Origin: Minisyncoccota bacterium
GTDB taxonomy: Bacteria; Patescibacteriota; Minisyncoccia; Phycocordibacterales; JABAAK01
Length of the DNA stretch: 64,000 nt
Reading direction: 5' to 3'
Assembly (NCBI GenBank): GCA_965216295.1
Contig: OZ244141.1
Coordinates: 161,819-225,818 of the forward strand
Under the pieces are notes generated by a model. The model did not search any database and was not told the origin of the DNA. It worked only from the letters and a program-made list of their open reading frames with translations. Made by a program: the position numbers and the translations under genes. Numbering within the stretch: the first letter of the stretch is position 1; each line of letters opens with the position of its first letter. Below are positions 1 to 64,000 of this stretch, in pieces.

Positions 1-1
1 G

Positions 2-1351
2 GTGGTGACGTTTGTTCCTAATCGCAATGAAGATGGTTTTGGTCTCAATGAACGAGGAATACAGAAACTTCACGAACAAGGAGTTACTCTTCTGTTCACC
101 ATTGATTGTGGCACTTCTGATCCAGAGATGGTTGCTAAAGCACGGTCAGAGGGCATGGATGTCATCATTCTGGATCATCACTTAGCTGGCACAACATCAC
201 CAAATGCCTATGCCATCATCAACCCAGTCCTTGAAGACACCATCCCTCTCCCTCATCCGTGTGGTGCTGGTTGTGTTTTTAAATTTCTCCAAGCACTCTT
301 GTCTCGTTACCGAGGAAGTCTTCCAGAAGGGTGGGAGAAGTGGCAACTTGATTTGGTAGGAATTGCAACTTTGTCGGATATGGTGCCCTTGTTTGGTGAG
401 AACCGTCTTTTTGTACACTTTGGTCTTTCAGTTCTTCGCAAAAGTCCACGACCAGGTATCGTTGCGCTGTGTCAGTTGGCACGAGTATCACAAAAAACTC
501 TGACAGAAGATGATATTGCTTTCACTATTGCTCCTCGCATTAACGCTGCCTCTCGTATGGGTGATGCACACGCTGCTTTCGCTCTTCTCATTGCAGAAGA
601 GTATAGTGTTGCCGTCACGAAGGCGCGGTACCTTCAAACTCTCAATGAAAAAAGAAAAAGACGGGTGGCAACCATTCTCCGTGAAGCGAACAAAAGGGTA
701 GCAGGAAAAGATACACAAGCGTCAGTGTGGGTGTTTGGAGATCGTTCGTGGGAACCATCCCTTGCAGGGTTAGTTGCTCAAAAAATACTTGAAGAACATG
801 GCAAGACTATCTTTGTGTGGGGGCACGGTGGTGGTGGTATTAAGGGTTCCTGTCGTTCTGTTCATCACAACACCTTCTCTATGATGCAGGAAGCACAGAA
901 TCGTGATTCTCTTTTTGTTGAATTCGGTGGGCACAGTCAGGCAGGTGGGTTCCAGGTGGTAGATGGCAACGAAGTCCTTCTTGAGGAAAGACTCAATAGT
1001 GTGGCACCACCTGCTACCGATGGTGTCAGCGTACCCTCTGTTGATTTTGAATTGCCGATTGGGAAGATTGGTGAGTCAATGGCAGTGTTGGATCAATTCG
1101 CTCCTTTTGGATGTGGGAACAAAAAACCACTTGTCGCTCTTCGCAACTGTCGTGTGGTTGATGTTCGTCAGTTTGGACGATACGGGGCACACACAAAGTA
1201 TCAACTGCAAGACGATACTGGTGACATTGAAGGTATTTCTTTTTTTACGAAACCCTCATCGTGTCGCGATGCGAGGGCAGTCCTTGGGCATCTTGAGCAT
1301 GACACATTTAAACAGGCACCGCGGATACGGGTAACAGAAATCATACAGTGA
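2..1351 (+). CDS. recJ: Single-stranded-DNA-specific exonuclease RecJ (DHH/DHHA1 phosphoesterase); 5' end cut by the window edge
   Basis: ORF open from the window start. DHH motif 'DVIILDHHLAG' and Gly-rich DHHA1-like 'GGHSQAGG' segment. Length and layout fit RecJ. Confidence 0.8.
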   Translation: MVTFVPNRNEDGFGLNERGIQKLHEQGVTLLFTIDCGTSDPEMVAKARSEGMDVIILDHHLAGTTSPNAYAIINPVLEDTIPLPHPCGAGCVFKFLQALLSRYRGSLPEGWEKWQLDLVGIATLSDMVPLFGENRLFVHFGLSVLRKSPRPGIVALCQLARVSQKTLTEDDIAFTIAPRINAASRMGDAHAAFALLIAEEYSVAVTKARYLQTLNEKRKRRVATILREANKRVAGKDTQASVWVFGDRSWEPSLAGLVAQKILEEHGKTIFVWGHGGGGIKGSCRSVHHNTFSMMQEAQNRDSLFVEFGGHSQAGGFQVVDGNEVLLEERLNSVAPPATDGVSVPSVDFELPIGKIGESMAVLDQFAPFGCGNKKPLVALRNCRVVDVRQFGRYGAHTKYQLQDDTGDIEGISFFTKPSSCRDARAVLGHLEHDTFKQAPRIRVTEIIQ

Positions 1352-2856
1352 GGAATTTCATTTTTATCATCACCGCAGGGTTTTTCTCCGGTGTTGTTAC
1401 CAGCTTTTTATTATCGTTGACCATTGCTTTTGTAAGTGGTGTCGGTGTCACTCTTCTTCTTGCAACGATAGTCATACTCATCGTTGCGCGCTTCTTTCGG
1501 AAGGCTGTGGTGATATCTCTCTTTGTGGCGAGTTTTTTCATTGGTGTCTTGGTGGGAGGCGGTGCTCCAATGCAGGAGAGCACACTGCCGTTTGAAAGGG
1601 ATAGTGTGATTACAGGAACAGTTGTGGGTGATATTGAACATCGCAAAAATACTGATCGCTATCTGGTTTCTGTTGAACGGGTGAATGGAAAGCAACAAGA
1701 AAAAGAAGAGCGAGTGTTGGTGTATGAACCTTACCCAACAGCATGCTCATTCGGAGATTTTTTTCAAGTTGGTGGTCGCATTACTCGCCCAGAACCGTTT
1801 ATAACGACTAGTAGCAGAGTCTTTCCATACCATACTCACCTGAGTAAAGACAACATTCACGGCATTCTCTTTATCACACAAGGGAAAGAGAGTACGGTTT
1901 GTACAGGCAGTGAAACGTATCACCGCGGCACATTTTTCTCACGAGTTCGTTTGTTTGTTGTTGGTAAATTAGAAGAGCATCTGCCAGAACCAGAGTCATC
2001 ACTATTGGGTGGGTTACTCTTGGGACTTCGTGGTTCGTTGACGACTGAGTTTCTTGAAGCATTTCGAGTGACTGGTCTCCTTCATATTATTGTATTGTCT
2101 GGATACAATGTTATGATTGTTGCCGAAGCGGTGCGTCGTTTAATCGTCCGACTACCAATTTCCAGAAACTATGCACTTGGGGTGGCAGGTATTACTATCA
2201 TTGCTTTTGTTCTTCTCTCAGGGGCACAGACCGCAGCGGTGCGTGCGGGCATCATGGCAACGATTGGATTGTTTGCCCGATTGTTGCATCGGGAAAACGA
2301 TGGACTCCGTGCTCTTGCTCTTGCTGGTTGCATTATGGTTGCTATCAATCCTGCGCAATTACTCTATGATGTTTCATTTCACCTCTCCTTTTTAGCAACT
2401 GCAGGTTTGTTGCTCTACACTCCTATCATTGAGAAAAAACTCCATCGCATTACCGATCGATTCCAGCTGAGAAATATTATTGCAATTACGCTTTCAGTAC
2501 AGATGTTTCTTCTGCCGTACCTCGCCTACCGCATCGGTGAGGCGTCACTGATTGGTGTTGTTGCAAACATATTTGTTTTGCCATTGGTGCCAATTGCTAT
2601 GGGGTTTGGGTTTCTGGTTATCCTTGTGGGAACGGTCATACCACCGTTGGCACCTGTTGTTGCTCCTCTTGCATACCTTTCAACGCATGCAATTGTGTTA
2701 ATTGCCACCATCCTTGCCGTACCAATGTATGCATCAATTGCACTCCCTACAATACCTCCTTTCGTAATGCTTATCCTCTATATTCCCTTTGTTGTTTTTG
2801 CTATACAGTGGCGCAAAAAGAATTCTTTTCGTGAAGAGACACCCATTAACGGGTAA
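1348..2856 (+). CDS. comEC: ComEC/Rec2 competence membrane channel, N-terminal and competence-domain part only (no MBL domain)
   Basis: Multi-TM protein with an N-terminal DUF4131-like region and the ComEC competence-domain block 'LLHIIVLSGYNVMIV...AQLLYDVSFHLSFLAT'. It overlaps the recJ stop by 4 nt. Confidence 0.75.
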   Translation: MRNFIFIITAGFFSGVVTSFLLSLTIAFVSGVGVTLLLATIVILIVARFFRKAVVISLFVASFFIGVLVGGGAPMQESTLPFERDSVITGTVVGDIEHRKNTDRYLVSVERVNGKQQEKEERVLVYEPYPTACSFGDFFQVGGRITRPEPFITTSSRVFPYHTHLSKDNIHGILFITQGKESTVCTGSETYHRGTFFSRVRLFVVGKLEEHLPEPESSLLGGLLLGLRGSLTTEFLEAFRVTGLLHIIVLSGYNVMIVAEAVRRLIVRLPISRNYALGVAGITIIAFVLLSGAQTAAVRAGIMATIGLFARLLHRENDGLRALALAGCIMVAINPAQLLYDVSFHLSFLATAGLLLYTPIIEKKLHRITDRFQLRNIIAITLSVQMFLLPYLAYRIGEASLIGVVANIFVLPLVPIAMGFGFLVILVGTVIPPLAPVVAPLAYLSTHAIVLIATILAVPMYASIALPTIPPFVMLILYIPFVVFAIQWRKKNSFREETPING

Positions 2857-3421
2857 GGCGATCAGCCACAACTTCCCAATTGATTGCGTTCATATATGCA
2901 CGAACGTAGTCACCTTTTTCTTTTGGTGTGTAATCACGAAGATATGCGTGTTCCCACATATCAACAGCAAGAATGCATGGAAGGCAAACACCCCCTATCT
3001 CATGATCAGCAACCCACACAGGGTGGAGTACGTTTCGTTCAGTGTCATGCAACACTAACACCCAACCAATGCCACGAGTCTCTCGTGCCATATCCGCTAT
3101 ATCCTCAACGAACGCTTCGAATGATTGAAATTGCTTCTCAATGATACTTTGCATATGAGAAGGACACGGACGTGGTCCGCCTGAGAGTGCTGAGAAGTAC
3201 AACTCATGGTTGATGACTCCTGCTAATTCAAAACCGATTCGTCTGGCTACCTCTGTGATGGTACGGGCGTTTTCTTTTTTATTTTCTTTAAGTGTTGTGA
3301 GGGTTGTAGAGAGCCCATTAAGGTTTTTGACATAGCCTTCATAGAGCTGGAGATGTATCGCCATGGTTTCTGGAGATATACCAGGAACGCTTGGGAGAGA
3401 AAATTGCTTCACCTTGTACAT
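2846..3421 (-). CDS. sodA: Fe/Mn superoxide dismutase
   Basis: C-terminal signature 'DMWEHAYLRDY' and N-terminal 'FSLPSVP...ETMAIH' block. The HHxKHH box is partly degenerate ('IHLQLYEGYV'). I placed the start at the internal Met (MYKVKQ), which gives about 191 aa. It lies antisense between the two comEC halves. Confidence 0.8.
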   Translation of the reverse strand: MYKVKQFSLPSVPGISPETMAIHLQLYEGYVKNLNGLSTTLTTLKENKKENARTITEVARRIGFELAGVINHELYFSALSGGPRPCPSHMQSIIEKQFQSFEAFVEDIADMARETRGIGWVLVLHDTERNVLHPVWVADHEIGGVCLPCILAVDMWEHAYLRDYTPKEKGDYVRAYMNAINWEVVADRLTR

Positions 3422-3449
3422 ATCAGCGATTAGTGTACCATAGCAAGGT

Positions 3450-4322
3450 ATGCAAACAGGGGCTGTGTGGACGGTGTGCTCAATCGCCTTGGTTGTGGTG
3501 GCAATTGTCACCCATTGGTGGTTTGTCTCTGTGGTTTCAGGGACTGGAACTGGTGCCTTTACTGTTCACTTCCTATCCGTTGGTCAAGGAGACGCTATTC
3601 TCCTAGAAACACCGCACGGCAAACAAATACTCGTTGATGGTGGTCGTGGTGGCGCTGTCATTCGTGCATTAGGTGAAGTGCTTCCTTCCCATGACGACAC
3701 TATTGATATTGTTATCGCAACACATCCTGATGCAGATCATATTGGTGGATTAGTTGGTGTTCTCGATCGCTTTCATGTTGATACTATCATCCATACTGGT
3801 GCAACAACAGATACCAGGGTATATAAATCATTTGCTGAACGAATAGCACACGAGGTTACAGAAGGTGCTCGTGAATATGTTGTGCAAGAACCGATGCATC
3901 TCACCATTGATGGTGTGACAATCTCGCTTCTCTGGCCAATTTTTGGTTTGGTGGGTGATAGCAATGCAGGGTCAATTGTACTGGTTGCTCGGTATGGTGA
4001 TGCAGGTGTGTTTCTCTCAGGTGATGCTCCTGAAGTAGTTGAGGGATATGTTGTTGATCAATTCTCTTCGTTGTTGTCTGAGATAGAGGTGGTGAAAGCG
4101 GGGCATCACGGTTCAAAAACATCAACAGGAGAGGCACTCCTTTCTGTCACTCAACCAACGTTTGTTATTGTCTCAGCAGGAGAGGCAAATCAATATGGGC
4201 ATCCGCACGATAGTGTTATCACTCGTATTAAAGAAAGCGGCGCTTTTGTGGTAGAGACAAAGGATGGTACGAGTACCTTTTCATCAATGGGGGAGCCGTT
4301 TGCTGAATTTGTACAACAGTAG
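3450..4322 (+). CDS. Membrane-anchored MBL-fold hydrolase corresponding to the ComEC C-terminal Lactamase_B domain
   Basis: N-terminal TM helix followed by 'FLSVGQGDAILLETPHGKQILVDGG', 'HPDADHIGG' and 'AGHHGSKTS'. These are the classic ComEC metallo-beta-lactamase domain motifs. Confidence 0.75.
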   Translation: MQTGAVWTVCSIALVVVAIVTHWWFVSVVSGTGTGAFTVHFLSVGQGDAILLETPHGKQILVDGGRGGAVIRALGEVLPSHDDTIDIVIATHPDADHIGGLVGVLDRFHVDTIIHTGATTDTRVYKSFAERIAHEVTEGAREYVVQEPMHLTIDGVTISLLWPIFGLVGDSNAGSIVLVARYGDAGVFLSGDAPEVVEGYVVDQFSSLLSEIEVVKAGHHGSKTSTGEALLSVTQPTFVIVSAGEANQYGHPHDSVITRIKESGAFVVETKDGTSTFSSMGEPFAEFVQQ

Positions 4323-4338
4323 TGTTATGAAGGTAAAA

Positions 4339-4372
4339 AAACGGGACGCACATACGTGTACGTCCCGTTAAA
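4339..4372. terminator. Bidirectional rho-independent terminator hairpin (AACGGGACG...CGTCCCGTT) flanked by A and T runs
   Basis: Perfect 9-bp stem read from the sequence. Lies between the convergent genes ending at 4322 (+) and 4396 (-). A near-identical copy occurs at 5351-5384. Confidence 0.6.
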
Positions 4373-4395
4373 AAGGTAAAGAACATGATTTTATT

Positions 4396-5193
4396 TCACG
4401 GCACTATAGCACTACCCAAAAAGGCATTCAGACGAAGTTTCACAACTGATGGTGCAAGACTTCCTATCTGTTTGGTCTTTCGTTCTGGTAGCACGGGGCA
4501 CTTGAAAATTTCAGAAGGTGTTCCAGGGCAATGGAAAATATGAACTAAACAACCACCCTCACCATTATCATATTTACAACTCTCTCTTAATTCCCCTCTA
4601 AGAGTCACAGCAGCAGTAGTGACTACTGTTGTGTCACCTTGTAAGGTGCTGGGAATAGTTTCAGCGTCTTCTGTAACAAAGACATCCTGAGCGGTTGTAG
4701 TAGTACCTCTCAATGTCGTTGTGTGCACCGTAATGGTGGGTTGCAACGCTTCGTCATATTGAACAAAGGTCTTTTTCGTCGTGTAGGCAACCGTTGTGGT
4801 AACCGACACATCACGAATAATTTTCCTTGTTACGGTTGTCACCAAAGTACTTCCATTCCCAACTAACCGTATTGTGGTTACTTGGGTCTTTTTAGTAAGT
4901 GTCAACGTTGTTGGATGCATACAACCCCCTGAGAGGTACCAGCAGTAATCTGCTTGTACTAAGATACCGGCTCTTTTCTTACCAGTATCAAGCCTATCAA
5001 TAAACCCAACACGACCAGAAGTCGGTTGAGTGTACGTGGGAGAGGTATCTTCGTGGTGTTTGTAAGCATCCTGCACTAACTCTTCAAGACCACTCCATCC
5101 GGGGATGTGTGTATCATTGTCGAATTCCTGAGCATATGCGGTATTGATATAGATTGTGGCAATAAAGAATGCCATGACTGTTTTTCGTAACAT
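4396..5193 (-). CDS. Secreted protein: internally deleted, probably inactive paralog of the downstream protease-like gene
   Basis: Signal peptide 'MLRKTVMAFFIATIYINTAYA'. The N-terminal ~100 aa and C-terminal ~190 aa are collinear with 5406..7823, including the conserved C-terminus 'CPGTPSEIFKCPVLPE.KT.Q.GSL.PSVVKLRL'. The catalytic core and Thr-rich repeats are missing, and the putative catalytic His is replaced ('KRAGILVQ' versus 'KRHGIMVQ'). Confidence 0.6.
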   Translation of the reverse strand: MLRKTVMAFFIATIYINTAYAQEFDNDTHIPGWSGLEELVQDAYKHHEDTSPTYTQPTSGRVGFIDRLDTGKKRAGILVQADYCWYLSGGCMHPTTLTLTKKTQVTTIRLVGNGSTLVTTVTRKIIRDVSVTTTVAYTTKKTFVQYDEALQPTITVHTTTLRGTTTTAQDVFVTEDAETIPSTLQGDTTVVTTAAVTLRGELRESCKYDNGEGGCLVHIFHCPGTPSEIFKCPVLPERKTKQIGSLAPSVVKLRLNAFLGSAIVP

Positions 5194-5350
5194 TGTTTGG
5201 TAAAACCTCCATGTGTAGATAGATGAAAAACAAAGGTGTGTCTGAGGAGAATTCCTCAGATACATACATCAGATATCATACAATAAAATAGAGGGAATGG
5301 CAAAAATACAACTTGTTGGTAGGGATATCGATAGAGGTGTGTATTGTATA

Positions 5351-5384
5351 AAAAAAACGGGACGCACATATGTGTACGTCCCGC
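5351..5384. terminator. Rho-independent terminator hairpin; duplicate of the one at 4339-4372
   Basis: Sequence 'AAAACGGGACGCACATATGTGTACGTCCCG', downstream of the minus-strand gene ending at 5406. Confidence 0.55.
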
Positions 5385-5405
5385 TTGAAGATAAAGAACA
5401 TGATT

Positions 5406-7823
5406 TCATCGAACAGCACCACCTAAAAAGACACGAAGACGAAGTTTCACAACCGATGGCGTGAGACTTCCTGTCTGTTGGGTCTTTGGTTCTGGTAGCA
5501 CAGGGCACTTGAAAATTTCAGAGGGTGTTCCGGGGCAATTGAATATATGCCTGACATTCCCTTCGTTGCGATCCCCAAAAATAGTCACAACAGTAGTGAC
5601 TATCGTTTTCTCACCTTGTAAGGTGCTGGGAATAGTTTCAGTGTCTTCTGTAACAAAGATATCTTGAGCAGTTGTGGTAGTACCTCTCAATGTCGTTGCG
5701 CGCACCATGCTGGTTGCGTACGACACTCCGTCATATCGAACAATAGTCTTTTCCGTTGTGTAGGCAACCGTTGTGGCAACCGACATATCACGGATAGTTT
5801 CCTTTGTAGTCGATATCACTAAGATACTTCCATTCCCAACTAACCGTATTGTGGTTACTTGGGTCTCTTTGGTCAGTGTCAACGTTGTTGATTGTTCTAG
5901 CAATGCCTTCTCTATACTCAGTTCACCTTCTCCTGTCGTCATGGTTGTGACTACTGGGAGAGTTGATGTTCTGATTGAAGAAGTCGTTACTCCATCGACA
6001 GTTGTTCTTGTTCCACGGACTAACTTGTCTGTGAAAGTCTGAGTCACTGTCTCTGTCGTAATGAGAGATCCGGTATATCCCACGAATGCTTGTGTGGTAG
6101 ACGGTGATCCTATCACAACCATCTCTCTTCGCGTTGAGGGTATCTGTATGACACTCTCTGTTGAAGAAAAATGGATAGTGATTTCACCAGAGGGAAGGTA
6201 AACCGTTGTGGTAGTGTAGACACCCATTCTCACAGACGTATCCGCAGAAGTGAGTGTAACAGTTGCCACTGTGGTTGTTGCAATCCCATCTTCCACCTTC
6301 ACCACGATTGTCGTAGTGTTAGTGGTAACCAGCAATGTGATCCCTTGATCTTCTGTTGTTACAGCTTCTGTACTCAGCTCACCGTCTCTTGTCGTCATGG
6401 TTGTGACTACTGGGAGAGTTGATGTTCTGATTGAAGAAGTCGTTACTCCATCGACAGTTGTTCTTGTTCCACGGACTAACTTGTCTGTGAAAGTCTGAGT
6501 CACTGTCTCTGTCGTAATGAGAGATCCGGTATATCCCACGAATGCTTGTGTGGTAGACGGTGATCCTATCACAACCATCTCTCTTCGCGTTGAGGGTATC
6601 TGTATGACACTCTCCGTTAAAGAGAAACGGTTGGTAGTACCTCTCGGAATGGTGTCTTGGAAGAAACCAATCTCCGCTGTCACCATAGTGTCTTCTGCCA
6701 CAGATGTATCCGTGGAGATTTCAATGAGAGTAATCACGTTTGTTGTGAGAACTCCATCATCTACTACAGCAACCGTTGAGGTCGTTACAACACGAGTCAC
6801 AACAGTCATTTCTGTCGTGTCTATTTGTGTTGTTTCTGCCATAACTCTCTCTTTCACAGGGAACAGACAGTCATGAGTTGCCCGTAACTGACCAACACCC
6901 CAGATACTATCAGGAGTAGTCACCCCATCAGGAACCCAGGTACACTTCCGCACTCTCTCGAACACATCAGTGGCAGTCATAGTCGGACTCACCTGTCGCA
7001 TACCCCACATCACCACCCCAACTAAGGGTGTGCCGAAGGAATTGCCTTCACCAATAGCACCAAAGTAATCAAGCCCAACAGCGAACCGAGACTGGATACA
7101 CCATGCCTCAGCACCAGTACAAACCTGATCAGTTTTATTTTTGCTATACCCACTCACTGTTAAGATTTTGCTCGTTGTGCGAACAATCTTCGATATCGCC
7201 TTAAACTGTGAAACGGCAAGTGATTGAGAGGTGGAATTTGCACTACGTATATTCTCTCCCGAATACACCAAATGAGCACCAGTACTCGGGGTGATGTCAA
7301 TGGGAAGGATAAACTCACAATCAGTATCAGGAAGACCGCAACCTTCACCACTAATCGTCCCTCCTTCGGCAGAGATGGTAACGATGTCATCGGAGATGAA
7401 CTCGTTACGAAACTCTAGACCCCAAGGAGTATCTGGTGCGTATACATACTTCACCGGAAGTCCAGTGAATTCGTAGTCATAAGGAAGATTTTTGAGTGTG
7501 GTTGTCGTAAACGTTGTCGGATACACACAACCATCGTCAAAGGAGCTGAGGTACCAGCAGTAGACCGCTTGTACCATAATGCCATGCCTCTTCGCATCAT
7601 CAGGCGACCCCGACCCATCAATAAACCCAACACGACCAGAAGTCGGTTGAGCATAGGTGGGAGAGGTACCTTCGTAGTGTTTGTAAGCATCTCGCACTAA
7701 CTCTTCAAGACCACTCCATCCAGGAATCCATCTATCCTTGTCATACTTGATAACCTCTTGAGCATATGCAGTGTTGATATAGATTGTGGCAATAAAGAAT
7801 GCCACGATTGTTTTTCGTAACAT
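5406..7823 (-). CDS. Large secreted Thr-rich repeat protein with a putative subtilisin-like (S8) peptidase core
   Basis: Signal peptide identical to the paralog. D/H/S-like blocks sit in subtilase order: 'GRVGFIDGSGS', 'KRHGIMVQAVY', 'GNSFGTPLVGVVMW'. The call is weak and needs an HMM search. A 79-aa internal perfect repeat is present. The C-terminus is conserved Cys-containing. Start set at the internal Met with an upstream GGAGG. Confidence 0.55.
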   Translation of the reverse strand: MLRKTIVAFFIATIYINTAYAQEVIKYDKDRWIPGWSGLEELVRDAYKHYEGTSPTYAQPTSGRVGFIDGSGSPDDAKRHGIMVQAVYCWYLSSFDDGCVYPTTFTTTTLKNLPYDYEFTGLPVKYVYAPDTPWGLEFRNEFISDDIVTISAEGGTISGEGCGLPDTDCEFILPIDITPSTGAHLVYSGENIRSANSTSQSLAVSQFKAISKIVRTTSKILTVSGYSKNKTDQVCTGAEAWCIQSRFAVGLDYFGAIGEGNSFGTPLVGVVMWGMRQVSPTMTATDVFERVRKCTWVPDGVTTPDSIWGVGQLRATHDCLFPVKERVMAETTQIDTTEMTVVTRVVTTSTVAVVDDGVLTTNVITLIEISTDTSVAEDTMVTAEIGFFQDTIPRGTTNRFSLTESVIQIPSTRREMVVIGSPSTTQAFVGYTGSLITTETVTQTFTDKLVRGTRTTVDGVTTSSIRTSTLPVVTTMTTRDGELSTEAVTTEDQGITLLVTTNTTTIVVKVEDGIATTTVATVTLTSADTSVRMGVYTTTTVYLPSGEITIHFSSTESVIQIPSTRREMVVIGSPSTTQAFVGYTGSLITTETVTQTFTDKLVRGTRTTVDGVTTSSIRTSTLPVVTTMTTGEGELSIEKALLEQSTTLTLTKETQVTTIRLVGNGSILVISTTKETIRDMSVATTVAYTTEKTIVRYDGVSYATSMVRATTLRGTTTTAQDIFVTEDTETIPSTLQGEKTIVTTVVTIFGDRNEGNVRHIFNCPGTPSEIFKCPVLPEPKTQQTGSLTPSVVKLRLRVFLGGAVR
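5915..6165. repeat. Intragenic direct repeat, copy 1 (~250 bp; copy 2 at 6371-6621; period 456 bp), encoding a duplicated 79-aa Thr-rich module
   Basis: Near-identical DNA blocks beginning 'GTCATGGTTGTGACTACTGGGAGAGTTGATG...' at 5938 and 6394. Confidence 0.8.
6371..6621. repeat. Intragenic direct repeat, copy 2
   Basis: See copy 1. The encoded peptides 'FSSTESVIQIPSTRREMVVIGSPSTTQAFVGYTGSLITTETVTQTFTDKLVRGTRTTVDGVTTSSIRTSTLPVVTTMTT' are identical. Confidence 0.8.
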
Positions 7824-7990
7824 TGTTTGGTAAAACCTCCATATATAGATAAATGAAAAACAAAGGTGTGTCTGAGGAAAACCCTCACACACATACACCA
7901 TATATCATACAACAAAATATACAAATAGGCAATGTAGTTTTACACACTATGTATTAGAAATATGATAAGTCACGGATATACTACACTTGT

Positions 7991-10771
7991 ATGACCCTCG
8001 CGTCACTTCGTATTGTTCTTCCCTTTACCTTGCTCTGTATGCTCTTCATTCCTCTTGTGCAAGGACAAGAGATAGCGTCTTGTGAGGATGGAGAATTCTT
8101 GACTCTCAAAGAGACAGGGCTTGAGTGCTCAGTACTTCCTGATAGTGGAGGATCCTCACTTGCCACTCCTGATAAAAACTGTCCTGATGACCAATTGTTA
8201 AGTTATGGTGGTACTGGTTGGGTATGTATCAGTTTTCCTAATCCTCCTGCCCCTCCCACACTTTCTGATTTTGTGGATATTGGTAAAACTGTTGGTGGTG
8301 GTATTTGTAAGTCAGACGAGTTCCTTCAACTTGCTGTCGTTGAGAGTGAGTTGAAATTGCAGTGTGCTAAACCACCAGTTCGAAAATCAGGGATTCCAGA
8401 AGGCGGTAATGCAGGACAGGTGTTGACGAAATCAGCTGAACTTGAATCTGTTTGGGCAGATGTTGAAACACCAGATCCTATTTTCACTGGATATGATTTG
8501 TTTCACCTTCTTGAAGTTGAAAAAATATACACTGACCTTTCTTCATTCTCAGCAAGTGATGTATCTTTGGTAGATGGTAATACTAGAATAAATCTTAATG
8601 ACGCTAGAGAAGTCAATATAGACAATTGGTTAGTCGTGAAAGAAGCGGGTGAGAATAATGATGCGGCAGTGAAGCGGGGAAATGTAGCGAAAGTAATCAG
8701 TAGAGGCGGAGGGCGTGTCTATCAGAGTTATTTTGCGGACTTTGATGCCTACAACGGTGCATATGCATATGTTCGACGTGATGATTCTGCCATTGGTCAG
8801 TTAACAACACAAAGAGGAGTGGTTGTAACAGGAATTGAGTTTATGGGTAGTGTGCCAGATGAAAATGTTTTTATTCTTGATGTAAAACCAGGGTATATAC
8901 CATCAAATGTATCTATAATTCAAGTAATACTCTCAGCCCCTGGTGTTACCAGCCGATATTTTAATATGAATAGGTCTGGCAATCGTTTTAAAGAAAGCAT
9001 TGCAAGATTCGGTAAGGAATTTATTAAAAACAATAACGATAAGGACATTGCTATTGAAATAAGTTACAATTGTAATTGTATAGAAATAAGGGGAGATTTT
9101 TTGTCTCAAATAAAAAGTCAAGACAACGTTGCCCTAATAGAAATTGGTGCTGGAGTTGATGAGAATGTTGGAACAACGGAGGGCATCAACCACAGCCAAC
9201 TCTCTTTTCTTCCAGCTGAAAGAACATATACTAACTTCCCTTCATTTTCAAGCGTGTCTTCAACAAAAAATGGTAACACAAGAATATACACCACTGACAT
9301 CGCAGCATTTGATGTCAATGATTGGGTGGTGGTAAAGAAAACAGGTGAGAGCGGTGATTCAGCAATAAAGCGGAGAAACGTGACGAGAGTGGTTTATAAA
9401 GGAAAAACTACCCTTCAAAACTATTCTGCAAAATTTATTTTGAATGCTCTTGGGAATTACAGGTATTCACAAATCGAAAACCAAGGTGCGCTAAACAAGA
9501 ATGCAACGAGTGCAACGGAGTATGGAATATCAGAAGAAAGTGTTTTTTACCTTGGTATGTATAATGACCTTTTTGACATTCGATTAAACGGAGGTTCTGG
9601 TTACTTACCTGAAAGCGTAAAACTGCTTCATGTTATTCTTTCAACATCTTCTACCAATTTTGTAGAATTTGATGTGGCGTATGATAGCACCACAGAAAGT
9701 AGGCGCAGATTTATAGAAGCTGGCACACAGCTGGGCGATCAGTTTATTGAAGCAAACAACCAAGGACGTATTTTCGTTCAACTGTCATATGATTGTGTCT
9801 GTGTGGAACTAGAAGGAAACTATGCGTCTCAGATTAAAAATAAAAATAATGCTGCCTTTATAGAAACTAAAATTAGTAACAGTGCTTTAAAAAATCCCCT
9901 CCCAGGTGATGGTGTTGAAGGACAAGTACTGACAAAAACAGCAGAGAGTTTTGCTTGGGCAGGGGGTGGAGACTATGTTCCCAATGATGGTATTGAGGGA
10001 CAAGTACTGACAAAGACAGCAGATGGTTTTGCTTGGGCAGGAGCTGGTTTCACTGGTTACGACTTACTCTCCCTTATCCTGGTTGGAAAAAGATCTATTA
10101 GTTTCCCTTCATTTTCAACGAATGATGTATCTTTGACGGGTAGTAATACCAAAATAAATGTTGGTGATACGATAGAGTTTAACGAAGGTGACTGGGTGGT
10201 GATTAAACAATCAGGTGAGAGTAACGAGGAAGCAATGAAGCGAGGGAGTGTGACGAGGGTGAGGTTTGGTAATGTGAGAACTACCCTCCAAAACTATTCT
10301 GTTGATTTTGATTATGACAGTTGGTACGGTAGTTATACATATAATCGACATTCATTTTGGCATAGCGGCACATTAAATAAGGATGCAACAAGTGCAACAG
10401 AGTATGGAACAACAGACGCAGAGGTTGTATATATGGGTATTAGTGCTAACACCAATCCTTTCTTTACTTTTTGGACTAAACAGGGATATGTACCATCAGA
10501 CGTATCTAGTATTCATGTCACCCTCTCAACATCTTCCACCAACTCTGTGTCACTTATGATGACCAAGGGTCGTGATTATAAGGGATACAAAATTTTTGGA
10601 GATAGAACAAGCGGATTATCAGAATCGGTGGCTAAAGCGTTTATTAAAGCAAATGAGCGAAAACGTATCTTTGTTGAAATGACGTATATTTGTAGTGGTT
10701 GTGTAGAAATAGCAGGAGATTACACATCTGAAATACAAAACCAAAACAATGTCACTCTTATTAAGCAGTAA
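7991..10771 (+). CDS. Large secreted protein built from three ~280-aa repeat modules with 'GxxGQVLTKTA..W' motifs
   Basis: Signal peptide. N-terminal Cys-pair motif 'CEDGEFLTLKETGLEC'. Three GQVL motifs ('GNAGQVLTKSAELESVWA', 'GVEGQVLTKTAESFAWAG', 'GIEGQVLTKTADGFAWAG'). Three collinear modules each begin 'TGYDL...SFSxxDVSL' and end 'Y.C.C(I/V)E..G...S.I.N.NN...I'. No catalytic motifs seen. Confidence 0.6.
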   Translation: MTLASLRIVLPFTLLCMLFIPLVQGQEIASCEDGEFLTLKETGLECSVLPDSGGSSLATPDKNCPDDQLLSYGGTGWVCISFPNPPAPPTLSDFVDIGKTVGGGICKSDEFLQLAVVESELKLQCAKPPVRKSGIPEGGNAGQVLTKSAELESVWADVETPDPIFTGYDLFHLLEVEKIYTDLSSFSASDVSLVDGNTRINLNDAREVNIDNWLVVKEAGENNDAAVKRGNVAKVISRGGGRVYQSYFADFDAYNGAYAYVRRDDSAIGQLTTQRGVVVTGIEFMGSVPDENVFILDVKPGYIPSNVSIIQVILSAPGVTSRYFNMNRSGNRFKESIARFGKEFIKNNNDKDIAIEISYNCNCIEIRGDFLSQIKSQDNVALIEIGAGVDENVGTTEGINHSQLSFLPAERTYTNFPSFSSVSSTKNGNTRIYTTDIAAFDVNDWVVVKKTGESGDSAIKRRNVTRVVYKGKTTLQNYSAKFILNALGNYRYSQIENQGALNKNATSATEYGISEESVFYLGMYNDLFDIRLNGGSGYLPESVKLLHVILSTSSTNFVEFDVAYDSTTESRRRFIEAGTQLGDQFIEANNQGRIFVQLSYDCVCVELEGNYASQIKNKNNAAFIETKISNSALKNPLPGDGVEGQVLTKTAESFAWAGGGDYVPNDGIEGQVLTKTADGFAWAGAGFTGYDLLSLILVGKRSISFPSFSTNDVSLTGSNTKINVGDTIEFNEGDWVVIKQSGESNEEAMKRGSVTRVRFGNVRTTLQNYSVDFDYDSWYGSYTYNRHSFWHSGTLNKDATSATEYGTTDAEVVYMGISANTNPFFTFWTKQGYVPSDVSSIHVTLSTSSTNSVSLMMTKGRDYKGYKIFGDRTSGLSESVAKAFIKANERKRIFVEMTYICSGCVEIAGDYTSEIQNQNNVTLIKQ

Positions 10772-10888
10772 ATAGAATTTAATTCAAACACATTTCACAT
10801 CACAGCGTACGATTCATATATCTAAACAAACACAAAGAATTAGACTTTCTCATCAATGAGAGAGTCATTTATTTGAATTTATACAACA

Positions 10889-11131
10889 CTAAAGTATGTT
10901 TGCACGACGGAGTGTTTTTCCAATCCCTCGCTTCTTTAATGTACGCAATCCTTTTGCTGAAACAGATACACGAACCGTCTTTCCTAACTCTGGTACAAAG
11001 AAACGTTTCTTTTGTATGTTTGGCTGTCGTCTCGTTTTACCGGTTGGGTTAAATTGTGTCGCACGGGTCTTGTTGCTGTAACCACCACCCATACGAGAGG
11101 TTTTTCCTGAGATAGGGCATAACTTTGTCAT
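10889..11131 (-). CDS. rpmB: 50S ribosomal protein L28
   Basis: 'MTKLCPISGK...RFFVPELGKTVRVSVSAKGLRTLKKRGI' matches the L28 family. Start set at the internal ATG. Confidence 0.85.
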   Translation of the reverse strand: MTKLCPISGKTSRMGGGYSNKTRATQFNPTGKTRRQPNIQKKRFFVPELGKTVRVSVSAKGLRTLKKRGIGKTLRRANIL

Positions 11132-11308
11132 ATGTGACGATAGTAGCATGGGAGGTTGGTATTGGTAAAGGGGTATACTAGTTTTATGAGTTCACTTGAG
11201 GTGCTTGTGGTACTAGTTATATTTTTCCTTGCTCTGATGGCTTGGATGAAAGGTGAGTAGTCACTGTTATACACTATTTCGGTAGAGTGTTGGGATTATA
11301 GGTGCACA

Positions 11309-12052
11309 ATGCAAATATATATGGATTCTTCACTATCTCGCGCTCTCGTTATCCCACTCCTTATCGTTGCTGCGACGGTAACGATTGTGGTTGGACAACA
11401 GGGATTTGGTGGGGAGATTCAAGCGTGTGAGGATCGGCAGTACTTAACGCTTCGTGAAGGCGGTCTTGAGTGTCGTGACGGCTCAGAGTTAGTGTCACCA
11501 GCACCATCGGCACCTTCAACACCAACACCAACACCTTCAACACCAACACCTTCAACGCCATCAGCACCACCATCAACGGTTTGTAATCCAGGGGAATTTT
11601 TGACTGTGGTGGGAAGTGCTGAGTTACCTGAAATTCGTTGCAAGAAAATTGATGCGGTAGAGAGTGGTATTTTTCCTAGTGGTGGTACTGCAGGACAGAT
11701 ACTCAAGAGGGACATAACAAATACAGCTATTGTCTGGACAGAGGATAATATTGGTGACCAACGCCCAACACGATTAATAACTGAATTAATATACAGCGGT
11801 GATGGTTCTGGACAGAAGGATTTAAAACGAGGTAAGAATTTTAATAACTATGTCAGCATCCTTATTGTCGGCAAAAAAACCATAAGTTGGATACCGATAG
11901 AGGTGTGGCGATCAGGGCAAATGGTTGAGTGGTATAGGTCTGATGCATGGCATAGCTGGGCAAAAATAGTAGATGGTAATACTTTTGATAACGGTGGTCA
12001 TAGTAGATCTTCTCGTGTAAGAAAGATATACGGCACAAAACTCGTACCGTAG
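11309..12052 (+). CDS. Secreted protein, paralog of the N-terminal part of 7991..10771
   Basis: Signal peptide/TM region, then 'CEDRQYLTLREGGLEC', a Pro/Thr/Ser linker 'PAPSAPSTPTPTPSTPTPSTPSAPPS', 'CNPGEFLTVV...IRCKK' and 'GGTAGQILKRD...IVWTED'. These share motifs with the big upstream protein. Confidence 0.55.
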   Translation: MQIYMDSSLSRALVIPLLIVAATVTIVVGQQGFGGEIQACEDRQYLTLREGGLECRDGSELVSPAPSAPSTPTPTPSTPTPSTPSAPPSTVCNPGEFLTVVGSAELPEIRCKKIDAVESGIFPSGGTAGQILKRDITNTAIVWTEDNIGDQRPTRLITELIYSGDGSGQKDLKRGKNFNNYVSILIVGKKTISWIPIEVWRSGQMVEWYRSDAWHSWAKIVDGNTFDNGGHSRSSRVRKIYGTKLVP

Positions 12053-12099
12053 TGTCTTTCTGACTATAAACACATCGTAACTGATGGTATAGTGACAGT

Positions 12100-12741
12100 A
12101 TGTTTGAGATATTTTTTATCCTTATCATCCTCATCATTTCCATCATTATCCATGAAGTAGCACATGGATATGCCGCATACGCTCTCGGTGATCCAACGGC
12201 AAGAGATGCAGGACGACTCACATTAAATCCAATACCACACACCGATCTATTAGGGTCTATTGTTGTTCCAGGAGCACTGTTGCTCCTCCAGAGCAGTATT
12301 CTTTTTGGCTGGGCGAAACCAGTACCCTACAATCCGTATAACTTGAAGTATGGACGGTACGGCGAGGCGTTCGTTGCCGCTGCAGGATCACTCACTAACA
12401 TTGCCCTTGCTGTTTTCTTTGGACTGTTAGTGCGATTTGGTGGCAGTTTTTTTCCTGAAGCAGCACTACAGATTTTCTTAATCATCGCATTTGTCAATCT
12501 TTTCTTGGGACTATTAAACCTCATCCCCCTCCCTATGCTCGATGGGGCAAAGGTGGTAGCAGCACTTGCTCCTGTCTCGTGGCGTGCATGGGGTGATAAG
12601 TTGCTTGCCCCCATAACACAACACCCATTCCTGAGTCTTTTGATTGTTTTTCTAATTCTCATACTCTTATTAGAGTCATTTGCAAAGTTGGTCTACATAC
12701 TCACTTCCCTCATTACTGGTTCAGCGCCACCATCTTTGTAA
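12100..12741 (+). CDS. Site-2 protease family zinc metalloprotease (peptidase M50)
   Basis: HExxH 'HEVAHGYAA' in the first TM helix, and 'NLIPLPMLDGAK', the LDG motif of M50. Confidence 0.8.
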   Translation: MFEIFFILIILIISIIIHEVAHGYAAYALGDPTARDAGRLTLNPIPHTDLLGSIVVPGALLLLQSSILFGWAKPVPYNPYNLKYGRYGEAFVAAAGSLTNIALAVFFGLLVRFGGSFFPEAALQIFLIIAFVNLFLGLLNLIPLPMLDGAKVVAALAPVSWRAWGDKLLAPITQHPFLSLLIVFLILILLLESFAKLVYILTSLITGSAPPSL

Positions 12742-12791
12742 ACCAACACCCATTGCACCGTAGTATCACAATGTGGTAGCGTGTTTACTGT

Positions 12792-13202
12792 ATGCCAACA
12801 GTTAATCAACTCATCAAGAGCGGTAGGAAACATCGTCAAAAAAAGACACGGACGACAGCGCTCCGCTCTGGTTTCAGTACACTGACGAATCGCGCCACTC
12901 ACTATTGCTCACCATTCAAACGAGGGGTTTGCACCAAGGTAACAACTACGACACCACGAAAGCCAAACTCTGCGGTGAGAAAGATTGCCCGTGTGCGACT
13001 CACGAACGGTATAGAGGTGACAGCGTATATTCCAGGAGAGGGACACAACCTCCAAGAACACTCAGTTGTTTTGGTACGAGGTGGTCGAGTGAAAGACATT
13101 GGAGTAAACTACACTATCGTTCGTGGCCCATTAAACACAGAAGCTGTTGAAGGCAGAAAGCAGGGACGCAGTCGCTACGGTACGAAGCAAGAAAAGAAAT
13201 AA
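12792..13202 (+). CDS. rpsL: 30S ribosomal protein S12
   Basis: '[13 protein letters not shown]...[10 protein letters not shown]...' is canonical S12. Confidence 0.95.
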
Positions 13203-13209
13203 TATATAT

Positions 13210-13677
13210 ATGAGACGACCAGTAAAAAAGAAACACATTGTCGAAGCAGATGAGAAGTACGGTTCAGTGAAGGTTGGAAAACTCATCAATTACACGATGG
13301 AGCGAGGAAAGAAGGCTGTTGCACAGGGTATTATCTACGATGCATTCAAAGAGATTGAGCGTATTGAAAAACGAGACCCTATGATAGTGTTTGAAGAAGC
13401 ACTCCAGAACGTTGGTCCATTAATGGAACTTCGATCTCGGCGTGTCGGTGGTGCAAACTACCAAATACCAACTGAAGTGACACCCACGAGGCGACTTGTC
13501 TTGGCACTTCGATGGATACTTGGTGCTGCAAAAGGGAGAAGTGGTGCTCCAATGTATAAACACTTAGCACAAGAATTAATTGAGGCAAGTAAAAATGAAG
13601 GGGCAGCGGTAGTCCGTCGTGAAAACACCCAGAAGATGGCAGAGGCAAACCGAGCATTCGCTCACCTCTCATGGTAG
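13210..13677 (+). CDS. rpsG: 30S ribosomal protein S7
   Basis: 'MRRPVKKKHIVEADEKYGS...' S7 family. Its TAG stop directly abuts the fusA stop on the opposite strand. Confidence 0.9.
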   Translation: MRRPVKKKHIVEADEKYGSVKVGKLINYTMERGKKAVAQGIIYDAFKEIERIEKRDPMIVFEEALQNVGPLMELRSRRVGGANYQIPTEVTPTRRLVLALRWILGAAKGRSGAPMYKHLAQELIEASKNEGAAVVRRENTQKMAEANRAFAHLSW

Positions 13678-15834
13678 TTACCCCGTTCGTCGTTTGATAA
13701 CTTCTTCAGCGACAGATTTTGGTACCTCCATATAACAAGCAAACTCCATTGTTGATGTTCCACGACCACCGGTGATAGAGCGAAGGTGTGTTGTGTATCC
13801 GAAGATCTCTGCAAGAGGCACTTTTGCATCAATCACTTTCAAAGAACCACGATCTTCTACACCTTCAACTTGCCCTCGTCGTGAGAGAAGGTCACCATTG
13901 ACATCACCCAAGAACTCATCAGGAATGACTACCTCAATTTTCATAATAGGTTCAAGAAGCGTTGGTTGTGCTTTCTTTGCCGCATCCTGGAATGCTTGTG
14001 ACGCTGCAATTTTAAATGCAATTTCTGAAGAGTCAACATCGTGATACGAACCATCGTAGAGGTTGATGGCAACGTTCACTATTTGATATCCAGCAACAAC
14101 ACCACGAGAGAGTGCTTCACGAACTCCTTTCTCAACAGCTGGAATATACTCTTGAGGAATGACACCTCCTTTAATACTATTGGTAAACTTAAAGCCATGA
14201 TTGTATTTCACATTTTTTGGAAGCGCTTTGATTTCTGCTTCAGAGAGTGGTTGTTGCGGAGAGACGGTGAGCTTCACGTGCCCATACTGTCCACGACCTC
14301 CTGTTTGTTTAATATATTTTACTTCTGATCCAGCTTCTCTCTTAATTGTTTCGCGATAGGCAACCTGTGGTTTCCCAACGTTTGCTTCAACATGAAACTC
14401 TCGTTTCATACGTTCAATTAATACTTCAAGGTGTAGTTCACCCATACCAGCAATGATGGTATCAGCGGTTTCCTGATCAGTTCGTATTCGGAAGGTAGGG
14501 TCTTCGTTTGAGAGTCGTCCCAGAGCAATACCCATCTTTTCCTGGTCAGCCTTGGTTTTTGGTTCAATACGCAACTGTATCACTGGTTCAGGGAACACAA
14601 TCTTTTCTAGAATAATTGGCGCATCTTCCGCACAGAGCGTGTCAGATGTTTTTACCCCCTTCAGACCAACCCCTGCCACAATCTCTCCAGCGTAGGCAAT
14701 CTTCACCTCTTCTCGATCATTAGCATGGAGACGGACGAGACGACCAAGTCGTTCTTTGTCACCAGTACTTGCGTTGTATATATAAGAACCGGCACTCACG
14801 GTTCCTGAATAGATACGGAAGAATGCTAATTGCCCAACAAAAGGGTCGTTCTGAAGTTTAAAGACCAAGGCCGAAAACGGCTCTTCATCAGACGCTTTTC
14901 GCTCAACAGGAGTATCAGTATCTTTTGGATGAACACCACGAACAGGTGGTATGTCTGTCGGTGCTGGAAGGTAATCAATCACAGCATCAAGAACGGGTTG
15001 CACACCAACATTTTTCAAAGCAGAACCGACAAGGACAGGGAAAAACTTATTCGCCAACGTTCCTTTACGGATTGCCACTTTCAATGTTTCTCCTGAAACC
15101 TCTGTGCCCTCAAGATACTTCTCAGCGATACTGTCATCAAGGTCAGAGACTGCCTCTAGCAGGTGCCCACGAGCCTCTTGTGCTTCTTTTTTCAATGATT
15201 CTGGTATTGCCTCCTCTCGCATCTGTTCTCCCTTCTCACCATCAAAATACACCGCACGCATGGCGACAAGATCAATAACACCTTCTAAAGAATCTTCAAT
15301 GCCAATTGGTAGTTGTATGCAACACGCTTTCTTGGAAAGCCGTTCAATGATACTAGCAAACGACGTTGTAAAGTTTGCACCAGTACGATCGAGTTTGTTG
15401 ATAAAGCAGACACGGGGCACATGGTATTTATCTGCTTGTCGCCAGACAGTCTCAGACTGTGGTTCAACACCAGCAACACCATCAAAGACCACGACACCAC
15501 CATCAAGGACTTTTAAGGAGCGTTCTACCTCAGCGGTGAAGTCAACGTGTCCTGGTGTATCAATAATATTGAGGCGGTGAATGTTATCTGTGTCACTTTT
15601 GTGGTAGCTAGGTGTCCAAAAACACGTTGTGGCAGCAGAAGTAATCGTGATACCACGCTCTCGTTCTTGATCCATCCAGTCCATTGTTGCCTCTCCTTCA
15701 TGAACCTCGCCAATTTTGTGAGACACTCCTGTGTAATAGAGTACTCGTTCAGAGGTCGTTGTTTTTCCTGCATCAATGTGCGCAATAATACCAATGTTAC
15801 GCACTCTCTCTAACGGATAGTCACGGGTTACCAT
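13678..15834 (-). CDS. fusA: Elongation factor G; encoded on the strand opposite to rpsL-rpsG and tuf
   Basis: G-domain '[20 protein letters not shown]', 'DTPGHVDF', 'NKLDR'. 718 aa, full five-domain length. Confidence 0.95.
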
Positions 15835-16043
15835 ACAAACAACACACTACCATATTGACAGTGACAGTGGTACATCTTCACACAATGCATCATCAGAGCA
15901 CAATGTGTTACTTGACGGATACACACAACACAAGGTACGATTAACAATGTCGTTTGAACGACATCCTTGCGTGTGGCTCTTTTCTTGTTAAAGAGAAAAT
16001 CCTTGAACGCAAAACATTTTATTACCACTCTATAGAGAAATAT

Positions 16044-17234
16044 ATGGCAGAGATTTTTGATCGCAGCAAACCGCACATTAACGTTGGAACAATTGGTCAC
16101 GTTGATCACGGTAAAACAACGCTTACCGCAGCAATACTCAGTGTATTGAGTAAAACAGATGGCTACAGTGCCAACACGAAAGAAGTGGATGCAATTGATA
16201 ACGCTCCAGAAGAGAAAGCACGCGGTATCACGATTGCACTTTCACACCAAGAATACGAAACACCAAAGCGTCACTACGCACACGTTGATGCTCCTGGTCA
16301 CGCCGATTACATTAAAAACATGATCACCGGAGCGGCACAGATGGATGGTGCTATTATTGTGGTTGCAGCGTCTGACGGTGCTATGCCCCAGACTCGTGAA
16401 CACATCCTTCTTGCACGACAAGTAGGTGTTCCAAACCTCATTGTCTTTATCAATAAGTGTGACATGGTTGATGATAAGGAGATTATTGATTTAGTTGAAG
16501 CAGAGATGCGTGAGCTATTGAGTAAGTATGAATTTGATGGTGAGAAAGCTCCTATCATCAAAGGATCTGCCTTGAAAGCACTCGAAGATCCAAGTGGTGA
16601 GTACGGTAAGAGTATCGTTGAATTGGTTGACGCTATGGACACATACTTCCCTGAACCAAAACGTGAAGTTGAAAAGCCATTCCTCATGCCTATCGAAGAC
16701 ATCTTCTCTATTGAAGGTCGTGGAACAGTTGTCACCGGAAAGATTGAACGAGGTACTGTTAAGGTTGGTGAAGAGATTGAGATTATTGGTATCAAAGATA
16801 CTACCAAAACAACAGTGACTGGTATTGAAATGTTTAACAAGCAATTAGAAGAAGGTATGGCGGGTGATAACGCTGGTGTTCTTCTCCGTGGTGTTAAGAA
16901 AGAAGATATCCATCGTGGGCAGGTTCTTGCAAAACCAGGAACATCGAAACCACATACTGAATTTGAAACAGAGATATATGCACTCTCAAAGGAGGAAGGT
17001 GGCCGTCACAAACCCTTCTTTACTGGGTATAAGCCACAGTTCTACATTCGTACAACTGATGTGACTGGTGAGTTAAAACTCCCAGAAGGTGTTGAAATGG
17101 TGATGCCAGGTGATACCATCAAGGCAAGCATCAAACTCATCAATCCTGTTGCTCTCGAGGAACAGCAACGTTTCGCTATCCGTGAAGGAGGTAAAACCGT
17201 TGGCGCAGGAGTGGTTACCAAAATAATCGCGTAG
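16044..17234 (+). CDS. tuf: Elongation factor Tu
   Basis: '[27 protein letters not shown]', 'DAPGHADY', 'NKCD'. 396 aa from the internal ATG. Confidence 0.95.
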
Positions 17235-17252
17235 TATACCAAAACAACACCT

Positions 17253-17603
17253 ATGGCAAAGAAAGCAACAAAGGTGACTGATAAAAAAAGCGATACTGCA
17301 AAACTTCGCATTCGTGTTCAGGCGTACGATCCACGAGTTCTTGATTCTTCAGTACAACAGATTGTTAGCGCTGCAGCACGATTTGAAGCAAAGATTGTTG
17401 GTCCTATACCACTACCAACAAAGATCAAAAAGTATACCGTGAACCGATCTCCGTTTATCTTCAAAGATGCTCGTGAGCAGTTTGAAATGCGGACACACAC
17501 ACGTCTTTTTGACATTGAACAACCATCACAACGAGTGGTGGAAGCACTTTCAACGCTATCACTTCCCGCTGGTGTCTCCATTGAGGCACAGATGGTACTG
17601 TAA
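17253..17603 (+). CDS. rpsJ: 30S ribosomal protein S10
   Basis: 'LRIRVQAYDPRVLD...PLPTKIKKYTVNRSP' S10 family. Confidence 0.95.
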   Translation: MAKKATKVTDKKSDTAKLRIRVQAYDPRVLDSSVQQIVSAAARFEAKIVGPIPLPTKIKKYTVNRSPFIFKDAREQFEMRTHTRLFDIEQPSQRVVEALSTLSLPAGVSIEAQMVL

Positions 17604-17664
17604 CAGCTCTTGAAAAAGCATAGAAAAACAATAGAGAGGGAAAACCCTCTCGTAATTTCTGTAT

Positions 17665-18282
17665 ATGAAATACATTCTTGGAACAAAACTACATATGACA
17701 CAAGTCTTTGATACCGAAGGGGTTGTCCACCCGGTGACGGTTGTTGCTGTAACAGAACCGATTGCGATAACAGCACTTCGTACCAAAGAAAAAGACGGCT
17801 ATGAAGCGGTCCAGGTTGGCTATGGTACTCGTCGAAAAAAAAGAAAGTCTCCTAAGGGAGAAAAAAAAGAAGGTGAGGTAAAAACGACCCATCGCGGTTT
17901 CAAAGAATTCCGAGGAGATAGTAGTGGATGCACCGTCGGTGATACGATAGAAGGATGTCGTGTCTTTCACCCTGGTGACATGGTACGTGTCGTCGCTGTC
18001 TCAAAAGGAAAGGGGTTTCAAGGTGTGGTGAAGCGGTACGGTTTTGGAGGTGGTCCACGAACCCATGGACAGAAGACAAATGAACGTCAACCAGGATCAA
18101 TTGGTTCTGGTCTCCGTTCACGAGTACCAAAAGGACAAAAAATGCCAGGTCGTATGGGTTCAGATCGTGTGACGATTAAAGGGACTCGGGTGATGCAGGT
18201 TGATGAGAAACAAAACGTCCTGCTTCTTCGTGGCTCTATCCCTGGTAGACGAGGTACACTCATTGAAATTCAAAGCGTATGA
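17665..18282 (+). CDS. rplC: 50S ribosomal protein L3
   Basis: 'GTKLHMTQVFDTEG...VTVV' and 'GKGFQGVVKRYGF' L3 signature. Confidence 0.95.
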   Translation: MKYILGTKLHMTQVFDTEGVVHPVTVVAVTEPIAITALRTKEKDGYEAVQVGYGTRRKKRKSPKGEKKEGEVKTTHRGFKEFRGDSSGCTVGDTIEGCRVFHPGDMVRVVAVSKGKGFQGVVKRYGFGGGPRTHGQKTNERQPGSIGSGLRSRVPKGQKMPGRMGSDRVTIKGTRVMQVDEKQNVLLLRGSIPGRRGTLIEIQSV

Positions 18283-18917
18283 TAGAAGTTCCAATATACA
18301 ATCAAGAAGGAAATAAAGAGGGAATGGTTTCCCTACCAGAGCAGCTCTTTGCACTTCCGAGCAATGATTCTCTTGTGCATCAAGTTGTCGTGTCTCAGCA
18401 GTCAAATCAACGGCGTGGCACCGCACACACGAAGTTTCGCAGTGAGGTTCGTGGTGGTGGTAAAAAGCCATATCGTCAGAAAGGAACAGGTCGTGCACGC
18501 CACGGCTCTATCCGCTCACCACTGTGGGTTGGTGGTGGTGTCACCTTTGGTCCTCGAAATGAAAAGTCATACGCAAAGAAGGTAAACAAGAAGATGCAAA
18601 ACCTCGCACTCTTCACCGTACTATCACAGAAAGTACGAGATAACGGTATTGCTTTTGTTGATACATTCTCTTTTGCAAAACCAAAGACACAAGAAGCACA
18701 CGCCTTTACCACCAAGTGCCCACCAAGCAACACGAGGATCACTCATTGTTGTGTTGCCTGAGAGAAATGAACACGCACAGAAAAGTTTTGCCAATCTTCC
18801 TCGTGTAGAAGTGGTAACAACAGAGAGTCTCTCAACAACACAGCTGCTGCTGCACGACTACTCCTTTTTGCAAATCCAGAGACAACACTTGCAAGTTTAG
18901 AGAAGCGAGCCATATAA
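18279..18917 (+). CDS. rplD: 50S ribosomal protein L4. As given, the reading frame is broken by two compensating frameshifts: +1 near 18725 and -1 near 18860
   Basis: The N-terminal 150 aa are in frame 0 ('GTGRARHGSIRSPLWVGGGVTFGPR'). The L4-like middle 'TRGSLIVVLPERNEHAQKSFANLPRVEVV' sits in frame +1 (ORF 18649..18900). The L4-like C-terminus 'LLLFANPETTLASLEKRAI*' is back in frame 0 and ends at 18917. Confidence 0.7.
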
Positions 18918-18929
18918 TAATAAAGAGGT

Positions 18930-19487
18930 ATGTCTATTTTCAAAAAAATATTTGGTGGTGAAAAAGGAGCTGAGCACGAAGTGCCTGCTACAGAGAGTGT
19001 GCCAACAAACAAACCACAGGAAGGAGAATCGACGGCACACGAAAAACCTGTTCCAACCGATACACAAACCCTTGTTCATGCTGGGAAACTGCCACGCACC
19101 AAGGTGATGAGGTATAACAGGAAGATACAACAGGCAAAGAGAAAGCAAAAGAGTACGAAGAAGCTTTCTTCACAGGCACCCAAACCAAGTGACCGTATCA
19201 ATGTTTTTGATACTATCATTCGTCCACGGATTACTGAAAAAGCAGCAACGCTCAACGAGAGAAATGTCTATACCTTTGTTGTTCGCAAGGATGCAACAAA
19301 GCAGAGGGTAGCAGATGCTATAGAAGCACTCTATCAAGTGCGACCAAAGCGCGTCTCCATTGCTTCAATTCCAAAGAAACCAAAACGGATGCGTGTTCCA
19401 GGGAAAGAACGACAACATGGATTAACAGGAAAGGGGAAAAAGGCATATGTCTACCTCAAGGATGGTGATTCTATACAACTAACATAA
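18930..19487 (+). CDS. rplW: 50S ribosomal protein L23 with a ~90-aa N-terminal extension (the start could alternatively be internal)
   Basis: The L23 core 'VFDTIIRPRITEKAATLNERNVYTFVVRKDATKQRVADAIEALYQV' is preceded by a low-complexity K/E/P-rich extension. An AAGAGG RBS sits ahead of the 18930 ATG. Confidence 0.8.
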   Translation: MSIFKKIFGGEKGAEHEVPATESVPTNKPQEGESTAHEKPVPTDTQTLVHAGKLPRTKVMRYNRKIQQAKRKQKSTKKLSSQAPKPSDRINVFDTIIRPRITEKAATLNERNVYTFVVRKDATKQRVADAIEALYQVRPKRVSIASIPKKPKRMRVPGKERQHGLTGKGKKAYVYLKDGDSIQLT

Positions 19488-19493
19488 CGTTTT

Positions 19494-20339
19494 ATGAAAA
19501 TGAGAAAACTAAAACCAACGACACCAGGATCACGCGGTACTATTTTACCGTGGTACAGCAAACTGCTTTCACAAGGGAATAAGCCACACCGTCCACTGAC
19601 TCGTGGTGCTCATCGTTCTGTTGGACGAGGAGGTCGTATCACCACTCGCCATCGTGGTGGTGGTCATAAACGGCTCTACCGCCAGATTGATTTTCTCTAC
19701 AACAAGCACGACATGCCAGGGAAGATAGAGAGTATTGAATACGATCCAAACAGAACATCTTTTATCTCCCTTGTCTGTTATCAAGATGGTGAACGTCGTT
19801 ACCTCATAACACCAGAAGGCATTGCTGTTGGTGATACGGTCATAACAGCAGAGAGAGCACCAATCAAACCAGGAAACCGCATGATGCTCAAAAACATTCC
19901 TATCGGTTCACGCGTGTATAACGTGGAACTCAAGAAAGATGGTGGTGCTAAGTTGGCACGGTCTGCTGGTAACGCTGCAGAGGTACTTGGTCATGATGGT
20001 ACGAAAGCACACATCCGATTACCATCACATGAGGTACGTAAGGTGCCGACAGCAGCGTTTGCCTCTATTGGGAGCGTTGGGAATGCCTCACACCACCTCT
20101 CAGTGACCGGTAAGGCAGGTCGCACTCGATGGATGGGAAGACGACCAACGGTGCGAGGAAACGCAATGAACCCCGTTGATCACCCACATGGTGGTGGTGA
20201 AGGACGACAAGGGCGTGGGCGCCGTCGTGCAGTGACGAAATGGGGGAAACCTTCTGGGAAAGGGCAGAAGACGCGTAGTCCAAAACGATATTCTGACACA
20301 CTCATTGTGCGTCGTCGAACGAAAAGGAAGAAGAAATAG
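19494..20339 (+). CDS. rplB: 50S ribosomal protein L2
   Basis: 'GRGGRITTRHRGGGHKR', 'MNPVDHPHGGGEG' L2 signature. Confidence 0.95.
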   Translation: MKMRKLKPTTPGSRGTILPWYSKLLSQGNKPHRPLTRGAHRSVGRGGRITTRHRGGGHKRLYRQIDFLYNKHDMPGKIESIEYDPNRTSFISLVCYQDGERRYLITPEGIAVGDTVITAERAPIKPGNRMMLKNIPIGSRVYNVELKKDGGAKLARSAGNAAEVLGHDGTKAHIRLPSHEVRKVPTAAFASIGSVGNASHHLSVTGKAGRTRWMGRRPTVRGNAMNPVDHPHGGGEGRQGRGRRRAVTKWGKPSGKGQKTRSPKRYSDTLIVRRRTKRKKK

Positions 20340-20415
20340 AGCGGATATTGTTTGACCACACACCCATATTCCGTTAGTATGAGGAGTATGCACTGTGTGC
20401 AGAGGTGAATACTAT

Positions 20416-20760
20416 ATGACAAGATCAATTAAAAAAGGTCCCTTTGTGGATGTTAAACTGATGAAGAAAATACAGGGTAAACAGCCCAAAGACGTTGGTG
20501 TTATACGCACATGGGCACGACAAAGTCAGGTGGCACCAGAAATGGTTGGATTTACTTTTGGTGTTCACAACGGCAAGGAGCATATACCAATATTCATTAC
20601 CGAAGAAATGGTAGGGCATGCACTTGGTGAGTTTTCTATGACCAAACGATTTGGACGACACGGTGGTAAGTTACAGAAGGCAGCTGATGAATCAAGGAAG
20701 CAATCAGAGATTGATGCAGCTAAAGCAGCACGAACAACGTCTGCAAGTAAAAAACAATAG
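20416..20760 (+). CDS. rpsS: 30S ribosomal protein S19 with a short C-terminal extension
   Basis: '[12 protein letters not shown]...[27 protein letters not shown]'. Confidence 0.9.
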
Positions 20761-20763
20761 TGT

Positions 20764-21081
20764 ATGAAAGCAATACTTCGAAATTATCGTCAATCACCAC
20801 GCAAGGTCGCACTTGTTGGTGACGCCATACGGAACAAAGAAGTGTCTGAAGCACTGACTCTTCTTCGCTTCATGGATCAGAAGGCAAGTATTGCTGTTGC
20901 AAAACTCGTCCGTTCTGCGGTTGCTGCCGTCAAAGATCAAGGAGGAAAGACAGAGAACCTCACTATTAAACAGTTGGTGGTTGATAAAGGTCCGACACAG
21001 TACCGTCATCGTCCACGAGCTCGTGGTCGTACAGCACAAATTGCTAAACAGACAAGCCATATAACGATAGAAGTTTTATAA
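20764..21081 (+). CDS. rplV: 50S ribosomal protein L22
   Basis: 'ILRNYRQSPRKVALVGDAIRNK...' L22 family. Confidence 0.9.
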   Translation: MKAILRNYRQSPRKVALVGDAIRNKEVSEALTLLRFMDQKASIAVAKLVRSAVAAVKDQGGKTENLTIKQLVVDKGPTQYRHRPRARGRTAQIAKQTSHITIEVL

Positions 21082-21092
21082 TTACAGTATCT

Positions 21093-21764
21093 ATGACACA
21101 CGTATCACATCCATATGGTTTTCGACTAGGAATCACAAAAGATTGGCACACAAATTGGTTTGCTAAGTCACCTGTGAAGTATCGTGCCTTGGTACGTGAA
21201 GATTTTCTCCTAAGACAGTTTTTGGAAAAAGAACTCGTTGATAAGATGGTGAGCAATGTTCGTTTTGAAAGAGACAGCAAGTCATTAGTTATCTTTATTC
21301 GAACGGGACGCCCTGGTTTCATTATTGGTAGAGAAGGAACAGGAGTTGATGTTCTCACGAAAAAAATAAAACACTTTATGAAAAAGCAAAAACTTGATGT
21401 TGGCTTGAAAGTGAGTATTCGTATTGAAGAAGTGCGCTATCACGAGCAAGAGGCAGCGTTGATTGCTGAGTCAGTTTCTGAGATGCTTAAGAAGCGTATG
21501 CCATATCGTCGTGTGATAAAGCAGACAATTGATAAGGTGATGGCAAATCACGAGGTAAAAGGGGCACGTATTGTCCTGTCAGGTCGTCTCGGTGGCGTTG
21601 AGATTGCTCGTCGAGAGCAGGTCAAGCGAGGGAGTATTCCTTTGCAAACCATCCGTGCCGACATTGACTATACTCACAAAGGTGCAATACTTCCATATGG
21701 TACCATCGGCATCAAGGTCTGGATTTATAAAGGAGAGATTGATCAGAAAGATAATAAACGATAA
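21093..21764 (+). CDS. rpsC: 30S ribosomal protein S3
   Basis: 'HPYGFRLGITKDWHTNWFA', KH domain 'GFIIGREGTGVDVL', 'LSGRLGGVEIARRE'. Confidence 0.95.
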   Translation: MTHVSHPYGFRLGITKDWHTNWFAKSPVKYRALVREDFLLRQFLEKELVDKMVSNVRFERDSKSLVIFIRTGRPGFIIGREGTGVDVLTKKIKHFMKKQKLDVGLKVSIRIEEVRYHEQEAALIAESVSEMLKKRMPYRRVIKQTIDKVMANHEVKGARIVLSGRLGGVEIARREQVKRGSIPLQTIRADIDYTHKGAILPYGTIGIKVWIYKGEIDQKDNKR

Positions 21765-21767
21765 AGT

Positions 21768-22199
21768 ATGTTACTCCCAAAGAAAGTAAAGTATCGTCGT
21801 TGGCAAAAGATGCGTGTTAATCAAGGTAAGCTTCAAAATCGTGTGAGTACTCGTGGTACGAAGGTTTCGTTTGGAGATTTTGGTATGAAGGTACTTGAAG
21901 CTGGCAATATTCGTTCCAACCAGATTGAGGCTGCTCGTCGAGTCATTTCACGCTCAACGGGGAAGGTGGGAAAAACATGGATACGCATTTTTCCTGACAG
22001 ACCAGTCACGAAAAAAGCAGCTGAAGTCCCTATGGGTAAAGGCAAGGGCGATTTGAACTGTTATGAGTTTCGTGTGCTCCCTGGTCGTATCATTTTTGAA
22101 GTGGCAGGGGTTTCCGAGAAACTTGCCCACGAAGCTATCACCAAGGCGGGAAAGAAGTTGCCAGTGCGGATTAAGATGGTCCAGAGGATTGCTGGATAG
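21768..22199 (+). CDS. rplP: 50S ribosomal protein L16
   Basis: 'MLLPKKVKYRRWQK...GDFGMKVLEAGNI...RIFPDRPVTKK'. Confidence 0.95.
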   Translation: MLLPKKVKYRRWQKMRVNQGKLQNRVSTRGTKVSFGDFGMKVLEAGNIRSNQIEAARRVISRSTGKVGKTWIRIFPDRPVTKKAAEVPMGKGKGDLNCYEFRVLPGRIIFEVAGVSEKLAHEAITKAGKKLPVRIKMVQRIAG

Positions 22200-22207
22200 T
22201 ATCGTGT

Positions 22208-22426
22208 ATGAAAACAAACAAGAAGACAGCAGGAACACTTACCACAAAGAGTCATGAAGAGCTCATAGAGAAACTTCGTGGATGTAAGAAAGAGTTACAG
22301 CAGGCACGATTTCGTCTCACTCCTGAAACGCAAGCGAAGACGAGTCGTCACAAGGAATTGCGAAAAGAAATTGCACGAATCTCAACCGAACTTGTGGCAA
22401 AGAAAAAAGCATCTCTGAAGGTGTAA
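22208..22426 (+). CDS. rpmC: 50S ribosomal protein L29
   Basis: 'SHEELIEKLRGCKKELQQARFRL' L29 family. Confidence 0.85.
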   Translation: MKTNKKTAGTLTTKSHEELIEKLRGCKKELQQARFRLTPETQAKTSRHKELRKEIARISTELVAKKKASLKV

Positions 22427-22441
22427 GGAGATATAAACTAT

Positions 22442-22729
22442 ATGAAACAAAACGATAAAAAGATATCAGAAAAAAGCGGCGGGAAAGTATTGCAAGGCAC
22501 TGTTGTGTCAGACAAGATGCAAGACACTATTGTTGTTGCAGTCAACCGTTTTGTTAAAAACAAACGGTACAGTAAATATCAAAAGGTAACGAAACGATAC
22601 AGTGTTCATTGTCCAGCAGTAAACGGAACAACGGTTGCGGTTGGTGACAAAGTTTCTATCAAAGAAACCCGTCCCATTTCAAAAACAAAATCATTTGTTC
22701 TTGTTCAGGATACAGAAAAACACGTATGA
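22442..22729 (+). CDS. rpsQ: 30S ribosomal protein S17
   Basis: 'VLQGTVVSDKMQDTIVVAV...KYQKVTKRYSVHCPA' S17 OB-fold. Confidence 0.9.
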   Translation: MKQNDKKISEKSGGKVLQGTVVSDKMQDTIVVAVNRFVKNKRYSKYQKVTKRYSVHCPAVNGTTVAVGDKVSIKETRPISKTKSFVLVQDTEKHV

Positions 22730-23094
22730 TACAACCACAAACAATAGTCAAAGTAACAGATAATTCAGGAGCTCGTACCGCTCGAGTGTTTAAAGTGCTT
22801 GGTAGTACCAAGCGTCGATATGCTCGCATCGGTGATCGGGTGGTGATAGCGATTCAGACAGCTGAACCACGAAGAACCGTCAAGAAAAAGCAGGTACTCC
22901 ATGCAGTTGTTGTTCGACAACGCAAGCCATTCCGTCGCAATGATGGCTCATACATCAGTTTTAGTGAAAATGCGGTGGTATTGGTTGATAAGAAGAAGGA
23001 ATTGCAGGCAACCCGTGTGTTCGGTCCCGTTCCCCGTGAACTTGATCAATTGGGGTATAAGAAAATAACATCACTTGCCCCAGAGGTTGTTTAA
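22726..23094 (+). CDS. rplN: 50S ribosomal protein L14
   Basis: 'MIQPQTIVKVTDNSGAR...IGDRVVIAI' L14 signature. Confidence 0.95.
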   Translation: MIQPQTIVKVTDNSGARTARVFKVLGSTKRRYARIGDRVVIAIQTAEPRRTVKKKQVLHAVVVRQRKPFRRNDGSYISFSENAVVLVDKKKELQATRVFGPVPRELDQLGYKKITSLAPEVV

Positions 23095-23127
23095 GGGGGT
23101 ACATGAGTTGTATAGTAGACATATCAT

Positions 23128-23499
23128 ATGAAAATACGTAGAGGTGATACAGTTATTGTCATTACAGGAAAAAACCGTGGGACGGTTGGTGAGGTATTGC
23201 AAACCATACCAGACAATGAGCGGGTGATTGTTCGTGAGGTAAATATCAGGACACGTCATATAAAACCAAGGAATCGTAGTGAGAAAGGAAGTATTGTGAA
23301 ACAAGAGATGCCCATTGCCATCTCAAACGTTGCTCTCTATGATCCAAAGGTCAAGAAACCGACGCGGGTATACTATGCTGTAGAAGAAACTAAGAATGGT
23401 AGAAAGAAAACACGAATGACGAGGAAGAGTAATACAGTACTTCCTGCGCCATCTGCGCAAAAGAAAACAAAGAAAGTGATAAAGAAAGATGACAAATAG
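23128..23499 (+). CDS. rplX: 50S ribosomal protein L24
   Basis: 'MKIRRGDTVIVITGKNRGTVGEV' KOW motif. Confidence 0.9.
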   Translation: MKIRRGDTVIVITGKNRGTVGEVLQTIPDNERVIVREVNIRTRHIKPRNRSEKGSIVKQEMPIAISNVALYDPKVKKPTRVYYAVEETKNGRKKTRMTRKSNTVLPAPSAQKKTKKVIKKDDK

Positions 23500-23502
23500 T
23501 AT

Positions 23503-24057
23503 ATGAAACAGACACAAGAAAGAATACAGGCATTTTTTGCAGAGAACCGTGAACGATTTCACTGGAGTAACCCTATGCAATCTCCACGGATTGAAAAGGT
23601 AGTTATTTCAGTGGGAACAGGACGCATTCGCAAAGATGCTCAACGAATAAAACTAATCCAAGAAAGACTTGCTCTTATCACTGGACAGAAGTTATCACCT
23701 CGTATTGCAAAAAAATCTATCGCTTCGTTTAAATTACGTAAGGGTGAAGTTATCGGCTATGCAGCAACACTTCGTGGGAATCGCATGATTAGTTTTCTTG
23801 ACCGTCTCTGCCATATAGCATTGCCAAGGACGCGTGACTTTCAAGGTATTCCAAAAAGTGCGGTTGATACAATGGGTAATCTCAGTATCGGTATTCGTGA
23901 ACACACCGTGTTTCCAGAGGTTGCGGATGAAAATCTCCACGACGTATTTAGTTTTTCTGTCACCATCGTTACCACAACAAGCGATAGTGATGTTTCCATT
24001 GCATTTTTAAAAGCAATTGGTATTCCTTTTGTTAGAGAAGAAGAAAAAGAGTCATAG
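23503..24057 (+). CDS. rplE: 50S ribosomal protein L5
   Basis: 'SPRIEKVVISVGTG...' L5 family. Confidence 0.9.
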   Translation: MKQTQERIQAFFAENRERFHWSNPMQSPRIEKVVISVGTGRIRKDAQRIKLIQERLALITGQKLSPRIAKKSIASFKLRKGEVIGYAATLRGNRMISFLDRLCHIALPRTRDFQGIPKSAVDTMGNLSIGIREHTVFPEVADENLHDVFSFSVTIVTTTSDSDVSIAFLKAIGIPFVREEEKES

Positions 24058-24205
24058 AAAGGATATTTCTGTTGTTTGACTTTGCTGTGGTGTACTGTTA
24101 CAGTGCATTCACTGGAGATAATCCGCAGTGTTCTCTTTGTTCCCCATCATAATTGCTGGGAAACACAGAAGATATTGGGTGATATTTCTTTGGTAAAAAA
24201 AGTAT

Positions 24206-24475
24206 ATGGCACGAAAAGCAGTCATAGCAAGAAACGAAAAAAGAATCCGTTTGGTGAAGAAGTATGCTGAGAAGCGAAAAGAGCTGAAGAAGCGTGGTGA
24301 TTGGGCTGGACTTCAAAAACTCCCTCGCAACTCCTCACCTGTACGTGTATGTAATCGTTGTTTCATCACTGGACGATCTCACGGATACATGCGCTTGTTT
24401 GGCGTTTCTCGTATCTGTTTTCGTGAACAAGCATTAAGTGGTCATATACCTGGTGTCAAAAAGTCGTCATGGTAA
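24206..24475 (+). CDS. rpsN: 30S ribosomal protein S14 (zinc-ribbon type)
   Basis: '[13 protein letters not shown]...[26 protein letters not shown]'. A 148-bp spacer separates it from rplE. Confidence 0.9.
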
Positions 24476-24864
24476 CAGATGTTGTTGCAGATTTCATTAC
24501 CCGCATTAGAAATGCGAGCGCGGTTAAAAAAGACCGCGTTGCAGTGCCATATTCACAGATGCGCTATAACATCGCACGTAAGCTCGTGTCAAAAAATTTT
24601 CTCACTAAAGTGGAAAAAGAAGGGCATGGTGTTCGCAAACAATTAGTCCTCACACTCTCATACGGTAAAGAGAGGGCACCACAGGTGCGCGGTATTCAAC
24701 GTGTTTCAAAACCAGGATGTCGCGTCTATTCACATATCAAGGATGTTCATCCACACCGGCAAGGGACTGGCTGTGTCATTCTCTCTACTTCAAAAGGTAT
24801 TCTTGCAGACGATGAAGCGCGCAAAGAACGAGTTGGTGGTGAAGTACTTTTTACAATTTGGTAA
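24469..24864 (+). CDS. rpsH: 30S ribosomal protein S8
   Basis: '[27 protein letters not shown]' S8 family. Confidence 0.9.
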
Positions 24865-24865
24865 T

Positions 24866-25408
24866 ATGTCAAGAATTGGTAAACGACCCATCCCCATTCC
24901 AGAAGGTGTCCAGGTGACCTTTGATGGCGCTGTCTTGACTGTGAAAGGACCAAAAGGGACACTGCATCGCGACATCAGGAAAGATGTTGCTATCACGATT
25001 GCTGACGATACCGTTGTTGTCACACCAGCCCTGAAGACACGTATTGTGAAAAGTCTTTGGGGTACCTACGCATCACACATCACTAATATGGTGATCGGGG
25101 TTACCGAAGGATATCGGAAAATTTTGCTCGTTACTGGTGTTGGATATCGGGTTGAGAAGAAAGGAGAGACCATTTCTTTGAAAGTTGGCTTCTCACACAC
25201 GGTGGATCTCTCTATTCCTCAAGGACTTTCGGTGGAGGTGAAAGACAACACTATTACTATTGATGGATTTGATAAAGAATTGGTGGGTGCATTTGCTGCA
25301 GAAGTGCGTGCGGTTAAAAAGGCCGAACCGTATAAAGGGAAGGGTATCCGCTATCACGATGAAGTAGTTCGTCGTAAACAAGGGAAAAAAGCAGCAACAG
25401 CTGCATAA
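24866..25408 (+). CDS. rplF: 50S ribosomal protein L6
   Basis: 'MSRIGKRPIPIPEGVQVTFDGAVLTVKGPKGTL'. The ATG lies 1 nt after the rpsH stop. Confidence 0.9.
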   Translation: MSRIGKRPIPIPEGVQVTFDGAVLTVKGPKGTLHRDIRKDVAITIADDTVVVTPALKTRIVKSLWGTYASHITNMVIGVTEGYRKILLVTGVGYRVEKKGETISLKVGFSHTVDLSIPQGLSVEVKDNTITIDGFDKELVGAFAAEVRAVKKAEPYKGKGIRYHDEVVRRKQGKKAATAA

Positions 25409-25413
25409 CAAGT

Positions 25414-25770
25414 ATGAAACTCAGTACAACAAAACAAAAACAGCAAAAGCGTGATCGTCGCCATATCCGTATTCGTGCAAGAGTACGTGGAACACCAGAG
25501 CGACCACGTCTTGCAATATTTAAATCAAATACCAATGTGTATGCACAGATTATTGATGATACATCAGGAAACACACTCGTTGGAGCTGCCTCTATCAAGA
25601 GTACTGTGAAGGGCAAAACGGCGAAGGCTCAAGAGCTCGGTACTATGATTGCTCAGGAGGCACAAAAGAAAGGTATCAGTGCGGTTGTGTTTGATCGTGG
25701 CGGATTTATGTACACTGGCGTTGTTGCGACATTTGCCGATGCTGCACGAAAGGGAGGGTTACTATTCTAG
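25414..25770 (+). CDS. rplR: 50S ribosomal protein L18
   Basis: 'RPRLAIFKSNTNVYAQIIDD...AVVFDRGGFMYTGVVATFADAARKGG'. Confidence 0.9.
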   Translation: MKLSTTKQKQQKRDRRHIRIRARVRGTPERPRLAIFKSNTNVYAQIIDDTSGNTLVGAASIKSTVKGKTAKAQELGTMIAQEAQKKGISAVVFDRGGFMYTGVVATFADAARKGGLLF

Positions 25771-25773
25771 CGT

Positions 25774-26370
25774 ATGGTTGAAGAAACAATGAAACAAGAA
25801 GATAAAAAAAAGAAGGTAACTTCTGAAAGCGCAGCTGTTGTGAAAAAAGAAGATCCATTCAAAAAAGAAGGAAAATCACCATTTGCAAAAAAAGGTAAGA
25901 AAGGTAATGAACGATTTTCAAAGACTCGGTATGGTCGTAGTCAAAATCGTAACGAAGTTGATCGCCAACTTCTTTCTGTTCGTCGTGTTGCTCGTGTGGT
26001 TGCAGGTGGTCGTCGTTTCAGTTTAAGTGTTGCCGTTGGTGTTGGTGATCGTCAGGGTCGCGTTGGTATTGGAACAGGAAAGGGACCAGATATGGCAACA
26101 GCTATGGAAAAGGCAACAAACAAAGCGCGAAAGAATATGATTACTATACCACTCACCAAAAATGGGAGTATTCCTCATGAGACACAGGCAAAGTACTGTT
26201 CATCAATGATTGCACTTCGTCCTGCTGAGGGGTTTGTTGCAGGAGGCGCGGTGCGCATCATCAGTGAACTTGCGGGTATCAAAAAGATAAGTGCAAAGAT
26301 ACTCTCGAGGAGTAAGAGTCAGTTGAACAACGCTCGCGCTACGCTCAAAGCATTGTCGCAATGCAAGTAA
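25774..26370 (+). CDS. rpsE: 30S ribosomal protein S5, with a Lys-rich N-terminal extension
   Basis: 'LLSVRRVARVVAGGRRFSLSVAVGVGDRQGRVGIGTGKG' S5 dsRBD/S5 domain 2. Confidence 0.9.
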   Translation: MVEETMKQEDKKKKVTSESAAVVKKEDPFKKEGKSPFAKKGKKGNERFSKTRYGRSQNRNEVDRQLLSVRRVARVVAGGRRFSLSVAVGVGDRQGRVGIGTGKGPDMATAMEKATNKARKNMITIPLTKNGSIPHETQAKYCSSMIALRPAEGFVAGGAVRIISELAGIKKISAKILSRSKSQLNNARATLKALSQCK

Positions 26371-26379
26371 AAAGACTAT

Positions 26380-26985
26380 ATGTTACACACCATCTCTTCT
26401 CCTAAAAAAACTAAGAAGCGTATTGGTCGTGGCGGAAACCGTGGTAAAAATGCTGGTCGTGGGGACAAGGGACAAAAGTCACGTGCCGGTCACTGTATTC
26501 GTCCTGCCATTCGTGATGTTCTACAACGTATTCCCAAGTTGCGCGGACATGGAAAGAATCGTTCACGAGGTGTTCGTGGCGGTCTATCAAGCATCGTTCA
26601 GATAAATCTCACCAAACTTGCAGAACGTTGCAAAGAGGGTGATACGATTTCACCAAAACGTCTTGAACACATGGGATTGATTGGTAAGTTGCGAGGGAAA
26701 ACACCAACAGTGAAAGTTTTGAGTGTTGGTGATATAACAAAAGCAATTCACGTTTATCACTGTTCTGTTTCTGCTCGTGCTGCTGATAAAATTATTAAAG
26801 CGGGAGGAAGTGTCCATGGTGGTACAAAAAAGGCGAAGATAAGGAGAGGTGTTCAGGGTGATACAAAAGAGACGAACACAAAGAGTGGTATAAAAGAGAC
26901 GAAGGCAAAGAAGAGTGATACAAAAAAAGAGACGAAGGCAAAGAAGAGTGATACAAAAAAAGAGACGAAAGTGAAGAAAGAATAG
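26380..26985 (+). CDS. rplO: 50S ribosomal protein L15 with a C-terminal Lys-rich tandem-repeat tail. There is no rpmD (L30) between rpsE and rplO
   Basis: 'KRIGRGGNRGKNAGRGDKGQKSRAG' L15 N-terminus. The tail 'KETKAKKSDTK' is repeated and is encoded by a 33-bp tandem repeat at ~26880-26980. Confidence 0.9.
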   Translation: MLHTISSPKKTKKRIGRGGNRGKNAGRGDKGQKSRAGHCIRPAIRDVLQRIPKLRGHGKNRSRGVRGGLSSIVQINLTKLAERCKEGDTISPKRLEHMGLIGKLRGKTPTVKVLSVGDITKAIHVYHCSVSARAADKIIKAGGSVHGGTKKAKIRRGVQGDTKETNTKSGIKETKAKKSDTKKETKAKKSDTKKETKVKKE

Positions 26986-26993
26986 AATAGTAT

Positions 26994-28280
26994 ATGTTTG
27001 AAAAGACAAAAACATTTTTTACTGACGGATACCTACTGAAAAGGTTTGTCATTCTTATTGTTGGCCTTATTCTCTTTCGTATTCTTGCTACGATACCATT
27101 GCCACAGTTTGATTCCAATATTATTGCCTCTATTGTTGGTCAAAACCAACTCCTCGGTGTCTTCGATATATTCTCTGGAGGTGGTCTTTCAAACCTCTCC
27201 GTTGCGATGTTGGGTGTTTTCCCATACATTACCGTTGCCATTGTAGTGCAACTGTTGACTGTTGTTTCCCCTGCTATTCATTCCCTGTATCACGAAGAAG
27301 GTGAGATAGGGAGGAAAAAAGTATCGTACTGGAGTCGTGTTGCAACGGTACCTGTTGCAATATTGAACGCAACCGGTATTCTTGCATACTTCACGGTACA
27401 AGGATTTCTTCCCGAGGCGATTGCACTCTCTGAGTACATTAGTGCCATTGTGTTAATTGTTGCTGGAAGTTTGCTTTTGATGTGGATTGGTGAACTTATC
27501 ACGGAGTTTGGTATTGGTAATGGTATTTCATTCATTGTGTTTGCTGGTATTGTGGTGAATATTCCCGTATTAGTAAACACACTCTTACAAAATATTGATG
27601 TCGCGACACCGTTGGCAGACCTTCCATTCCTCATTACCATTGCAGTAGGTATTTTTGTTGCCACCATGTTTGCCATTTGGATGAATGAGGCGGATCGTCC
27701 CATTCCCATCACCTATGCTCGATACGGTATTTCTCACGGCTCAACGGCAAGTCGTGTTGATACTTACATTCCTATCAAGGTGAATCCAGTTGGAGTGCTT
27801 TCTATTATTTTTGCTTTGACTGTCACTGCTTTTTTTCAATTCATTTTCCGATGGATGAGTGGTTTAGATACGGCTGCACTTGCAGCGGTCGGTCAAGCAG
27901 TCACTGATTTTCTTGCGGTTGGTTTTTTCTACGCGATACCGCTCGGTGTTCTCACAGCATTCTTCACCTACTTCCACGCCCCTATTGTATTCAATGTTCA
28001 GAAAGTGGCTGATAACATTCAAAAACAAGGAGCTTTCGTTCCTGGATTGCGCCCCGGTGAAGAAACAGCAAGGCACTTTGGAGAAACCTTACAACGAATT
28101 ATCTTCTATGCCGCTTTGTTCCTAACAACTATTACGGTCGTTCCGTTTTTCTTTAGTGGAGCAACGGCAAACACCTTCCTCTTTGCTGTTGGTGGAACAG
28201 GACTCATCATTATCGTGTCTGTGGTGATGGATATACATCGAAAAGTGAGCACTCGTCTTGCTCATGTAATGGGTACATAA
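26994..28280 (+). CDS. secY: Preprotein translocase subunit SecY
   Basis: Ten TM segments and the 'LLGVFDIFSGGGLSNLSVAMLGVFPYITVAIVVQLL' SecY signature region. Confidence 0.95.
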   Translation: MFEKTKTFFTDGYLLKRFVILIVGLILFRILATIPLPQFDSNIIASIVGQNQLLGVFDIFSGGGLSNLSVAMLGVFPYITVAIVVQLLTVVSPAIHSLYHEEGEIGRKKVSYWSRVATVPVAILNATGILAYFTVQGFLPEAIALSEYISAIVLIVAGSLLLMWIGELITEFGIGNGISFIVFAGIVVNIPVLVNTLLQNIDVATPLADLPFLITIAVGIFVATMFAIWMNEADRPIPITYARYGISHGSTASRVDTYIPIKVNPVGVLSIIFALTVTAFFQFIFRWMSGLDTAALAAVGQAVTDFLAVGFFYAIPLGVLTAFFTYFHAPIVFNVQKVADNIQKQGAFVPGLRPGEETARHFGETLQRIIFYAALFLTTITVVPFFFSGATANTFLFAVGGTGLIIIVSVVMDIHRKVSTRLAHVMGT

Positions 28281-28906
28281 TGGAGAGTATGCAGATATCC
28301 TGTCATAATACCGCTTACCTTTTTTTTGGGATTCCTGGTTCTGGTAAGAGTACTCAAAGAAAAAAGTTGGCTGAAACATTTACCGAAGAAAAGCTATCAT
28401 TCATTCAACTTGATACTGGTTCTCTCATTAGAGACTTCATAGCCTCAAAGAAGAAAACCGCATTGGCAATAAAAATACAACAAGTCCTTGATAAAGGTGC
28501 GTTGCTCCCATCATCTTTTCCAGTATGGCTTTGGATGAACACTCTTGTTGCAGGATACCGAGACGGTGATGCCATTATCGTCGACGGTGGCGGAAGAAAA
28601 CCAATTGAAGCAAAACTCCTCGTAGAGTTACTCGCATTTATTGGAGTGGATACTGTGAAAGGTGTTCTCCTTGAAGTGTCAGATGAAAACGCGATAGAAC
28701 GATTGGGGACACGCGGTCGTCCTGATGATGCTGATGAGTCGGTACAACATCGCTTACAGATCTATCGTGATGAGAAGGAGGGGACAACAGGCTCTATTAC
28801 CTTTCTTGAAAAACATCCACAGGTTCAGATGCACCATATTGATGGTTCGGGAACACCACAAGATGTCCATACCCGCCTGTTAAAAACACTTTTTCCAAAT
28901 ACATAA
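28280..28906 (+). CDS. adk: Adenylate kinase family nucleoside monophosphate kinase
   Basis: P-loop 'FGIPGSGKSTQ' and NMP/LID-like regions. The start overlaps the secY stop (TAATGG). Confidence 0.8.
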   Translation: MESMQISCHNTAYLFFGIPGSGKSTQRKKLAETFTEEKLSFIQLDTGSLIRDFIASKKKTALAIKIQQVLDKGALLPSSFPVWLWMNTLVAGYRDGDAIIVDGGGRKPIEAKLLVELLAFIGVDTVKGVLLEVSDENAIERLGTRGRPDDADESVQHRLQIYRDEKEGTTGSITFLEKHPQVQMHHIDGSGTPQDVHTRLLKTLFPNT

Positions 28907-28912
28907 CGATTT

Positions 28913-29692
28913 ATGATTATTACAGATGACACACAACGAGAAAACCTTATCACGGCAGGAAAACACTTGCGGATGGTTCTTGATACATTGAGAGAGGCGG
29001 TCGTGCCAGGGATAAATACGGGACAACTTGAGAATATTGCGCAAGAAAAGATTACACAGTTAGGTGACATACCTGCATTTCTTAACTATCAACCACAAGG
29101 GATGCCACGCCCTTTTCCCGCAACGACATGTGTCTCCATTAATCACGAGATAGTGCACGGAGTACCCAATGAGCAGCCACAGAACCTCAAAAGCGGTGAC
29201 ATTGTGAGTATTGATTGCGGACTATCACACAAAGGAGTATTTGTTGACGCTGCCTTTACGATGCCTGTGGGGACAATCAATGAACAGGCAAAGCAATTAA
29301 TAGAGGCAACACGAAAGGCAATTCTTTACGCCACAGTACTCGTTCAGGCAGGCAACACCACAGGTGATATTGGCAGTGCCGTTGAAGAAGTAGCAAAAGA
29401 GTATTCCTTTGTGGTACCACCAGAACTTGGAGGGCATGGAGTGGGTAACGCGCAACACGAAGCACCATTTATCCCAAACATTGGTAACGCAGGTGAGGGA
29501 GCGACACTGCGAGTCGGTGAAGTAATTGCCATTGAACCGATTTTGATGGAAGGTGATGATCCGCGTATCAAACTAGCATCAGATGGATTTACCTATACAA
29601 CGACCGATCCAAACCACCGCGCTGCTCATTTTGAACACACACTCTTAGTTACTAATGGAGCTCCTGTTGTGGTCACAGGCCCTGCATGGTAG
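28913..29692 (+). CDS. map: Methionine aminopeptidase, type I
   Basis: Pita-bread fold metal ligands in 'DIVSIDCG', 'VDAAFT', 'LGGHGVG' and 'IAIEPIL'. Confidence 0.9.
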   Translation: MIITDDTQRENLITAGKHLRMVLDTLREAVVPGINTGQLENIAQEKITQLGDIPAFLNYQPQGMPRPFPATTCVSINHEIVHGVPNEQPQNLKSGDIVSIDCGLSHKGVFVDAAFTMPVGTINEQAKQLIEATRKAILYATVLVQAGNTTGDIGSAVEEVAKEYSFVVPPELGGHGVGNAQHEAPFIPNIGNAGEGATLRVGEVIAIEPILMEGDDPRIKLASDGFTYTTTDPNHRAAHFEHTLLVTNGAPVVVTGPAW

Positions 29693-29731
29693 TGGTGTTC
29701 TTGGAGAGAAGTCACATGCTACACTGAACCA

Positions 29732-30337
29732 ATGGAAAATAACGAATGCATACAAAAAACATGCGTCATGCTCAAGCCAGACGCAATACAACGGACTCTC
29801 GTTGGCGATATTATACAGAGATTTGAACAAGTGGGTCTCAAGATTGTTGCTTTGAAAATGATCCAAGCAGAGACCGCAACTATTGAGAAGCATTACACGA
29901 TAGATCCAGAGTGGAAGAGAAAGGTGGGTGAGAAGGCAATGGAAAGTATGGAAGCACAAGGAAAAAAGGCGACAGAGAAAGCAGAAGAGATGGGAGAACG
30001 GGTCTTAGAGGGGTTAAAGAAATATATGACGGCAGGTCCTGTCATTATTGCTGTTTTGGAAGGTGCCTATGCGGTTCCCTTGGTACGAAAATTAGTTGGT
30101 GGCACTGAACCATTCACTTCAGATGTCGGTACCATTCGTGGTGATTACGTGCTTGATTCCTATGCATTAGCAGATAGTACAGGGCGTTCGATACGAAACC
30201 TTGTCCATGCTTCCAGCAGTACCGGTGAGGCAGAAAAAGAAATTGCCATTTGGTTTTGTGACGATGATTTTGTAAAATACAAGACGGTACATGAACACAT
30301 CCTCTACGATGTGAATTTAGACAATGCAAAAGAATAA
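29732..30337 (+). CDS. ndk: Nucleoside diphosphate kinase with a ~25-aa insertion
   Basis: 'CVMLKPDAIQRTLVGDIIQRFEQVGLKIVALK', 'GTIRGDY', active-site His in 'NLVHASSS', and 'EIAIWF'. Confidence 0.85.
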   Translation: MENNECIQKTCVMLKPDAIQRTLVGDIIQRFEQVGLKIVALKMIQAETATIEKHYTIDPEWKRKVGEKAMESMEAQGKKATEKAEEMGERVLEGLKKYMTAGPVIIAVLEGAYAVPLVRKLVGGTEPFTSDVGTIRGDYVLDSYALADSTGRSIRNLVHASSSTGEAEKEIAIWFCDDDFVKYKTVHEHILYDVNLDNAKE

Positions 30338-30710
30338 CCACAGCATATTTACCAAAAAACTACAAGTACTTTTCGTTGGTCTTGTTGCTTCCGCAACGCT
30401 TGCCATTGTGCATACCGTGGGGACAGAACAATACCTCTATTGGGTATTTGATTGGTTTGATATAGTAACACACGCAATTGGTGGTATTGCAATTGGTGCA
30501 CTATTGAGTGCTCTCTGTATTAAAAAACGACAATTTATTCTTCCCATACTTGTCCTCGTCTTAGTAGGATGGGAAATATTTGAAACGTGGGCAAAACAAA
30601 TTCCGACAGGGCAGGCTGGATACAGTATTGATACAACAATTGATCTTTTTGTTGGTGGCTCTGCAGCACTCCTTGTTATTTTTCTCTGCAATCGATACCT
30701 GCGTCACTAA
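30324..30710 (+). CDS. Small integral membrane protein (4 predicted TM helices), function unknown; possibly VanZ-like
   Basis: Hydropathy pattern only. No diagnostic motif. Confidence 0.4.
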   Translation: MQKNNHSIFTKKLQVLFVGLVASATLAIVHTVGTEQYLYWVFDWFDIVTHAIGGIAIGALLSALCIKKRQFILPILVLVLVGWEIFETWAKQIPTGQAGYSIDTTIDLFVGGSAALLVIFLCNRYLRH

Positions 30711-31051
30711 ACGTGGTGTTCAATAATTTTCTTGAAGGTCTCTGGTCGTTGTTGAGCAATATGACTCAACATTTTTCTATTCATACGAGATCCTTTTTTA
30801 TGTAATGCATGTATGAGTGTGCTGTATGAAGCACCGTGAAGTTTTGCTGCTGCACCAATACGAACATTCCAAAGGCGTCGAAAGTCCCCTTTCTTCTTTC
30901 GTCGGTGTGCAAAGGCATGATTGCCCGCATGGAAGATAGCGTCTCGTGCTAGTCGTTCTTTGCTTGACCGTCCCCATCGAAACCCCTTTGCCCGCTGCAA
31001 AAGACTTTTACGATGTTTCAGTGATGTTGTTCCTCGTTTTATTCTTACCAT
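30707..31051 (-). CDS. rplT: 50S ribosomal protein L20
   Basis: 'MVRIKRGTTSLKHRKSLLQRAKGFRWGRS' L20 family. Confidence 0.95.
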   Translation of the reverse strand: MVRIKRGTTSLKHRKSLLQRAKGFRWGRSSKERLARDAIFHAGNHAFAHRRKKKGDFRRLWNVRIGAAAKLHGASYSTLIHALHKKGSRMNRKMLSHIAQQRPETFKKIIEHHV

Positions 31052-31065
31052 AGACGTTCTTTATA

Positions 31066-31248
31066 TTATGACAGAAGCATTCGTTGCTGTACTTTCTTTG
31101 GCAAGACAAGGCGTTCGCTTCGTTTGCGATTGAGTTGTTTTGAACGGGGTTCCTTAGCATTAAAGTGACCGTGTCCTTTCTTGCGCACGATGAGTTTGCC
31201 CTGCCTGGTGACGCGGATTCGTGAACGTGCTGATTTATTCGTTTTCAT
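31066..31248 (-). CDS. rpmI: 50S ribosomal protein L35
   Basis: 'MKTNKSARSRIRVTRQGKLIVRKKGHGHF' L35 family. Confidence 0.85.
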   Translation of the reverse strand: MKTNKSARSRIRVTRQGKLIVRKKGHGHFNAKEPRSKQLNRKRSERLVLPKKVQQRMLLS

Positions 31249-31811
31249 ACTGTATTTTTTTTCTTACTCGCTTGAATAACTGTTGAGTATCCTTTCGGGC
31301 TTCTCTTTATCTCTTCGAGAGTGATAAAGGTGCACGGTATCATATCGAGGAAGTGTTGCAACCGTGCTTTCAAAAAATCCTCGTCCATTGATTTATACCT
31401 ACCAAAGAGAAAAAGGTCAATTTTCACTCGGTTGCCATTCGCAATCCATTCACTCACCTTTTTGGCGCGCATATCCATAGTGCCCTGACTTGTTCCTGGT
31501 TTCACTTGTGTACTTTTCAGAACATCAATCACTTTCCCTTTTTCTCTATCCTGTTCTTGCCACTTCTTTTTGAGTTTGTTTTGTTCGTACTGGTACTTGC
31601 CGTAATCGGCAATGCAGGTGACTGGTGGTTTTGCGTTTCCACTCACTTCAATTAAATCGAGCCCTACTCCTTCCGCTCGTCGTATTGCTTCAGCAAGGGG
31701 GAGGATGCCGAGATTCTCATTATCCTGTCCAAGCAAAAGCACTTTAGGAGACCTAATAGCCCCATTGATGCGTGTACGCGGTCGTGCTAATTTCTTTGGG
31801 CCTCTCCTAAT
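31245..31811 (-). CDS. infC: Translation initiation factor IF-3; the start is probably a non-AUG codon (ATT at 31811), as is usual for infC
   Basis: The annotated GTG ORF (31245..31742) begins inside the conserved N-domain. The in-frame upstream extension encodes 'IRRGPKKLARPRTRINGAIRSPKVLLLGQDNENLGILPLAEAIRRAEGVGLDLIEV', which is the IF-3 N-terminus with no in-frame stop down to 31841. Choosing ATT is an inference. Confidence 0.75.
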   Translation of the reverse strand: MRRGPKKLARPRTRINGAIRSPKVLLLGQDNENLGILPLAEAIRRAEGVGLDLIEVSGNAKPPVTCIADYGKYQYEQNKLKKKWQEQDREKGKVIDVLKSTQVKPGTSQGTMDMRAKKVSEWIANGNRVKIDLFLFGRYKSMDEDFLKARLQHFLDMIPCTFITLEEIKRSPKGYSTVIQASKKKNTV

Positions 31812-31851
31812 ATAGAAACAGTATACAGCAGAGAGATAGGTTCATGCAATC

Positions 31852-32499
31852 GTGGGTGGTACAGTGCACCATATGATTCGCTCACGAACACAGTTTGCAC
31901 TCCTTCTAGCAATTGTCAGCATTTTCGGTGCGTTGTTTTTTGTGCAGCAGGATAAGAAGATACTCAACGCCCGTTCGACCGATCATGTGCGAGGAAGTTC
32001 AATTAGTGGTGTTCATCTCATTGAGTATTCTGATTACACCTGCATATTTTGTGCAGCAACACGACCAGTCATCGAGCGTCTCATTGAAGAAGAAGATGTT
32101 CAGGTTTCATATCGCCACTCCTACAATCCTACCAACACAGAAGGAATACGGCGTGCCATTTTTGCTGAATGTGTTGCCCAAACGGCGGGTGAAAAAGCGT
32201 TTGCCACGTACACACAGTTTCTCTATGAAAACCAGCACAGAAACCTTGATGACAAAGAACTCACTACAGAAGCAGTTATTCGAGGATCAAATACGCTCGC
32301 CTTTAATCGCTGTCGTGATGATGACGGAGTGCGAAAAAATATATCCCGTGATAGTGCTGAAGCAAAGAAATTGGGGGCTCTTGGGACACCATTTATCGCT
32401 GTTATACAAAACGGCATACCACTTGGAGCACTCTATGCCAATGAGTACGGTGTGTTTATCGGCCAACTTCGAGAATTACTGGCAAAAAAGAAGCAGTAA
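31852..32499 (+). CDS. DsbA-like thiol:disulfide oxidoreductase (thioredoxin fold, CxxC), membrane-anchored
   Basis: N-terminal TM, then 'VHLIEYSDYTCIFCAATRPVIERL'. The CIFC active site is in DsbA-family context. The start may be the Met at 31873. Confidence 0.75.
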   Translation: MGGTVHHMIRSRTQFALLLAIVSIFGALFFVQQDKKILNARSTDHVRGSSISGVHLIEYSDYTCIFCAATRPVIERLIEEEDVQVSYRHSYNPTNTEGIRRAIFAECVAQTAGEKAFATYTQFLYENQHRNLDDKELTTEAVIRGSNTLAFNRCRDDDGVRKNISRDSAEAKKLGALGTPFIAVIQNGIPLGALYANEYGVFIGQLRELLAKKKQ

Positions 32500-32537
32500 T
32501 AGTGTGGTAACCTGAAAGTAATCACCGCAATCTATTT

Positions 32538-33242
32538 ATGAAACAAAACATGCAACAAAGTATTGGAATACTCGTGTCAGTCTCCATCATGTTTGGGATT
32601 GGGTTTTTGTTTGGTATGCAGTATGAGCAGTTACAGCGTGGAGGAGTTGTACATGTTCCACGTGAAGACGATCCATCAGGTCCTTCGGATGCGCTCGTTG
32701 AGAAAGTGGCGAAGGTGAGAGACGATGATGCTATTTACGGCAACCCCTCAGCACTCATCACCGTAGTTGAGTATTCTGATTTTGAATGTCCGTTCTGTCA
32801 ACGATTTCATCCAACTGTTGAGCGTGCGGTAGATGCTTCTGATGGAGAGATTTCGTGGGTATATCGACATCTTCCATTGTCTTTCCACCCAACCGCAAAA
32901 AAAGCTGCAATTATTGCAGAGTGTGTTAAGCATCATCAGGGCAATGATGCATTCTGGCAGTATGCAAAACAATTGTTTGATGGTGGGGTTTATAACGTTA
33001 ATGCATACCGTCGCATTGCACTTGATATCGGTGTGCAAGCGGGGGATTTGGACACATGTCTTGTCACAGGAAGTCCAGAAGAAAAGACGGTGAACAAGCA
33101 TGAAGCAGAGGCAAGTTCAATTGGCATTGATGGTACTCCAGGAGGTTTTGTGGTAAACACGAAGAGTGGTGCTGTTGCTCCGTTGCGAGGTGCTGTGCCT
33201 GACGCAACATTGGCACAGATAATTGATAGTGTGAGAGAGTAA
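32538..33242 (+). CDS. DsbA-like thiol:disulfide oxidoreductase (second copy)
   Basis: N-terminal TM, then 'ALITVVEYSDFECPFCQRFHPTVERAV' (CPFC) and 'GIDGTPGGFVVN', the cis-Pro loop region. Confidence 0.8.
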   Translation: MKQNMQQSIGILVSVSIMFGIGFLFGMQYEQLQRGGVVHVPREDDPSGPSDALVEKVAKVRDDDAIYGNPSALITVVEYSDFECPFCQRFHPTVERAVDASDGEISWVYRHLPLSFHPTAKKAAIIAECVKHHQGNDAFWQYAKQLFDGGVYNVNAYRRIALDIGVQAGDLDTCLVTGSPEEKTVNKHEAEASSIGIDGTPGGFVVNTKSGAVAPLRGAVPDATLAQIIDSVRE

Positions 33243-33246
33243 CACA

Positions 33247-33981
33247 ATGATTGAAGCAACCGTATCCATTACAGCAGCATTTGTAGCGGGAGTTGTGACA
33301 GCATTTCTGCCGTGTACGTTTCCCATGTTAATTGGCTATCTGGCACTGCTCTCAGGAAGTTCTTCTCGTACTGTCACACAAACTTTACTTCTTGCTCTTC
33401 GTTTCTTTCTTGGTTTTGCGTTAGTCTATACGGCAATCGGTATCGTGGTAGGACTTTTTGGTTTTTTGACTGACACAACCTTCTTTATCGGACGACTGGA
33501 AAACGCATTTTTTTACACTGGTGCATTTATTTTTATACTCCTCGGTCTCGTTATGCTCCGCGCTATTCCTTTACCACGATTTGCACAAAAAGTACGGCAA
33601 TTACCCATCACGTCATTCCTTTCGGTTGATACATGGTATATGCCATCTCTCGTTGGTGCGACGTTTGCTTTGGGGTGGTCACCGTGCATTGGTCCTACCC
33701 TCGCAGGCATTCTGTTTCTCGCCGCAAGCGCAGAGTCAGTTGCTCTCGGCGGTTTTCTCCTCTTTGTCTTTTCGTTGGGGCTTGTCATACCACTTCTCCT
33801 CTTTTCCGTTTTCTATGCGGTGGCGAAAAAGAGAGTTATGGCACTTGCCCGCTTTTCTGATATAGCCAGTACCATTGGTGGTGTGCTCTTCATACTCTTG
33901 GGTATTGGTTTTTTATTCGGTGCGCTTGATACCTTTAGTGCTGTTACCAACCTGTTCGTATCTGATACTTACGGGTTGTAG
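33247..33981 (+). CDS. ccdA: Cytochrome c biogenesis / thiol-disulfide electron transporter CcdA (DsbD core)
   Basis: Six TM segments with conserved Cys 'FLPCTFPMLIGYL' and 'GWSPCIGPTLAGILFLAA'. Confidence 0.8.
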   Translation: MIEATVSITAAFVAGVVTAFLPCTFPMLIGYLALLSGSSSRTVTQTLLLALRFFLGFALVYTAIGIVVGLFGFLTDTTFFIGRLENAFFYTGAFIFILLGLVMLRAIPLPRFAQKVRQLPITSFLSVDTWYMPSLVGATFALGWSPCIGPTLAGILFLAASAESVALGGFLLFVFSLGLVIPLLLFSVFYAVAKKRVMALARFSDIASTIGGVLFILLGIGFLFGALDTFSAVTNLFVSDTYGL

Positions 33982-34031
33982 GAATGGTGTTCGTTTGACC
34001 GGATCGTTTTCAAAGATATATACTGAGAACC

Positions 34032-34202
34032 ATGCAGTATTTCAGAAATGTTATCAAAGAATTTCCATCAATTCGATGGCTCTCTATACGTCGAGTGCTA
34101 TACTTTGCTGTGATTGCTATTGTGATTGCAATTATTGTTGGATACCTGTTGGGGCTTCTCGACAACTCTCTTGGCAACTTGTTAGGTAAGGTTATCGCAT
34201 AA
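34032..34202 (+). CDS. secE: Preprotein translocase subunit SecE (56 aa; below the ORF-track size cut-off)
   Basis: Translated by hand: 'MQYFRNVIKEFPSIRWLSIRRVLYFAVIAIVIAIIVGYLLGLLDNSLGNLLGKVIA*'. It has the K-E-F + W-P/S-x-R motif and a single TM, and sits immediately upstream of nusG. Confidence 0.65.
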   Translation: MQYFRNVIKEFPSIRWLSIRRVLYFAVIAIVIAIIVGYLLGLLDNSLGNLLGKVIA

Positions 34203-34205
34203 TCT

Positions 34206-34763
34206 ATGAAAGATATTATAGAGAAAAAAACAAACAAAGGAGAATGGTATGCAGTTCGTGTGCATATGGGTTTTGAAGAGCAGGTGTGCCGTACTATTCA
34301 ACAGACAATAGATTCGTTGGGACTCAAGGACACCATCTTTCAAGTGATTGTTCCGACTGAAAAGCAGGTGAAAATAAAAGGTGGTAAAAGACGAGAACAC
34401 CGAGAACGCATTTTCCCAGGCTTCATTCTCATCAACATGTTTTTAGAGGATAAGGCGCGACAGGCAGTCTGTGGGATTGAGCATGTCACTGGGTTTGCTG
34501 GTTCACGGTCACACGCAGAGCCACTCTCACACGAAGAGATAGAGACTATCTTTGGACGTATGAGTGAAAGTTCCGTTACCTACAACAAGAGTGATATTGA
34601 AATGGGTGATACGGTGAAGATTACCGATGGTCCGTTTGCTGATTTAGATGGACAGGTCAGTGAATTAGATCCAGAGCGAGGGCAAATAACCGTTTTGATC
34701 CCCATGTTTGGTCGTGAGACACCAGTGCGACTTGACCTCGTTCAGGTACGGAGGATAACATAA
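34206..34763 (+). CDS. nusG: Transcription termination/antitermination factor NusG
   Basis: NGN domain 'WYAVRVHMGFEEQV' and C-terminal KOW 'GDTVKITDGPFADLDGQV'. Confidence 0.9.
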   Translation: MKDIIEKKTNKGEWYAVRVHMGFEEQVCRTIQQTIDSLGLKDTIFQVIVPTEKQVKIKGGKRREHRERIFPGFILINMFLEDKARQAVCGIEHVTGFAGSRSHAEPLSHEEIETIFGRMSESSVTYNKSDIEMGDTVKITDGPFADLDGQVSELDPERGQITVLIPMFGRETPVRLDLVQVRRIT

Positions 34764-34769
34764 CATAGT

Positions 34770-35192
34770 ATGGCAAGAAAACTAGCACAGATTATTAAAC
34801 TACAAGTGGAAGCAGGCAAGGCAACACCAGCACCACCAATCGGAACAGCACTTGGTCCAGCGGGAATTAATATTGGTGATTTTTGCAGTCAGTTTAATGC
34901 CCAGTCACAAGACAGGAAGGGTGAGATTGTACCCGTGGTACTGTCAATCTATGATGATAGGACATTTGATTTTATACTCAAATCAGCACCCACAACGTAC
35001 TTCCTGAAAAAGGCAGCGGGTATTGAAAAAGGATCTGGAAAGAATGCAATTAAACAGGCAGGGACGGTGTCATTGGCACAGGTCAAAGAGATTGCTGAGA
35101 AAAAAATGAGTGATTTAAATGCTCGTGATATTGATGCGGCAACGAATATTGTCATTGGTACTGCAAAATCAATGGGAATCACCGTTACGTAG
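34770..35192 (+). CDS. rplK: 50S ribosomal protein L11. It is followed by argS, not rplA
   Basis: 'IIKLQVEAGKATPAPPIGTALGPAGINI' L11 family. Confidence 0.95.
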   Translation: MARKLAQIIKLQVEAGKATPAPPIGTALGPAGINIGDFCSQFNAQSQDRKGEIVPVVLSIYDDRTFDFILKSAPTTYFLKKAAGIEKGSGKNAIKQAGTVSLAQVKEIAEKKMSDLNARDIDAATNIVIGTAKSMGITVT

Positions 35193-35209
35193 GTACGATA
35201 CAATGGAAA

Positions 35210-36880
35210 GTGATGTTGCGCGATACGATACAACAGTACGTCTATGAGGCACTCAAAAAAACTGGGTACACAATTGCTGTGCCAGAAGAGGTAACGCTCA
35301 CCCACCCCCCAGAGCGGTTTGGTGACTTTGCTAGTAATGCAGCATTTATCATTGCCAAGAAACAAGGAGGTCATCCAAAAGAGATTGCGACAACACTTGC
35401 CACTACTATACGAGAAGCAGAACACAAGGAGATACAGAGTGTCTCGGAGACACCAGAAGGATTTATCAATATATATATAACAGAAGAGACACTTCTTGCA
35501 GAAGCACAGAAACTTTTGACGGTAGGATCTGGAGTCATCATTGATCTTTTAGAGGGGAGTCGGGTGAGTGTTGAATATACCGACGCGAATCCATTCAAGC
35601 AACTTCACGCAGGGCACCTCATGACCAATGCAATTGGTGAGTCCCTTGCTCGTATCATTGAAGCAGTCGGTGGTGTCGTTGTCCGAGTGTGCTATCAGGG
35701 AGATGTTGGACTTCATGTTGCAAAGTGTCTTTGGGCACTTGCACAACGGGATGATGATGAGGTGACTGCCCCTATTTTAGGAGAAGCGTATGCGCGTGGT
35801 GATGCAGCATACCGAGAAGGTGGCACTCAGAAAGAAGAAATAGAAAACTACAATCAGTTGATATACGCTCAATCAGATCCGCTGGTCAATTCATTGTATG
35901 AATTAGGGAAACGAGTATCGCTGGATCACTTTGAGGAGATGTACCGTCGTGTTGGTACAAAGTTTGATGAATATATTTTTGAAAGTGAAGCAGCACCCGT
36001 CGGACTTCAAGAGGTGCAAACAGGGTTAACGAAAGGGGTGTTTGTAAAAGATGATGGAGCAGTTATCTTTCAGGGTGAAAAACACAACTTACACACCCGT
36101 GTCTTTATTACTACAAAAGGATTACCAACCTATGAGGCAAAAGAGATAGGGCTTGCGTTGGTAAAAGAGGAACGCATTCGTGCAGAGAGAGATATTGTCG
36201 TTACCGCCAATGAAATTTCAGAATATTTGCGTGTTATTGTTGCGGTGTTGGAAAAACTTCACCCAACACTTGCAAAAAAGATAGAACATGTTTCACACGG
36301 CACGCTCTCGCTTACAGGAGGAAAAATGTCCTCCCGAACAGGAGACGTTTTATCCGCTGATGTACTCCTTGATACCATTGGTACCTCTGTTATGCAACAA
36401 GCAAAGAAGGGGGGCACGACCATCACGCCATCAATTGCTGATGCAATTGCTGTTGCCTCATTGAAGTACGCTATTTTACGCCAGGCACAGAGCAACAATA
36501 TTGTCTTTGACACAGCACAGGCAACATCGTTTGAGGGTGATTCAGGAGCATACCTCCTCTATGCGCGGGTACGAGCAAAAGCTCTGTTGGATCGTGGTGG
36601 GACACCAGATAAAGGGGTGATGCCCTATAGTCACCTGCCACTGTTACGACTCCTCTATCAGTTTGAAGAAGTGGTTGCGCGATCATACACACTCCGTGAG
36701 AGTCATCACCTCGCACAGTATCTCAGTCGGTTAACCAGCGTGTATAGCCATTGGTATGCAACTGAAAAAATACTTGATCAGGAAGATTCAGATGAACGGT
36801 TACAGTTAGTATTGGTATGTATCCAAGTCCTTGAGCGGGGATTAGATCTTCTCGGTATCCGCCCAGTAGATAAAATGTAG
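35210..36880 (+). CDS. argS: Arginine--tRNA ligase
   Basis: Class-I HIGH 'ANPFKQLHAGHLMTNAIGESLARI', KMSKS-equivalent 'KMSSRTGDV' and a C-terminal DALR anticodon-binding region. Confidence 0.85.
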   Translation: MMLRDTIQQYVYEALKKTGYTIAVPEEVTLTHPPERFGDFASNAAFIIAKKQGGHPKEIATTLATTIREAEHKEIQSVSETPEGFINIYITEETLLAEAQKLLTVGSGVIIDLLEGSRVSVEYTDANPFKQLHAGHLMTNAIGESLARIIEAVGGVVVRVCYQGDVGLHVAKCLWALAQRDDDEVTAPILGEAYARGDAAYREGGTQKEEIENYNQLIYAQSDPLVNSLYELGKRVSLDHFEEMYRRVGTKFDEYIFESEAAPVGLQEVQTGLTKGVFVKDDGAVIFQGEKHNLHTRVFITTKGLPTYEAKEIGLALVKEERIRAERDIVVTANEISEYLRVIVAVLEKLHPTLAKKIEHVSHGTLSLTGGKMSSRTGDVLSADVLLDTIGTSVMQQAKKGGTTITPSIADAIAVASLKYAILRQAQSNNIVFDTAQATSFEGDSGAYLLYARVRAKALLDRGGTPDKGVMPYSHLPLLRLLYQFEEVVARSYTLRESHHLAQYLSRLTSVYSHWYATEKILDQEDSDERLQLVLVCIQVLERGLDLLGIRPVDKM

Positions 36881-36904
36881 TGGACATAGTAAACTAAAGG
36901 ATAT

Positions 36905-39900
36905 ATGGGGAACACCGAAAGGGACACACCACAAGAAGAGAAACAGACAAACCCAACCACACGACGAGAACTCGCAACGCTTGCCTTCTGGAAGAAAGAA
37001 AAACTGTTTGAAAAAAGCCAACGAGGGTTATCGCCAAAGGGTTGGTTTGCTACGGTACGAGAACGACTGTTTGGTAAACGTCGTTTTGTTTTTTATGACG
37101 GACCACCGTTTGCAACAGGACTTCCACACTATGGCCATCTTCTTGCCAGTGTTATCAAAGATGCCGTGCCACGGTATTGGACGATGCGTGGGTATCGTGT
37201 TGATCGACGATGGGGATGGGATTGTCACGGATTACCACTTGAAGTTGAAATTGAAAAGCGACTTGGGTTGCGCAACAAGAGAGAAATACAAGAGTACGGC
37301 ATTGATGCATTTAATGCACACGCTCGAGAAGCGATAGGGACGTATGAATCTGAGTGGAAGAAGGTGATTGCTCGGATAGGGCGTTGGGTGGATATGGAAA
37401 ATGACTACAAGACAGTGACGACTGATTACATTGAATCGGTATGGCACATCTTTCATACTCTACACACACGTGGCTGTGTCTACCAGGGGCGTAAGGTGTT
37501 GCACTTTTGTCCACGGTGCAGTACAACCCTTTCTAATAACGAGGTGGCTGACTGTTATCAGGACACAGACGACACGGCTGTCTATGTTACATTTCCACTA
37601 ACAGACGATCCTACAACACACTTTGTTGCATGGACCACGACTCCGTGGACACTCTTTGGCAACGCTGCACTGGTAGTTCATAAGGATCTTTCGTATGCCT
37701 ATGTGAAAAAAGGAGAAAACCGCTTTATCGTCCACGAGAAACAAGCACACGTAATTGCCAATGGTACTGTTGAGAAAGTTGTCTCAGGGGATACTTTGGT
37801 TGGTCTTTCATACACACCACTCTACAAAGGTGTTTACACTGGAGAAGAATCAGGCACTTGGAAAGTCTATCACGCACCATTTGTTGATGCTGAAACAGGG
37901 ACTGGTATTGTCCACATTGCTCCCGCATACGGTGAAGATGATCTTCAAGTAGCGCGGAAACACCATCTTCCTGTGACGCATCACATTGATGAAAACGGAC
38001 AGTTTATGGATTCAGTGCAGGAGCTTGTTGGGCAGTCTCCAAAAAGTAAAGGAAGGGATGAAGAGGTGACACAAAAGATTATTACCGTTTTAAATCGTCA
38101 TGGACGGATATTGAAAGAAGAGGTTATGCAACACAGCTATCCGTTCTGTTGGCGATGTGACACACCATTGCTTCACTACGCGACCACCTCCTGGTTTATC
38201 GATGTTCCCAAGTATCGAAACGCCATGGTCGCTGCAAACAAGAATATTCGTTGGGTACCAAGTCACATACGAGACGGTCGTTTTGGTAACTGGGTTGCCA
38301 ATGCAAAAGAGTGGGCTGTCTCTCGTCCACGTTTTTGGGGTGCCCCAATTCCTGCATGGAAAAGTGCATCTGGCAAACACCTCATTATCGATTCTTTAGA
38401 AACCATGATGAACCACATGCGTTCAAAGAATACCTATATTTTTGTCAGACATGGGGAGTGTCAAGGAAACGAGGAAGGGTATTACAACTGTCTTCCAAAC
38501 GAAAAAAACATACTCACCAAACGAGGAAGAAGGCAGGCCTTTGTCGCTGGGCAGAAACTAAAAGCACACAATCCAACGATGATTATCGCTTCTCCTGCAA
38601 CGAGAACACGGCAGACAGCAGCGATTATACAAGAGACATTAGAAGTACCGGTACGAGAAGACCCTGCTGTGTGTGAAATACAAGCACCGTTTTTTGATGG
38701 CAAGTCGATAACAAAATTTGTTACCACAATGCGAGAGCGGGTGAAACAAGATGGTATCGAAGGAGCACCTTCGGGTGGTGAGTCATATGTAGCAGTGTAT
38801 TGTCGTGTTGAAAAGTTTTTACGCACCCTTGAACAAACACACACAGGAGAGACCATTGTTATCGTGACACACAAGTCATGTGTGACAGCAGCAAAGATGA
38901 TAGCTGCTGGTCGCTATCCGAATACATCATTCTATCTTTCTAGTGAGTCTCGTAAACCTCTGTGGCGTATTCCAAACTGTGAGGTTGCTCAGATTCCATA
39001 CCGTCTCGTCCATCGCGATGCAGACGGCGCCGTTGATCTTCACCGTCCCTTTATTGATACGGTAGTACTCTATGACAGTGATGGTGAATCGTATCACCAT
39101 GTCGGTTCGGTGTTTGATTGTTGGTTTGAGTCAGGTTCAATGCCATATGCATCAAACCACTATCCATTTGCCTTGCGAGAGACAAAGAGTGTGTTTAATC
39201 CAAAGACAAAAACAGGATTCCCTGCAGACTTTATCGCTGAAGGGTTAGATCAGACACGCGGATGGTTTTATAATCTTCTTGCTATTGGTGTTGGTGCCTT
39301 TGATGTTGCTCCGTATAAAAATGTTGTTGTCTTTGGTCTTATTCGCGCTGCCGATGGAAAAAAGATGAGTAAACGGCTCAAAAACTATACCGACCCAAAC
39401 CTACTTATCGATCGCTATGGAGCAGATGCGCTCCGCCACTACTTCCTTGCTTCACCAGTTGTTCGTGGTGAAGATATTGATTTCAAAGACGACAGTGTTG
39501 CTGAAATTCATCGTAAGGTATATCTTCGGCTTGATAACTGTCTTCATTTCTATACCACCTACAGCACCCTTCCACACCAAAGAAGAACTGAAGGTACATC
39601 ACAGAGTACCCATCTTTTGGATAGATTTATCCTTTCACGAGTTGCTGACATGCATCGACAGGTGAGTCGTGGTTTTTCAAACTATGAACTTGATGGAGCA
39701 ACTAGTGCCATCGCTCCATTCATTGAAGATCTCTCTGCGTGGTATCTTCGTCGTTCCCGTGATCGTCTTCGTTCAGAGACAGCTGATGGTGTAGCTGCTC
39801 GTGAAACACTTTGGAGAACACTCTTTATCACTGCAAAAACGATTGCACCAATTGCACCGCTGTATGCTGAACACCTTTACCAGGCACTTGGTGTCAAAGG

Positions 39901-40435
39901 CGGTCCAGACAGTGTCCATCTCTGTCACTGGGAAGAGGAGATGCCCATTGATCGGGGTGTTATTGAAAAGACGGAAACTATTCGTTCGATTGTTTCAAAA
40001 GCACACGAACAACGTTCATCAGCGGGCATTAAAGTACGGCAACCGCTTGCTCTTTTGGAGGTTCCTACAACACTGCGCCTCGATTCTGATACCAAAACAC
40101 TTCTACAAGATGAGGTGAATGTGAAGGAAGTGCGACACGGAAAACAGACTGCACTTGATATCACGATAACGCAAGCACTGCAGAGTGAGGGATTTGCACG
40201 GGAGTTTATTCGTAAAGTACAAGATCTTCGAAAAGAGTTAGCGTACAAACCGCTTGATCACATTGCGACACTCACCATCGCAGGACCGTCTGTGGTGATA
40301 GAGCAGCTGCGACAACACGAGACACTCATTGCAACCATAACAAGAGCAAAAGGCATATCGTATGCACCAACTGCCAAACACACCTTCTCTCTTAATGATC
40401 TTCTCGTCAGTGTTTCGCTTGAGCAAGGGAGGTAG
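36905..40435 (+). CDS. ileS: Isoleucine--tRNA ligase with an inserted histidine-phosphatase (PGAM-like) domain (~residues 495-680) in place of the zinc-knuckle segment
   Basis: HIGH 'PHYGHLLASV' and KMSKS 'KMSKRLKNY', with a CP1 editing region. 'RFWGAPIPAW' and 'DLHRPFID...DCWFESGS' are separated by a ~200-aa block carrying 'IFVRHGECQGN' (RHG catalytic motif) and 'VIVTHKSCV', the second His of the histidine phosphatase superfamily. Total 1176 aa. Confidence 0.85.
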   Translation: MGNTERDTPQEEKQTNPTTRRELATLAFWKKEKLFEKSQRGLSPKGWFATVRERLFGKRRFVFYDGPPFATGLPHYGHLLASVIKDAVPRYWTMRGYRVDRRWGWDCHGLPLEVEIEKRLGLRNKREIQEYGIDAFNAHAREAIGTYESEWKKVIARIGRWVDMENDYKTVTTDYIESVWHIFHTLHTRGCVYQGRKVLHFCPRCSTTLSNNEVADCYQDTDDTAVYVTFPLTDDPTTHFVAWTTTPWTLFGNAALVVHKDLSYAYVKKGENRFIVHEKQAHVIANGTVEKVVSGDTLVGLSYTPLYKGVYTGEESGTWKVYHAPFVDAETGTGIVHIAPAYGEDDLQVARKHHLPVTHHIDENGQFMDSVQELVGQSPKSKGRDEEVTQKIITVLNRHGRILKEEVMQHSYPFCWRCDTPLLHYATTSWFIDVPKYRNAMVAANKNIRWVPSHIRDGRFGNWVANAKEWAVSRPRFWGAPIPAWKSASGKHLIIDSLETMMNHMRSKNTYIFVRHGECQGNEEGYYNCLPNEKNILTKRGRRQAFVAGQKLKAHNPTMIIASPATRTRQTAAIIQETLEVPVREDPAVCEIQAPFFDGKSITKFVTTMRERVKQDGIEGAPSGGESYVAVYCRVEKFLRTLEQTHTGETIVIVTHKSCVTAAKMIAAGRYPNTSFYLSSESRKPLWRIPNCEVAQIPYRLVHRDADGAVDLHRPFIDTVVLYDSDGESYHHVGSVFDCWFESGSMPYASNHYPFALRETKSVFNPKTKTGFPADFIAEGLDQTRGWFYNLLAIGVGAFDVAPYKNVVVFGLIRAADGKKMSKRLKNYTDPNLLIDRYGADALRHYFLASPVVRGEDIDFKDDSVAEIHRKVYLRLDNCLHFYTTYSTLPHQRRTEGTSQSTHLLDRFILSRVADMHRQVSRGFSNYELDGATSAIAPFIEDLSAWYLRRSRDRLRSETADGVAARETLWRTLFITAKTIAPIAPLYAEHLYQALGVKGGPDSVHLCHWEEEMPIDRGVIEKTETIRSIVSKAHEQRSSAGIKVRQPLALLEVPTTLRLDSDTKTLLQDEVNVKEVRHGKQTALDITITQALQSEGFAREFIRKVQDLRKELAYKPLDHIATLTIAGPSVVIEQLRQHETLIATITRAKGISYAPTAKHTFSLNDLLVSVSLEQGR

Positions 40436-40444
40436 TGTCTACAT

Positions 40445-41044
40445 ATGGGAAACGGCTACAGTATCGTGACAACGAAAGCGTTCGTTTTGAAAACCAAACC
40501 AATCGGTGAGGCAGATCGACTTGTTGTTCTTTTCTCTCAAAAGCTCGGTAAAATTACTATCTATGCCAAGAGTGTTCGGCTTGGCAAGAGCAAACTCAAA
40601 CCATTTGCCTATCCATACCGTTACGGTATCTTTGACATCATCGTTGGTAAAAAGTACATTCTCAAAGATGCTCGGTGCCTTGATTGTTTTGATGAGATAT
40701 GGCGCAATCAGAATCGTTACGGTATCTTTGTTTCTCTCCTCCGTAATGTTGATATGTTCATTGAAGGAGTAGAGGTAAACACAAACATTTTTGATAGTAT
40801 TGAAAAAACTACCACCTATCTGCAACAGCAACCTGTCTCCCAACTTGCCGCACAGCACACACCGATTGTTACTGTGTTTCAATTTTTGGTACTTCAAGAA
40901 CTCGGTTGTGTTGATTGGGGAAATAGCATAGGGATGTCTTTTTTGCAATTGGTAACTGAGGTAGCGACACGAACAGCAACTGGCAGGTACCTTGAAGAAC
41001 AGGTGAATGCTTATCTACTAACACAACACGTTGGAGGACGGTAG
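40445..41044 (+). CDS. recO: DNA repair protein RecO
   Basis: N-terminal OB-fold 'AFVLKTKPIGEADRLVVLFSQKLGKITIYAKSVRLGKSKL'. Confidence 0.75.
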   Translation: MGNGYSIVTTKAFVLKTKPIGEADRLVVLFSQKLGKITIYAKSVRLGKSKLKPFAYPYRYGIFDIIVGKKYILKDARCLDCFDEIWRNQNRYGIFVSLLRNVDMFIEGVEVNTNIFDSIEKTTTYLQQQPVSQLAAQHTPIVTVFQFLVLQELGCVDWGNSIGMSFLQLVTEVATRTATGRYLEEQVNAYLLTQHVGGR

Positions 41045-41070
41045 AAAAAGGACAACCATATCTTTACATA

Positions 41071-41099
41071 TTGTGTTTTTGGTGTTGTTGTGTTATCAT
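41071..41099 (+). promoter_or_regulatory. Putative sigma70-type promoter (TTGTGT-N17-TATCAT) heading a ~350-nt non-coding unit that ends at the 41427-41455 terminator
   Basis: Hexamers and spacing read from the sequence. No convincing ORF follows; only TTG-start or two-codon ORFs. Confidence 0.35.
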
Positions 41100-41426
41100 T
41101 TATTGGAGGGTTAGTGGTGAATGTTGTGATTGAATCTGTGTGTCATTTTTTATGGTTCGGATGTAATAGTTCGAAAGGGGTGTAATGACACCTTGTATTT
41201 GTTTGCGAATGAAAAGGGACGAAGTTTTTTCTTTATTGAGATTTTCTTGGTTACCTTTCTTAGTGAGCAATGGATGATGTGGAGCAGTTTTTTCTCTTTT
41301 CCTACCCGGCATGGTTTGAGAGTTCTGTGGGAATGATTTTGTATCCATTAGATTTAGATTTAAATGAGACTTTGCCAGAGTCTTTAGCTTTAGCGAACCC
41401 CACACTGTTCGCCTGACCCCTCTTTG

Positions 41427-41455
41427 GTGGCACGATTCGCGTCGTGCCACTTTTT
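41427..41455 (+). terminator. Rho-independent terminator (GTGGCACGA-TTCGCG-TCGTGCCAC-TTTTT)
   Basis: Perfect 9-bp stem plus a U-tract. Confidence 0.65.
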
Positions 41456-41541
41456 ATTCTCGTGAGTTTCAACAAAAAAGACCAAATTATATAGTATATA
41501 TACAGATTTTATATGTACTTCTCTGTTTTCTATATGGTTAG

Positions 41542-41570
41542 TTGACAAGTTAGATGTAGTATGGTAGTAT
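41542..41570 (+). promoter_or_regulatory. Near-consensus sigma70 promoter P1 (TTGACA-N17-TAGTAT)
   Basis: Exact -35 consensus with a 17-nt spacer, repeated identically in P2, P4 and P5. Confidence 0.6.
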
Positions 41571-41576
41571 ATACAC

Positions 41577-41870
41577 AGTTGCTAAACAGATGCTTATAGC
41601 ATATTGATTTGGTAACAGTACAGAATATATAGATTACCGGGTGGAATAGAGGGGTAGTTAAGAAATGTATTAAAACACAATAATATAAAATTGACGTGCA
41701 AGAAATTGTGTAGTCAAGAGTTTGTATTGAGAGATGGTTACTGCTGTGGTGGCGTAGTTATTTTTAGGTTTTGATATATAGAATTTTTCATAGTTGAAAT
41801 ATTCGGCTACCCTTTTAGCCCCATTAAACGAAGGAATCCAAAAGGACAGCACACAATGCTGTCCTTTTTT
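41577..41870 (+). ncRNA. Putative structured sRNA, unit 1 (~295 nt), family A
   Basis: Promoter P1 to terminator T1 with no ORF over 8 codons. Conserved 5' 60 nt are shared with units 2 and 4. 'GGGTAG...CTACCC' long-range complementarity covaries with unit 2. Confidence 0.4.
41840..41870 (+). terminator. Terminator T1 (AAAAGGACAGCA-CACAA-TGCTGTCC-TTTTTT)
   Basis: Perfect 8-bp stem plus a U6 tract. The upstream A-tract makes it bidirectional. Confidence 0.7.
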
Positions 41871-41973
41871 CATGCAGTGGTGAGAAGTATTTGTGAGATC
41901 TAACCATATGTAATACACCACATTCCAGAATATACAAGGATTTTCAACACATTGCTATCCTCCTAAGAGGGGG

Positions 41974-42002
41974 GTTGACAAGTTAGATGTAGTATGGTAG
42001 TA
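41974..42002 (+). promoter_or_regulatory. Promoter P2 (TTGACA-N17-TAGTAT), preceded by the palindromic box CCTCCTAAGAGGGG
   Basis: Identical to P1. Confidence 0.6.
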
Positions 42003-42008
42003 TATACA

Positions 42009-42301
42009 CAGTTGCTAAACAGATGCTTATAGCATATTGATTTGGTAACAGTACAGAATATATAGATTGCCGGGTAGAAAAAGAAGGGTAGTTAGGAGGT
42101 ATATTAAAACACAACAGCAAATATTGACGTGCAAAAATAGAGTGCGGTCAAGAGTTATGTTGAGAGATGATTACGGCTGTGGCGGCGGTAGTTATTTTTA
42201 GGTTTTGATATATAGAGTTTTTCATAAGAGAGACTCACTACCCTTTGGGCCCCATTAAACGAAGGAATCCAAAAGGACAGCACACAATGCTGTCCTTTTT
42301 T
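42009..42301 (+). ncRNA. Putative structured sRNA, unit 2 (~293 nt), family A
   Basis: About 85% identical to unit 1, with the same promoter and terminator. Confidence 0.4.
42271..42301 (+). terminator. Terminator T2 (same hairpin as T1)
   Basis: Identical stem-loop and U-tract. Confidence 0.7.
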
Positions 42302-42404
42302 CATGCAGTGGTGAGAAGTATTTGTGAGATCTAACCATATGTAATACACCACATTCCAGAATATACAAGGATTTTCAACACATTGCTATCTTCCTAGGAG
42401 GGGG

Positions 42405-42433
42405 TTGACAAGCTACACGTAATATGGCAAACT
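42405..42433 (+). promoter_or_regulatory. Degenerate promoter P3: TTGACA retained, -10 mutated to CAAACT
   Basis: Same position in the cassette as the other promoters, but the -10 hexamer is lost. Confidence 0.3.
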
Positions 42434-42439
42434 ATACAC

Positions 42440-42665
42440 AGTTACTGATACTGATATCGTAACAACTCAAACAGTAAGTTTGAGCTTCACTGAGAGATGG
42501 GTACGAGGGGCAGTGCGTAACGCTGTCCCTCTTCCCTCTTTGATTAAAAAAACGTTGAGACATAAGATTTAGTGTTTGGTATTGATTGCACATACACGAT
42601 CTCAATTATCCTTCCACTTTTAGTGAAGGAATCCAAAAGGACAGCACACAATGCTGTCCTTTTTT
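42440..42665 (+). ncRNA. Putative sRNA, unit 3 (~225 nt), family B. Its 3' half is shared with unit 4. Possibly weakly expressed or a pseudo-unit
   Basis: Shares 'TTAAAAAAACGTTGAGA.ATAAG.TTTTAGTGTTTGGT.TTGATTG...TCCTTCCACTTTTAGTGAAGGAAT' with unit 4. The terminator T3 is intact. Confidence 0.3.
42635..42665 (+). terminator. Terminator T3 (same hairpin as T1)
   Basis: Identical stem-loop. Confidence 0.7.
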
Positions 42666-42769
42666 CATGCAGTGGTGAGAAGTATTTGTGAGATCTAACC
42701 ATATGTAATACACCACATTTCAGAATATACAAGGATTTTCAACACATTGCTATCTTCCTAGGAGGGGGG

Positions 42770-42798
42770 TTGACAAGTTAGATGTAGTATGGTAGTAT
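42770..42798 (+). promoter_or_regulatory. Promoter P4 (TTGACA-N17-TAGTAT), preceded by CTTCCTAGGAGGGGGG
   Basis: Identical hexamers and spacing. Confidence 0.6.
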
Positions 42799-42804
42799 AT
42801 ACAC

Positions 42805-43207
42805 AGTTGCTAAACAGATGCTTATAGCATATTGATTTGGTATACGTAGAATTACAAAAGAATGTCGGGTGGGATAAGGATGATTGAAAAAATATATTGA
42901 AACGAGGGCAAATTGACAGACATGCAGTGATAAAAAGCAGGACGTAATAGTTCGAAATATGTGTAGTGCAAATTACATAGTATGGTAGCGTAAATTACAG
43001 GAAGCAGTCGAATTTGTTTTAAGATAATGGCAATTGTCTTATTAACTATATTAAAAAAACGTTGAGATATAAGGTTTTAGTGTTTGGTGTTGATTGATAT
43101 CTTGCCACACAATTGGTGAGTATTGATTGCACATACACAGGCCTCAATCGTCCTTCCACTTTTAGTGAAGGAATTCAAAAAGACAGCATACAGTGCTGTC
43201 TTTTTTT
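42805..43207 (+). ncRNA. Putative structured sRNA, unit 4 (~400 nt). Its 5' end matches family A and its 3' end matches family B
   Basis: A chimeric arrangement of the conserved blocks. The terminator carries a compensatory stem change. Confidence 0.4.
43177..43207 (+). terminator. Terminator T4, a variant hairpin AGACAGCA-TACAG-TGCTGTCT-TTTTTTT
   Basis: Relative to T1-T3, G->A on the 5' arm is matched by C->T on the 3' arm. That compensatory pair preserves the stem. Confidence 0.7.
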
Positions 43208-43295
43208 CATGCAGTGGTGAGAAATGTTTGTGAGATCTAACCATATGTAATACACCACATTCCAGAATATGCAAGGATTTTCAACACATTGCTAC

Positions 43296-43311
43296 CCTCC
43301 TAGGAGGGGGG
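43296..43311 (+). promoter_or_regulatory. Perfect 14-bp palindrome CCCTCCTAGGAGGG abutting the -35 of P5; imperfect copies sit ahead of P2 and P4. Candidate operator
   Basis: Dyad symmetry read directly. Conserved position immediately 5' of TTGACA. Confidence 0.35.
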
Positions 43312-43340
43312 TTGACAAGTTAGATGTAGTATGGTAGTAT
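43312..43340 (+). promoter_or_regulatory. Promoter P5 (TTGACA-N17-TAGTAT)
   Basis: Identical to P1. Confidence 0.6.
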
Positions 43341-43346
43341 ATACAC

Positions 43347-43694
43347 AGTTGCTGAATTGATTGTAATGTTGCGTTTCATTCATATTGTTCTGAGGCGGTT
43401 GAGGTATAATATGGAGAGAGACGAGAAAACAACATTCTCATTTGGCATAACGTGCGGTAGCGTGGACAGCGCGTAAAAGAAGGGCAGAGTGTCTACATAC
43501 GATCAGAGCTATAGAAGAGTGGGCTTCTTCTATAATGCGTAAAACTGTGTACAGAGTAACGAGTCGGTTGGACGTTACTTTGAAGTGTGTGGTAAAAGAT
43601 AATATAGAGATTTAAAAGATCCTCTATCCTATCAAACTCTGCCTTGCTCAAAGGCAAAAATAATTATAAGGACAGCATATATGCTGTCCTTTTT
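43347..43694 (+). ncRNA. Putative sRNA, unit 5 (~350 nt), with a divergent body. It ends 56 nt before the 43751 CDS, so it could alternatively be a long regulatory leader
   Basis: Promoter P5 to terminator T5, with no ORF. The gene at 43751 has no recognisable promoter of its own in the 56-nt gap. Confidence 0.35.
43667..43694 (+). terminator. Terminator T5 (AAGGACAGCATAT-ATGCTGTCC-TTTTTT)
   Basis: Palindromic 9-10-bp stem plus a U6 tract. Confidence 0.65.
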
Positions 43695-43750
43695 TCATGC
43701 AGTGAGAAACACCCTCGGAGTCTTATTATGTTTGGTACACTGTCACAGGT

Positions 43751-45625
43751 ATGCGATTGCGAGATGTAGATAGAAACTTGAACTACGACAAGTCAAAAAA
43801 AGTTGCTCAACAGAAGAGGCGATTAAGTCCGCGCAAGACAGCAATTTCTACTTCATGGCATAGGACACAAGAAAAAACACCAGGTTCAAAATTGTTGGGA
43901 CTCATACTTCTTTTAGCAGTCACTTTTTTTTCCATAGCCGTTGTTGTTGCCATTTTTATACAAATTGCTGGTTTGGATAAATCTATTTCACCATCAAAGA
44001 TAAATATCATCGTTCAGGGACCAATCACTGCAGTCAGTGATGAGGACATACCATTGATAATACGAGTGGTCAATCGTAACTCGGTTACTCTGGAGGTGCC
44101 AAAATTAATTGTTGATTATCCAGACGGCACATATACCAGTACTAGCAAATCAAACCCTTTGCGAACACAAGAAATTCCACTTGATGATATTGAGAGTAAT
44201 GGGTTTGTTGAACATCTATTCAATCAGCGATTTTTTGGAGAAGAGGGTGAAGAAAAAAACCTCAAGTTGACACTAGAGTATCGTGTTCCAGGATCATATT
44301 CTGTCTATCGTTCAGAAACAACAGTACACACCATCGCATTGCGAGGTGACACTGTTTCAATTACCAAACCATCCCTTACTCGTGCCGTCTCTGGCAAAGA
44401 GTTGAAGATTTCCTTTAGTGTGACATCTCGAGTGAGTTTCACACTCCCTTCTGTCGTTGTTCGTGTACGGTACCCCGCTGGTTTCGTACCATTGCAAGAG
44501 TCAACAGATGCGGTGAAGACGGCGTGGACCTTTACTGACTTCCCCGGAGGTGCGACTAAAAATATACAAGTTACAGGAATTATTCGTGGTGAGCCAGGTG
44601 TGCGACAAACGTTTGTCGCTGAAGTATTTGCATCCCCAGCTATCAAGGATGTGAATGCCGTTCGTGTTGCCAAGCAAAGTGAAGAGATTCTCATTGAAAA
44701 ATCATTTCTTCGTGCAACAGTTCTTCTAGATGATTCTGAAAATGATACAATTGTCGTTTCACCCAAAGATACTGTTTCGGGCACAATACGGTGGCAAAAC
44801 GAAGAGACAACAGCGCTAAAAAACGTCACCTTGGTGGCAACAATAACAGGAACGGGATTGGATGAAAGTAGCGTTACAGTGATAAATGGCCATTATGATA
44901 TTAATAACAGTCAGATAGTGTGGGATCAAACGAAGTACAAAGAGTTTTTAAGCATCAATCCTAACCAATTTGGCGAACTATCATTTTCTTTCAAAATACT
45001 TCCCTCACGGATAGAGTTTGCGTCGGAGAATAAATACGTTACTGTATCAATCTCTGCGATGGCTAACAGGGTAGGTTATGATTTTGTTGATAGCATTAGT
45101 GATATAGAGGAGAAGACGGTGAGGGTACGAAGTGCCGTTCAGATAAGTAGTACGACTCTCCATGAAACAAGTCGTGTAGCAAATGCAGGTTCTCTACCAC
45201 CACGGGTTGGTCAAGAGACAACATATGTTCTGCATTATTTCATCAAGAACGACGGTAATATACTCAGCGATGCAGTGCTCACCATACCGCTTTCCAATCA
45301 CGTTACTTTCACTGGTGTGGTAGATGGTGTGAGTACAAAAAACTTTCAATACAACACAGACAAACACACCATTACTATTACGATTCCTCAGATAGATGCC
45401 TTCGGCACGAATGCGAGTAGTTCTGTTGAAGTACAAGTGAGTCTCATACCAAAGAGTACTGATGTTGGTCATGAAGTTCCTTTGGTAGGGAAGGCAACAT
45501 TCATTGCACAAGATGAGTTTGTTAACAGAAAGTATCAAGGCACATTCTCAGAACTTACCACCCGTCTGACAACCGAATCAAATAATAGAGAAACCCGTTT
45601 GGTTCAAGAAGCAGAAGGGGGATAA
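43751..45625 (+). CDS. Membrane-anchored (single N-terminal TM) large extracytoplasmic protein, function unknown
   Basis: Basic cytoplasmic N-tail, TM 'LLGLILLLAVTFFSIAVVVAIFI', then ~550 aa of beta-rich sequence with no recognisable catalytic motif. Confidence 0.5.
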   Translation: MRLRDVDRNLNYDKSKKVAQQKRRLSPRKTAISTSWHRTQEKTPGSKLLGLILLLAVTFFSIAVVVAIFIQIAGLDKSISPSKINIIVQGPITAVSDEDIPLIIRVVNRNSVTLEVPKLIVDYPDGTYTSTSKSNPLRTQEIPLDDIESNGFVEHLFNQRFFGEEGEEKNLKLTLEYRVPGSYSVYRSETTVHTIALRGDTVSITKPSLTRAVSGKELKISFSVTSRVSFTLPSVVVRVRYPAGFVPLQESTDAVKTAWTFTDFPGGATKNIQVTGIIRGEPGVRQTFVAEVFASPAIKDVNAVRVAKQSEEILIEKSFLRATVLLDDSENDTIVVSPKDTVSGTIRWQNEETTALKNVTLVATITGTGLDESSVTVINGHYDINNSQIVWDQTKYKEFLSINPNQFGELSFSFKILPSRIEFASENKYVTVSISAMANRVGYDFVDSISDIEEKTVRVRSAVQISSTTLHETSRVANAGSLPPRVGQETTYVLHYFIKNDGNILSDAVLTIPLSNHVTFTGVVDGVSTKNFQYNTDKHTITITIPQIDAFGTNASSSVEVQVSLIPKSTDVGHEVPLVGKATFIAQDEFVNRKYQGTFSELTTRLTTESNNRETRLVQEAEGG

Positions 45626-45636
45626 GAAATATTCGT

Positions 45637-46707
45637 GTGTGGTACAATAATGGACAAATGCAGAACTATATGAGGATTAGTATTACAGGAGGGACCATTG
45701 CGATGATAGTATTTACGATACTACTCTTGTGGCTTATCTATGAGGTGCGTAGTTTAGTCCCAATTCTTATCAGTGCAGTTGTTTTTGCCGCAGCGTTTGA
45801 ACCAGGAAAACGCCTCATCATGCGATGCCGTATTCCAGCACCTATTGCTGTCGTCCTCCTCTACCTTTTTGTCTTTTTTGTCTTTTTCTTTCTCATTTCT
45901 GAGTTAGTGCCGATTATCATACAGCAGTACTCACTTTTTTTAGGTAATTTACCAACCATCATTGAGTATATTAAATCTATTACCACTGGTACTCCATTTC
46001 AGGACTTTGCATCACTACAAGGAGATCGTCTCGTATCGGCTACAGAAACATTATCTGAAACCGCGCGTGAGTTCGTTAGTGCTGCAGGAGGGGCACTCTT
46101 TTCATTCTTTAACGGTATCATTAACTTCTTCCTTTTTATCGTTCTCACCTTTCTGTTTACCCTCAACCCTAACGGAATAGACAATTTCTTTACCACCATC
46201 ACTCCTCGTAGTCACCGATCATATGTTGCAAGTCTCTTGAAGCGTACTCGAATCAAGATGGGTCTCTGGTTTAAAGGACAGATGGTTATCATCCTTATCA
46301 CCGGGGTTCTCACCTATTTCTCACTGCTTTTGTTAGGAGTTCCAAACGCCCTGTTCCTAGCATCATTTGCCGGCACAATGGAATTGATACCTATCTTTGG
46401 TCCAATTATCGCTGCTATACCAGCAATTCTCATGGCACTAACTCTTGGTGATACGACAGTGGTGCTTCTTGTGATTCTCCTCTTTATTTTAATCCAACAG
46501 TTTCAGAGCAATCTCATTTATCCTCTCATCGTTTCAAAAGCGGTTGGTGTACCAGCAGTTATTGTTATTCTTTCCATTTTCATCGGTGGCTCTATTGCTG
46601 GAGTTGTTGGTATCATTATCGCGGTACCAGTCGCTGCGATTGTTCAAGAATTATTCAACGATATACGCAGTAATACTATTGAAAAACATCTTGCTAAAAA
46701 ACAGTAA
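45637..46707 (+). CDS. AI-2E family transporter (PerM/UPF0118-like permease)
   Basis: Eight TM segments with the characteristic central loop and C-terminal 'PLIVSKAVGVPAVIVILSIFIGGSIAGVVGIIIAVPVAA' region. Confidence 0.65.
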   Translation: MWYNNGQMQNYMRISITGGTIAMIVFTILLLWLIYEVRSLVPILISAVVFAAAFEPGKRLIMRCRIPAPIAVVLLYLFVFFVFFFLISELVPIIIQQYSLFLGNLPTIIEYIKSITTGTPFQDFASLQGDRLVSATETLSETAREFVSAAGGALFSFFNGIINFFLFIVLTFLFTLNPNGIDNFFTTITPRSHRSYVASLLKRTRIKMGLWFKGQMVIILITGVLTYFSLLLLGVPNALFLASFAGTMELIPIFGPIIAAIPAILMALTLGDTTVVLLVILLFILIQQFQSNLIYPLIVSKAVGVPAVIVILSIFIGGSIAGVVGIIIAVPVAAIVQELFNDIRSNTIEKHLAKKQ

Positions 46708-46761
46708 CAGAGAGTGCGTGAATGGTCGTGTAGTATACTGTTTCGTAACAAAAAAATCGGC

Positions 46762-48195
46762 ATGACGCATTTCTATATCACCACGACACTGCCGTATGCC
46801 AATGCGGCACCACACTTAGGGCACGCGCTTGAGTTTGTGCAGGGTGATGTTCGTTCTCGCTTTGAACGTCTACGAGGGAAAGAGGTGTATTTCAATGTTG
46901 GGCTTGATGAGCACGGAACAAAGGTATATCAGTGTGCAAAGAAGGAAGGAGTTGCTCCAAAAGAATTTGTTGATACCATAGCGAAATCCTTTCAAGAACT
47001 AGTCACTAATTTAAAAATTCAACCAACTCGTTTTATACGAACCACCGATGCAGATCACTACCGTGCGGTTGAGGAGTTATGGAATCGTTGCAAAGAACGG
47101 GGGGATATATATACAAAAGAACACAAAGGGGACTACTGTGTTGGGTGTGAGTTATTTCTCTCTGACACAGACTTAGTGGCTGACAAAGATGGTACCCGAC
47201 AGTGCCCACTCCACCCCGGTAAAAAGCTAGAATATATCGCTGAGGAAAACTATTTTTTCAAACTTTCAAAGTATCAAGAACAACTACTCTCAGCATATCG
47301 AGAAACAGAGAACTTTGTCATTCCAAAGCATCGTCTCAATGAGCTCTGTTCATTTGTAGAATCTGGCTTGGAAGATGTCAGTATCTCTCGTTGCAAAAAA
47401 CGCCTTCCGTGGGGCGTTCCCGTCCCTGGTGACGCAAGTCAGACGGTGTATGTGTGGTTTGATGCACTGACAAACTACCTCACCACCATCGGTTGGCCAG
47501 ATGATCCTCATTGGGAGAAGTGGTGGCCAGTGGTACAGATTGCTGGAAAAGATAACCTTCGCCAGCAATGTGTTATTTGGCAGGCAATGCTTTTATCATT
47601 GGGCATTCATCCGTCAAAGACAGTCTACATTCATGGATTTTTAACATCACAGGGAAGAAAAATGAGTAAGACGGTGGGGAATGTGATACATCCAAACGAT
47701 TTATTAAAACGGTACGGGGCTGAATTTACCCGCCTCTACCTCACCAAACATGTTCACTCCTATGAAGACACGGACATCTCTTTCGAACATATACAGAAAG
47801 CTTATGAAGCAGATGCAGTCAACGAACTTGGCAATCTTGTTTCACGGATTATGAAAATGGCGGAAGAGCATCTCGATGGACAGACGGACGAGATGTATAC
47901 CAATACATTTGACGCGGAGTATTGTCAAGCATTAGAGCGGTTTGATTATCGAGAGGCAATAGGGTACGTTTGGCGAGAAGTGCAGAAGGTGAACAAACGC
48001 ATTACGACACGAGAACCATTCAAGTTAATCAAGAAAGATCCTCAAGCGGGAAAGGAAGAAATACGGCAGTTACTGAAAATTCTTTCACATATTGGCTACC
48101 ATCTCAAGCCATTTATGCCAGAGACCGCAGTGTGTATTGAGAAAGCAATTCGGGACAACAGAAAACCAGATTCACTGTTTCCTTCATTGCGGTAG
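46762..48195 (+). CDS. metG: Methionine--tRNA ligase (short form without a C-terminal dimerisation domain)
   Basis: HIGH 'PYANAAPHLGHALE' and KMSKS 'KMSKTVGNVI'. The C-x-x-C knuckle is 'CVGCELF...'. Confidence 0.9.
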   Translation: MTHFYITTTLPYANAAPHLGHALEFVQGDVRSRFERLRGKEVYFNVGLDEHGTKVYQCAKKEGVAPKEFVDTIAKSFQELVTNLKIQPTRFIRTTDADHYRAVEELWNRCKERGDIYTKEHKGDYCVGCELFLSDTDLVADKDGTRQCPLHPGKKLEYIAEENYFFKLSKYQEQLLSAYRETENFVIPKHRLNELCSFVESGLEDVSISRCKKRLPWGVPVPGDASQTVYVWFDALTNYLTTIGWPDDPHWEKWWPVVQIAGKDNLRQQCVIWQAMLLSLGIHPSKTVYIHGFLTSQGRKMSKTVGNVIHPNDLLKRYGAEFTRLYLTKHVHSYEDTDISFEHIQKAYEADAVNELGNLVSRIMKMAEEHLDGQTDEMYTNTFDAEYCQALERFDYREAIGYVWREVQKVNKRITTREPFKLIKKDPQAGKEEIRQLLKILSHIGYHLKPFMPETAVCIEKAIRDNRKPDSLFPSLR

Positions 48196-48233
48196 TGTTG
48201 CTATTTCAATTGAAAAGTGGTATTTAACGGTAT

Positions 48234-48689
48234 ATGACAAAACAGGAACAGAGCGTCTACGAAGTTGGTGTACACCTCATACCATCACTCTCTGAGAACG
48301 AGGCGCAGACAACGTACCAAGAACTCTGCAAGGAAATTGAAAAAAATGCTGAGGTGATTGACAAGCAAGAACCAGAGAGTATGCAACTCGCCTACCCCAT
48401 ACGTCACCAAGTGCGTAAGGATGATGGTACCTACAGTATCTATGACACTTCATATTTCGCATCAGTGAAGTTTGTTACACCATCAGGGAAGATCAATGAG
48501 ATGGAGAAAAATCTCAAAGAACACAAATCTGTTTTGCGGTTTATTTTGATAACAACTACTTCAGAGAATACACGGATAGGTGATTTGCCAGGTGAGGATG
48601 AGGCAGAGGACGGTGAAGAAGGAGTGACAACACGTGAGAATAAATCCGAAACAGTTCCTTCTTCTCAGACCACAAAAGAGGGTGAGTAG
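48234..48689 (+). CDS. rpsF: 30S ribosomal protein S6 with an acidic C-terminal tail
   Basis: 'YEVGVHLIPSLSENEAQTTYQEL...QLAYPI' S6 family. Confidence 0.85.
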   Translation: MTKQEQSVYEVGVHLIPSLSENEAQTTYQELCKEIEKNAEVIDKQEPESMQLAYPIRHQVRKDDGTYSIYDTSYFASVKFVTPSGKINEMEKNLKEHKSVLRFILITTTSENTRIGDLPGEDEAEDGEEGVTTRENKSETVPSSQTTKEGE

Positions 48690-48729
48690 GCAAGTAGCGA
48701 AAAAAGGGCACTGATGGTAGAATGGAGTT

Positions 48730-49170
48730 ATGTACGTCAATAAAGTGTTTGTACTCGGCAATCTCACTAGAGATCCTGAGTCAAAGCAGCTACCAAGTAA
48801 TGTCTTGGTAACAAATCTTGGTATTGCAACCAATCGTGTTTACAAGAACCAGCAGGGTGAGAAGGTGGAGGAAGTCGAATATCACAATATCGTCCTCTTC
48901 GGTAGAATTGCTGAAATTGCTCAGCAATATCTCCGCAAAGGATCTAGTGCCTACATTGAAGGTCGTCTTCGTACCAACTCATGGGAAGCAGATGGAGTGA
49001 AGAAGTATAAAACAGAGATTATCGCTGAGTCATTACAACTCGGTCCAAAACGAGATGGTGCTGGAAAAGGTGATGGCGGTGGTGGCGCTAAGCAGGATGG
49101 TAGCGCAGAGAAAGACGGAGCACCTCAGTATCCAGAAAGTACCATCAAACCAGAAGACATTCCGTTCTAA
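48730..49170 (+). CDS. ssb: Single-stranded DNA-binding protein
   Basis: OB-fold '[15 protein letters not shown]...[11 protein letters not shown]', a Gly-rich linker and the C-terminal 'DIPF' tip. Confidence 0.9.
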
Positions 49171-49172
49171 CT

Positions 49173-49379
49173 ATGAAAAAGATATCTTGCTATTTTACAA
49201 AACATGACATCAAGTATGTTGATTATCGTGACACGAAACTGTTGCAGAAATTTCTTAATCCTCATGGCAAGATTCTCTCACGCCGTTCTACAGGTCTTTG
49301 TGCCAAGTATCAACGAGCTCTCACTGCAGCGGTGAAACGGTCTCGCTTTATGGCATTTCTACCATATATTGATCCATAG
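49173..49379 (+). CDS. rpsR: 30S ribosomal protein S18. No rplI (L9) follows
   Basis: '[45 protein letters not shown]' S18 family. Confidence 0.9.
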
Positions 49380-49695
49380 CACTACCTATTGTAGACCCCT
49401 GAATTGCCGGGGGTTGACAGAGAGGGGGGTATATGTCACATTGGTGGTAGGTTCTGTTTATGTAGTTGTTGGGTTCTTATGAATCCATTGAGTTTGGATT
49501 GGAATTTTTCCAGCCAATATCTTCAAAGATAACCTTTAATTTGGTTTTATTTTTTTTGTTTACTTTCATAAACATGATGGGGAAGCAATTCTTGTGTCGT
49601 GTTGTGCATTTTGAAAACCTCCAAGTTACTGTTAATTAGAAATAGTTAACAAGAAAATGAAATATATATTTTTTCAATAAACAGAATCCCTCAAT

Positions 49696-49718
49696 CCCAC
49701 CTTTTGGTGGGGTTTTTC
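49696..49718 (+). terminator. Hairpin CCCACC-TTTT-GGTGGG followed by TTTTT; putative terminator
   Basis: Lies 320 nt downstream of rpsR and directly adjacent to the efp stop on the other strand. Confidence 0.4.
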
Positions 49719-50285
49719 TTATACACGACCGACGTATTTACCAGTTTCTGTATTGATCTGTACGGTGTCACCAGAGCGAACAAACAGAGGTGTCGCAACA
49801 ACAGCTCCTGTTTCTAAGACAACCTGCTTACTACCACCCTGCGTTGTGTTGCCACGGAGTGATGGCGGAGCATCACGAACCAGTACCGCTGTTTTAATGG
49901 GCACCTGTATCGCAAGGAGCGTCTCTCCTGAGAAGATACCAGTGACGGTGGTTTTATCTGGAACAAATGAAATACCAGCAATGGTTGCCGTTGACACTTT
50001 GAGGCGTGTGGCGGGGGTATTCGTATGGTGAAACCAACTGACTCCACGATGTGAATAGACATATACCAAGGAACACTTCTCTACCGCTACTTGATTAAAC
50101 GAATCGGATGAATGAAGAGTTTTTGTAATGACCGCCCCTGTGGTGACATTTTTCATACGGACAGTATTTGATCCTTGCTGTCTACTTTTTTTTGAAAACA
50201 CTGCTTCGACACATTCATACACACTATCACGATATGAGAAAAACACTCCTGGCTTGATAGCCGTGTATGAAAGATTTTTTGACAT
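49719..50285 (-). CDS. efp: Elongation factor P
   Basis: Three OB/KOW-like domains. 'KPGKG'-like loop 'SKKSRQQGSNTVRMKNVTTG'. C-terminal 'LETGAVVATPLFVRSGDTVQINTETGKYVGRV'. Confidence 0.8.
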   Translation of the reverse strand: MSKNLSYTAIKPGVFFSYRDSVYECVEAVFSKKSRQQGSNTVRMKNVTTGAVITKTLHSSDSFNQVAVEKCSLVYVYSHRGVSWFHHTNTPATRLKVSTATIAGISFVPDKTTVTGIFSGETLLAIQVPIKTAVLVRDAPPSLRGNTTQGGSKQVVLETGAVVATPLFVRSGDTVQINTETGKYVGRV

Positions 50286-50298
50286 GGCTTTTTGGAAA

Positions 50299-51405
50299 TT
50301 ATCCTTCAGCGAGGCTTGTTAAGACCTTCTTTTCAAGTGTCTTGGCAATCGTTTTATTATCTTTCAAAAAGGTACGTGCTGCGTCATATCCTCGTCCCAA
50401 CTTATGCTCTTCGTAGCTATACGATCCTCCTCCTTTCTTACTCACCAGACCAAAGCGCTCTCCTAAGGCGAGAAGTTCGCCTTCACGGGTAATCCCTTCG
50501 TCATACATCAAATCAAACTCTGCACTTCTGAAAGGGGCACCAACTTTATTTTTTACAACTTTCACACGAACACGACCTCCCATCACTTGTTCTCCCTTCT
50601 TTATCTGTGCAATACGTCGCACATCAAGTCGAACAGAGGTATAAAATTTCAATGCTCTTCCACCGGGTGTTGTTTCTGGACTGCCAAACATGACGCCAAT
50701 TCTCATACGAATCTGATTAATGAAGATAACAACCGTGCGGGATCGTGCAACGATGGCGGTAATCTTTCGAAGTGCTTGGCTCATGAGCCGTGCTTGTCTT
50801 CCAATATGTTCTGCACCCATATCTCCTTCAATTTCTTTTTTTGGGGTGAGGGCTGCAACGGAGTCAATGACGATGACATCTATTTTGCCAGTTCGTACCA
50901 GTGAGTCGACAATCTCCAATGCCTGCTCTCCTGTACTCGGTTGAGAGACGAGAAGGTCATCTACAGCAACACCAATCTTCTTTGCGTACTCTGGATCAAG
51001 GGCATGCTCAGCATCAATAAATGCGCAGACACCATCTTCTTTCTGTGCTTCAGCGATAGCATGCAAAGCAAGTGTAGTCTTTCCCGATGATTCTGGACCA
51101 AAGATTTCAATAATACGACCACGAGGAAGTCCTCCTATACCAAGTGCAAAATCAAGACCGAGTGATCCAGTGGCAATGGCCTTTATTGCAACTCGTGGTT
51201 TCTCACCTAATCGAATAATTGATTCTTCGCCAAATTTCGTTCTGATGGTATTGAGGGCGCTTTTGATTTCAATATCCTCAGGAGTTATCTTGTGGGTCTT
51301 GACTGGGCGCGCTTTCTCTTCGCTCATTGTTTTTGTTTTCTTGGTTATCTTTTTTTTCATTGGTATGTATGTAGATGGGTAGTATGATGACTGCTTCCTT
51401 TCCAC
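50299..51405 (-). CDS. recA: Recombinase RecA (the start is probably at an internal Met near 51327/51360)
   Basis: Walker A '[13 protein letters not shown]', 'IVIDSVAAL', L2 loop '[18 protein letters not shown]'. Confidence 0.95.
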
Positions 51406-51688
51406 GCTTGTTACGCGCAGTTAAGCTTACCTCAGTATATCCTAACGGTAATGCGAGGGTGGTGGCAAATTCACCTGTTCGCGTTGGATAGATTCGTCTG
51501 CCGTTAATTGCAAAAAAGGTCGTATGTTTGACATGACCGCGTATCTCAAATACCTGTGTCACCTGCTCGTGTGGTTGTGGTGAAAACACGGTGACAATTG
51601 GTCCTCCGAGAAGTGCTTCAGAACGTATAAGGCCATAGAGAATCGTAGTCACTATGGCTATGGCAACAAGTATCGAAAAGATTCGCAT
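51278..51688 (-). CDS. Small membrane-anchored protein, function unknown
   Basis: N-terminal TM '[21 protein letters not shown]' plus a ~100-aa domain. It overlaps the recA 5' end. Confidence 0.4.
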
Positions 51689-51725
51689 ACACGGCATTGT
51701 ATGGTTTTCAGAAAGGTGGGGCAAC

Positions 51726-53987
51726 CTATACCTCACCGTCCTCGTCGGTGCGATCAACTAGCACCTCTCGTGGTTTTGATCCAAGCTGCGTTCCCACCAC
51801 ACCACGTTCTTCTAAGATGTCTAAGATTCGTGCTGCTCGTGAGTAACCAATCCTGAGTTTTCGTTGCAGAAGGGAAGTAGATGCCTTCTGCATAGACACC
51901 ACAATGTCTTTTGCTTCCTCATAGAGTGTATCATCATCGTCTTGAGAAAAGCCACCACTATCACCACCTGGTTTGCTAGAAAGGTCAATCATGCCTTCTG
52001 CAACACCACTGTTTTTTATCAGAAATTGCACCACTTTTTGAACTTCCTCCTCAGTGCTAAACGCTGCCTGTGCACGGATCGCTTTTTTATATTCAGCTGA
52101 TGCGAAGAGAAGATCACCGCGTCCGATGAGGTTCTCTGCACCGGTTGCATCAAGAATGGTTCGAGAATCAATTTGTGAAGCAACTTGCAATCCAATACGA
52201 ACGGGTACGTTTGCTTTGACGACACCAGTAATCACATTCACTGAGGGTCGTTGTGTAGAGAGAACGAGGTGGATGCCAACTGCACGACTCTTCTGTGCAA
52301 TGCGAACAATGCTTGATTCAATTTCTCGTGGATAGCTCTGCATTAAATCAGCTAACTCATCAATCACGACAACGATGTATGGCATCGGTGTGGCATCTTT
52401 CTGCCCCCTCATCTTCTTATGGTACGAGGCGATATCTCGGGTACCACTTTCTCCAAGGAGTTCATATCGTTTTTCCATTTCACCGACCGTCCACGAGAGT
52501 GCTTGCAAGGCCTTCTTTGGATCAGTGATTGGTTCAGTTAAGAGGTGTGCAATGCCACCGTACTGGGTGAGTTCAACTCGCTTTGGATCGATGAAGATAA
52601 ACCGCACATCACGGGGACCGTAGGCAAAGAGGATTGAAAGGACAAGGTTGTGGATTAAGACACTTTTACCAGATCCTGTGGTACCAGCAATCAAGAGGTG
52701 GGGCATTTTTGCAAGTCCCTGTACCAAAACCTCTCCTGTGATGGTTTTACCGATAGCGATGGGAAGCATATTCGTATTTTTGACGTACTCATTACTTTCA
52801 AGGAGAGTACGAAGTCCAACTGTTGCTCGGGTTGTGTTGGGTACCTCAATACCAACAAGCGCTTTGCCAGGGATAGGTGCCTCAATGCGTACAGGGTGTG
52901 CAGCAAGTGCTAATTCCAGATTGCTCTGCAGACCAACTATCTTAGAGAGCCTCACCCCTTCCGCTGGTTTCACTGAATATCTCGTGAAAGTAGGTCCAAC
53001 AACAACTTCTTCTACTTCTATTGCCACTTTGAAGTTTTGCAGTGTTCGTTTGATGGCGTCAGCATTGACACGGGTATCACCAGCACGTCCTCGACCCCGT
53101 TCGCCCTGTAAAAGAGAGAGTGGTGGGACGGTGTAGTGTTTTTCACGAGGTATGGCCTCTTCTTTTTCATCTTCATCCTCATCATATTCTTCGCTTTCCT
53201 CGTCTTCTTCGTCATATTCCTCCTCTTCGTCATATTCCTCCTCTTCATCCTCGTCATACTCTTCATCACCCTCATTTTCCTCCTCCTCATCTTCTTCCTC
53301 GTCATATTCTTCATCTCCTTCGTCATACTCCTCATCCTCATCATCGTTTTTGTCACGTCGCATATCATCACCTCGTAAGTATGCAGTCAGTCGCTCCCAT
53401 GCATGTGTTGGTGAGAATAGTCCCATGGTGGTAAATGCAAGTATGAAAAGAAATGGTAAGAGAAGGTAGGTAAAAGAGCCGAGGTAAGAGAGTAGTTGTG
53501 AGAGAAGTAACACACCAAGGAGTCCACCAGCTGTTTCACTAAAACTTGCAGTTAAGAAAACAGTGGTACACAAGAAGCACAACGCACTGCCAGACCAGAA
53601 TCGTAGAAAAGAAACATGTCGCACACGTGCGAGATGTTGGTAGCTTGCAAAGAGGAGTATAGGAATGAGAAGGAGGTATCCCCAGCCAGCCAGTGAGAAA
53701 ATCCAGGTACGAACAACAGCGCCCCAAGACCCTCCCTGCCAGAAGGAGGCAAAGAGGAGGAAAAGCGCTGTGAGGAGGAAAATAACGCCAATAACGACAC
53801 CTATTCCACTCTCCTCGTGAGTGTTCCGCCAGGTGCGTAAAAAACCCCAAAAACCGCCTTTCTTTTGTTTTCTTGCCATATCAGTATCAGTCACAGTATC
53901 GCATATTTTACCGACACAGTATTGAATGGTGTGGGTATGTTCGTAACTGTTGTTATCATTTTCCACATCTACTTTGCTATCCTCCAT
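51726..53987 (-). CDS. ftsK: DNA translocase FtsK/SpoIIIE with an acidic low-complexity (EEYDE)n linker. The start is possibly at the Met at 53879
   Basis: Four N-terminal TM helices. Motor domain Walker A 'GTTGSGKSVLIHNL', 'VVVIDELADL', and C-terminal winged-helix gamma domain 'LLQRKLRIGYSRAARILDILEERGVV'. Confidence 0.9.
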   Translation of the reverse strand: MEDSKVDVENDNNSYEHTHTIQYCVGKICDTVTDTDMARKQKKGGFWGFLRTWRNTHEESGIGVVIGVIFLLTALFLLFASFWQGGSWGAVVRTWIFSLAGWGYLLLIPILLFASYQHLARVRHVSFLRFWSGSALCFLCTTVFLTASFSETAGGLLGVLLLSQLLSYLGSFTYLLLPFLFILAFTTMGLFSPTHAWERLTAYLRGDDMRRDKNDDEDEEYDEGDEEYDEEEDEEEENEGDEEYDEDEEEEYDEEEEYDEEDEESEEYDEDEDEKEEAIPREKHYTVPPLSLLQGERGRGRAGDTRVNADAIKRTLQNFKVAIEVEEVVVGPTFTRYSVKPAEGVRLSKIVGLQSNLELALAAHPVRIEAPIPGKALVGIEVPNTTRATVGLRTLLESNEYVKNTNMLPIAIGKTITGEVLVQGLAKMPHLLIAGTTGSGKSVLIHNLVLSILFAYGPRDVRFIFIDPKRVELTQYGGIAHLLTEPITDPKKALQALSWTVGEMEKRYELLGESGTRDIASYHKKMRGQKDATPMPYIVVVIDELADLMQSYPREIESSIVRIAQKSRAVGIHLVLSTQRPSVNVITGVVKANVPVRIGLQVASQIDSRTILDATGAENLIGRGDLLFASAEYKKAIRAQAAFSTEEEVQKVVQFLIKNSGVAEGMIDLSSKPGGDSGGFSQDDDDTLYEEAKDIVVSMQKASTSLLQRKLRIGYSRAARILDILEERGVVGTQLGSKPREVLVDRTDEDGEV
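53150..53345. repeat. Low-complexity acidic codon repeat (GAx/TAT) encoding 'DEEYDEEEDEEE...' in the FtsK linker
   Basis: Read directly. It explains the spurious Ser-rich antisense ORF 53152..53469. Confidence 0.8.
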
Positions 53988-54110
53988 ACAAACCGCTACA
54001 ATGAGAAAGACGCTTAGAGTATGTAATGTGTGAAGTGTTAATCGGTAACGGTTACCTTGACTATTGCATTTGAAGTGTCGCTTAATTAATTACAAAATTC
54101 TTAATCGATT

Positions 54111-57100
54111 ATGAATATTGTTGCAAATAAAACAATAGCAGTGTTTGTTTCAGCAGCATTTGTGTTTACTGCGTATTTTGTGTACACGCCATTGGCGAAC
54201 GCACAAAGTTCACAGGATGAAACTATTGCAAAACTTCTCGCACAAATCGAGGCATTGACCAAACAGGTCAGCGCCTTGAGTAGTAACAGTGGTGGTAGCA
54301 GTATAACAACAACCACAAATAATGCTTGTTCATATGCATGGACAAAAAACTTAGCTATAGGAAGTTCTGGTGAAGACGTTCTCCGGTTACAACGCTTCCT
54401 CAATGGCGACTCTGCGACTACTGTGGCAACCTCGGGAGCTGGATCAGTGGGTAGTGAAACCCGCTACTACGGTCCTGCAACCGCAAATGCGGTTTCCCGT
54501 TTCCAGGAAAAGTATGCTAGTGCTATTCTCTCGCCACTTGGCTTGACGAAAGGTACTGGTAATTTCTCTGTATCTACGCGCGGAGAGGCAAATCGTCTCT
54601 GTGGCAGTGGTGGAGGTACTAATACTGGAGGTTCCACAATTCCTGTTGTTGGTGGTGATTTGAATGTATCGGATGCTCGACAACCGGCTAATGGTTACGC
54701 TGTTGCAGGTGCACAGCGTGTTCCATTCACTTCATTTACTCTTACCGCGGGGAGTAATGATGTACGAGTAAGTGGTATTGAAGTTCGTCAGGTTGGTCTT
54801 TCCAAACGAGACGACTTTGATTCAGTTGCTCTTGTTGATGGTAATGGAGTACAACTTGGTAGCTCACGGTCGCTGAACTCAGATAAAGAGGCAACCGTTG
54901 GAGGTAGATTTACCGTTCCACGCGGTCAATCAGTTACTTTGACAGTTGTTGGTGATATTGGTGATGAAGCATCATCTGGTATCGCTCAGCTACAAGTAAC
55001 CAGTGTGGAGGCAAACGGACAGGTTTCTGGTCGTTTCCCTATTAAAGGTGCGTTACACGCTTTCTCAGATGCTGTAACACTTAGTAAAGTAGACGTAATT
55101 TCTGGTGGTTCTGGTAATGATAACTTGGAATTGAATTCATTGGAAGACCTTGCTAAGTTTGAATTGCAAATTGGTTCAACAGGTAATGAGGATGCATACC
55201 TCAAATCAATTACTTTTGAACAAGCAGGTTCTATTGACGCAGATGATTTTGATAACGATTTAGAACTCGTTGTTGATAACAGAGATTCATATCGTCTACG
55301 TTCAGGAAACGATGATCGTTACACGGTTGTCTTTTCTGGTAGAGGGTACAAAATTGAAGAGGGCGATAGGGTTGATTTGACCATTGAAGGTTCAGTGGTT
55401 GATGGTACATCTCGTACTGTTGAATTCACTCTTGATGACCCATCAGATGTCTATGTTGTTGGTGCTGATTTCGGATATGGTTTACCAGTAAGGTTTGGTG
55501 GTGATGATGATGGTGATAGTATCGTAAGTTATAAGTGGAATGTGACTGGTGGTAATGGTGACATTAATAGGGGTACTGCTTTGAACTCAAGTGACTTTAA
55601 TGTCACCTATGGAGATAATCGTCTCATTGGTGCATTTGATGTTGAAATTGAGGGTGAAGCGGTCGAATTTGAAGATCCAGAATTCAGCGTTACTATCTCT
55701 GGTGCCGCAGGCAAAATTTCTCAAAAGATATTGGATGCTCTTGATGGTGATGGTGATGATGAGTTGAGTATTGACAGACCATATCTTGAGATAGATGGTC
55801 GAAAGTACGCAGACGCAGAAGACTTTGTTTTCAAGACTAGCGACATCAGTGGTACTGCTGCTACTGGAGTTGTTGCGACGAAAACATTAAAGTTCTCTAA
55901 CAACTTTGATCTCTCTGAAAAAAGAGATGAAGAGGAGTACACTTGGATTGTGAAAGGTGATCTTGATACCGATTGGCCTGATGGCACAAAGGTAACATTG
56001 AAGCTTGTCAGATTTAAGAGTGCAGAGGGAGTAGTTTCAGGTGATAGTTACACAGCAGATGGTAAGGCATTTGCACAAAATGGTGATTTCATCATTGAAT
56101 CAGATGACGTTACTATCGAAGGTAACCTTGTAAAATTCTCACTTACTGGTCGTACTGTTGATGAAACACAGTATGTTGCTGATGTTGAGGGTGTCCCATT
56201 CGCTACCGTTGAGATTGACGCAGGTGATTCAAGTGAAGATGTTTCGGTGAGTCAGTTAGAGGTAACATTGGAAGCAACAGGCACAAACCTTGAGGAATTG
56301 AGAAGGTGTGATTTGTTGAATGATAAGGATGATAAGAGATCATCAGTATTGAGCAGGCGAGAAACTCCGAAAGGCGATGATCCTGGTACAACAAAACTCT
56401 CCTTTAACTTCGATAGGGGGTATGAAGTACGTGCTGGAGATACTGATCAATTAACCCTTGTGTGTGACATTAAAAGAAATGCTACGAACGCAGGTCGGTA
56501 TCAATTCAAATTCTTAACCACCAACAATGTGCGGTACGAAATTGGTCGAGATAGCTTTAATGTTGCAGTAGTAGAGAGAGATGACCTTGGTGAAACTATA
56601 ACAATTAGTGATCAAGCTACTTTGAATGTTCGTACTATTGCAGAACAGGGGTCAGAAGGAAGTCGAATTGTTGTTGCAACAGGTAACGAAGGCCAAGATG
56701 AAATTTTGGTTGGTGAAATTGAATTTGAAGCAGAACAGTCTGATGTGACTCTTAACAAGATTGTCCTAACAGGTGTGTTGACGAATACTGCATCAGGTAC
56801 TTTAAATAGTGCTGTGATAGAGTCAATACAACTTAAGCATGGTGGTGTAATGAAAGAAATAGCTAACGAAGTTGAGTTAGATAATGCGGGCAGGATTGAA
56901 TTTGAGAGCTTAGACTTTGATTTTGAGAGTGGTCGTAAAGAACGGGTTGAAGTATATGTTTCAGTTAATGGTATTAACGGTGATTCATCATCTAAAACTG
57001 GTATTTCAGGTGCTCAGTTTGATCTTAAGGTAATTGAAACTAGTTACCAAGCTAAAGCGGGTGTTACTACTGAACAAACACAATCGTACCAAGCAACAGA

Positions 57101-57680
57101 TGGTAATCTTAATAACTTGAATGGAATACTTACCTATCGTGCAACACCGACAGTTTCTTCAAGAACAGTCAAACAAACCGGTAGTGGTACGAACACTAAA
57201 CTCTACGAGTTTAGAGTAGGTAATGATTCAGAAGAGGGAGTATACTTCGGTAAAGCTGTGCTTGATGTAACACTTTCTGGAGCAACAATATCAAACGTTA
57301 CTCTCTATGCTGGTGATTCTAATGACAGTGAAAGTCAATTAGCAAGTGTATCTGGTAGTGTTTCTGGTGGGGAAGTGATTTTAACACTAGATGATGTACA
57401 GCGAATTGATAGTGGTGGTTCAACACTCTTCTCTGTATACGGTACCTTGAATGACGGAAGTGGTGATAGTGATAAGGTAACAGTAGGTTTGAGAAGCGGT
57501 GGTACCCCTGCTGCTGCTGCTGCGCTATCAGGAGTTGTTACGACTAATAACGGTTTCGTTTGGTCACCAAACTCTGCTAATAACTTCGGTGGGCCTGCCG
57601 CGACGGTTGTTGATTGGTTCACGGGTGCAAGTATTATTAGAGGAAGTGGAATCAACAACTGGACTACTGATACTGACTAG
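54111..57680 (+). CDS. Very large secreted surface protein (1189 aa) with an N-terminal peptidoglycan-binding-like domain and long beta-sandwich repeat regions
   Basis: Signal peptide, a coiled segment, a PG_binding_1-like block 'GSSGEDVLRLQRFLNG...YGPATANAVSRFQEKY', then ~1000 aa of Gly/Asp/Val/Thr-rich repeats. A terminator hairpin follows at 57730. Confidence 0.6.
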   Translation: MNIVANKTIAVFVSAAFVFTAYFVYTPLANAQSSQDETIAKLLAQIEALTKQVSALSSNSGGSSITTTTNNACSYAWTKNLAIGSSGEDVLRLQRFLNGDSATTVATSGAGSVGSETRYYGPATANAVSRFQEKYASAILSPLGLTKGTGNFSVSTRGEANRLCGSGGGTNTGGSTIPVVGGDLNVSDARQPANGYAVAGAQRVPFTSFTLTAGSNDVRVSGIEVRQVGLSKRDDFDSVALVDGNGVQLGSSRSLNSDKEATVGGRFTVPRGQSVTLTVVGDIGDEASSGIAQLQVTSVEANGQVSGRFPIKGALHAFSDAVTLSKVDVISGGSGNDNLELNSLEDLAKFELQIGSTGNEDAYLKSITFEQAGSIDADDFDNDLELVVDNRDSYRLRSGNDDRYTVVFSGRGYKIEEGDRVDLTIEGSVVDGTSRTVEFTLDDPSDVYVVGADFGYGLPVRFGGDDDGDSIVSYKWNVTGGNGDINRGTALNSSDFNVTYGDNRLIGAFDVEIEGEAVEFEDPEFSVTISGAAGKISQKILDALDGDGDDELSIDRPYLEIDGRKYADAEDFVFKTSDISGTAATGVVATKTLKFSNNFDLSEKRDEEEYTWIVKGDLDTDWPDGTKVTLKLVRFKSAEGVVSGDSYTADGKAFAQNGDFIIESDDVTIEGNLVKFSLTGRTVDETQYVADVEGVPFATVEIDAGDSSEDVSVSQLEVTLEATGTNLEELRRCDLLNDKDDKRSSVLSRRETPKGDDPGTTKLSFNFDRGYEVRAGDTDQLTLVCDIKRNATNAGRYQFKFLTTNNVRYEIGRDSFNVAVVERDDLGETITISDQATLNVRTIAEQGSEGSRIVVATGNEGQDEILVGEIEFEAEQSDVTLNKIVLTGVLTNTASGTLNSAVIESIQLKHGGVMKEIANEVELDNAGRIEFESLDFDFESGRKERVEVYVSVNGINGDSSSKTGISGAQFDLKVIETSYQAKAGVTTEQTQSYQATDGNLNNLNGILTYRATPTVSSRTVKQTGSGTNTKLYEFRVGNDSEEGVYFGKAVLDVTLSGATISNVTLYAGDSNDSESQLASVSGSVSGGEVILTLDDVQRIDSGGSTLFSVYGTLNDGSGDSDKVTVGLRSGGTPAAAAALSGVVTTNNGFVWSPNSANNFGGPAATVVDWFTGASIIRGSGINNWTTDTD

Positions 57681-57729
57681 GATAAGAAAGATATTTGGTG
57701 GATCTCTTTCATATCTGAAAGGAACCAAG

Positions 57730-57752
57730 AACGCCCTTCGGGGCGTTTTTGG
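57730..57752 (+). terminator. Rho-independent terminator (ACGCCC-TTCG-GGGCGT-TTTT)
   Basis: GC-rich 6-bp stem, tetraloop and U-tract, immediately after the 54111..57680 CDS. Confidence 0.65.
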
Positions 57753-57908
57753 TTTTGTCATGTACTATTAGAAACTTGCAAGACAGTACGGTGTACGGTA
57801 GGATGCAGATAAGGTCCAAAGACAGTAGGTAATCATGGTGAGCCGTGATATAAATCCTACCGAGGTCATATGGAGAAATGGGCCTATACAGGCTCATTGT
57901 TGGTATAT
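57753..57908 (+). promoter_or_regulatory. Putative rplJ (L10) leader region
   Basis: A 155-nt untranslated stretch between the terminator and the rplJ start. By analogy with L10-L12 autoregulatory leaders; structure not verified. Confidence 0.25.
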
Positions 57909-58400
57909 ATGGCGATATCAAGGACAAAAAAAGAGAACATCGTACAAAACCTAGAAGATATACTGAAACAGGCTAAAACAGTCGTTTTTGTCAGTTTTAG
58001 GGGTATCCTAGTAGATGAGATTACAGCTATGCGTCACTCCCTAGCAAATGAAGAGGTTGGCTATTTGGTAACAAAAAAGACACTTCTGAAGCGTGCGTTT
58101 GAAGATATCTACAAAGGAGAGAATCTTCCGGAACTCGATGGTGAGATTGCCATTGCTTACGGAGACGATATCGTTGCACCGGCACGGTTGATACGAGAGG
58201 CGGGAGAGCAGATCGATGGTCAATTACACATTGTTGGAGGTATCTTTGAGGGTCAGATAGTGTCGTCCGAAAAGATGAATGATATCGCTCACGTTCCATC
58301 ACTCCAAACCCTCTACGCACAACTGGTAATGGTACTGCATGCGCCAATACGGAAATGTGTCGTAGCGCTTGGACAAATTGCAAATACAAAAAATAATTAA
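57909..58400 (+). CDS. rplJ: 50S ribosomal protein L10
   Basis: '[42 protein letters not shown]' L10 family. Confidence 0.9.
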
Positions 58401-58408
58401 CTATATAC

Positions 58409-58822
58409 ATGACTGAAGATACAGAAAAAAAAGAAAGCACGACAGAGCAGGTTGCAGTGCCAAAGAAGTTTCAACAAATTGTTGAGAGTATTGAGAAAAT
58501 GAGTGTTTTAGAATTAAACGAACTGGTGAAACTGTTTGAAAAGAAGTTTGATGTTTCCGCTGTAGTGACTGCTGCAGCAACAACTGATACAGCAAAAGAA
58601 GATGCTGGTGGTGGTTTGGTAAGCCTTACGATTGAGGCGGCTGGTACAAGCAAGATTCAGATTATTAAAATTGCAAAAGAAGTGCTTGGGTTAGGATTGA
58701 AAGAGGCAAAAGATTTTGTTGATAGTGCACCGAAAGTATTGAAAGAGGGTATTACCACCGATGAAGCCGAAGCGTTGAAAAAGCAACTTGAAGAAGCTGG
58801 AGCTACAGTGAGTATCAAGTAG
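58409..58822 (+). CDS. rplL: 50S ribosomal protein L7/L12
   Basis: N-terminal dimerisation '[26 protein letters not shown]', an Ala-rich hinge and the CTD '[56 protein letters not shown]'. Confidence 0.95.
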
Positions 58823-58894
58823 AGAGGTAGGTAAGAAAAAGCCTCGCCATCCAGATAATCTAGATAACGAGACTTTCACAATTGCTGTCAATGA

Positions 58895-59245
58895 TTAATG
58901 GATTGGATAACACAAAGGTTGTCCATAGGCATTATATTGACCATGATGGGCATAACCAAACGGACAAGACACCCTCACCACCTGTGTTGCCCGAGGGACA
59001 TACACTGGAGGGGGCATATAGTACCGTTGATTACTCGAATAATAAAATCTATTCGGGTAGTAAACCCTACCATGAGATACAGTAGTCACACCTCTCGGCT
59101 GAAATATAGCATCGAGAAGATTAGACCCGAACCACACACCAGCGATAGTTGCAATTGTATCTCCCGTATCACCAGCCACAGCAACAGTACTTGTAGATAC
59201 TGTCATCATGCATGACAATATTGCGGCAATGAAATATCTTTTCAT
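58895..59245 (-). CDS. Small secreted protein (signal peptide; Tyr/Pro-rich; C-terminal Cys pair), paralog A
   Basis: 'MKRYFIAAILSCMMTVSTSTVAVAG...' and C-terminal 'CPFGYAHHGQYNAYGQPLCYPIH'. Start set at the internal ATG. Confidence 0.5.
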   Translation of the reverse strand: MKRYFIAAILSCMMTVSTSTVAVAGDTGDTIATIAGVWFGSNLLDAIFQPRGVTTVSHGRVYYPNRFYYSSNQRYYMPPPVYVPRATQVVRVSCPFGYAHHGQYNAYGQPLCYPIH

Positions 59246-59439
59246 TGAAATACCTCCTTTTGAAAAAAGACAATGCGGTAAGGAGTCTAAAAGACTCCAA
59301 ACCACTCCAGAAACAGTATATATCATATTCAAAAAATATGCTGTAACAAGATCTATATTGCGTATATATATAAAAAAAGAGGGCATGTTACATTAAAGTG
59401 ACATACCCCCTTTTGGTTGTTTTTGCGATAACAATTATC

Positions 59440-59826
59440 TTACAGTCGTTCACACACAGGTTGTCCTTGTGCATTAATCTTTCCGTTGTAGCGGTACCGT
59501 TGAGGGCACTGTACTTGAGATTGACTCTGTTGAGAAAATTGATAATTTTGTTGCTGATAACTACCATGTTGCTGATAACCTTGCGGTTGTTGCGACTGGT
59601 AATTATTGAGAGTGAAAAGACGACCTTTGATAATTATACCAGCTTGTCCGTTTCCCAAATCAACAATTTGTGTTTCCGATCTTTTTGGAAAAAACGAACC
59701 CACGACCTTGTTAAGCACAACGGCACCGAGCACGATTTTAAACGCATCTTTACCAGCCATGGCAGCAGTGCTAGAAAACGCTGTTACCGTGAATGCAAAC
59801 ATCGCAATAATGAAAAATCTTTTCAT
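59440..59826 (-). CDS. Small secreted protein (signal peptide; Gln/Tyr-rich; C-terminal Cys pair), paralog B
   Basis: 'MKRFFIIAMFAFTVTAFSSTAAMAG...' and C-terminal 'CPQRYRYNGKINAQGQPVCERL'. A strong AGGAGG RBS is present. Confidence 0.55.
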   Translation of the reverse strand: MKRFFIIAMFAFTVTAFSSTAAMAGKDAFKIVLGAVVLNKVVGSFFPKRSETQIVDLGNGQAGIIIKGRLFTLNNYQSQQPQGYQQHGSYQQQNYQFSQQSQSQVQCPQRYRYNGKINAQGQPVCERL

Positions 59827-60148
59827 TAGACTTACCTCCTAAGGTTTATTGGGTTGGGACGAATGTCTCAACTACGAAAGTATGATACACTATATATATA
59901 TAAAAGTCAAGTGCCTGAGAAATATGGGTTTTGGCAAAAAAAAAGAACGACCAGGGGACACAATATCTATAAAGATACCATGTCACCCCAGTCATTCAAC
60001 ATAAAGTTCAATGCTATAGAGATTCCAACACAAAAATCCAAACCTTATGCACTTTCTCATGCAATACGATAAATCGGTGTCCATTATAGTCACAATCGTT
60101 CATATCAGAGAAAATGATAACAAAGCATCTTTAAAAGACACTCTCCCA

Positions 60149-61183
60149 TCAATGATATCCGTAAGGATAACTACGGGTAGCATGTTGACGATAGCCACTA
60201 CGAATCACAGCCAAGGGAGCCTGGTGAAAAAGATAGCGTTGTCCAACAACAGGAGAAGCATACAACAAAGGTGTGGCAGATTGGTGATTAACCATTCCCA
60301 CTACAGCCTTTGGTGATTCCACAGGAGGCTGGTACTGGTATACCGTTCCCACTACAGTCTTTGGTGATTTCACAACTCCTGCAACAAAATCGGATTGACC
60401 ACCTGGAGACCTTTTGTTAAACAATGTTTCCATTGTTTCATTGGTGTTAGCTATATTCTCAGCGTTCTTGATGAAACAAAAAAGTCCACCGGGATATGGT
60501 TGAGGTATTCCGAGATCTAAAACCATTTTACAGGCTTGCAGGGCACTCATATTTTTTATATGTCTCAGAAAATCTATGTTTCCCGAATAGATTTCTTTAA
60601 AGATTTCTTGAGTACAATTGAGAAAATCACGATCTTCTGTTTCCAGAAAACAATAACCCAAAATGTCCCCTTGATCTTTGGTGAGTTTAATATGTCCCTG
60701 AAGGTTAATTTCTTCAGTTTCCTCAACGTTGCCTTTGCCAGCACCGTCGCTCTGCTGCTGCTTGGCAATTTCAGCACAACGCTCAACAGTCGAACCCTTA
60801 CACTCTACTACCATACCCTCATTACCATAAAGATTCTTTAAGCTTGTTACAACAATACTATCATTGCCACCTTGTTTGGCAGCAGTTCCAGCGCTGTTAT
60901 CACAATCACCCCTTTCTTCAAAAGAGAGAGTGCCACCTTGATTATACTGATACACCAGACAATTTCTATCTGCATCTACTAGTATTTTGTCGAGCTCTTT
61001 TTTGCCGGGTGATGAATCTATTGTGTCAACGACAGATTCTACAACTGGTGTTTGAGGATTTCCGGAAGAACCCCCTTGAGCTCCAAAAGTAGGGGTAGCC
61101 GCCACAGCGGGTGTTACAGAAAAACTAATGAACAGCGCGGTAACAAGCACTGCACACAATAACTTATTTTCAATCATCAGCAA
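60149..61183 (-). CDS. Secreted Cys-containing protein (344 aa), function unknown
   Basis: Signal peptide 'LLCAVLVTALFISFSVTPAVAA' and about 10 Cys in a mature domain with no recognisable motif. Confidence 0.5.
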   Translation of the reverse strand: MLMIENKLLCAVLVTALFISFSVTPAVAATPTFGAQGGSSGNPQTPVVESVVDTIDSSPGKKELDKILVDADRNCLVYQYNQGGTLSFEERGDCDNSAGTAAKQGGNDSIVVTSLKNLYGNEGMVVECKGSTVERCAEIAKQQQSDGAGKGNVEETEEINLQGHIKLTKDQGDILGYCFLETEDRDFLNCTQEIFKEIYSGNIDFLRHIKNMSALQACKMVLDLGIPQPYPGGLFCFIKNAENIANTNETMETLFNKRSPGGQSDFVAGVVKSPKTVVGTVYQYQPPVESPKAVVGMVNHQSATPLLYASPVVGQRYLFHQAPLAVIRSGYRQHATRSYPYGYH

Positions 61184-61382
61184 AACTCCTTAGATTATGA
61201 AAAATTAAAAAACCCATACCGTATAAGCACAGGGCATACTAGAATTAGTACTAAAGTTAGAAAGTAGAAAACTATAATCTAATCTAATGACATTGTAATA
61301 CATAATAAAATATTTGTCAATAATCACTTATATAAAAAAAATAGAGGGTACGCTTGTATTTAGCGTACCCTCATAAAAAACT

Positions 61383-62450
61383 CTATCGTGTAGTTTGAAC
61401 GGTATCTGATGACACTGGCTTATCCTTCTTTTGGTCGGATTCTTCAGTATCTGTCGTAGTAGGCACATCCTGTTTTGAAGAAGGGTGTGCATCAGATTCA
61501 ATGACGTTCTCAACTACTGCTGACACTGGCTCATCCTTCTTTTGGTCGGATTCTTCAGTATCTGTCGTAGTAGGCACATCCTGTTTTGAAGAAGGGTGTG
61601 CATCAGATTCAATGACGTTCTCAACTACTGCTGACACTGGCTCATCCTTCTTTTGGTCGGATTCTTCAGTATCTGTCGTAGTAGGCACATCCTGTTTTGA
61701 AGAAGGGTGTGCATCAGATTCAATGACGTTCTCAGCTACTGCTGACACTGGCCCATCCTTCTTTTGGTCGGAATCCTGTGCCACTTCAGAAGACGAAACA
61801 TCACTCTGTATGTTCGATTCTTGAGCATCCTTATTGCTGGATGGATCTAGAGAGGGACCTTCTGGAGCGGATGATAATGATTTTCCCAATTGATCATATT
61901 CCAACTCTTTCCGAGATTCCCAGCACCTGCGACAAAACAGAACAATTAGAATAATGGCTACAATACCAATCAACCACAACAGCCAATCAAAAATGCTATC
62001 TGAGGTGGTTTTTTCCTCATTAAGGACACTATTATCGTCGTCTCCTTTTTCCATATTTCCTATTTCAACCACAACACCATCCTGAGAAGTGTTATTGTCA
62101 TTTAAGGCATTTATTATGGAAACAGCAGTTTCATCTGGGACTTCAACATCAGCGATAACACTCCTATCAAGAGTATAATCACCTTTTTCAGATATACCAC
62201 CTTCTTCTGATGGGGGTTGCGAGTCTCCAGCAGGTTTGTCAGTAGAAACATCAACAGCAGATGTATCACCCCCTGATGGGGATGGTACAACCTGAGGTTC
62301 AGTGGGAGCAGCGCCACTGAGCGCACGTATTATTTCAGATAATGTGTCTTCTGCTAGTGCCGTTGTATTGGCACCCACCATACACACAGTCATCACACTT
62401 ATAGTAACGGCGCTGAAAAAATTTACAAGGTTAATATGTTTTTTAAACAT
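61383..62450 (-). CDS. Single-pass membrane protein with an acidic extracytoplasmic domain and a cytoplasmic tail of 3.3 perfect 40-aa tandem repeats
   Basis: Signal peptide, then the TM 'IFDWLLWLIGIVAIILIVLF'. The tail repeats 'ESDQKKDEPVSAVVENVIESDAHPSSKQDVPTTTDTE'. Confidence 0.55.
   Translation of the reverse strand: MFKKHINLVNFFSAVTISVMTVCMVGANTTALAEDTLSEIIRALSGAAPTEPQVVPSPSGGDTSAVDVSTDKPAGDSQPPSEEGGISEKGDYTLDRSVIADVEVPDETAVSIINALNDNNTSQDGVVVEIGNMEKGDDDNSVLNEEKTTSDSIFDWLLWLIGIVAIILIVLFCRRCWESRKELEYDQLGKSLSSAPEGPSLDPSSNKDAQESNIQSDVSSSEVAQDSDQKKDGPVSAVAENVIESDAHPSSKQDVPTTTDTEESDQKKDEPVSAVVENVIESDAHPSSKQDVPTTTDTEESDQKKDEPVSAVVENVIESDAHPSSKQDVPTTTDTEESDQKKDKPVSSDTVQTTR
61405..61795. repeat. 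120-bp near-perfect tandem repeat (~3.3 copies) inside the 61383..62450 CDS
   Basis: 'GACACTGGCTCATCCTTCTTTTGGTCGGATTCTTCAGTATCTGTCGTAGTAGGCACATCC...' recurs at 61522, 61642 and 61762 (partial). Confidence 0.85.
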
Positions 62451-62633
62451 TCAAAAACTCTCCTTATCTGTATCCTTAGGTATACCCAAAGAATACGTAA
62501 AAAATGAAATTACAAAAAGTAATCTCAAACCATATCACTGATAGACATTATAGCGTTAAATATACATGTATGTCAATAAATAGTAACCCCAAGACAATAA
62601 AGTCTTGGGGTACATTTGTTAATTTGTGTATTA

Positions 62634-63128
62634 TCACAAATCTGATTTTAAGTCATTTAAGAGCTTATCATATACAACACTCTCAGTCTTCCGCACCTTA
62701 TCATCATTATTATTATGTGTCACTACAGAAGTGGTGTTGCTGGAACTAGGATAAGAATGGTGAATGTTTTGACACACCATTTCAACATCACCCAATTTCT
62801 TTTCTATCCTTATCTTCTTAAGATTATCACACACAGGCGTGATATGTTTAAATAATGAAAACAGTGATTCTGCGGAACTCGCTGACTTCTTACAAGAAAC
62901 GCTGTCACCACCTCGACACCCCAGTGCTTCAAAAGAAACTCCAGTTCTAGTTACACGGGCAGAAATACTCATCTGAAGATTTTGTTGCGCTTGATATTCA
63001 AGAGCTTTTTCCGTGCATTCTTCCTCATTCAACCCCATAGTTTTGCAATCGATGACACGAACTTGTGCCTTTACAAAACCAGAGAAAATCAACAAAGAGA
63101 GAAACGTAATAATATAACCGTATTTCAT
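62634..63128 (-). CDS. Small secreted Cys-rich protein (8 Cys), function unknown
   Basis: Signal peptide 'MKYGYIITFLSLLIFSGFVKAQ' and a GGAGG RBS. Start set at the internal ATG. Confidence 0.5.
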   Translation of the reverse strand: MKYGYIITFLSLLIFSGFVKAQVRVIDCKTMGLNEEECTEKALEYQAQQNLQMSISARVTRTGVSFEALGCRGGDSVSCKKSASSAESLFSLFKHITPVCDNLKKIRIEKKLGDVEMVCQNIHHSYPSSSNTTSVVTHNNNDDKVRKTESVVYDKLLNDLKSDL

Positions 63129-63392
63129 GTTTTTACCTCCATATATAGCAAAAATGAAACAACACATTTCAAACAAAACATGTCGTGGGTCTGGGTTCTT
63201 GTTATAATAAAGCAAAAATCCAATATGTAGTATAGTGTAATTATTCTAATTTGTCAAACAATCTATAATCATTCAGGAAAGATAAAAATCCCCCGCTTCC
63301 ATCTAAATGAAAGCGGGAAAACATTGCTTCTTAAAACAATCTGTCAAAATCATTCAACAAAATCTCAAAATTACCCCGTGTTCTTGTTTTAG

Positions 63393-63848
63393 TTATTTTT
63401 TAAGTTTGCGAATAATTTCTGGGTTTTTGTTTGTCGATGAAGACGATTGGGGTGGTAGTTTTTTCATACATTTTATGATTTTTTTTGTGCCAGCGACATT
63501 ATAATTTTTGCCATGTTCACAAGACCCATAATTAATGCCAATACGATCGTTGGGATTCATAAGAGATTTCACTACGTCAGTGCAATTGTTTTGACTTCCG
63601 CCTTCACAAAACTCCAATTCAATTTCAGAATTAAGAACACCGCGATTATTCTTGAAATTTTTCAAGCTACCCGCTGCTTGAGGGGGTGCCGGATTTGAAA
63701 CTTTTTGTTCTAAAATTGGTTTCGGATCTTCAGAATCAATAAAAAGAAAGTAGTAAAAACTACCACATCCCATCAACCCAAAAGAAAACAATATAAGAAG
63801 AAAATACAGTACAATACTGTTGTTTTCTCCACGAATTAAGTTGTTCAT
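63393..63848 (-). CDS. Small membrane-anchored, lipoprotein-like protein, function unknown
   Basis: N-terminal hydrophobic segment ending 'FGLMGCGS' (lipobox-like) and a Cys-containing mature part. Confidence 0.4.
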   Translation of the reverse strand: MNNLIRGENNSIVLYFLLILFSFGLMGCGSFYYFLFIDSEDPKPILEQKVSNPAPPQAAGSLKNFKNNRGVLNSEIELEFCEGGSQNNCTDVVKSLMNPNDRIGINYGSCEHGKNYNVAGTKKIIKCMKKLPPQSSSSTNKNPEIIRKLKK

Positions 63849-64000
63849 ATGAACTCCTCCTTAAAAAGTAAATCACAAATTAAAATTTATGACACACAAC
63901 AAATGAATGGACACTAAAAGACATCTCATTTAATAAAAAGAAAGTAGTAAAAACTACCACAAAATCTTTTCAAAAAAAATGTACCTCAAACTCTCCAAAG

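Follow-up and report, generated by a model that had tools for sequence, protein, structure and literature searches.

Two enzymes in one chain: a predicted histidine phosphatase nested in the isoleucyl-tRNA synthetase of Candidate Phyla Radiation bacteria, possibly coupled to tRNA charging

Introduction

Few enzymes are as conserved as the aminoacyl-tRNA synthetases, whose cores seldom gain a new catalytic domain. A precedent for an isoleucyl-tRNA synthetase (IleRS) with an additional catalytic domain is catalogued as an exception family (ileS_w_GNAT, NF040702), in which the extra domain is an N-acetyltransferase and thus differs from the one described here; no comparable curated model for a histidine phosphatase (His_Phos) form of IleRS appeared in our NCBIfam scan. 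The closest non-synthetase sequences that we found, at ~30% identity, belong to the actinobacterial bifunctional RNase H/acid phosphatase (Rv2228c/RnhC type, NF005567), in which a His_Phos domain is likewise joined to a nucleic-acid enzyme. To our knowledge, why the two are fused there is still not understood. A preliminary description of the present locus knew of no described synthetase with such a domain, and we likewise found none in the literature on IleRS, valyl-tRNA synthetase (ValRS) and aminoacyl-tRNA synthetases with a histidine phosphatase domain, including that on the CPR and Parcubacteria; checks of PMC5370408 and PMC6744442 brought up nothing relevant.

Here we analyse an IleRS gene in a 64-kb window, meaning the whole stretch of DNA under study. 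Our reading is that it encodes two enzymes in one chain, a nested domain with predicted phosphatase chemistry for which coupling to the by-products of aminoacylation is favoured; on the sequence and model evidence we give this reading as a whole a probability of about 0.55.

Results

The host enzyme

The gene (36905..40435, on the plus strand, as are all features given below) is complete and forms a single unbroken open reading frame of 1176 aa, encoding a type-2 (eukaryote/Thermus-like) IleRS with the nested phosphatase domain. The full-length protein scores above the cutoff of the IleRS equivalog TIGR00392 (796.8 bits against 621.4), and in Pfam it matches tRNA-synt_1, Anticodon_1 and DUF5915. 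A full-length AF2 model (pLDDT 93.3, pTM 0.89) had P. megaterium IleRS2 as its top PDB match in Foldseek (8c8u, E=2e-78, TM 0.83), and type-1 structures matched less well than type-2.

The signatures of the class I catalytic site are present, HIGH as HYGH (aa 75-78, 37127..37138) with H75 and G77 each kept in 156 and H78 in 152 of the 177 insert-bearing proteins aligned, and KMSK (aa 820-823, 39362..39373) with K820 and K823 in 176/177, M821 in 156/177 and S822 in 173/177. The Thr-rich motif of the CP1 editing domain, AWTTTPWTLFGN (aa 242-253, 37628..37663), was recognised by its conservation and by matches to the solved editing domains 1wk8 and 1wny; W243, T244-T246, W248 and T249 are invariant among 115 sequences, and in the family alignment WTTTPWT (aa 243-249) is invariant together with D346. 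The DCWFESG motif (aa 738-744, 39116..39136), with D738, W740, E742, S743 and G744 invariant or nearly so, aligns to residues 516-522 of T. thermophilus IleRS (1ile), its Trp falling on W518, a residue with a role in the Ile pocket. A second Zn site (C202, C205, C415, C418) is retained. Judged by its sequence, the IleRS part is thus a normal and predicted functional type-2 synthetase, with HIGH, KMSKS, the CP1 editing site and the anticodon-binding and C-terminal domains intact. Membership of the MupA/MupB mupirocin-resistance IleRSs (598.2 and 617.6 bits, respectively, against a cutoff of 1900) and of ileS_w_GNAT (293.1 bits against 1999) was rejected.

Upstream lies an arginyl-tRNA synthetase gene that carries no insert (35210..36880), and downstream, starting 10 nt past the IleRS stop, a RecO-like gene (40445..41044), both identified through Pfam matches of their syntenic counterparts (Arg_tRNA_synt_N/tRNA-synt_1d/DALR_1 and PF11967 RecO_N) in two strain variants (L001 and L002). 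The same intact IleRS frame and the same gene order recur in these variants, so that three contigs of one population share one architecture. Neither an Rfam family nor a tRNA was detected when the window was scanned.

The nested phosphatase domain

Relative to solved IleRSs the inserted segment comprises aa 496-710 (38390..39034), within which the model places a folded His_Phos domain at about aa 509-705 (38429-39019) and Pfam His_Phos_1 (PF00300) matches aa 512-667 (38438-38905). On the full protein this match scores 101.9 bits (E=4.6e-29, cutoff 21.7) and splits that of tRNA-synt_1. Since aa 492-710 correspond to only about 19 residues of human IleRS in the alignment to solved structures, the insert amounts to about 200 aa; IleRS sequence picks up again at about aa 711 (nt 39035). 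The preliminary description had proposed a histidine phosphatase domain of this size inside an IleRS, and the matches to PF00300 and TIGR00392 bear it out. All of the motifs quoted there were found: RFWGAPIPAW (aa 476-485), WKSASGKH (485-492), VRHGECQGN (514-522), VIVTHKSCV (652-660), DLHRPFID (711-718) and DCWFESGS (738-745). The span it gave, 38390-38960, matches PF00300 by itself (106.8 bits, E=1.4e-30), its end at aa 685 being slightly short of a fold that continues to about aa 705. Modelled alone, the insert forms an independent domain (pLDDT 95.4, pTM 0.92) with the Arg/His/Arg/His set, plus a Glu, intact, two points that the preliminary description had put up for checking; Foldseek matched it to PspA (4ij5/4ij6), PhoE (1h2e) and CobC (6e4b) at TM 0.7-0.77, and a profile of the insert found 4ij5 in the PDB at E=1e-31. 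From the pTM of the full-length model, the domain seems to have a defined orientation relative to its host.

The predicted catalytic residues are essentially invariant across the 177 proteins, at an insert identity between members of about 30-33%. The RHG motif (38447..38455) contributes R515 and the predicted phospho-accepting nucleophile H516, both present in 177/177, followed by G517 (157/177) and N522 (166/177). A second phosphate-binding arginine, R567 (38603..38605; 177/177), belongs to an SPxxR motif with S563 (177/177) and is followed by T571 (167/177). The predicted general acid/base E591 (38675..38677), which aligns to the Glu of IIEIDHG in PspA, is Glu in 173 and Asp in four proteins, and the second catalytic histidine, H656 of VTHKS (38870..38872), is present in 176/177; E626 and R634 are likewise essentially invariant. 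Apart from the generic motifs of the superfamily, the 177-protein alignment showed no conserved residues specific to this family. A median pI of 6.15 (acidic to neutral) and a variable cap region favour a small molecule over RNA as the substrate of the insert, whose lack of basic character also weakens the idea of a tRNA-end phosphatase.

Profile and model evidence together indicate that the insert is a domain of branch 1 of the histidine phosphatase superfamily, with a predicted autonomous fold and a complete catalytic set. Its earlier labelling as 'PGAM-like' holds at the superfamily level only, the nearest relatives being small phosphatases. The phosphoglycerate mutase (dPGM) models score far under their cutoffs (TIGR01258, 15.4 bits against 81.7; NF010713, 15.2 against 305; dPGM_arch, 54-59 against 225), the domain measures ~195 aa against about 230-250 for the mutases, and PDB mutases align worse than phosphatases. 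The insert also falls under the cutoff of every NCBIfam phosphatase equivalog, including CobC (TIGR03162; 75-80 bits against 162.9) and PspA (NF045917; 70-75 against 350).

The insertion site and the former zinc knuckle

In T. thermophilus numbering the insert sits between the two hairpins of a zinc knuckle formed by C461/C464 and C502/C504, in a surface loop at about residues 478-483, about 35 residues ahead of W518; this loop, which belongs to the latter half of the Rossmann fold, probably corresponds to the element called CP3. The preliminary description had the knuckle replaced by the insert; instead both hairpins remain. The first, AWKSASGKHLI (aa 484-494, 38354..38386; modelled beta strands at 484-487 and 492-494), aligns to IWVCQACGKEE of T. 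thermophilus, and the second, DTVVLYDSDGESYHHVGSV (aa 718-736, 39056..39112; strands 721-723 and 729-732), to DQVELACACGGTMRRVPYV. The loss of the local Cys ligands was correctly noted: with KSASGK and YDSDGE at these places, the window protein is not a T. thermophilus-type zinc-knuckle enzyme.

Among the 177 insert-bearing relatives, Cys occurs at position 489 in 37, at 724 in 41 and at 726 in 40; all four knuckle Cys are kept in about 37, the partial Magasanikbacteria protein P0001 also retaining its Cys, and none in 128. Solved eukaryotic IleRSs are without these Cys and without any insert. Because some relatives have both features and the eukaryotic enzymes neither, the Cys were lost and the insert gained in separate events, and the earlier proposal of a structural replacement for the Zn module is therefore unlikely. 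The length of the host loop varies across bacteria (228-315 nt), so that it may simply be permissive.

Distribution in the Candidate Phyla Radiation

PF00300 is present in all of the 120 best IleRS homologues (42-51% identity), and ~172 clusters at 50% identity match a profile of the insert plus its flanks at E<=1e-30, their named members all belonging to the Patescibacteria/CPR. The nested architecture occurs in hundreds of independent assemblies (NCBI, ENA, JGI, Logan), and the nearest named relatives of the window IleRS are Kaiserbacteria (47-50% identity). A word-indexed search with the insert and its flanks returned one fusion only (P0001), the family being recovered by full-length and exhaustive searches. 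Many insert-bearing proteins carry no other NCBI name than 'class I tRNA ligase family protein'. The window allele differs from the two strain variants by only ~20 substitutions in total, too few for dN/dS, and conservation across the 177 proteins was used in its place. Insert and IleRS body co-diverge (Pearson r=0.65). The sequence comparisons thus indicate that the nested putative phosphatase is not confined to this genome but shared, as a trait of the clade, by many CPR lineages, and that the insert was acquired anciently in the CPR/Patescibacteria and then co-diverged with its host enzyme.

The site described above (site A) accounts for 184 His_Phos domains in IleRSs, with further sites after DxWFESG and after KMSKS and with some copies in tandem; overall, the module occurs in one to four copies and at three or four different loops. 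In the multi-copy and odd-site variants every copy keeps the catalytic residues, except for single E626/R634 substitutions in two copies. Recent duplication as the source of the multi-copy variants is rejected because the copies of a protein share only 23-37% identity with one another, values of 44-51% being confined to comparisons with the truncated fourth copy of P0249.

A further 70 His_Phos domains were found in ValRSs of the CPR, in the corresponding loop, bounded by WxISRQ and DxWFxS (e.g., P0391-P0508), with Gracilibacteria/Peregrinibacteria as the named sources. IleRS and ValRS inserts share 25% identity, not above that to free-standing proteins, and the ValRS inserts form a clade separate from the IleRS inserts, so that an independent acquisition is likely and a transfer of the insert between the two enzymes within the same lineage is not supported. 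Catalytic decay is greater in ValRS, with E591 kept in 57/83 and H656 in 73/83. All insertion sites flank substrate-binding motifs (DxWFxSG, GLDQTRGWF, KMSKS). Our survey covered IleRS and ValRS, and the module was seen in these.

Discussion

Given the conserved catalytic set and the confident models, we consider it highly probable that an active phosphatase, on our reading a phosphomonoesterase, is nested in a working IleRS. We tentatively favour a coupling of the phosphatase to aminoacylation, because the module has repeatedly been inserted into class Ia cores at sites that flank substrate-binding motifs. It would then take a terminal phosphate off a small nucleotide-derived by-product that leaves the adjacent adenylation site (AMP or pyrophosphate). 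By analogy with the PspA/PhoE/CobC family, Arg515, Arg567 and His656 would bind the terminal phosphate, His516 would attack it to give a phospho-histidine intermediate and Glu591 would protonate the leaving group. The stronger version, in which the phosphatase is mechanistically coupled to tRNA charging as an accessory class Ia activity of the CPR that evolved at least twice (in IleRS and ValRS) and handles, at the enzyme itself, a phosphorylated product or substrate of the reaction (pyrophosphate, AMP or another nucleotide, or a phosphorylated tRNA end), is more doubtful. AMP and pyrophosphate are released by all aminoacyl-tRNA synthetases, and counting against coupling is that, for all this universality, the module was seen only in IleRS and ValRS, the two that the survey covered. 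Two further observations count against the reading as a whole, namely that E591 or H656 is missing from some ValRS copies and that the conserved residues are confined to generic superfamily motifs.

These generic motifs and the variable cap would also suit an ordinary metabolic or house-cleaning phosphatase (acting, e.g., on phosphoserine, a sugar phosphate or a nucleotide) that has no mechanistic link to aminoacylation. Such a domain would have settled in a loop that tolerates it, within an essential and constitutively expressed gene from which it is not cleanly excisable, and would be kept for the cell's phosphatase need. The use of several loops and of one to four copies implies that exact geometry is not critical and fits a passenger enzyme equally; the variable length of the host loop, the metabolic roles of the nearest characterised relatives (PspA, PhoE, CobC, GpgP and a riboflavin-pathway HFP) and, weakly, the lack of a stand-alone His_Phos gene within the 64-kb window point the same way. 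However, that one loop in two class Ia paralogues has repeatedly, and apparently independently, received an in-frame insertion is hard to account for without host-specific selection, and terminal fusions, although far easier, are absent among the best matches. We regard this explanation as rather unlikely, if the most serious of the rivals.

It seems improbable that the domain is a protein phosphatase or regulatory module that dephosphorylates IleRS or a partner (at phospho-His, Ser, Thr or Tyr) in the manner of SixA, PGAM5 or Sts-1, possibly countering kinase toxins aimed at synthetases or sensing a phospho-signal. In its favour are the protein phosphatases within the superfamily, a weak NCBIfam match to SixA (E=3.8e-6), conservation of the catalytic set and multi-copy variants that could raise local activity; however, the top matches are to small-molecule phosphatases instead of SixA, PGAM5 or Sts, and the proposal draws purely on family analogy, with no kinase partner or phospho-site known. 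A non-catalytic module that lends stability to a Rossmann fold deprived of its zinc ligands, or offers a phosphate-binding or docking surface, is more improbable still. The 128 relatives without knuckle Cys and the defined packing suggested by the pTM of 0.89 would agree with it, but a scaffold would not need invariant catalytic residues, and the His nucleophile, both Arg, the Glu and the second His are invariant at ~30% insert identity; moreover, about 37 relatives combine the insert with an intact Cys4 knuckle, and the eukaryotic IleRSs that lack these Cys manage without an insert. An artefact, whether an assembly chimera, a frameshift-fused neighbouring gene (raised earlier as a possible refutation) or an intein-like element spliced from the mature protein, is effectively refuted, as the IleRS frame is the same before and after the insert, the architecture recurs on all three contigs and in the many independent assemblies, and an intein is contradicted by the absence of a Hint/intein Pfam match, by the His_Phos alpha/beta fold and by junctions without conserved Cys/Ser/Thr.

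An apparently active phosphatase has thus been kept in IleRS over a large part of the CPR, with a separate clade in ValRS, and since CPR genomes are minimal every domain that is kept is likely to matter. If coupled to charging, it would be a new accessory function of class Ia enzymes, one that ties phosphate/nucleotide metabolism to translation in episymbiotic bacteria in a way that can be tested; if a passenger, it would be a striking case of an essential gene as the permanent carrier of another enzyme. There are practical consequences too: the summed scores of multi-copy variants exceed the CobC, SixA and pgm_1 thresholds, making false pathway calls in metabolic reconstructions possible, and alignments of this widely used phylogenetic marker can be upset by an insert of 200 aa.

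Comparison with known systems

With the type-2, mupirocin-insensitive IleRSs (8c8u, T. thermophilus 1ile and yeast 8wnd) the window protein shares the fold and domain order (TM 0.78-0.85, target-normalised), the signature motifs and the editing and C-terminal domains; it differs in that solved IleRSs have merely ~20-40 residues at the insertion loop, whereas the window protein has a catalytic domain of 200 aa. The insert in turn shares its fold, its size of ~200 aa and the RHG/R/E/H set with PspA (4ij5), PhoE (1h2e/1ebb), CobC (6e4b, 6nru) and GpgP (4qih), but is only 18-28% identical to them, and these enzymes are free-standing whereas the window domain is nested in the core of another enzyme. 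The Rv2228c/RnhC type is an end-to-end fusion with another partner and not an internal insertion, the window protein reaching 68-72 bits against a cutoff of 326. The ValRSs of the CPR, as paralogous class Ia enzymes, carry a like module at the equivalent loop, with an insert that belongs to a different clade.

An intact fusion gene

The isoleucyl-tRNA synthetase (IleRS) gene at 36905..40435 on the forward strand is a single unbroken open reading frame of 1176 amino acids, and the motifs from which a preliminary description had recognized a phosphatase domain within it are all present in the translation where they had been placed. The Pfam match to tRNA-synt_1 falls into two stretches, with His_Phos_1 (PF00300) between them at aa 512-667 (E = 4.6e-29 in the whole protein; 101.9 bits, gathering score 21.7). 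Taken alone, the flagged segment (38390-38960) matches His_Phos_1 at E = 1.4e-30; its end is slightly short, the folded domain extending to ~aa 705 (nt 39019). The protein clears the NCBIfam IleRS equivalog TIGR00392 (796.8 bits, cutoff 621.4); the host belongs to the type-2 IleRSs, the insert to branch 1 of the histidine phosphatases. The host scores below cutoff for the MupA/B and the GNAT-bearing IleRS families. In a comparison with solved IleRSs, aa 492-710 match only ~19 residues of the human cytoplasmic enzyme, so that ~200 residues are extra in the window protein. No discontinuity of base composition was found across the insert.

A frameshift or chimera had been considered as a possible source of the fusion. 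The exact protein is present in a public collection, where its 90% cluster holds three members (contigs of 512, 35.9 and 15.3 kb), and two loci with strain variants (L001 and L002) carry the same intact gene flanked by ArgRS and RecO, differing from the window by ~20 substitutions and one in-frame codon within the insert. The best 120 full-length homologues (42-51% identity, 1140-1210 aa) all combine PF00300 with the IleRS domains, and when 1.84 billion representatives were searched exhaustively with a profile of the insert plus short stretches of flanking IleRS, 172 clusters (50% identity) matched at E <= 1e-30, nearly all from end to end, at ~aa 450-740 in proteins of ~1150-1200 aa. Strain variants, homologues and clusters, amounting to an intact gene in hundreds of relatives, exclude an artefact as the origin of the fusion. 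In L002 (6001-9534) the additional codon encodes Glu at ~aa 579, within the insert. Each variant differs from the window at six amino acids, three of which lie in the insert, away from catalytic residues (C633R, A668V, S680G).

ArgRS, IleRS and RecO are separated by gaps of 24 nt (36880-36905) and 9 nt (40435-40445) and keep their order in both strain variants, which suggests co-transcription. The window is rich in translation genes, with EF-G (13678-15834), EF-Tu (15954-17234) and MetRS (46714-48195) besides ArgRS and IleRS, despite the absence of tRNA genes and of Rfam families at the gathering threshold in positions 1-64000; L11, NusG and SecE lie upstream in syntenic loci. Four large open reading frames matched nothing in Pfam at E <= 1e-5: 5406-7901 (reverse strand, 831 aa), and, on the forward strand, 7991-10771 (926 aa), 43751-45625 (624 aa) and 54111-57680 (1189 aa).

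Distribution and insertion site

A survey of related IleRSs, as had been proposed, found the same insertion in many CPR lineages. Names on the fusion matches include Kaiserbacteria, Pacebacteria/Paceibacteria, Taylorbacteria, Parcubacteria, Patescibacteria and Magasanikbacteria, and the closest named relatives among the best 120 are Kaiserbacteria (47-50% identity). A scan of one genome per species gave at least 22 fusion loci among the 80 loci listed, with Paceibacteria, Minisyncoccia, Spechtbacterales, Yanofskybacteria, Peregrinibacteria and Peribacteria among the matches; the short insert-free form was seen, among the matches listed, in Saccharimonadia, Uhrbacteria and non-CPR bacteria. The insert is thus widespread in CPR yet not universal, given the Saccharimonadia and Uhrbacteria loci that lack it.

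With the insert removed in silico, the rejoined sequence was aligned to the IleRS of T. thermophilus (1ile). The insertion point corresponds to about residues 478-483 of 1ile, with the CxxC half of the zinc knuckle (C461/C464) before it and the CxC half (C502/C504) after it; the DVW518YDSG motif, whose W518 has a role in the isoleucine pocket, lies ~35 residues farther on. The connective peptides of yeast IleRS are named CP core, CP1 (editing), CP2 and CP3 (PMC11685878, whose text gives no residue bounds); from the order of elements, the insertion loop is probably CP3.

The suggestion that the domain replaces the zinc knuckle does not hold. Both knuckle hairpins are still predicted in the model (strands 484-494 and 721-732), a partial Magasanikbacteria protein (P0001) has both insert and cysteines, and among 177 full-length relatives 128 lack knuckle cysteines while ~37 keep the full 2+2 set; moreover, the solved yeast, human and Candida IleRSs have neither cysteines nor insert. 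The second zinc site is conserved (C202, C205, C415, C418). Even without a phosphatase, the length of the loop region differs by lineage (~228 nt in Rickettsiales and Chlamydiae, 234-240 in Saccharimonadia, 270 in Microbacterium, 282 in Chitinophagales and 312-315 in Bacteroidales; IleRS loci L025-L082), which marks it as a general hot spot for insertions.

Conservation of the catalytic site

The Arg/His/Arg/His set is intact and essentially invariant across 177 full-length fusion proteins aligned with MAFFT. R515, H516, G541, S563 and R567 are found in 177/177, H656 in 176, E626 and R634 in 175 each, E591 in 173 (with Asp in the other 4), N522 in 166 and G517 in 157. Median identity to the window protein is 30% for the insert and 50% for the IleRS body; the catalytic set has thus stayed invariant while the insert as a whole diverges faster than its host, pointing to selection on catalysis. 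Identities of insert and body co-vary (Pearson r = 0.65), as would fit long vertical co-inheritance. In a full-length AlphaFold2 model (115-sequence alignment; pLDDT 93.3, pTM 0.89) the body superposes on type-2 IleRS 8c8u with TM 0.83, and modelled alone the insert adopts an independent confident fold (pLDDT 95.4). A functional-looking IleRS and a functional-looking phosphatase share one polypeptide in an ancient, conserved association.

Further insertion sites and multiple copies

An HMM of the insert, run on all retrieved proteins, located 184 domains in the knuckle loop (site A). Others lie after DxWFESG (site B; public proteins P0376, P0352 and P0338) or after KMSKS (site C; P0264, P0352 and P0338), and P0305 and P0303 have two successive copies. 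These six IleRSs measure 1380-1490 aa; IleRS loci of Peribacteria and Peregrinibacteria (L018, L020, L023) likewise encode two-copy proteins of ~1470-1490 aa. The RHG/Arg/Glu/His core is kept in all complete IleRS copies, two of which have one or two substitutions each at E626/R634. Copies within a protein share just 23-37% identity and must therefore be old; 44-51% is reached only against the truncated fourth copy of P0249.

P0249 is a ValRS with four copies. Related CPR ValRSs (P0391-P0508) carry the module too, and 70 of the 119 best ValRS relatives contain one to three His_Phos domains each; 70 of these domains occupy the counterpart of the site-A loop and 7 lie upstream of it, and some copies have lost E591 or H656. 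Where a source is named, in a few cases, it is Gracilibacteria or Peregrinibacteria, with one entry labelled simply "bacterium". ValRS and IleRS inserts form separate clades. With one exception, every insert has its nearest neighbour in its own class, and identity between IleRS and ValRS inserts (25%) is no higher than that of IleRS inserts to free-standing phosphatases (27%); judging from these sequences, two paralogous class Ia synthetases most likely acquired the same kind of module in the same loop independently of one another.

Summed over copies, CobC scores (TIGR03162, cutoff 162.9) reach 271 bits in P0249 and 199 bits in P0264, and P0249 also exceeds the curated SixA and pgm_1 cutoffs, so that automated pipelines could assign cobalamin or glycolysis functions to a synthetase gene.

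Possible function

By analogy with the family, His516 would carry the phospho-intermediate, Arg515, Arg567 and His656 would bind phosphate, and Glu591 would serve as acid/base. With a median pI of 6.15 and a net charge of -3 the insert is not basic, and both its cap region (aa ~596-625) and its C-terminal loop (~666-695) vary and contain indels; these features favour a small-molecule substrate, which would be recognized mainly via its phosphate, over an RNA end. Every insertion site adjoins motifs that form the pocket for amino acid, ATP and PPi, and in-frame internal insertion is repeated in two class Ia synthetases. Together with the charge and cap clues, this leads us to favour, with a probability of roughly 40%, a coupling to the adenylation reaction, in which the insert would act on AMP or pyrophosphate released next door. 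Members of the histidine phosphatase family can remove the terminal phosphate from a phosphoanhydride (cf. the NCBIfam name 8-oxo-(d)GTP phosphatase MutT1).

The main rival, which we rate somewhat less probable, sees in the insert a metabolic phosphatase carried as a passenger and trapped in a permissive loop, a reading in keeping with the number of insertion sites and copies and with the variable length of the site-A loop across bacteria. A protein-phosphatase or regulatory role, or a purely structural one, is less likely. Coupling to adenylation remains our preferred reading, and the function is testable and potentially important.

Comparison with known systems

The fusion is real, widespread and apparently undescribed: no synthetase with a histidine-phosphatase domain was found in the full-text literature searched, and with most subscription journals outside that search the result is no more than absence of evidence. 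Public databases already contain the proteins, mostly as "class I tRNA ligase family protein" or "isoleucyl-tRNA synthetase" with automatic Pfam labels. Outside the synthetases, the closest sequences are actinobacterial RNase H/acid phosphatase fusions (~30% identity), for which no clear biological reason is known either.

The insert scores below the NCBIfam cutoffs for dPGM, CobC and PspA. Its preliminary labelling as PGAM-like stands at the level of the superfamily and fails for the glycolytic mutase, since dPGM models score far under threshold. The insert model superposes on PspA phosphoserine phosphatase, PhoE, GpgP, CobC and a riboflavin-pathway histidine-family phosphatase with TM 0.7-0.77, and a profile search of PDB sequences gave the same order (4ij5, E = 1e-31; PhoE, 2e-27; CobC, 8e-25). 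With PspA, PhoE and CobC as its nearest known relatives and the dPGM models so distant, the insert belongs to the branch of small phosphatases.

Follow-up and report, generated by a model that had tools for sequence, protein, structure and literature searches.

The window analysed here is a 64-kb stretch of DNA from a tiny-genome Paceibacteria (CPR) bacterium, and long ORFs under code 11 cover about 90% of it. Within this window, recO (40445–41044) and a gene for a membrane-anchored surface protein (43751–45625, + strand) flank a 2.7-kb tract without a conserved ORF. The ORFs present within 41050–43750 are short, and their frame shifts from one repeat unit to the next. None of them has a Pfam match or a relative among 5.8 billion proteins, and stop-codon recoding yields no rescued ORF in the tract. 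The original prediction of a gene-free tract was thus confirmed; in addition, an intact-ORF version of the same DNA was sought in other genomes and none was found. Long ORF-free tracts are uncommon across 1.5 Mb of related loci, as expected where genomes delete junk.

The tract harbors an array of five paralogous promoter-to-terminator units (U1–U5) and a diverged sixth unit (C0), all on the + strand, with predicted RNA lengths of 225–404 nt. Family A comprises U1 (A1; ~294 nt, 41577–41871) and U2 (A2; ~292 nt, 42010–42302), and family B is represented by U3 (~226 nt, 42440–42666). U4 (~403 nt, 42805–43208) joins an A-like 5' part to a B-like 3' part, and its core includes ~200 nt of its own, with a module that is also found in C0. 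This assignment to families and the chimeric nature of U4, both proposed earlier, hold in the unit alignments, and a B-type covariance model matches U4 at 42965–43206 (83.7 bits). Five units are indeed present, but their periods (433, 430, 365 and 542 nt) do not agree with the uniform ~430 bp claimed for them. Similarly, the scheme of shared blocks applies to U1–U4 but not to U5 (~349 nt, 43347–43696), a fourth, separate type that has in common with the other units only the first ~15 nt and the terminator stem. The consensus fold of U1, built with U2 and the copies from other strains, consists of a 5' hairpin, a closed multi-helix core and a 12-bp terminator followed by U6. The spacer sequence is nearly identical among the units; the first inter-unit spacer (~105 nt, 41872–41974) contains an imperfect palindrome and a run of 6 G. 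A diverged spacer that lacks the palindrome is located upstream of U1 (41476–41541), and blastn alignments running from 41476 into U1 are 66–75% identical to stretches from the spacers at 42343 and 42707.

The first cassette, C0, had been regarded as unrelated to the others, a view that the comparisons contradict. Its predicted RNA (~350 nt, 41106–41457, + strand) contains a 29-nt module (41159–41187) that is 83% identical to U4 (42940–42968), the segment 41295–41311 is complementary to U2 (42068–42084) at 16 of 17 nt, and a divergent version of the inter-unit spacer stands 3' of it. The C0 terminator (41426–41457) is an 11-pair stem, GGTGGCACGA-TTCG-CGTCGTGCCACT, followed by T5. The ORFs of C0 (48 aa, 68/73 aa and 116 aa) have neither a Pfam match nor a database relative and are disrupted in strain L001 by 1- and 2-nt indels, the 2-nt deletion being located in a hairpin loop (AGACU-UUGCCAG-AGUCU to AGACU-UUACC-AGUCU).

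Each unit is bounded by a sigma-70 consensus-type promoter and a strong intrinsic terminator. Only four exact matches to TTGACA-N17-TAGTAT with an extended −10 TG are present in the 64 kb, and all of them lie within the array (chance expectation, 0.07), upstream of U1 (41542–41570), U2 (41975–42003), U4 (42770–42798) and U5 (43312–43340), all on the + strand. These four exact promoters are as originally described, but the −10 element of U3 (TTGACA-N17-CAAACT, 42405–42433, + strand), which had been called dead, still has the A of position 2 and the T of position 6, and the TG before it is intact. The degenerate element persists in both other strains (CAAACT, or CAACCT in the strains). The putative promoter of C0 (TTGTGT-N17-TATCAT, 41071–41099, + strand, extended −10 TG at 41091–41092), read from the sequence, was missed by the consensus scan because its −35 matches at only three of six positions, and it is the weakest part of the model; the promoters of both U3 and C0 are weak. 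A palindrome lies 5' of the −35 in U2–U5, yet it is perfect only before U5 (CCCTCCTAGGAGGG, 14 bp, 43295–43308) and not in several copies as stated before. One or two mismatches are found upstream of U2 (CCTCCTAAGAGG, 41959–41970), U3 (CTTCCTAGGAGG, 42390–42401) and U4 (42754–42765), and no palindrome precedes U1. With a perfect copy in just one place, the suggestion of a shared regulator was overstated. A G run, seen before U3, U4 and U5 as well, separates the palindrome from the −35, and its length (5 to 8) depends on the unit and the strain; these differences may be homopolymer errors, the contigs having a coverage of 5–8x.

U1–U5, U5 included, end in a 10–13-bp terminator followed by U6. 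The stem-loop GGACAGCA-loop-TGCTGTCC with T6 ends near 41870, 42301, 42665 and 43695, and in the U4 terminator, which ends near 43207, a G-C to A-T double change preserves the stem, exactly as had been noted. The stem GGACAGCA/TGCTGTCC is retained in all 13 copies from three strains; the G-C to A-T double change is found in three of these copies and a single mismatch in another. The terminator 8-mer is absent from the rest of the window.

Folding analysis of the exact units against shuffled sequences gave minimum free energies of −87.1 (U1; z −6.1), −97.5 (U2; z −7.7), −80.4 (U3; z −7.1), −106.1 (U4; z −4.1) and −108.3 kcal/mol (U5; z −4.8), and a z of −3.1 for C0. In a sliding scan of 36–49 kb, the array reached z −9.9 on the + strand, in the 300-nt window 42000–42299 (−98.5 kcal/mol vs. 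−58.4 kcal/mol and z −1.9 on the − strand). Folding of the − strand of the array is mostly weak, except in windows across the near-palindromic terminators, and 35 flanking coding windows per strand have z between −3 and +2. The excess folding is limited to the + strand and to the promoter-to-terminator intervals. The structured nature proposed for the predicted RNAs is therefore upheld, their folding being exceptionally good (z −4.1 to −7.7 for U1–U5), and the appearance of the units as independent + strand transcription units is likewise supported. In the single-sequence minimum-energy folds, about 63–73% of nucleotides are paired, and none of the folds exposes a long seed region. G exceeds C in the transcribed parts (skew up to +0.46), 14 of the 97 pairs in the family A consensus are G·U, and strain indels fall in hairpin loops or take out whole hairpins, all of which fits selection at the RNA level.

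A DNA-level element, such as an integron-like attC array or iterons of an origin or partition site, or the remnants of tandem protein genes would account for the locus in a different way, and either is highly improbable. As in chromosomal integron arrays, conserved repeats of ~105–265 nt alternate with variable segments of 170–330 nt, and a 7-nt RYYYAAC/GTTRRRY pair can be found in the spacer and promoter. Nevertheless, the spacer and U3 promoter (42302–42445) are unstructured as single-stranded DNA on both strands, with less folding than in shuffled versions (z +1.3 and +1.9), folding of the array is strand-specific and RNA-like, the neighbours examined include no integrase or recombinase gene, and the array does not coincide with a turn of the GC skew. 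Integron cassettes and a replication origin were accordingly rejected. As for decayed genes, the sole outside match to the array is a 28-nt exact identity, attributable to chance, within a trpF gene (AVLLDSFTK, − strand); the similarity ends after 9 residues and nothing else was found in any frame. The decayed-gene reading was rejected as well.

Covariation across the units was not significant, since the sequences are too few: the observed score was reached by 34 of 500 and 123 of 500 shuffles. The pattern is compatible with the folds. The pairing GGGTAG/CTACCC vs. GGGTAGT/ACTACCC, put forward earlier as covarying, turned out to be a one-sided wobble change (U·G to U-A). Of 11 double changes, 9 preserve the pair; one-sided changes, scored on structures from one sequence only, kept the pair 57 times and broke it 49 times, which is no better than chance. 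Substitutions are rarer at paired (6.7%) than at unpaired (9.6%) positions. With no homolog beyond one species, the case for structural selection is carried by thermodynamics and strand asymmetry alone.

No Rfam family matches any unit, in agreement with the original statement. No array homologs were found in JGI metagenomes, IMG/VR, phages, plasmids or 83 Paceibacterota loci, and the family was found only in one Paceibacteria species. Within this species, three independent contigs (the window and strain contigs L001 and L002) bear the array with different unit content (5, 4 and at least 5 units), and each of the types (A, B, U4 and U5) is retained in constant order. L001 lacks A1, which the window and L002 both have. 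The strain copies of U3 differ by whole-hairpin insertions and a stem extension; between U5 and its L001 allele the stems are retained, and the differences lie in the tips of hairpins and in one entire hairpin.

Such a distribution might also result from functionless amplification, in which a recombination hot spot gave rise to tandem copies of a promoter-terminator module that persist as neutral or selfish DNA, any transcripts being without a role. Restriction to one species, absence of the array from syntenic relatives, variable copy number among strains and the variability of the recO/surface-gene junction (occupied in locus L083 by a gene for 1014 aa) are in line with this. Furthermore, the untranscribed spacer is conserved as strongly as the RNA ends, so that conservation of the ends reflects DNA-level homogenisation and is uninformative on RNA function. 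Searches for a partner or target gave none: complementarity to the other 61 kb of the window does not exceed chance, no recurring loop motif was found among the units, and no RNA-binding protein gene adjoins the array among the neighbours examined. Neutral DNA, however, should lack + strand folding of z −4 to −10 confined to promoter-terminator intervals, and a G·U-dependent strand asymmetry and indels placed in loops and whole hairpins are not expected of it. The constant order of unit types and the rarity of long ORF-free tracts in related loci also speak against it. Functionless amplification is thus considered unlikely, with a small but appreciable chance of being correct.

The 43751 gene encodes a protein of 624 aa with one N-terminal transmembrane helix seen in the translation; it has no Pfam match above threshold, and its distant homologs have DUF11 (PF01345). 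Between the window and L001, the region ~43208–45600 is 76–88% identical, whereas the flanks are 99–100% identical, and dS of the gene is 0.62 vs. 0.02–0.03 in the flanks (dN/dS 0.20). As judged from this comparison, the array and the gene make up a single hypervariable island. The gene itself probably does not belong to the RNA system. Co-inheritance, together with the end of U5 lying 55 nt ahead of the ATG and the variable G run, could indicate that U5 or the whole array acts in cis on the gene as a leader, attenuator or phase-variable switch. This is quite improbable: U1–U5 all end in terminators, the predicted folds offer no competing antiterminator pairing, and a separate promoter-like site (GTGAGA-N16-TATTAT, 43702–43729) is located between U5 and the gene. 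Moreover, the orthologous genes of relatives have just ~80–95 nt upstream and no such leader, and sequencing error may lie behind the G-run differences.

Based on these data, the locus is predicted, with a probability of roughly 0.6, to be a species-specific tandem array in which six genes (C0, U1–U5) are transcribed independently into stable, highly structured ncRNAs. The best reading is a family of structured tandem "siblings" that is specific to this lineage and whose ends are homogenised by recombination. The array would have grown by tandem duplication, and unequal crossing-over and gene conversion would hold the unit ends (3' block, terminator, untranscribed spacer, promoter and 5' hairpin) nearly identical, while the cores would diverge by gain or loss of hairpins and exchange of modules, with U4 as one such chimera. 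Tentatively, the RNAs may act in trans as siblings, the 5' and terminator hairpins conferring stability and the differing multi-helix cores possibly directing each RNA to a different partner. Because of the high proportion of paired nucleotides and the lack of a long open seed region in the folds, a protein-bound role (RNP or sequestering) seems somewhat more likely than classical mRNA seed-pairing, although confidence in this is low. With similarly low confidence, U2–U5 may be under the common control of a dimeric DNA-binding protein that recognises the CCTCCTAGGAGG-like palindrome located ~10 bp 5' of the −35.

Several known systems share features with the array; type III toxin-antitoxin loci and CRISPR/TIGR arrays were tested as its identity and rejected. 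Tandem intergenic repeats have served to find type I toxin-antitoxin systems (PMC2887945), and, like ldr/rdl and ibs/sib of E. coli and aapA/isoA of H. pylori (PMC2887945), the array consists of ~400–500 bp tandem units with a strong promoter, a long stable fold of 200–400 nt with long-range closing helices, a terminator and strain-variable copy number. If the units were such modules, each structured mRNA would encode a tiny peptide, for which a 13-aa hydrophobic ORF in U2 (MITAVAAVVIFRF) and a 35-aa hydrophobic − strand ORF in U1 and U2 are candidates. Yet no small hydrophobic ORF is conserved and none is common to the unit types, a 1-nt indel leaves only 7 aa of the 13-aa ORF in U1, and the candidates have no Pfam or database relatives. 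Neither the 13-aa nor the − strand ORFs have a visible Shine-Dalgarno-like sequence at usable spacing upstream, and no antisense promoter is conserved among the units. An identity of this kind was rejected as very unlikely.

OLE, ROOL, GOLLD, raiA and HEARO are large structured bacterial ncRNA classes, all of them in Rfam. The array RNAs resemble them in being several hundred nt long and multi-helix, in having no known function at discovery and in the multicopy state or location in variable regions that some of them show. In contrast to these classes, which occur in many genera and are covariation-based, the array is known from a single species, has no significant covariation and matches none of their covariance models.

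Duplication has been described for csrB (PMC6262261). With CsrB/CsrC and RsmX/Y/Z, the array shares several diverged paralogs, many hairpins, strong promoters and an upstream palindromic site (cf. the GacA box), but a recurrent loop motif of the GGA kind was not found in it, nor was a csrA-like gene among the neighbours examined.

Sibling sRNAs include Listeria LhrC1–4, Neisseria NgncR_162/163, Brucella AbcR1/2, E. coli OmrA/B and Pseudomonas PrrF1/2. They are ~80–150 nt long, whereas the array RNAs are 2–4 times longer, with about two thirds of their length paired, and number six, with modules exchanged in mosaic fashion. Sibling sRNAs normally share the seed and differ elsewhere; the array RNAs have common ends and divergent cores. 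The host also sets the array apart, being a CPR bacterium, a group for which full-text literature searches yielded no report of sRNA gene families. Nonetheless, as in the tandem sibling sRNA genes reviewed in PMC4211561, the array consists of adjacent paralogous ncRNA genes, each with its own promoter and Rho-independent terminator, that would have originated by local duplication and are probably co-regulated.

Genes are densely packed in the window, which has a G+C content of 43% and follows the standard bacterial code, and about 90% of its length is covered by stop-to-stop ORFs of at least 150 aa (code 11). As stated in the original prediction, no credible gene was found between the stop codon of recO (41044) and the ATG at 43751. 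The ORFs present in this tract are short and switch frame from one repeat unit to the next (the frames of the first two units are shifted), and no relatives of them were found in Pfam or sequence databases. Reading TGA, TAG or TAA as sense did not yield a long conserved ORF, while code 11 fits the rest of the window. The tract might also represent a decayed protein-coding repeat, but a relative carrying the same DNA as an intact ORF was looked for and not found. Long tracts without ORFs are rare in 1.5 Mb of related loci.

A Pfam scan placed the tract among housekeeping genes: ArgRS, IleRS with an inserted histidine-phosphatase domain and RecO are encoded upstream, a 624-aa protein without a Pfam match (43751-45625), an AI-2E-type transporter, MetRS, ribosomal protein S6 and SSB downstream, and EF-G, FtsK and L10/L12 farther away. 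Among GTDB species representatives, the best matches of IleRS are from Paceibacterota/Parcubacteria MAGs at only 50% identity, and the host therefore belongs to a poorly sampled CPR lineage. The insertion in IleRS (36905-40435) is a His_Phos_1 domain at residues 512-667 of the product (E-value, 4.6e-29); it is also found in the orthologs from two strain contigs (L001, L002) and three syntenic relatives (L083, L084, L085), and looks like a conserved trait of this Paceibacteria clade. In some of the more distant Patescibacteria loci, ORF-free tracts of 600-740 nt occur in or near the IleRS gene (L067 2080-2762, 9517-10120 and 14237-14846; L073 607-2601, where they lie clearly inside the gene), which hints at introns in those lineages or at an alternative code that reads UGA as sense. 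Elsewhere in the window, three large proteins of 1189, 831 and 926 aa (54111-57680, 5406-7901 and 7991-10771, respectively) have no significant Pfam domain and are probably further lineage-specific envelope or surface proteins.

Based on consensus signals, the tract resolves into six putative plus-strand transcription units, its promoters and terminators being matches to consensus sequences and not measured activity. The predicted RNAs span 41106-41457 (C0, the cassette preceding the array), 41577-41871 (U1), 42010-42302 (U2), 42440-42666 (U3), 42805-43208 (U4) and 43347-43696 (U5). Four copies of the promoter TTGACA-N17-TAGTAT, each with an upstream TG, are present in the 64 kb, and all lie within the array, compared with 0.07 occurrences expected by chance; the array thus holds the best promoter matches of the window. 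The −10 box of U3 had been described as dead, but the U3 sequence, TTGACA-N17-CAAACT, retains the TG extension as well as A at position 2 and T at position 6. In U3 and C0, the −10 or −35 box is weaker. The terminator bore out its description: the stem GGACAGCA/TGCTGTCC followed by T6 is present in all five units, a double change from G-C to A-T in the U4 copy leaves the stem intact, and the 8-mer GGACAGCA is absent from the rest of the window. Each unit appears to possess its own promoter and terminator. Such a layout does not fit leaders or riboswitches, since C0 and U1-U4 are each followed by the promoter of the next unit instead of an ORF, and U5 ends in a full terminator, has no antiterminator alternative in the predicted folds, and is followed by a separate promoter-like site.

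Repeat analysis, complemented by self-blast, identified blocks of 265 and 106 nt common to the five units, with identities of 61-100%. The 265-nt block, found in four copies, is composed of the 3' block, terminator, spacer, promoter and 5' block, whereas the terminator block is present in five copies. The periods of the array are 364-542 nt and not a regular ~430 bp as first estimated. These dimensions distinguish the array from type III toxin-antitoxin (ToxIN-like) loci with repeats of ~30-50 nt, the toxin of which is likewise missing, as the gene downstream encodes a membrane-anchored protein without a nuclease domain. In CRISPR and TIGR guide arrays (TIGR-Tas is described in PMC12045711), repeats of ~20-50 nt are found as opposed to the 265-nt repeats with promoter and terminator seen here, and the proteins scanned include neither a Cas nor a Tas (Nop-domain) protein.

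Two assignments of the original prediction had to be revised. U5, counted as an ordinary array member, represents a fourth type next to A (A1 in U1 and A2 in U2), B (U3) and U4, the last being a chimera of an A-like 5' and a B-like 3' part. C0, regarded as an unrelated cassette, is a diverged relative of the array units, as it shares a 29-nt module with U4 and is followed by a diverged copy of the inter-unit spacer (blastn). In addition, C0 41295-41311 (UCUUUUCCUACCCGGCA) and U2 42068-42084 (UGCCGGGUAGAAAAAGA) show complementarity over 16 of 17 positions, both being plus-strand RNAs; the two stretches are unchanged in strain contig L001, and about 0.01-0.02 such matches are expected by chance in the tract. 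This complementarity could reflect RNA-RNA pairing or be a relic of an inverted duplication.

The palindrome reported upstream of the −35 boxes is confined to the array within the window and is perfect only upstream of U5 (43295-43308). Its centre lies ~10 bp upstream of the −35 box, and it may bind a common regulator of the units. Between the palindrome and the −35 box there is a run of G residues (41969-41974, 42400-42404, 42764-42769 and 43306-43311, with equivalents in L001 and L002), which varies from 5 to 8 G across units and strains and reads GGGGAG in the second unit of L001. The variation could be either phase-variable promoter spacing or homopolymer error in contigs of 5-8x coverage.

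Folding of the intervals from the predicted start (~7 nt past the −10 box) to the U tract, with dinucleotide shuffles as controls, gave energies of −87.1 (z −6.1) for U1, −97.5 (z −7.7) for U2, −80.4 (z −7.1) for U3, −106.1 (z −4.1) for U4, −108.3 (z −4.8) for U5, and −102.2 kcal/mol (z −3.1) for C0. By these models, the array RNAs are as well folded as classical structured RNAs. In a sliding scan (300 nt, both strands, 36-49 kb), excess folding was seen only inside the array, where the plus strand gave by far the stronger signal: at 42000-42299, the plus strand reaches −98.5 kcal/mol (z −9.9) versus −58.4 (z −1.9) for the minus strand. Minus-strand z-scores of −3.5 to −4.9 were obtained only in windows across the near-palindromic terminators, and flanking coding windows ranged from z −3 to +2. 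For the segment 42302-42445, which consists of a spacer and the U3 promoter, either strand folds less well as ssDNA than shuffled controls do (z +1.3 and +1.9). The excess structure thus begins and ends where the promoter and terminator place the transcript. The same result speaks against an integron cassette array or CALIN, in which this segment would be the place of attC; no integrase was found among the Pfam-scanned neighbours (aminoacyl-tRNA synthetases, RecO, transporter, ribosomal proteins, FtsK).

The transcribed parts are rich in G and poor in C, with a skew of up to +0.46, and G·U pairs account for 14 of the 97 consensus pairs of family A. Both features explain the strand asymmetry and argue against DNA palindromes as the source of the folding signal. 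A replication origin or terminus was also considered, but no turn of the GC skew occurs at the array. The predicted folds of all RNAs follow a common plan, in which a hairpin at the 5' end precedes a multi-helix core, long-range helices close this core, and the terminator comes last; ~63-73% of the nucleotides are paired in single-sequence minimum-energy folds. Taken together, the thermodynamics and the strand asymmetry suggest that folding is under selection at the RNA level.

The covariation proposed for the units turned out to be weak in formal terms, as shuffles reached the observed scores in 34 of 500 and 123 of 500 cases. RNAalifold consensus structures contained 2 compensatory and 10 wobble-compatible changes for family A, and 2 and 3 such changes, respectively, for the U5 pair. 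When the structure was predicted from one sequence only and scored on the other, one-sided changes kept the pair in 57 cases and broke it in 49, double changes kept it in 9 of 11, and substitutions were somewhat rarer at paired (6.7%) than at unpaired (9.6%) positions. Because only 2-4 effective sequences are available per type, the test is without power and speaks neither for nor against the folds.

The same locus next to an identical RecO was found in two contigs of ENA sample ERZ25071281, L001 and L002. Whereas the window carries units of types A1, A2, B, U4 and U5, L001 has four, namely an A2-type unit, a B unit with one additional hairpin and one unit each of types U4 and U5. In L002, at least five units (A1, A2, B, B' and U4-like) precede the end of the contig. 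Types and order are common to the strains and are thus older than the strain split, while the copy number changes. Alleles differ largely by indels of whole hairpins or hairpin tips and by stem extensions; in C0 of L001, a 2-nt deletion shortens a hairpin loop and disrupts a 48-aa ORF. Mosaic paralogy and strain-level turnover of the units are observed directly.

Comparison of the window with L001 revealed 99-100% identity on both sides of an island that starts near U5 and ends with the stop codon of the 624-aa gene, and within which identity is only 76-88%; it returns sharply at ~45580, and leftwards the divergence falls from U4 through U3 to U2. Based on this pattern, the RNA array and the surface gene are inherited as one variable block. 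Judging by its sequence, the 624-aa protein spans the membrane with one helix, which separates an N-terminal tail in the cytoplasm from a large extracellular part, and its distant homologs contain DUF11 repeats. It is 79% identical between the strains (window 43751-45625 and L001 12867-14750), with a dS of 0.62, compared with 0.02-0.03 in IleRS and MetRS, and a dN/dS of 0.20. These values point to a deeply diverged allele, imported or kept by balancing selection, and not to hypermutation.

Outside these strains, no relatives of the array were detected. In agreement with the absence of a known family in the original prediction, searches of the whole window with Rfam 15 (4227 covariance models, including tmRNA, SRP, RNase P, 6S, T-box, riboswitches, OLE, ROOL, GOLLD, raiA, HEARO and group I/II introns) gave no match at gathering thresholds. 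At E-values up to 10, four matches were obtained in 40900-43900 (17-24 bits, compared with thresholds of 43-128), which align mostly terminator hairpins. ARAGORN found no tRNA or tmRNA. A scan of JGI metagenomes and IMG/VR with a promoter and transcription-start pattern gave 0 matches, blastn 'distant' against phages and plasmids found no array homolog, and neither did nhmmer when every unit was compared with 1.45 Mb from 83 Paceibacterota loci and with the remainder of the window. The matches of a B-type covariance model built here were limited to array units over 0.8 Mb, and a protein-database search with spurious gene-caller ORFs of the array recovered only L001 and L002. The 3'-block pattern had two matches in JGI metagenomes, both of them to one trpF gene, whose antisense strand (AVLLDSFTK) is identical over 28 nt to the B-type 3' block (TTAGTGAAGGAATCCAAAAGGACAGCA; L086 4480-4507 and L087 655-682). 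The similarity ends after nine residues and no frame extends it; it was judged to be due to chance.

In three syntenic relatives, the order IleRS, recO, surface protein and AI-2E transporter is kept, with surface-protein orthologs 35-38% identical, but neither the array nor a unit-like promoter is present at the recO/surface-gene junction. This junction measures only ~80-95 nt or, in L083, is occupied by a 1014-aa gene of unknown function in the place of the array. In all three relatives, recO lies on the opposite strand (L083 6166-9918, L084 9335-9907, L085 5191-5691). Given the strand switch of recO and the 1014-aa gene, the junction appears to be a recurrent site of rearrangement and insertion. 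The array is known from one species and, being absent from the relatives' junctions and without outside homologs, therefore represents a recent, lineage-specific acquisition.

With respect to its origin, the array may have arisen by tandem duplication, after which unequal crossing-over and gene conversion would hold the unit ends, untranscribed spacer included, nearly identical; the same recombination processes would yield chimeras such as U4 while the cores diverge. As to function, the RNAs might work in trans in the manner of sibling RNAs (PMC4211561), stabilised by the ends they have in common and directed to different partners by their cores, an idea put forward with low confidence. The units are alike at their ends and have no obvious open seed in common. 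Exact direct or complementary matches of at least 12 nt between the array and the rest of the window numbered 40, compared with ~19 expected under uniform base composition; the longest are 15 nt and none lies at a start site. Within the 64 kb covered, the genome being at least 0.5 Mb in size, no candidate mRNA target stood out beyond chance. Whole-length RNAduplex comparisons between units gave z-scores mostly near 0 (lowest, −2.3), with only the 17-nt C0/U2 match standing out. With ~63-73% of each RNA engaged in pairs and no open seed evident, protein-bound or scaffold roles are somewhat favoured over classical seed pairing. No common loop motif for a sequestered protein was found, GUAA-type loops being present only in C0, U3 and U4.

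A bolder and rather unlikely scenario is that the RNAs are modular, with common end 'handles' (the 5' hairpin and the 3' block with the terminator) and exchangeable, fast-diverging cores, co-inherited with the diverged surface-protein allele as a strain-specific island that sets the host or phage interaction of an episymbiotic CPR cell, the RNAs serving as specificity adaptors or decoys for a protein, or being exported. If true, such an island would be a new class of RNA-based specificity system.

Genomes of Patescibacteria/CPR are ~0.5-0.8 Mb in size and shed dispensable DNA; the array takes up ~0.5% of such a genome. The locus is real and unusual, and it qualifies well as a candidate new ncRNA family. 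For uncultured symbionts, it provides a tangible candidate for an RNA function restricted to one lineage, and it illustrates the birth and diversification of an sRNA family by tandem duplication, end homogenisation and hairpin-level module exchange.

Among known systems, type I toxin-antitoxin repeats (ldr/rdl, ibs/sib, aapA/isoA) are the most alike to the array in layout (PMC2887945). However, when all ORFs of at least 20 aa on both strands were listed and toxins were defined as shorter than 60 aa with a ribosome-binding site, no hydrophobic small ORF common to the unit types emerged, and no ribosome-binding site was seen on reading the array sequence. Promoter-like sites for an antisense RNA gene occur on the minus strand only at 42919-42891 (U4 only) and inside the U5 terminator, and are not conserved. 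The array agrees better with tandem sibling sRNAs, that is, at least two paralogous non-coding RNA genes in one genome with, judging by sequence signals, a promoter and a Rho-independent terminator for each copy. Full-text literature searches retrieved no account of RNA gene families, whether regulatory or structural, from Patescibacteria/CPR, and what would be new for this group is a larger, mosaic form of tandem sibling RNA genes and not a new principle.
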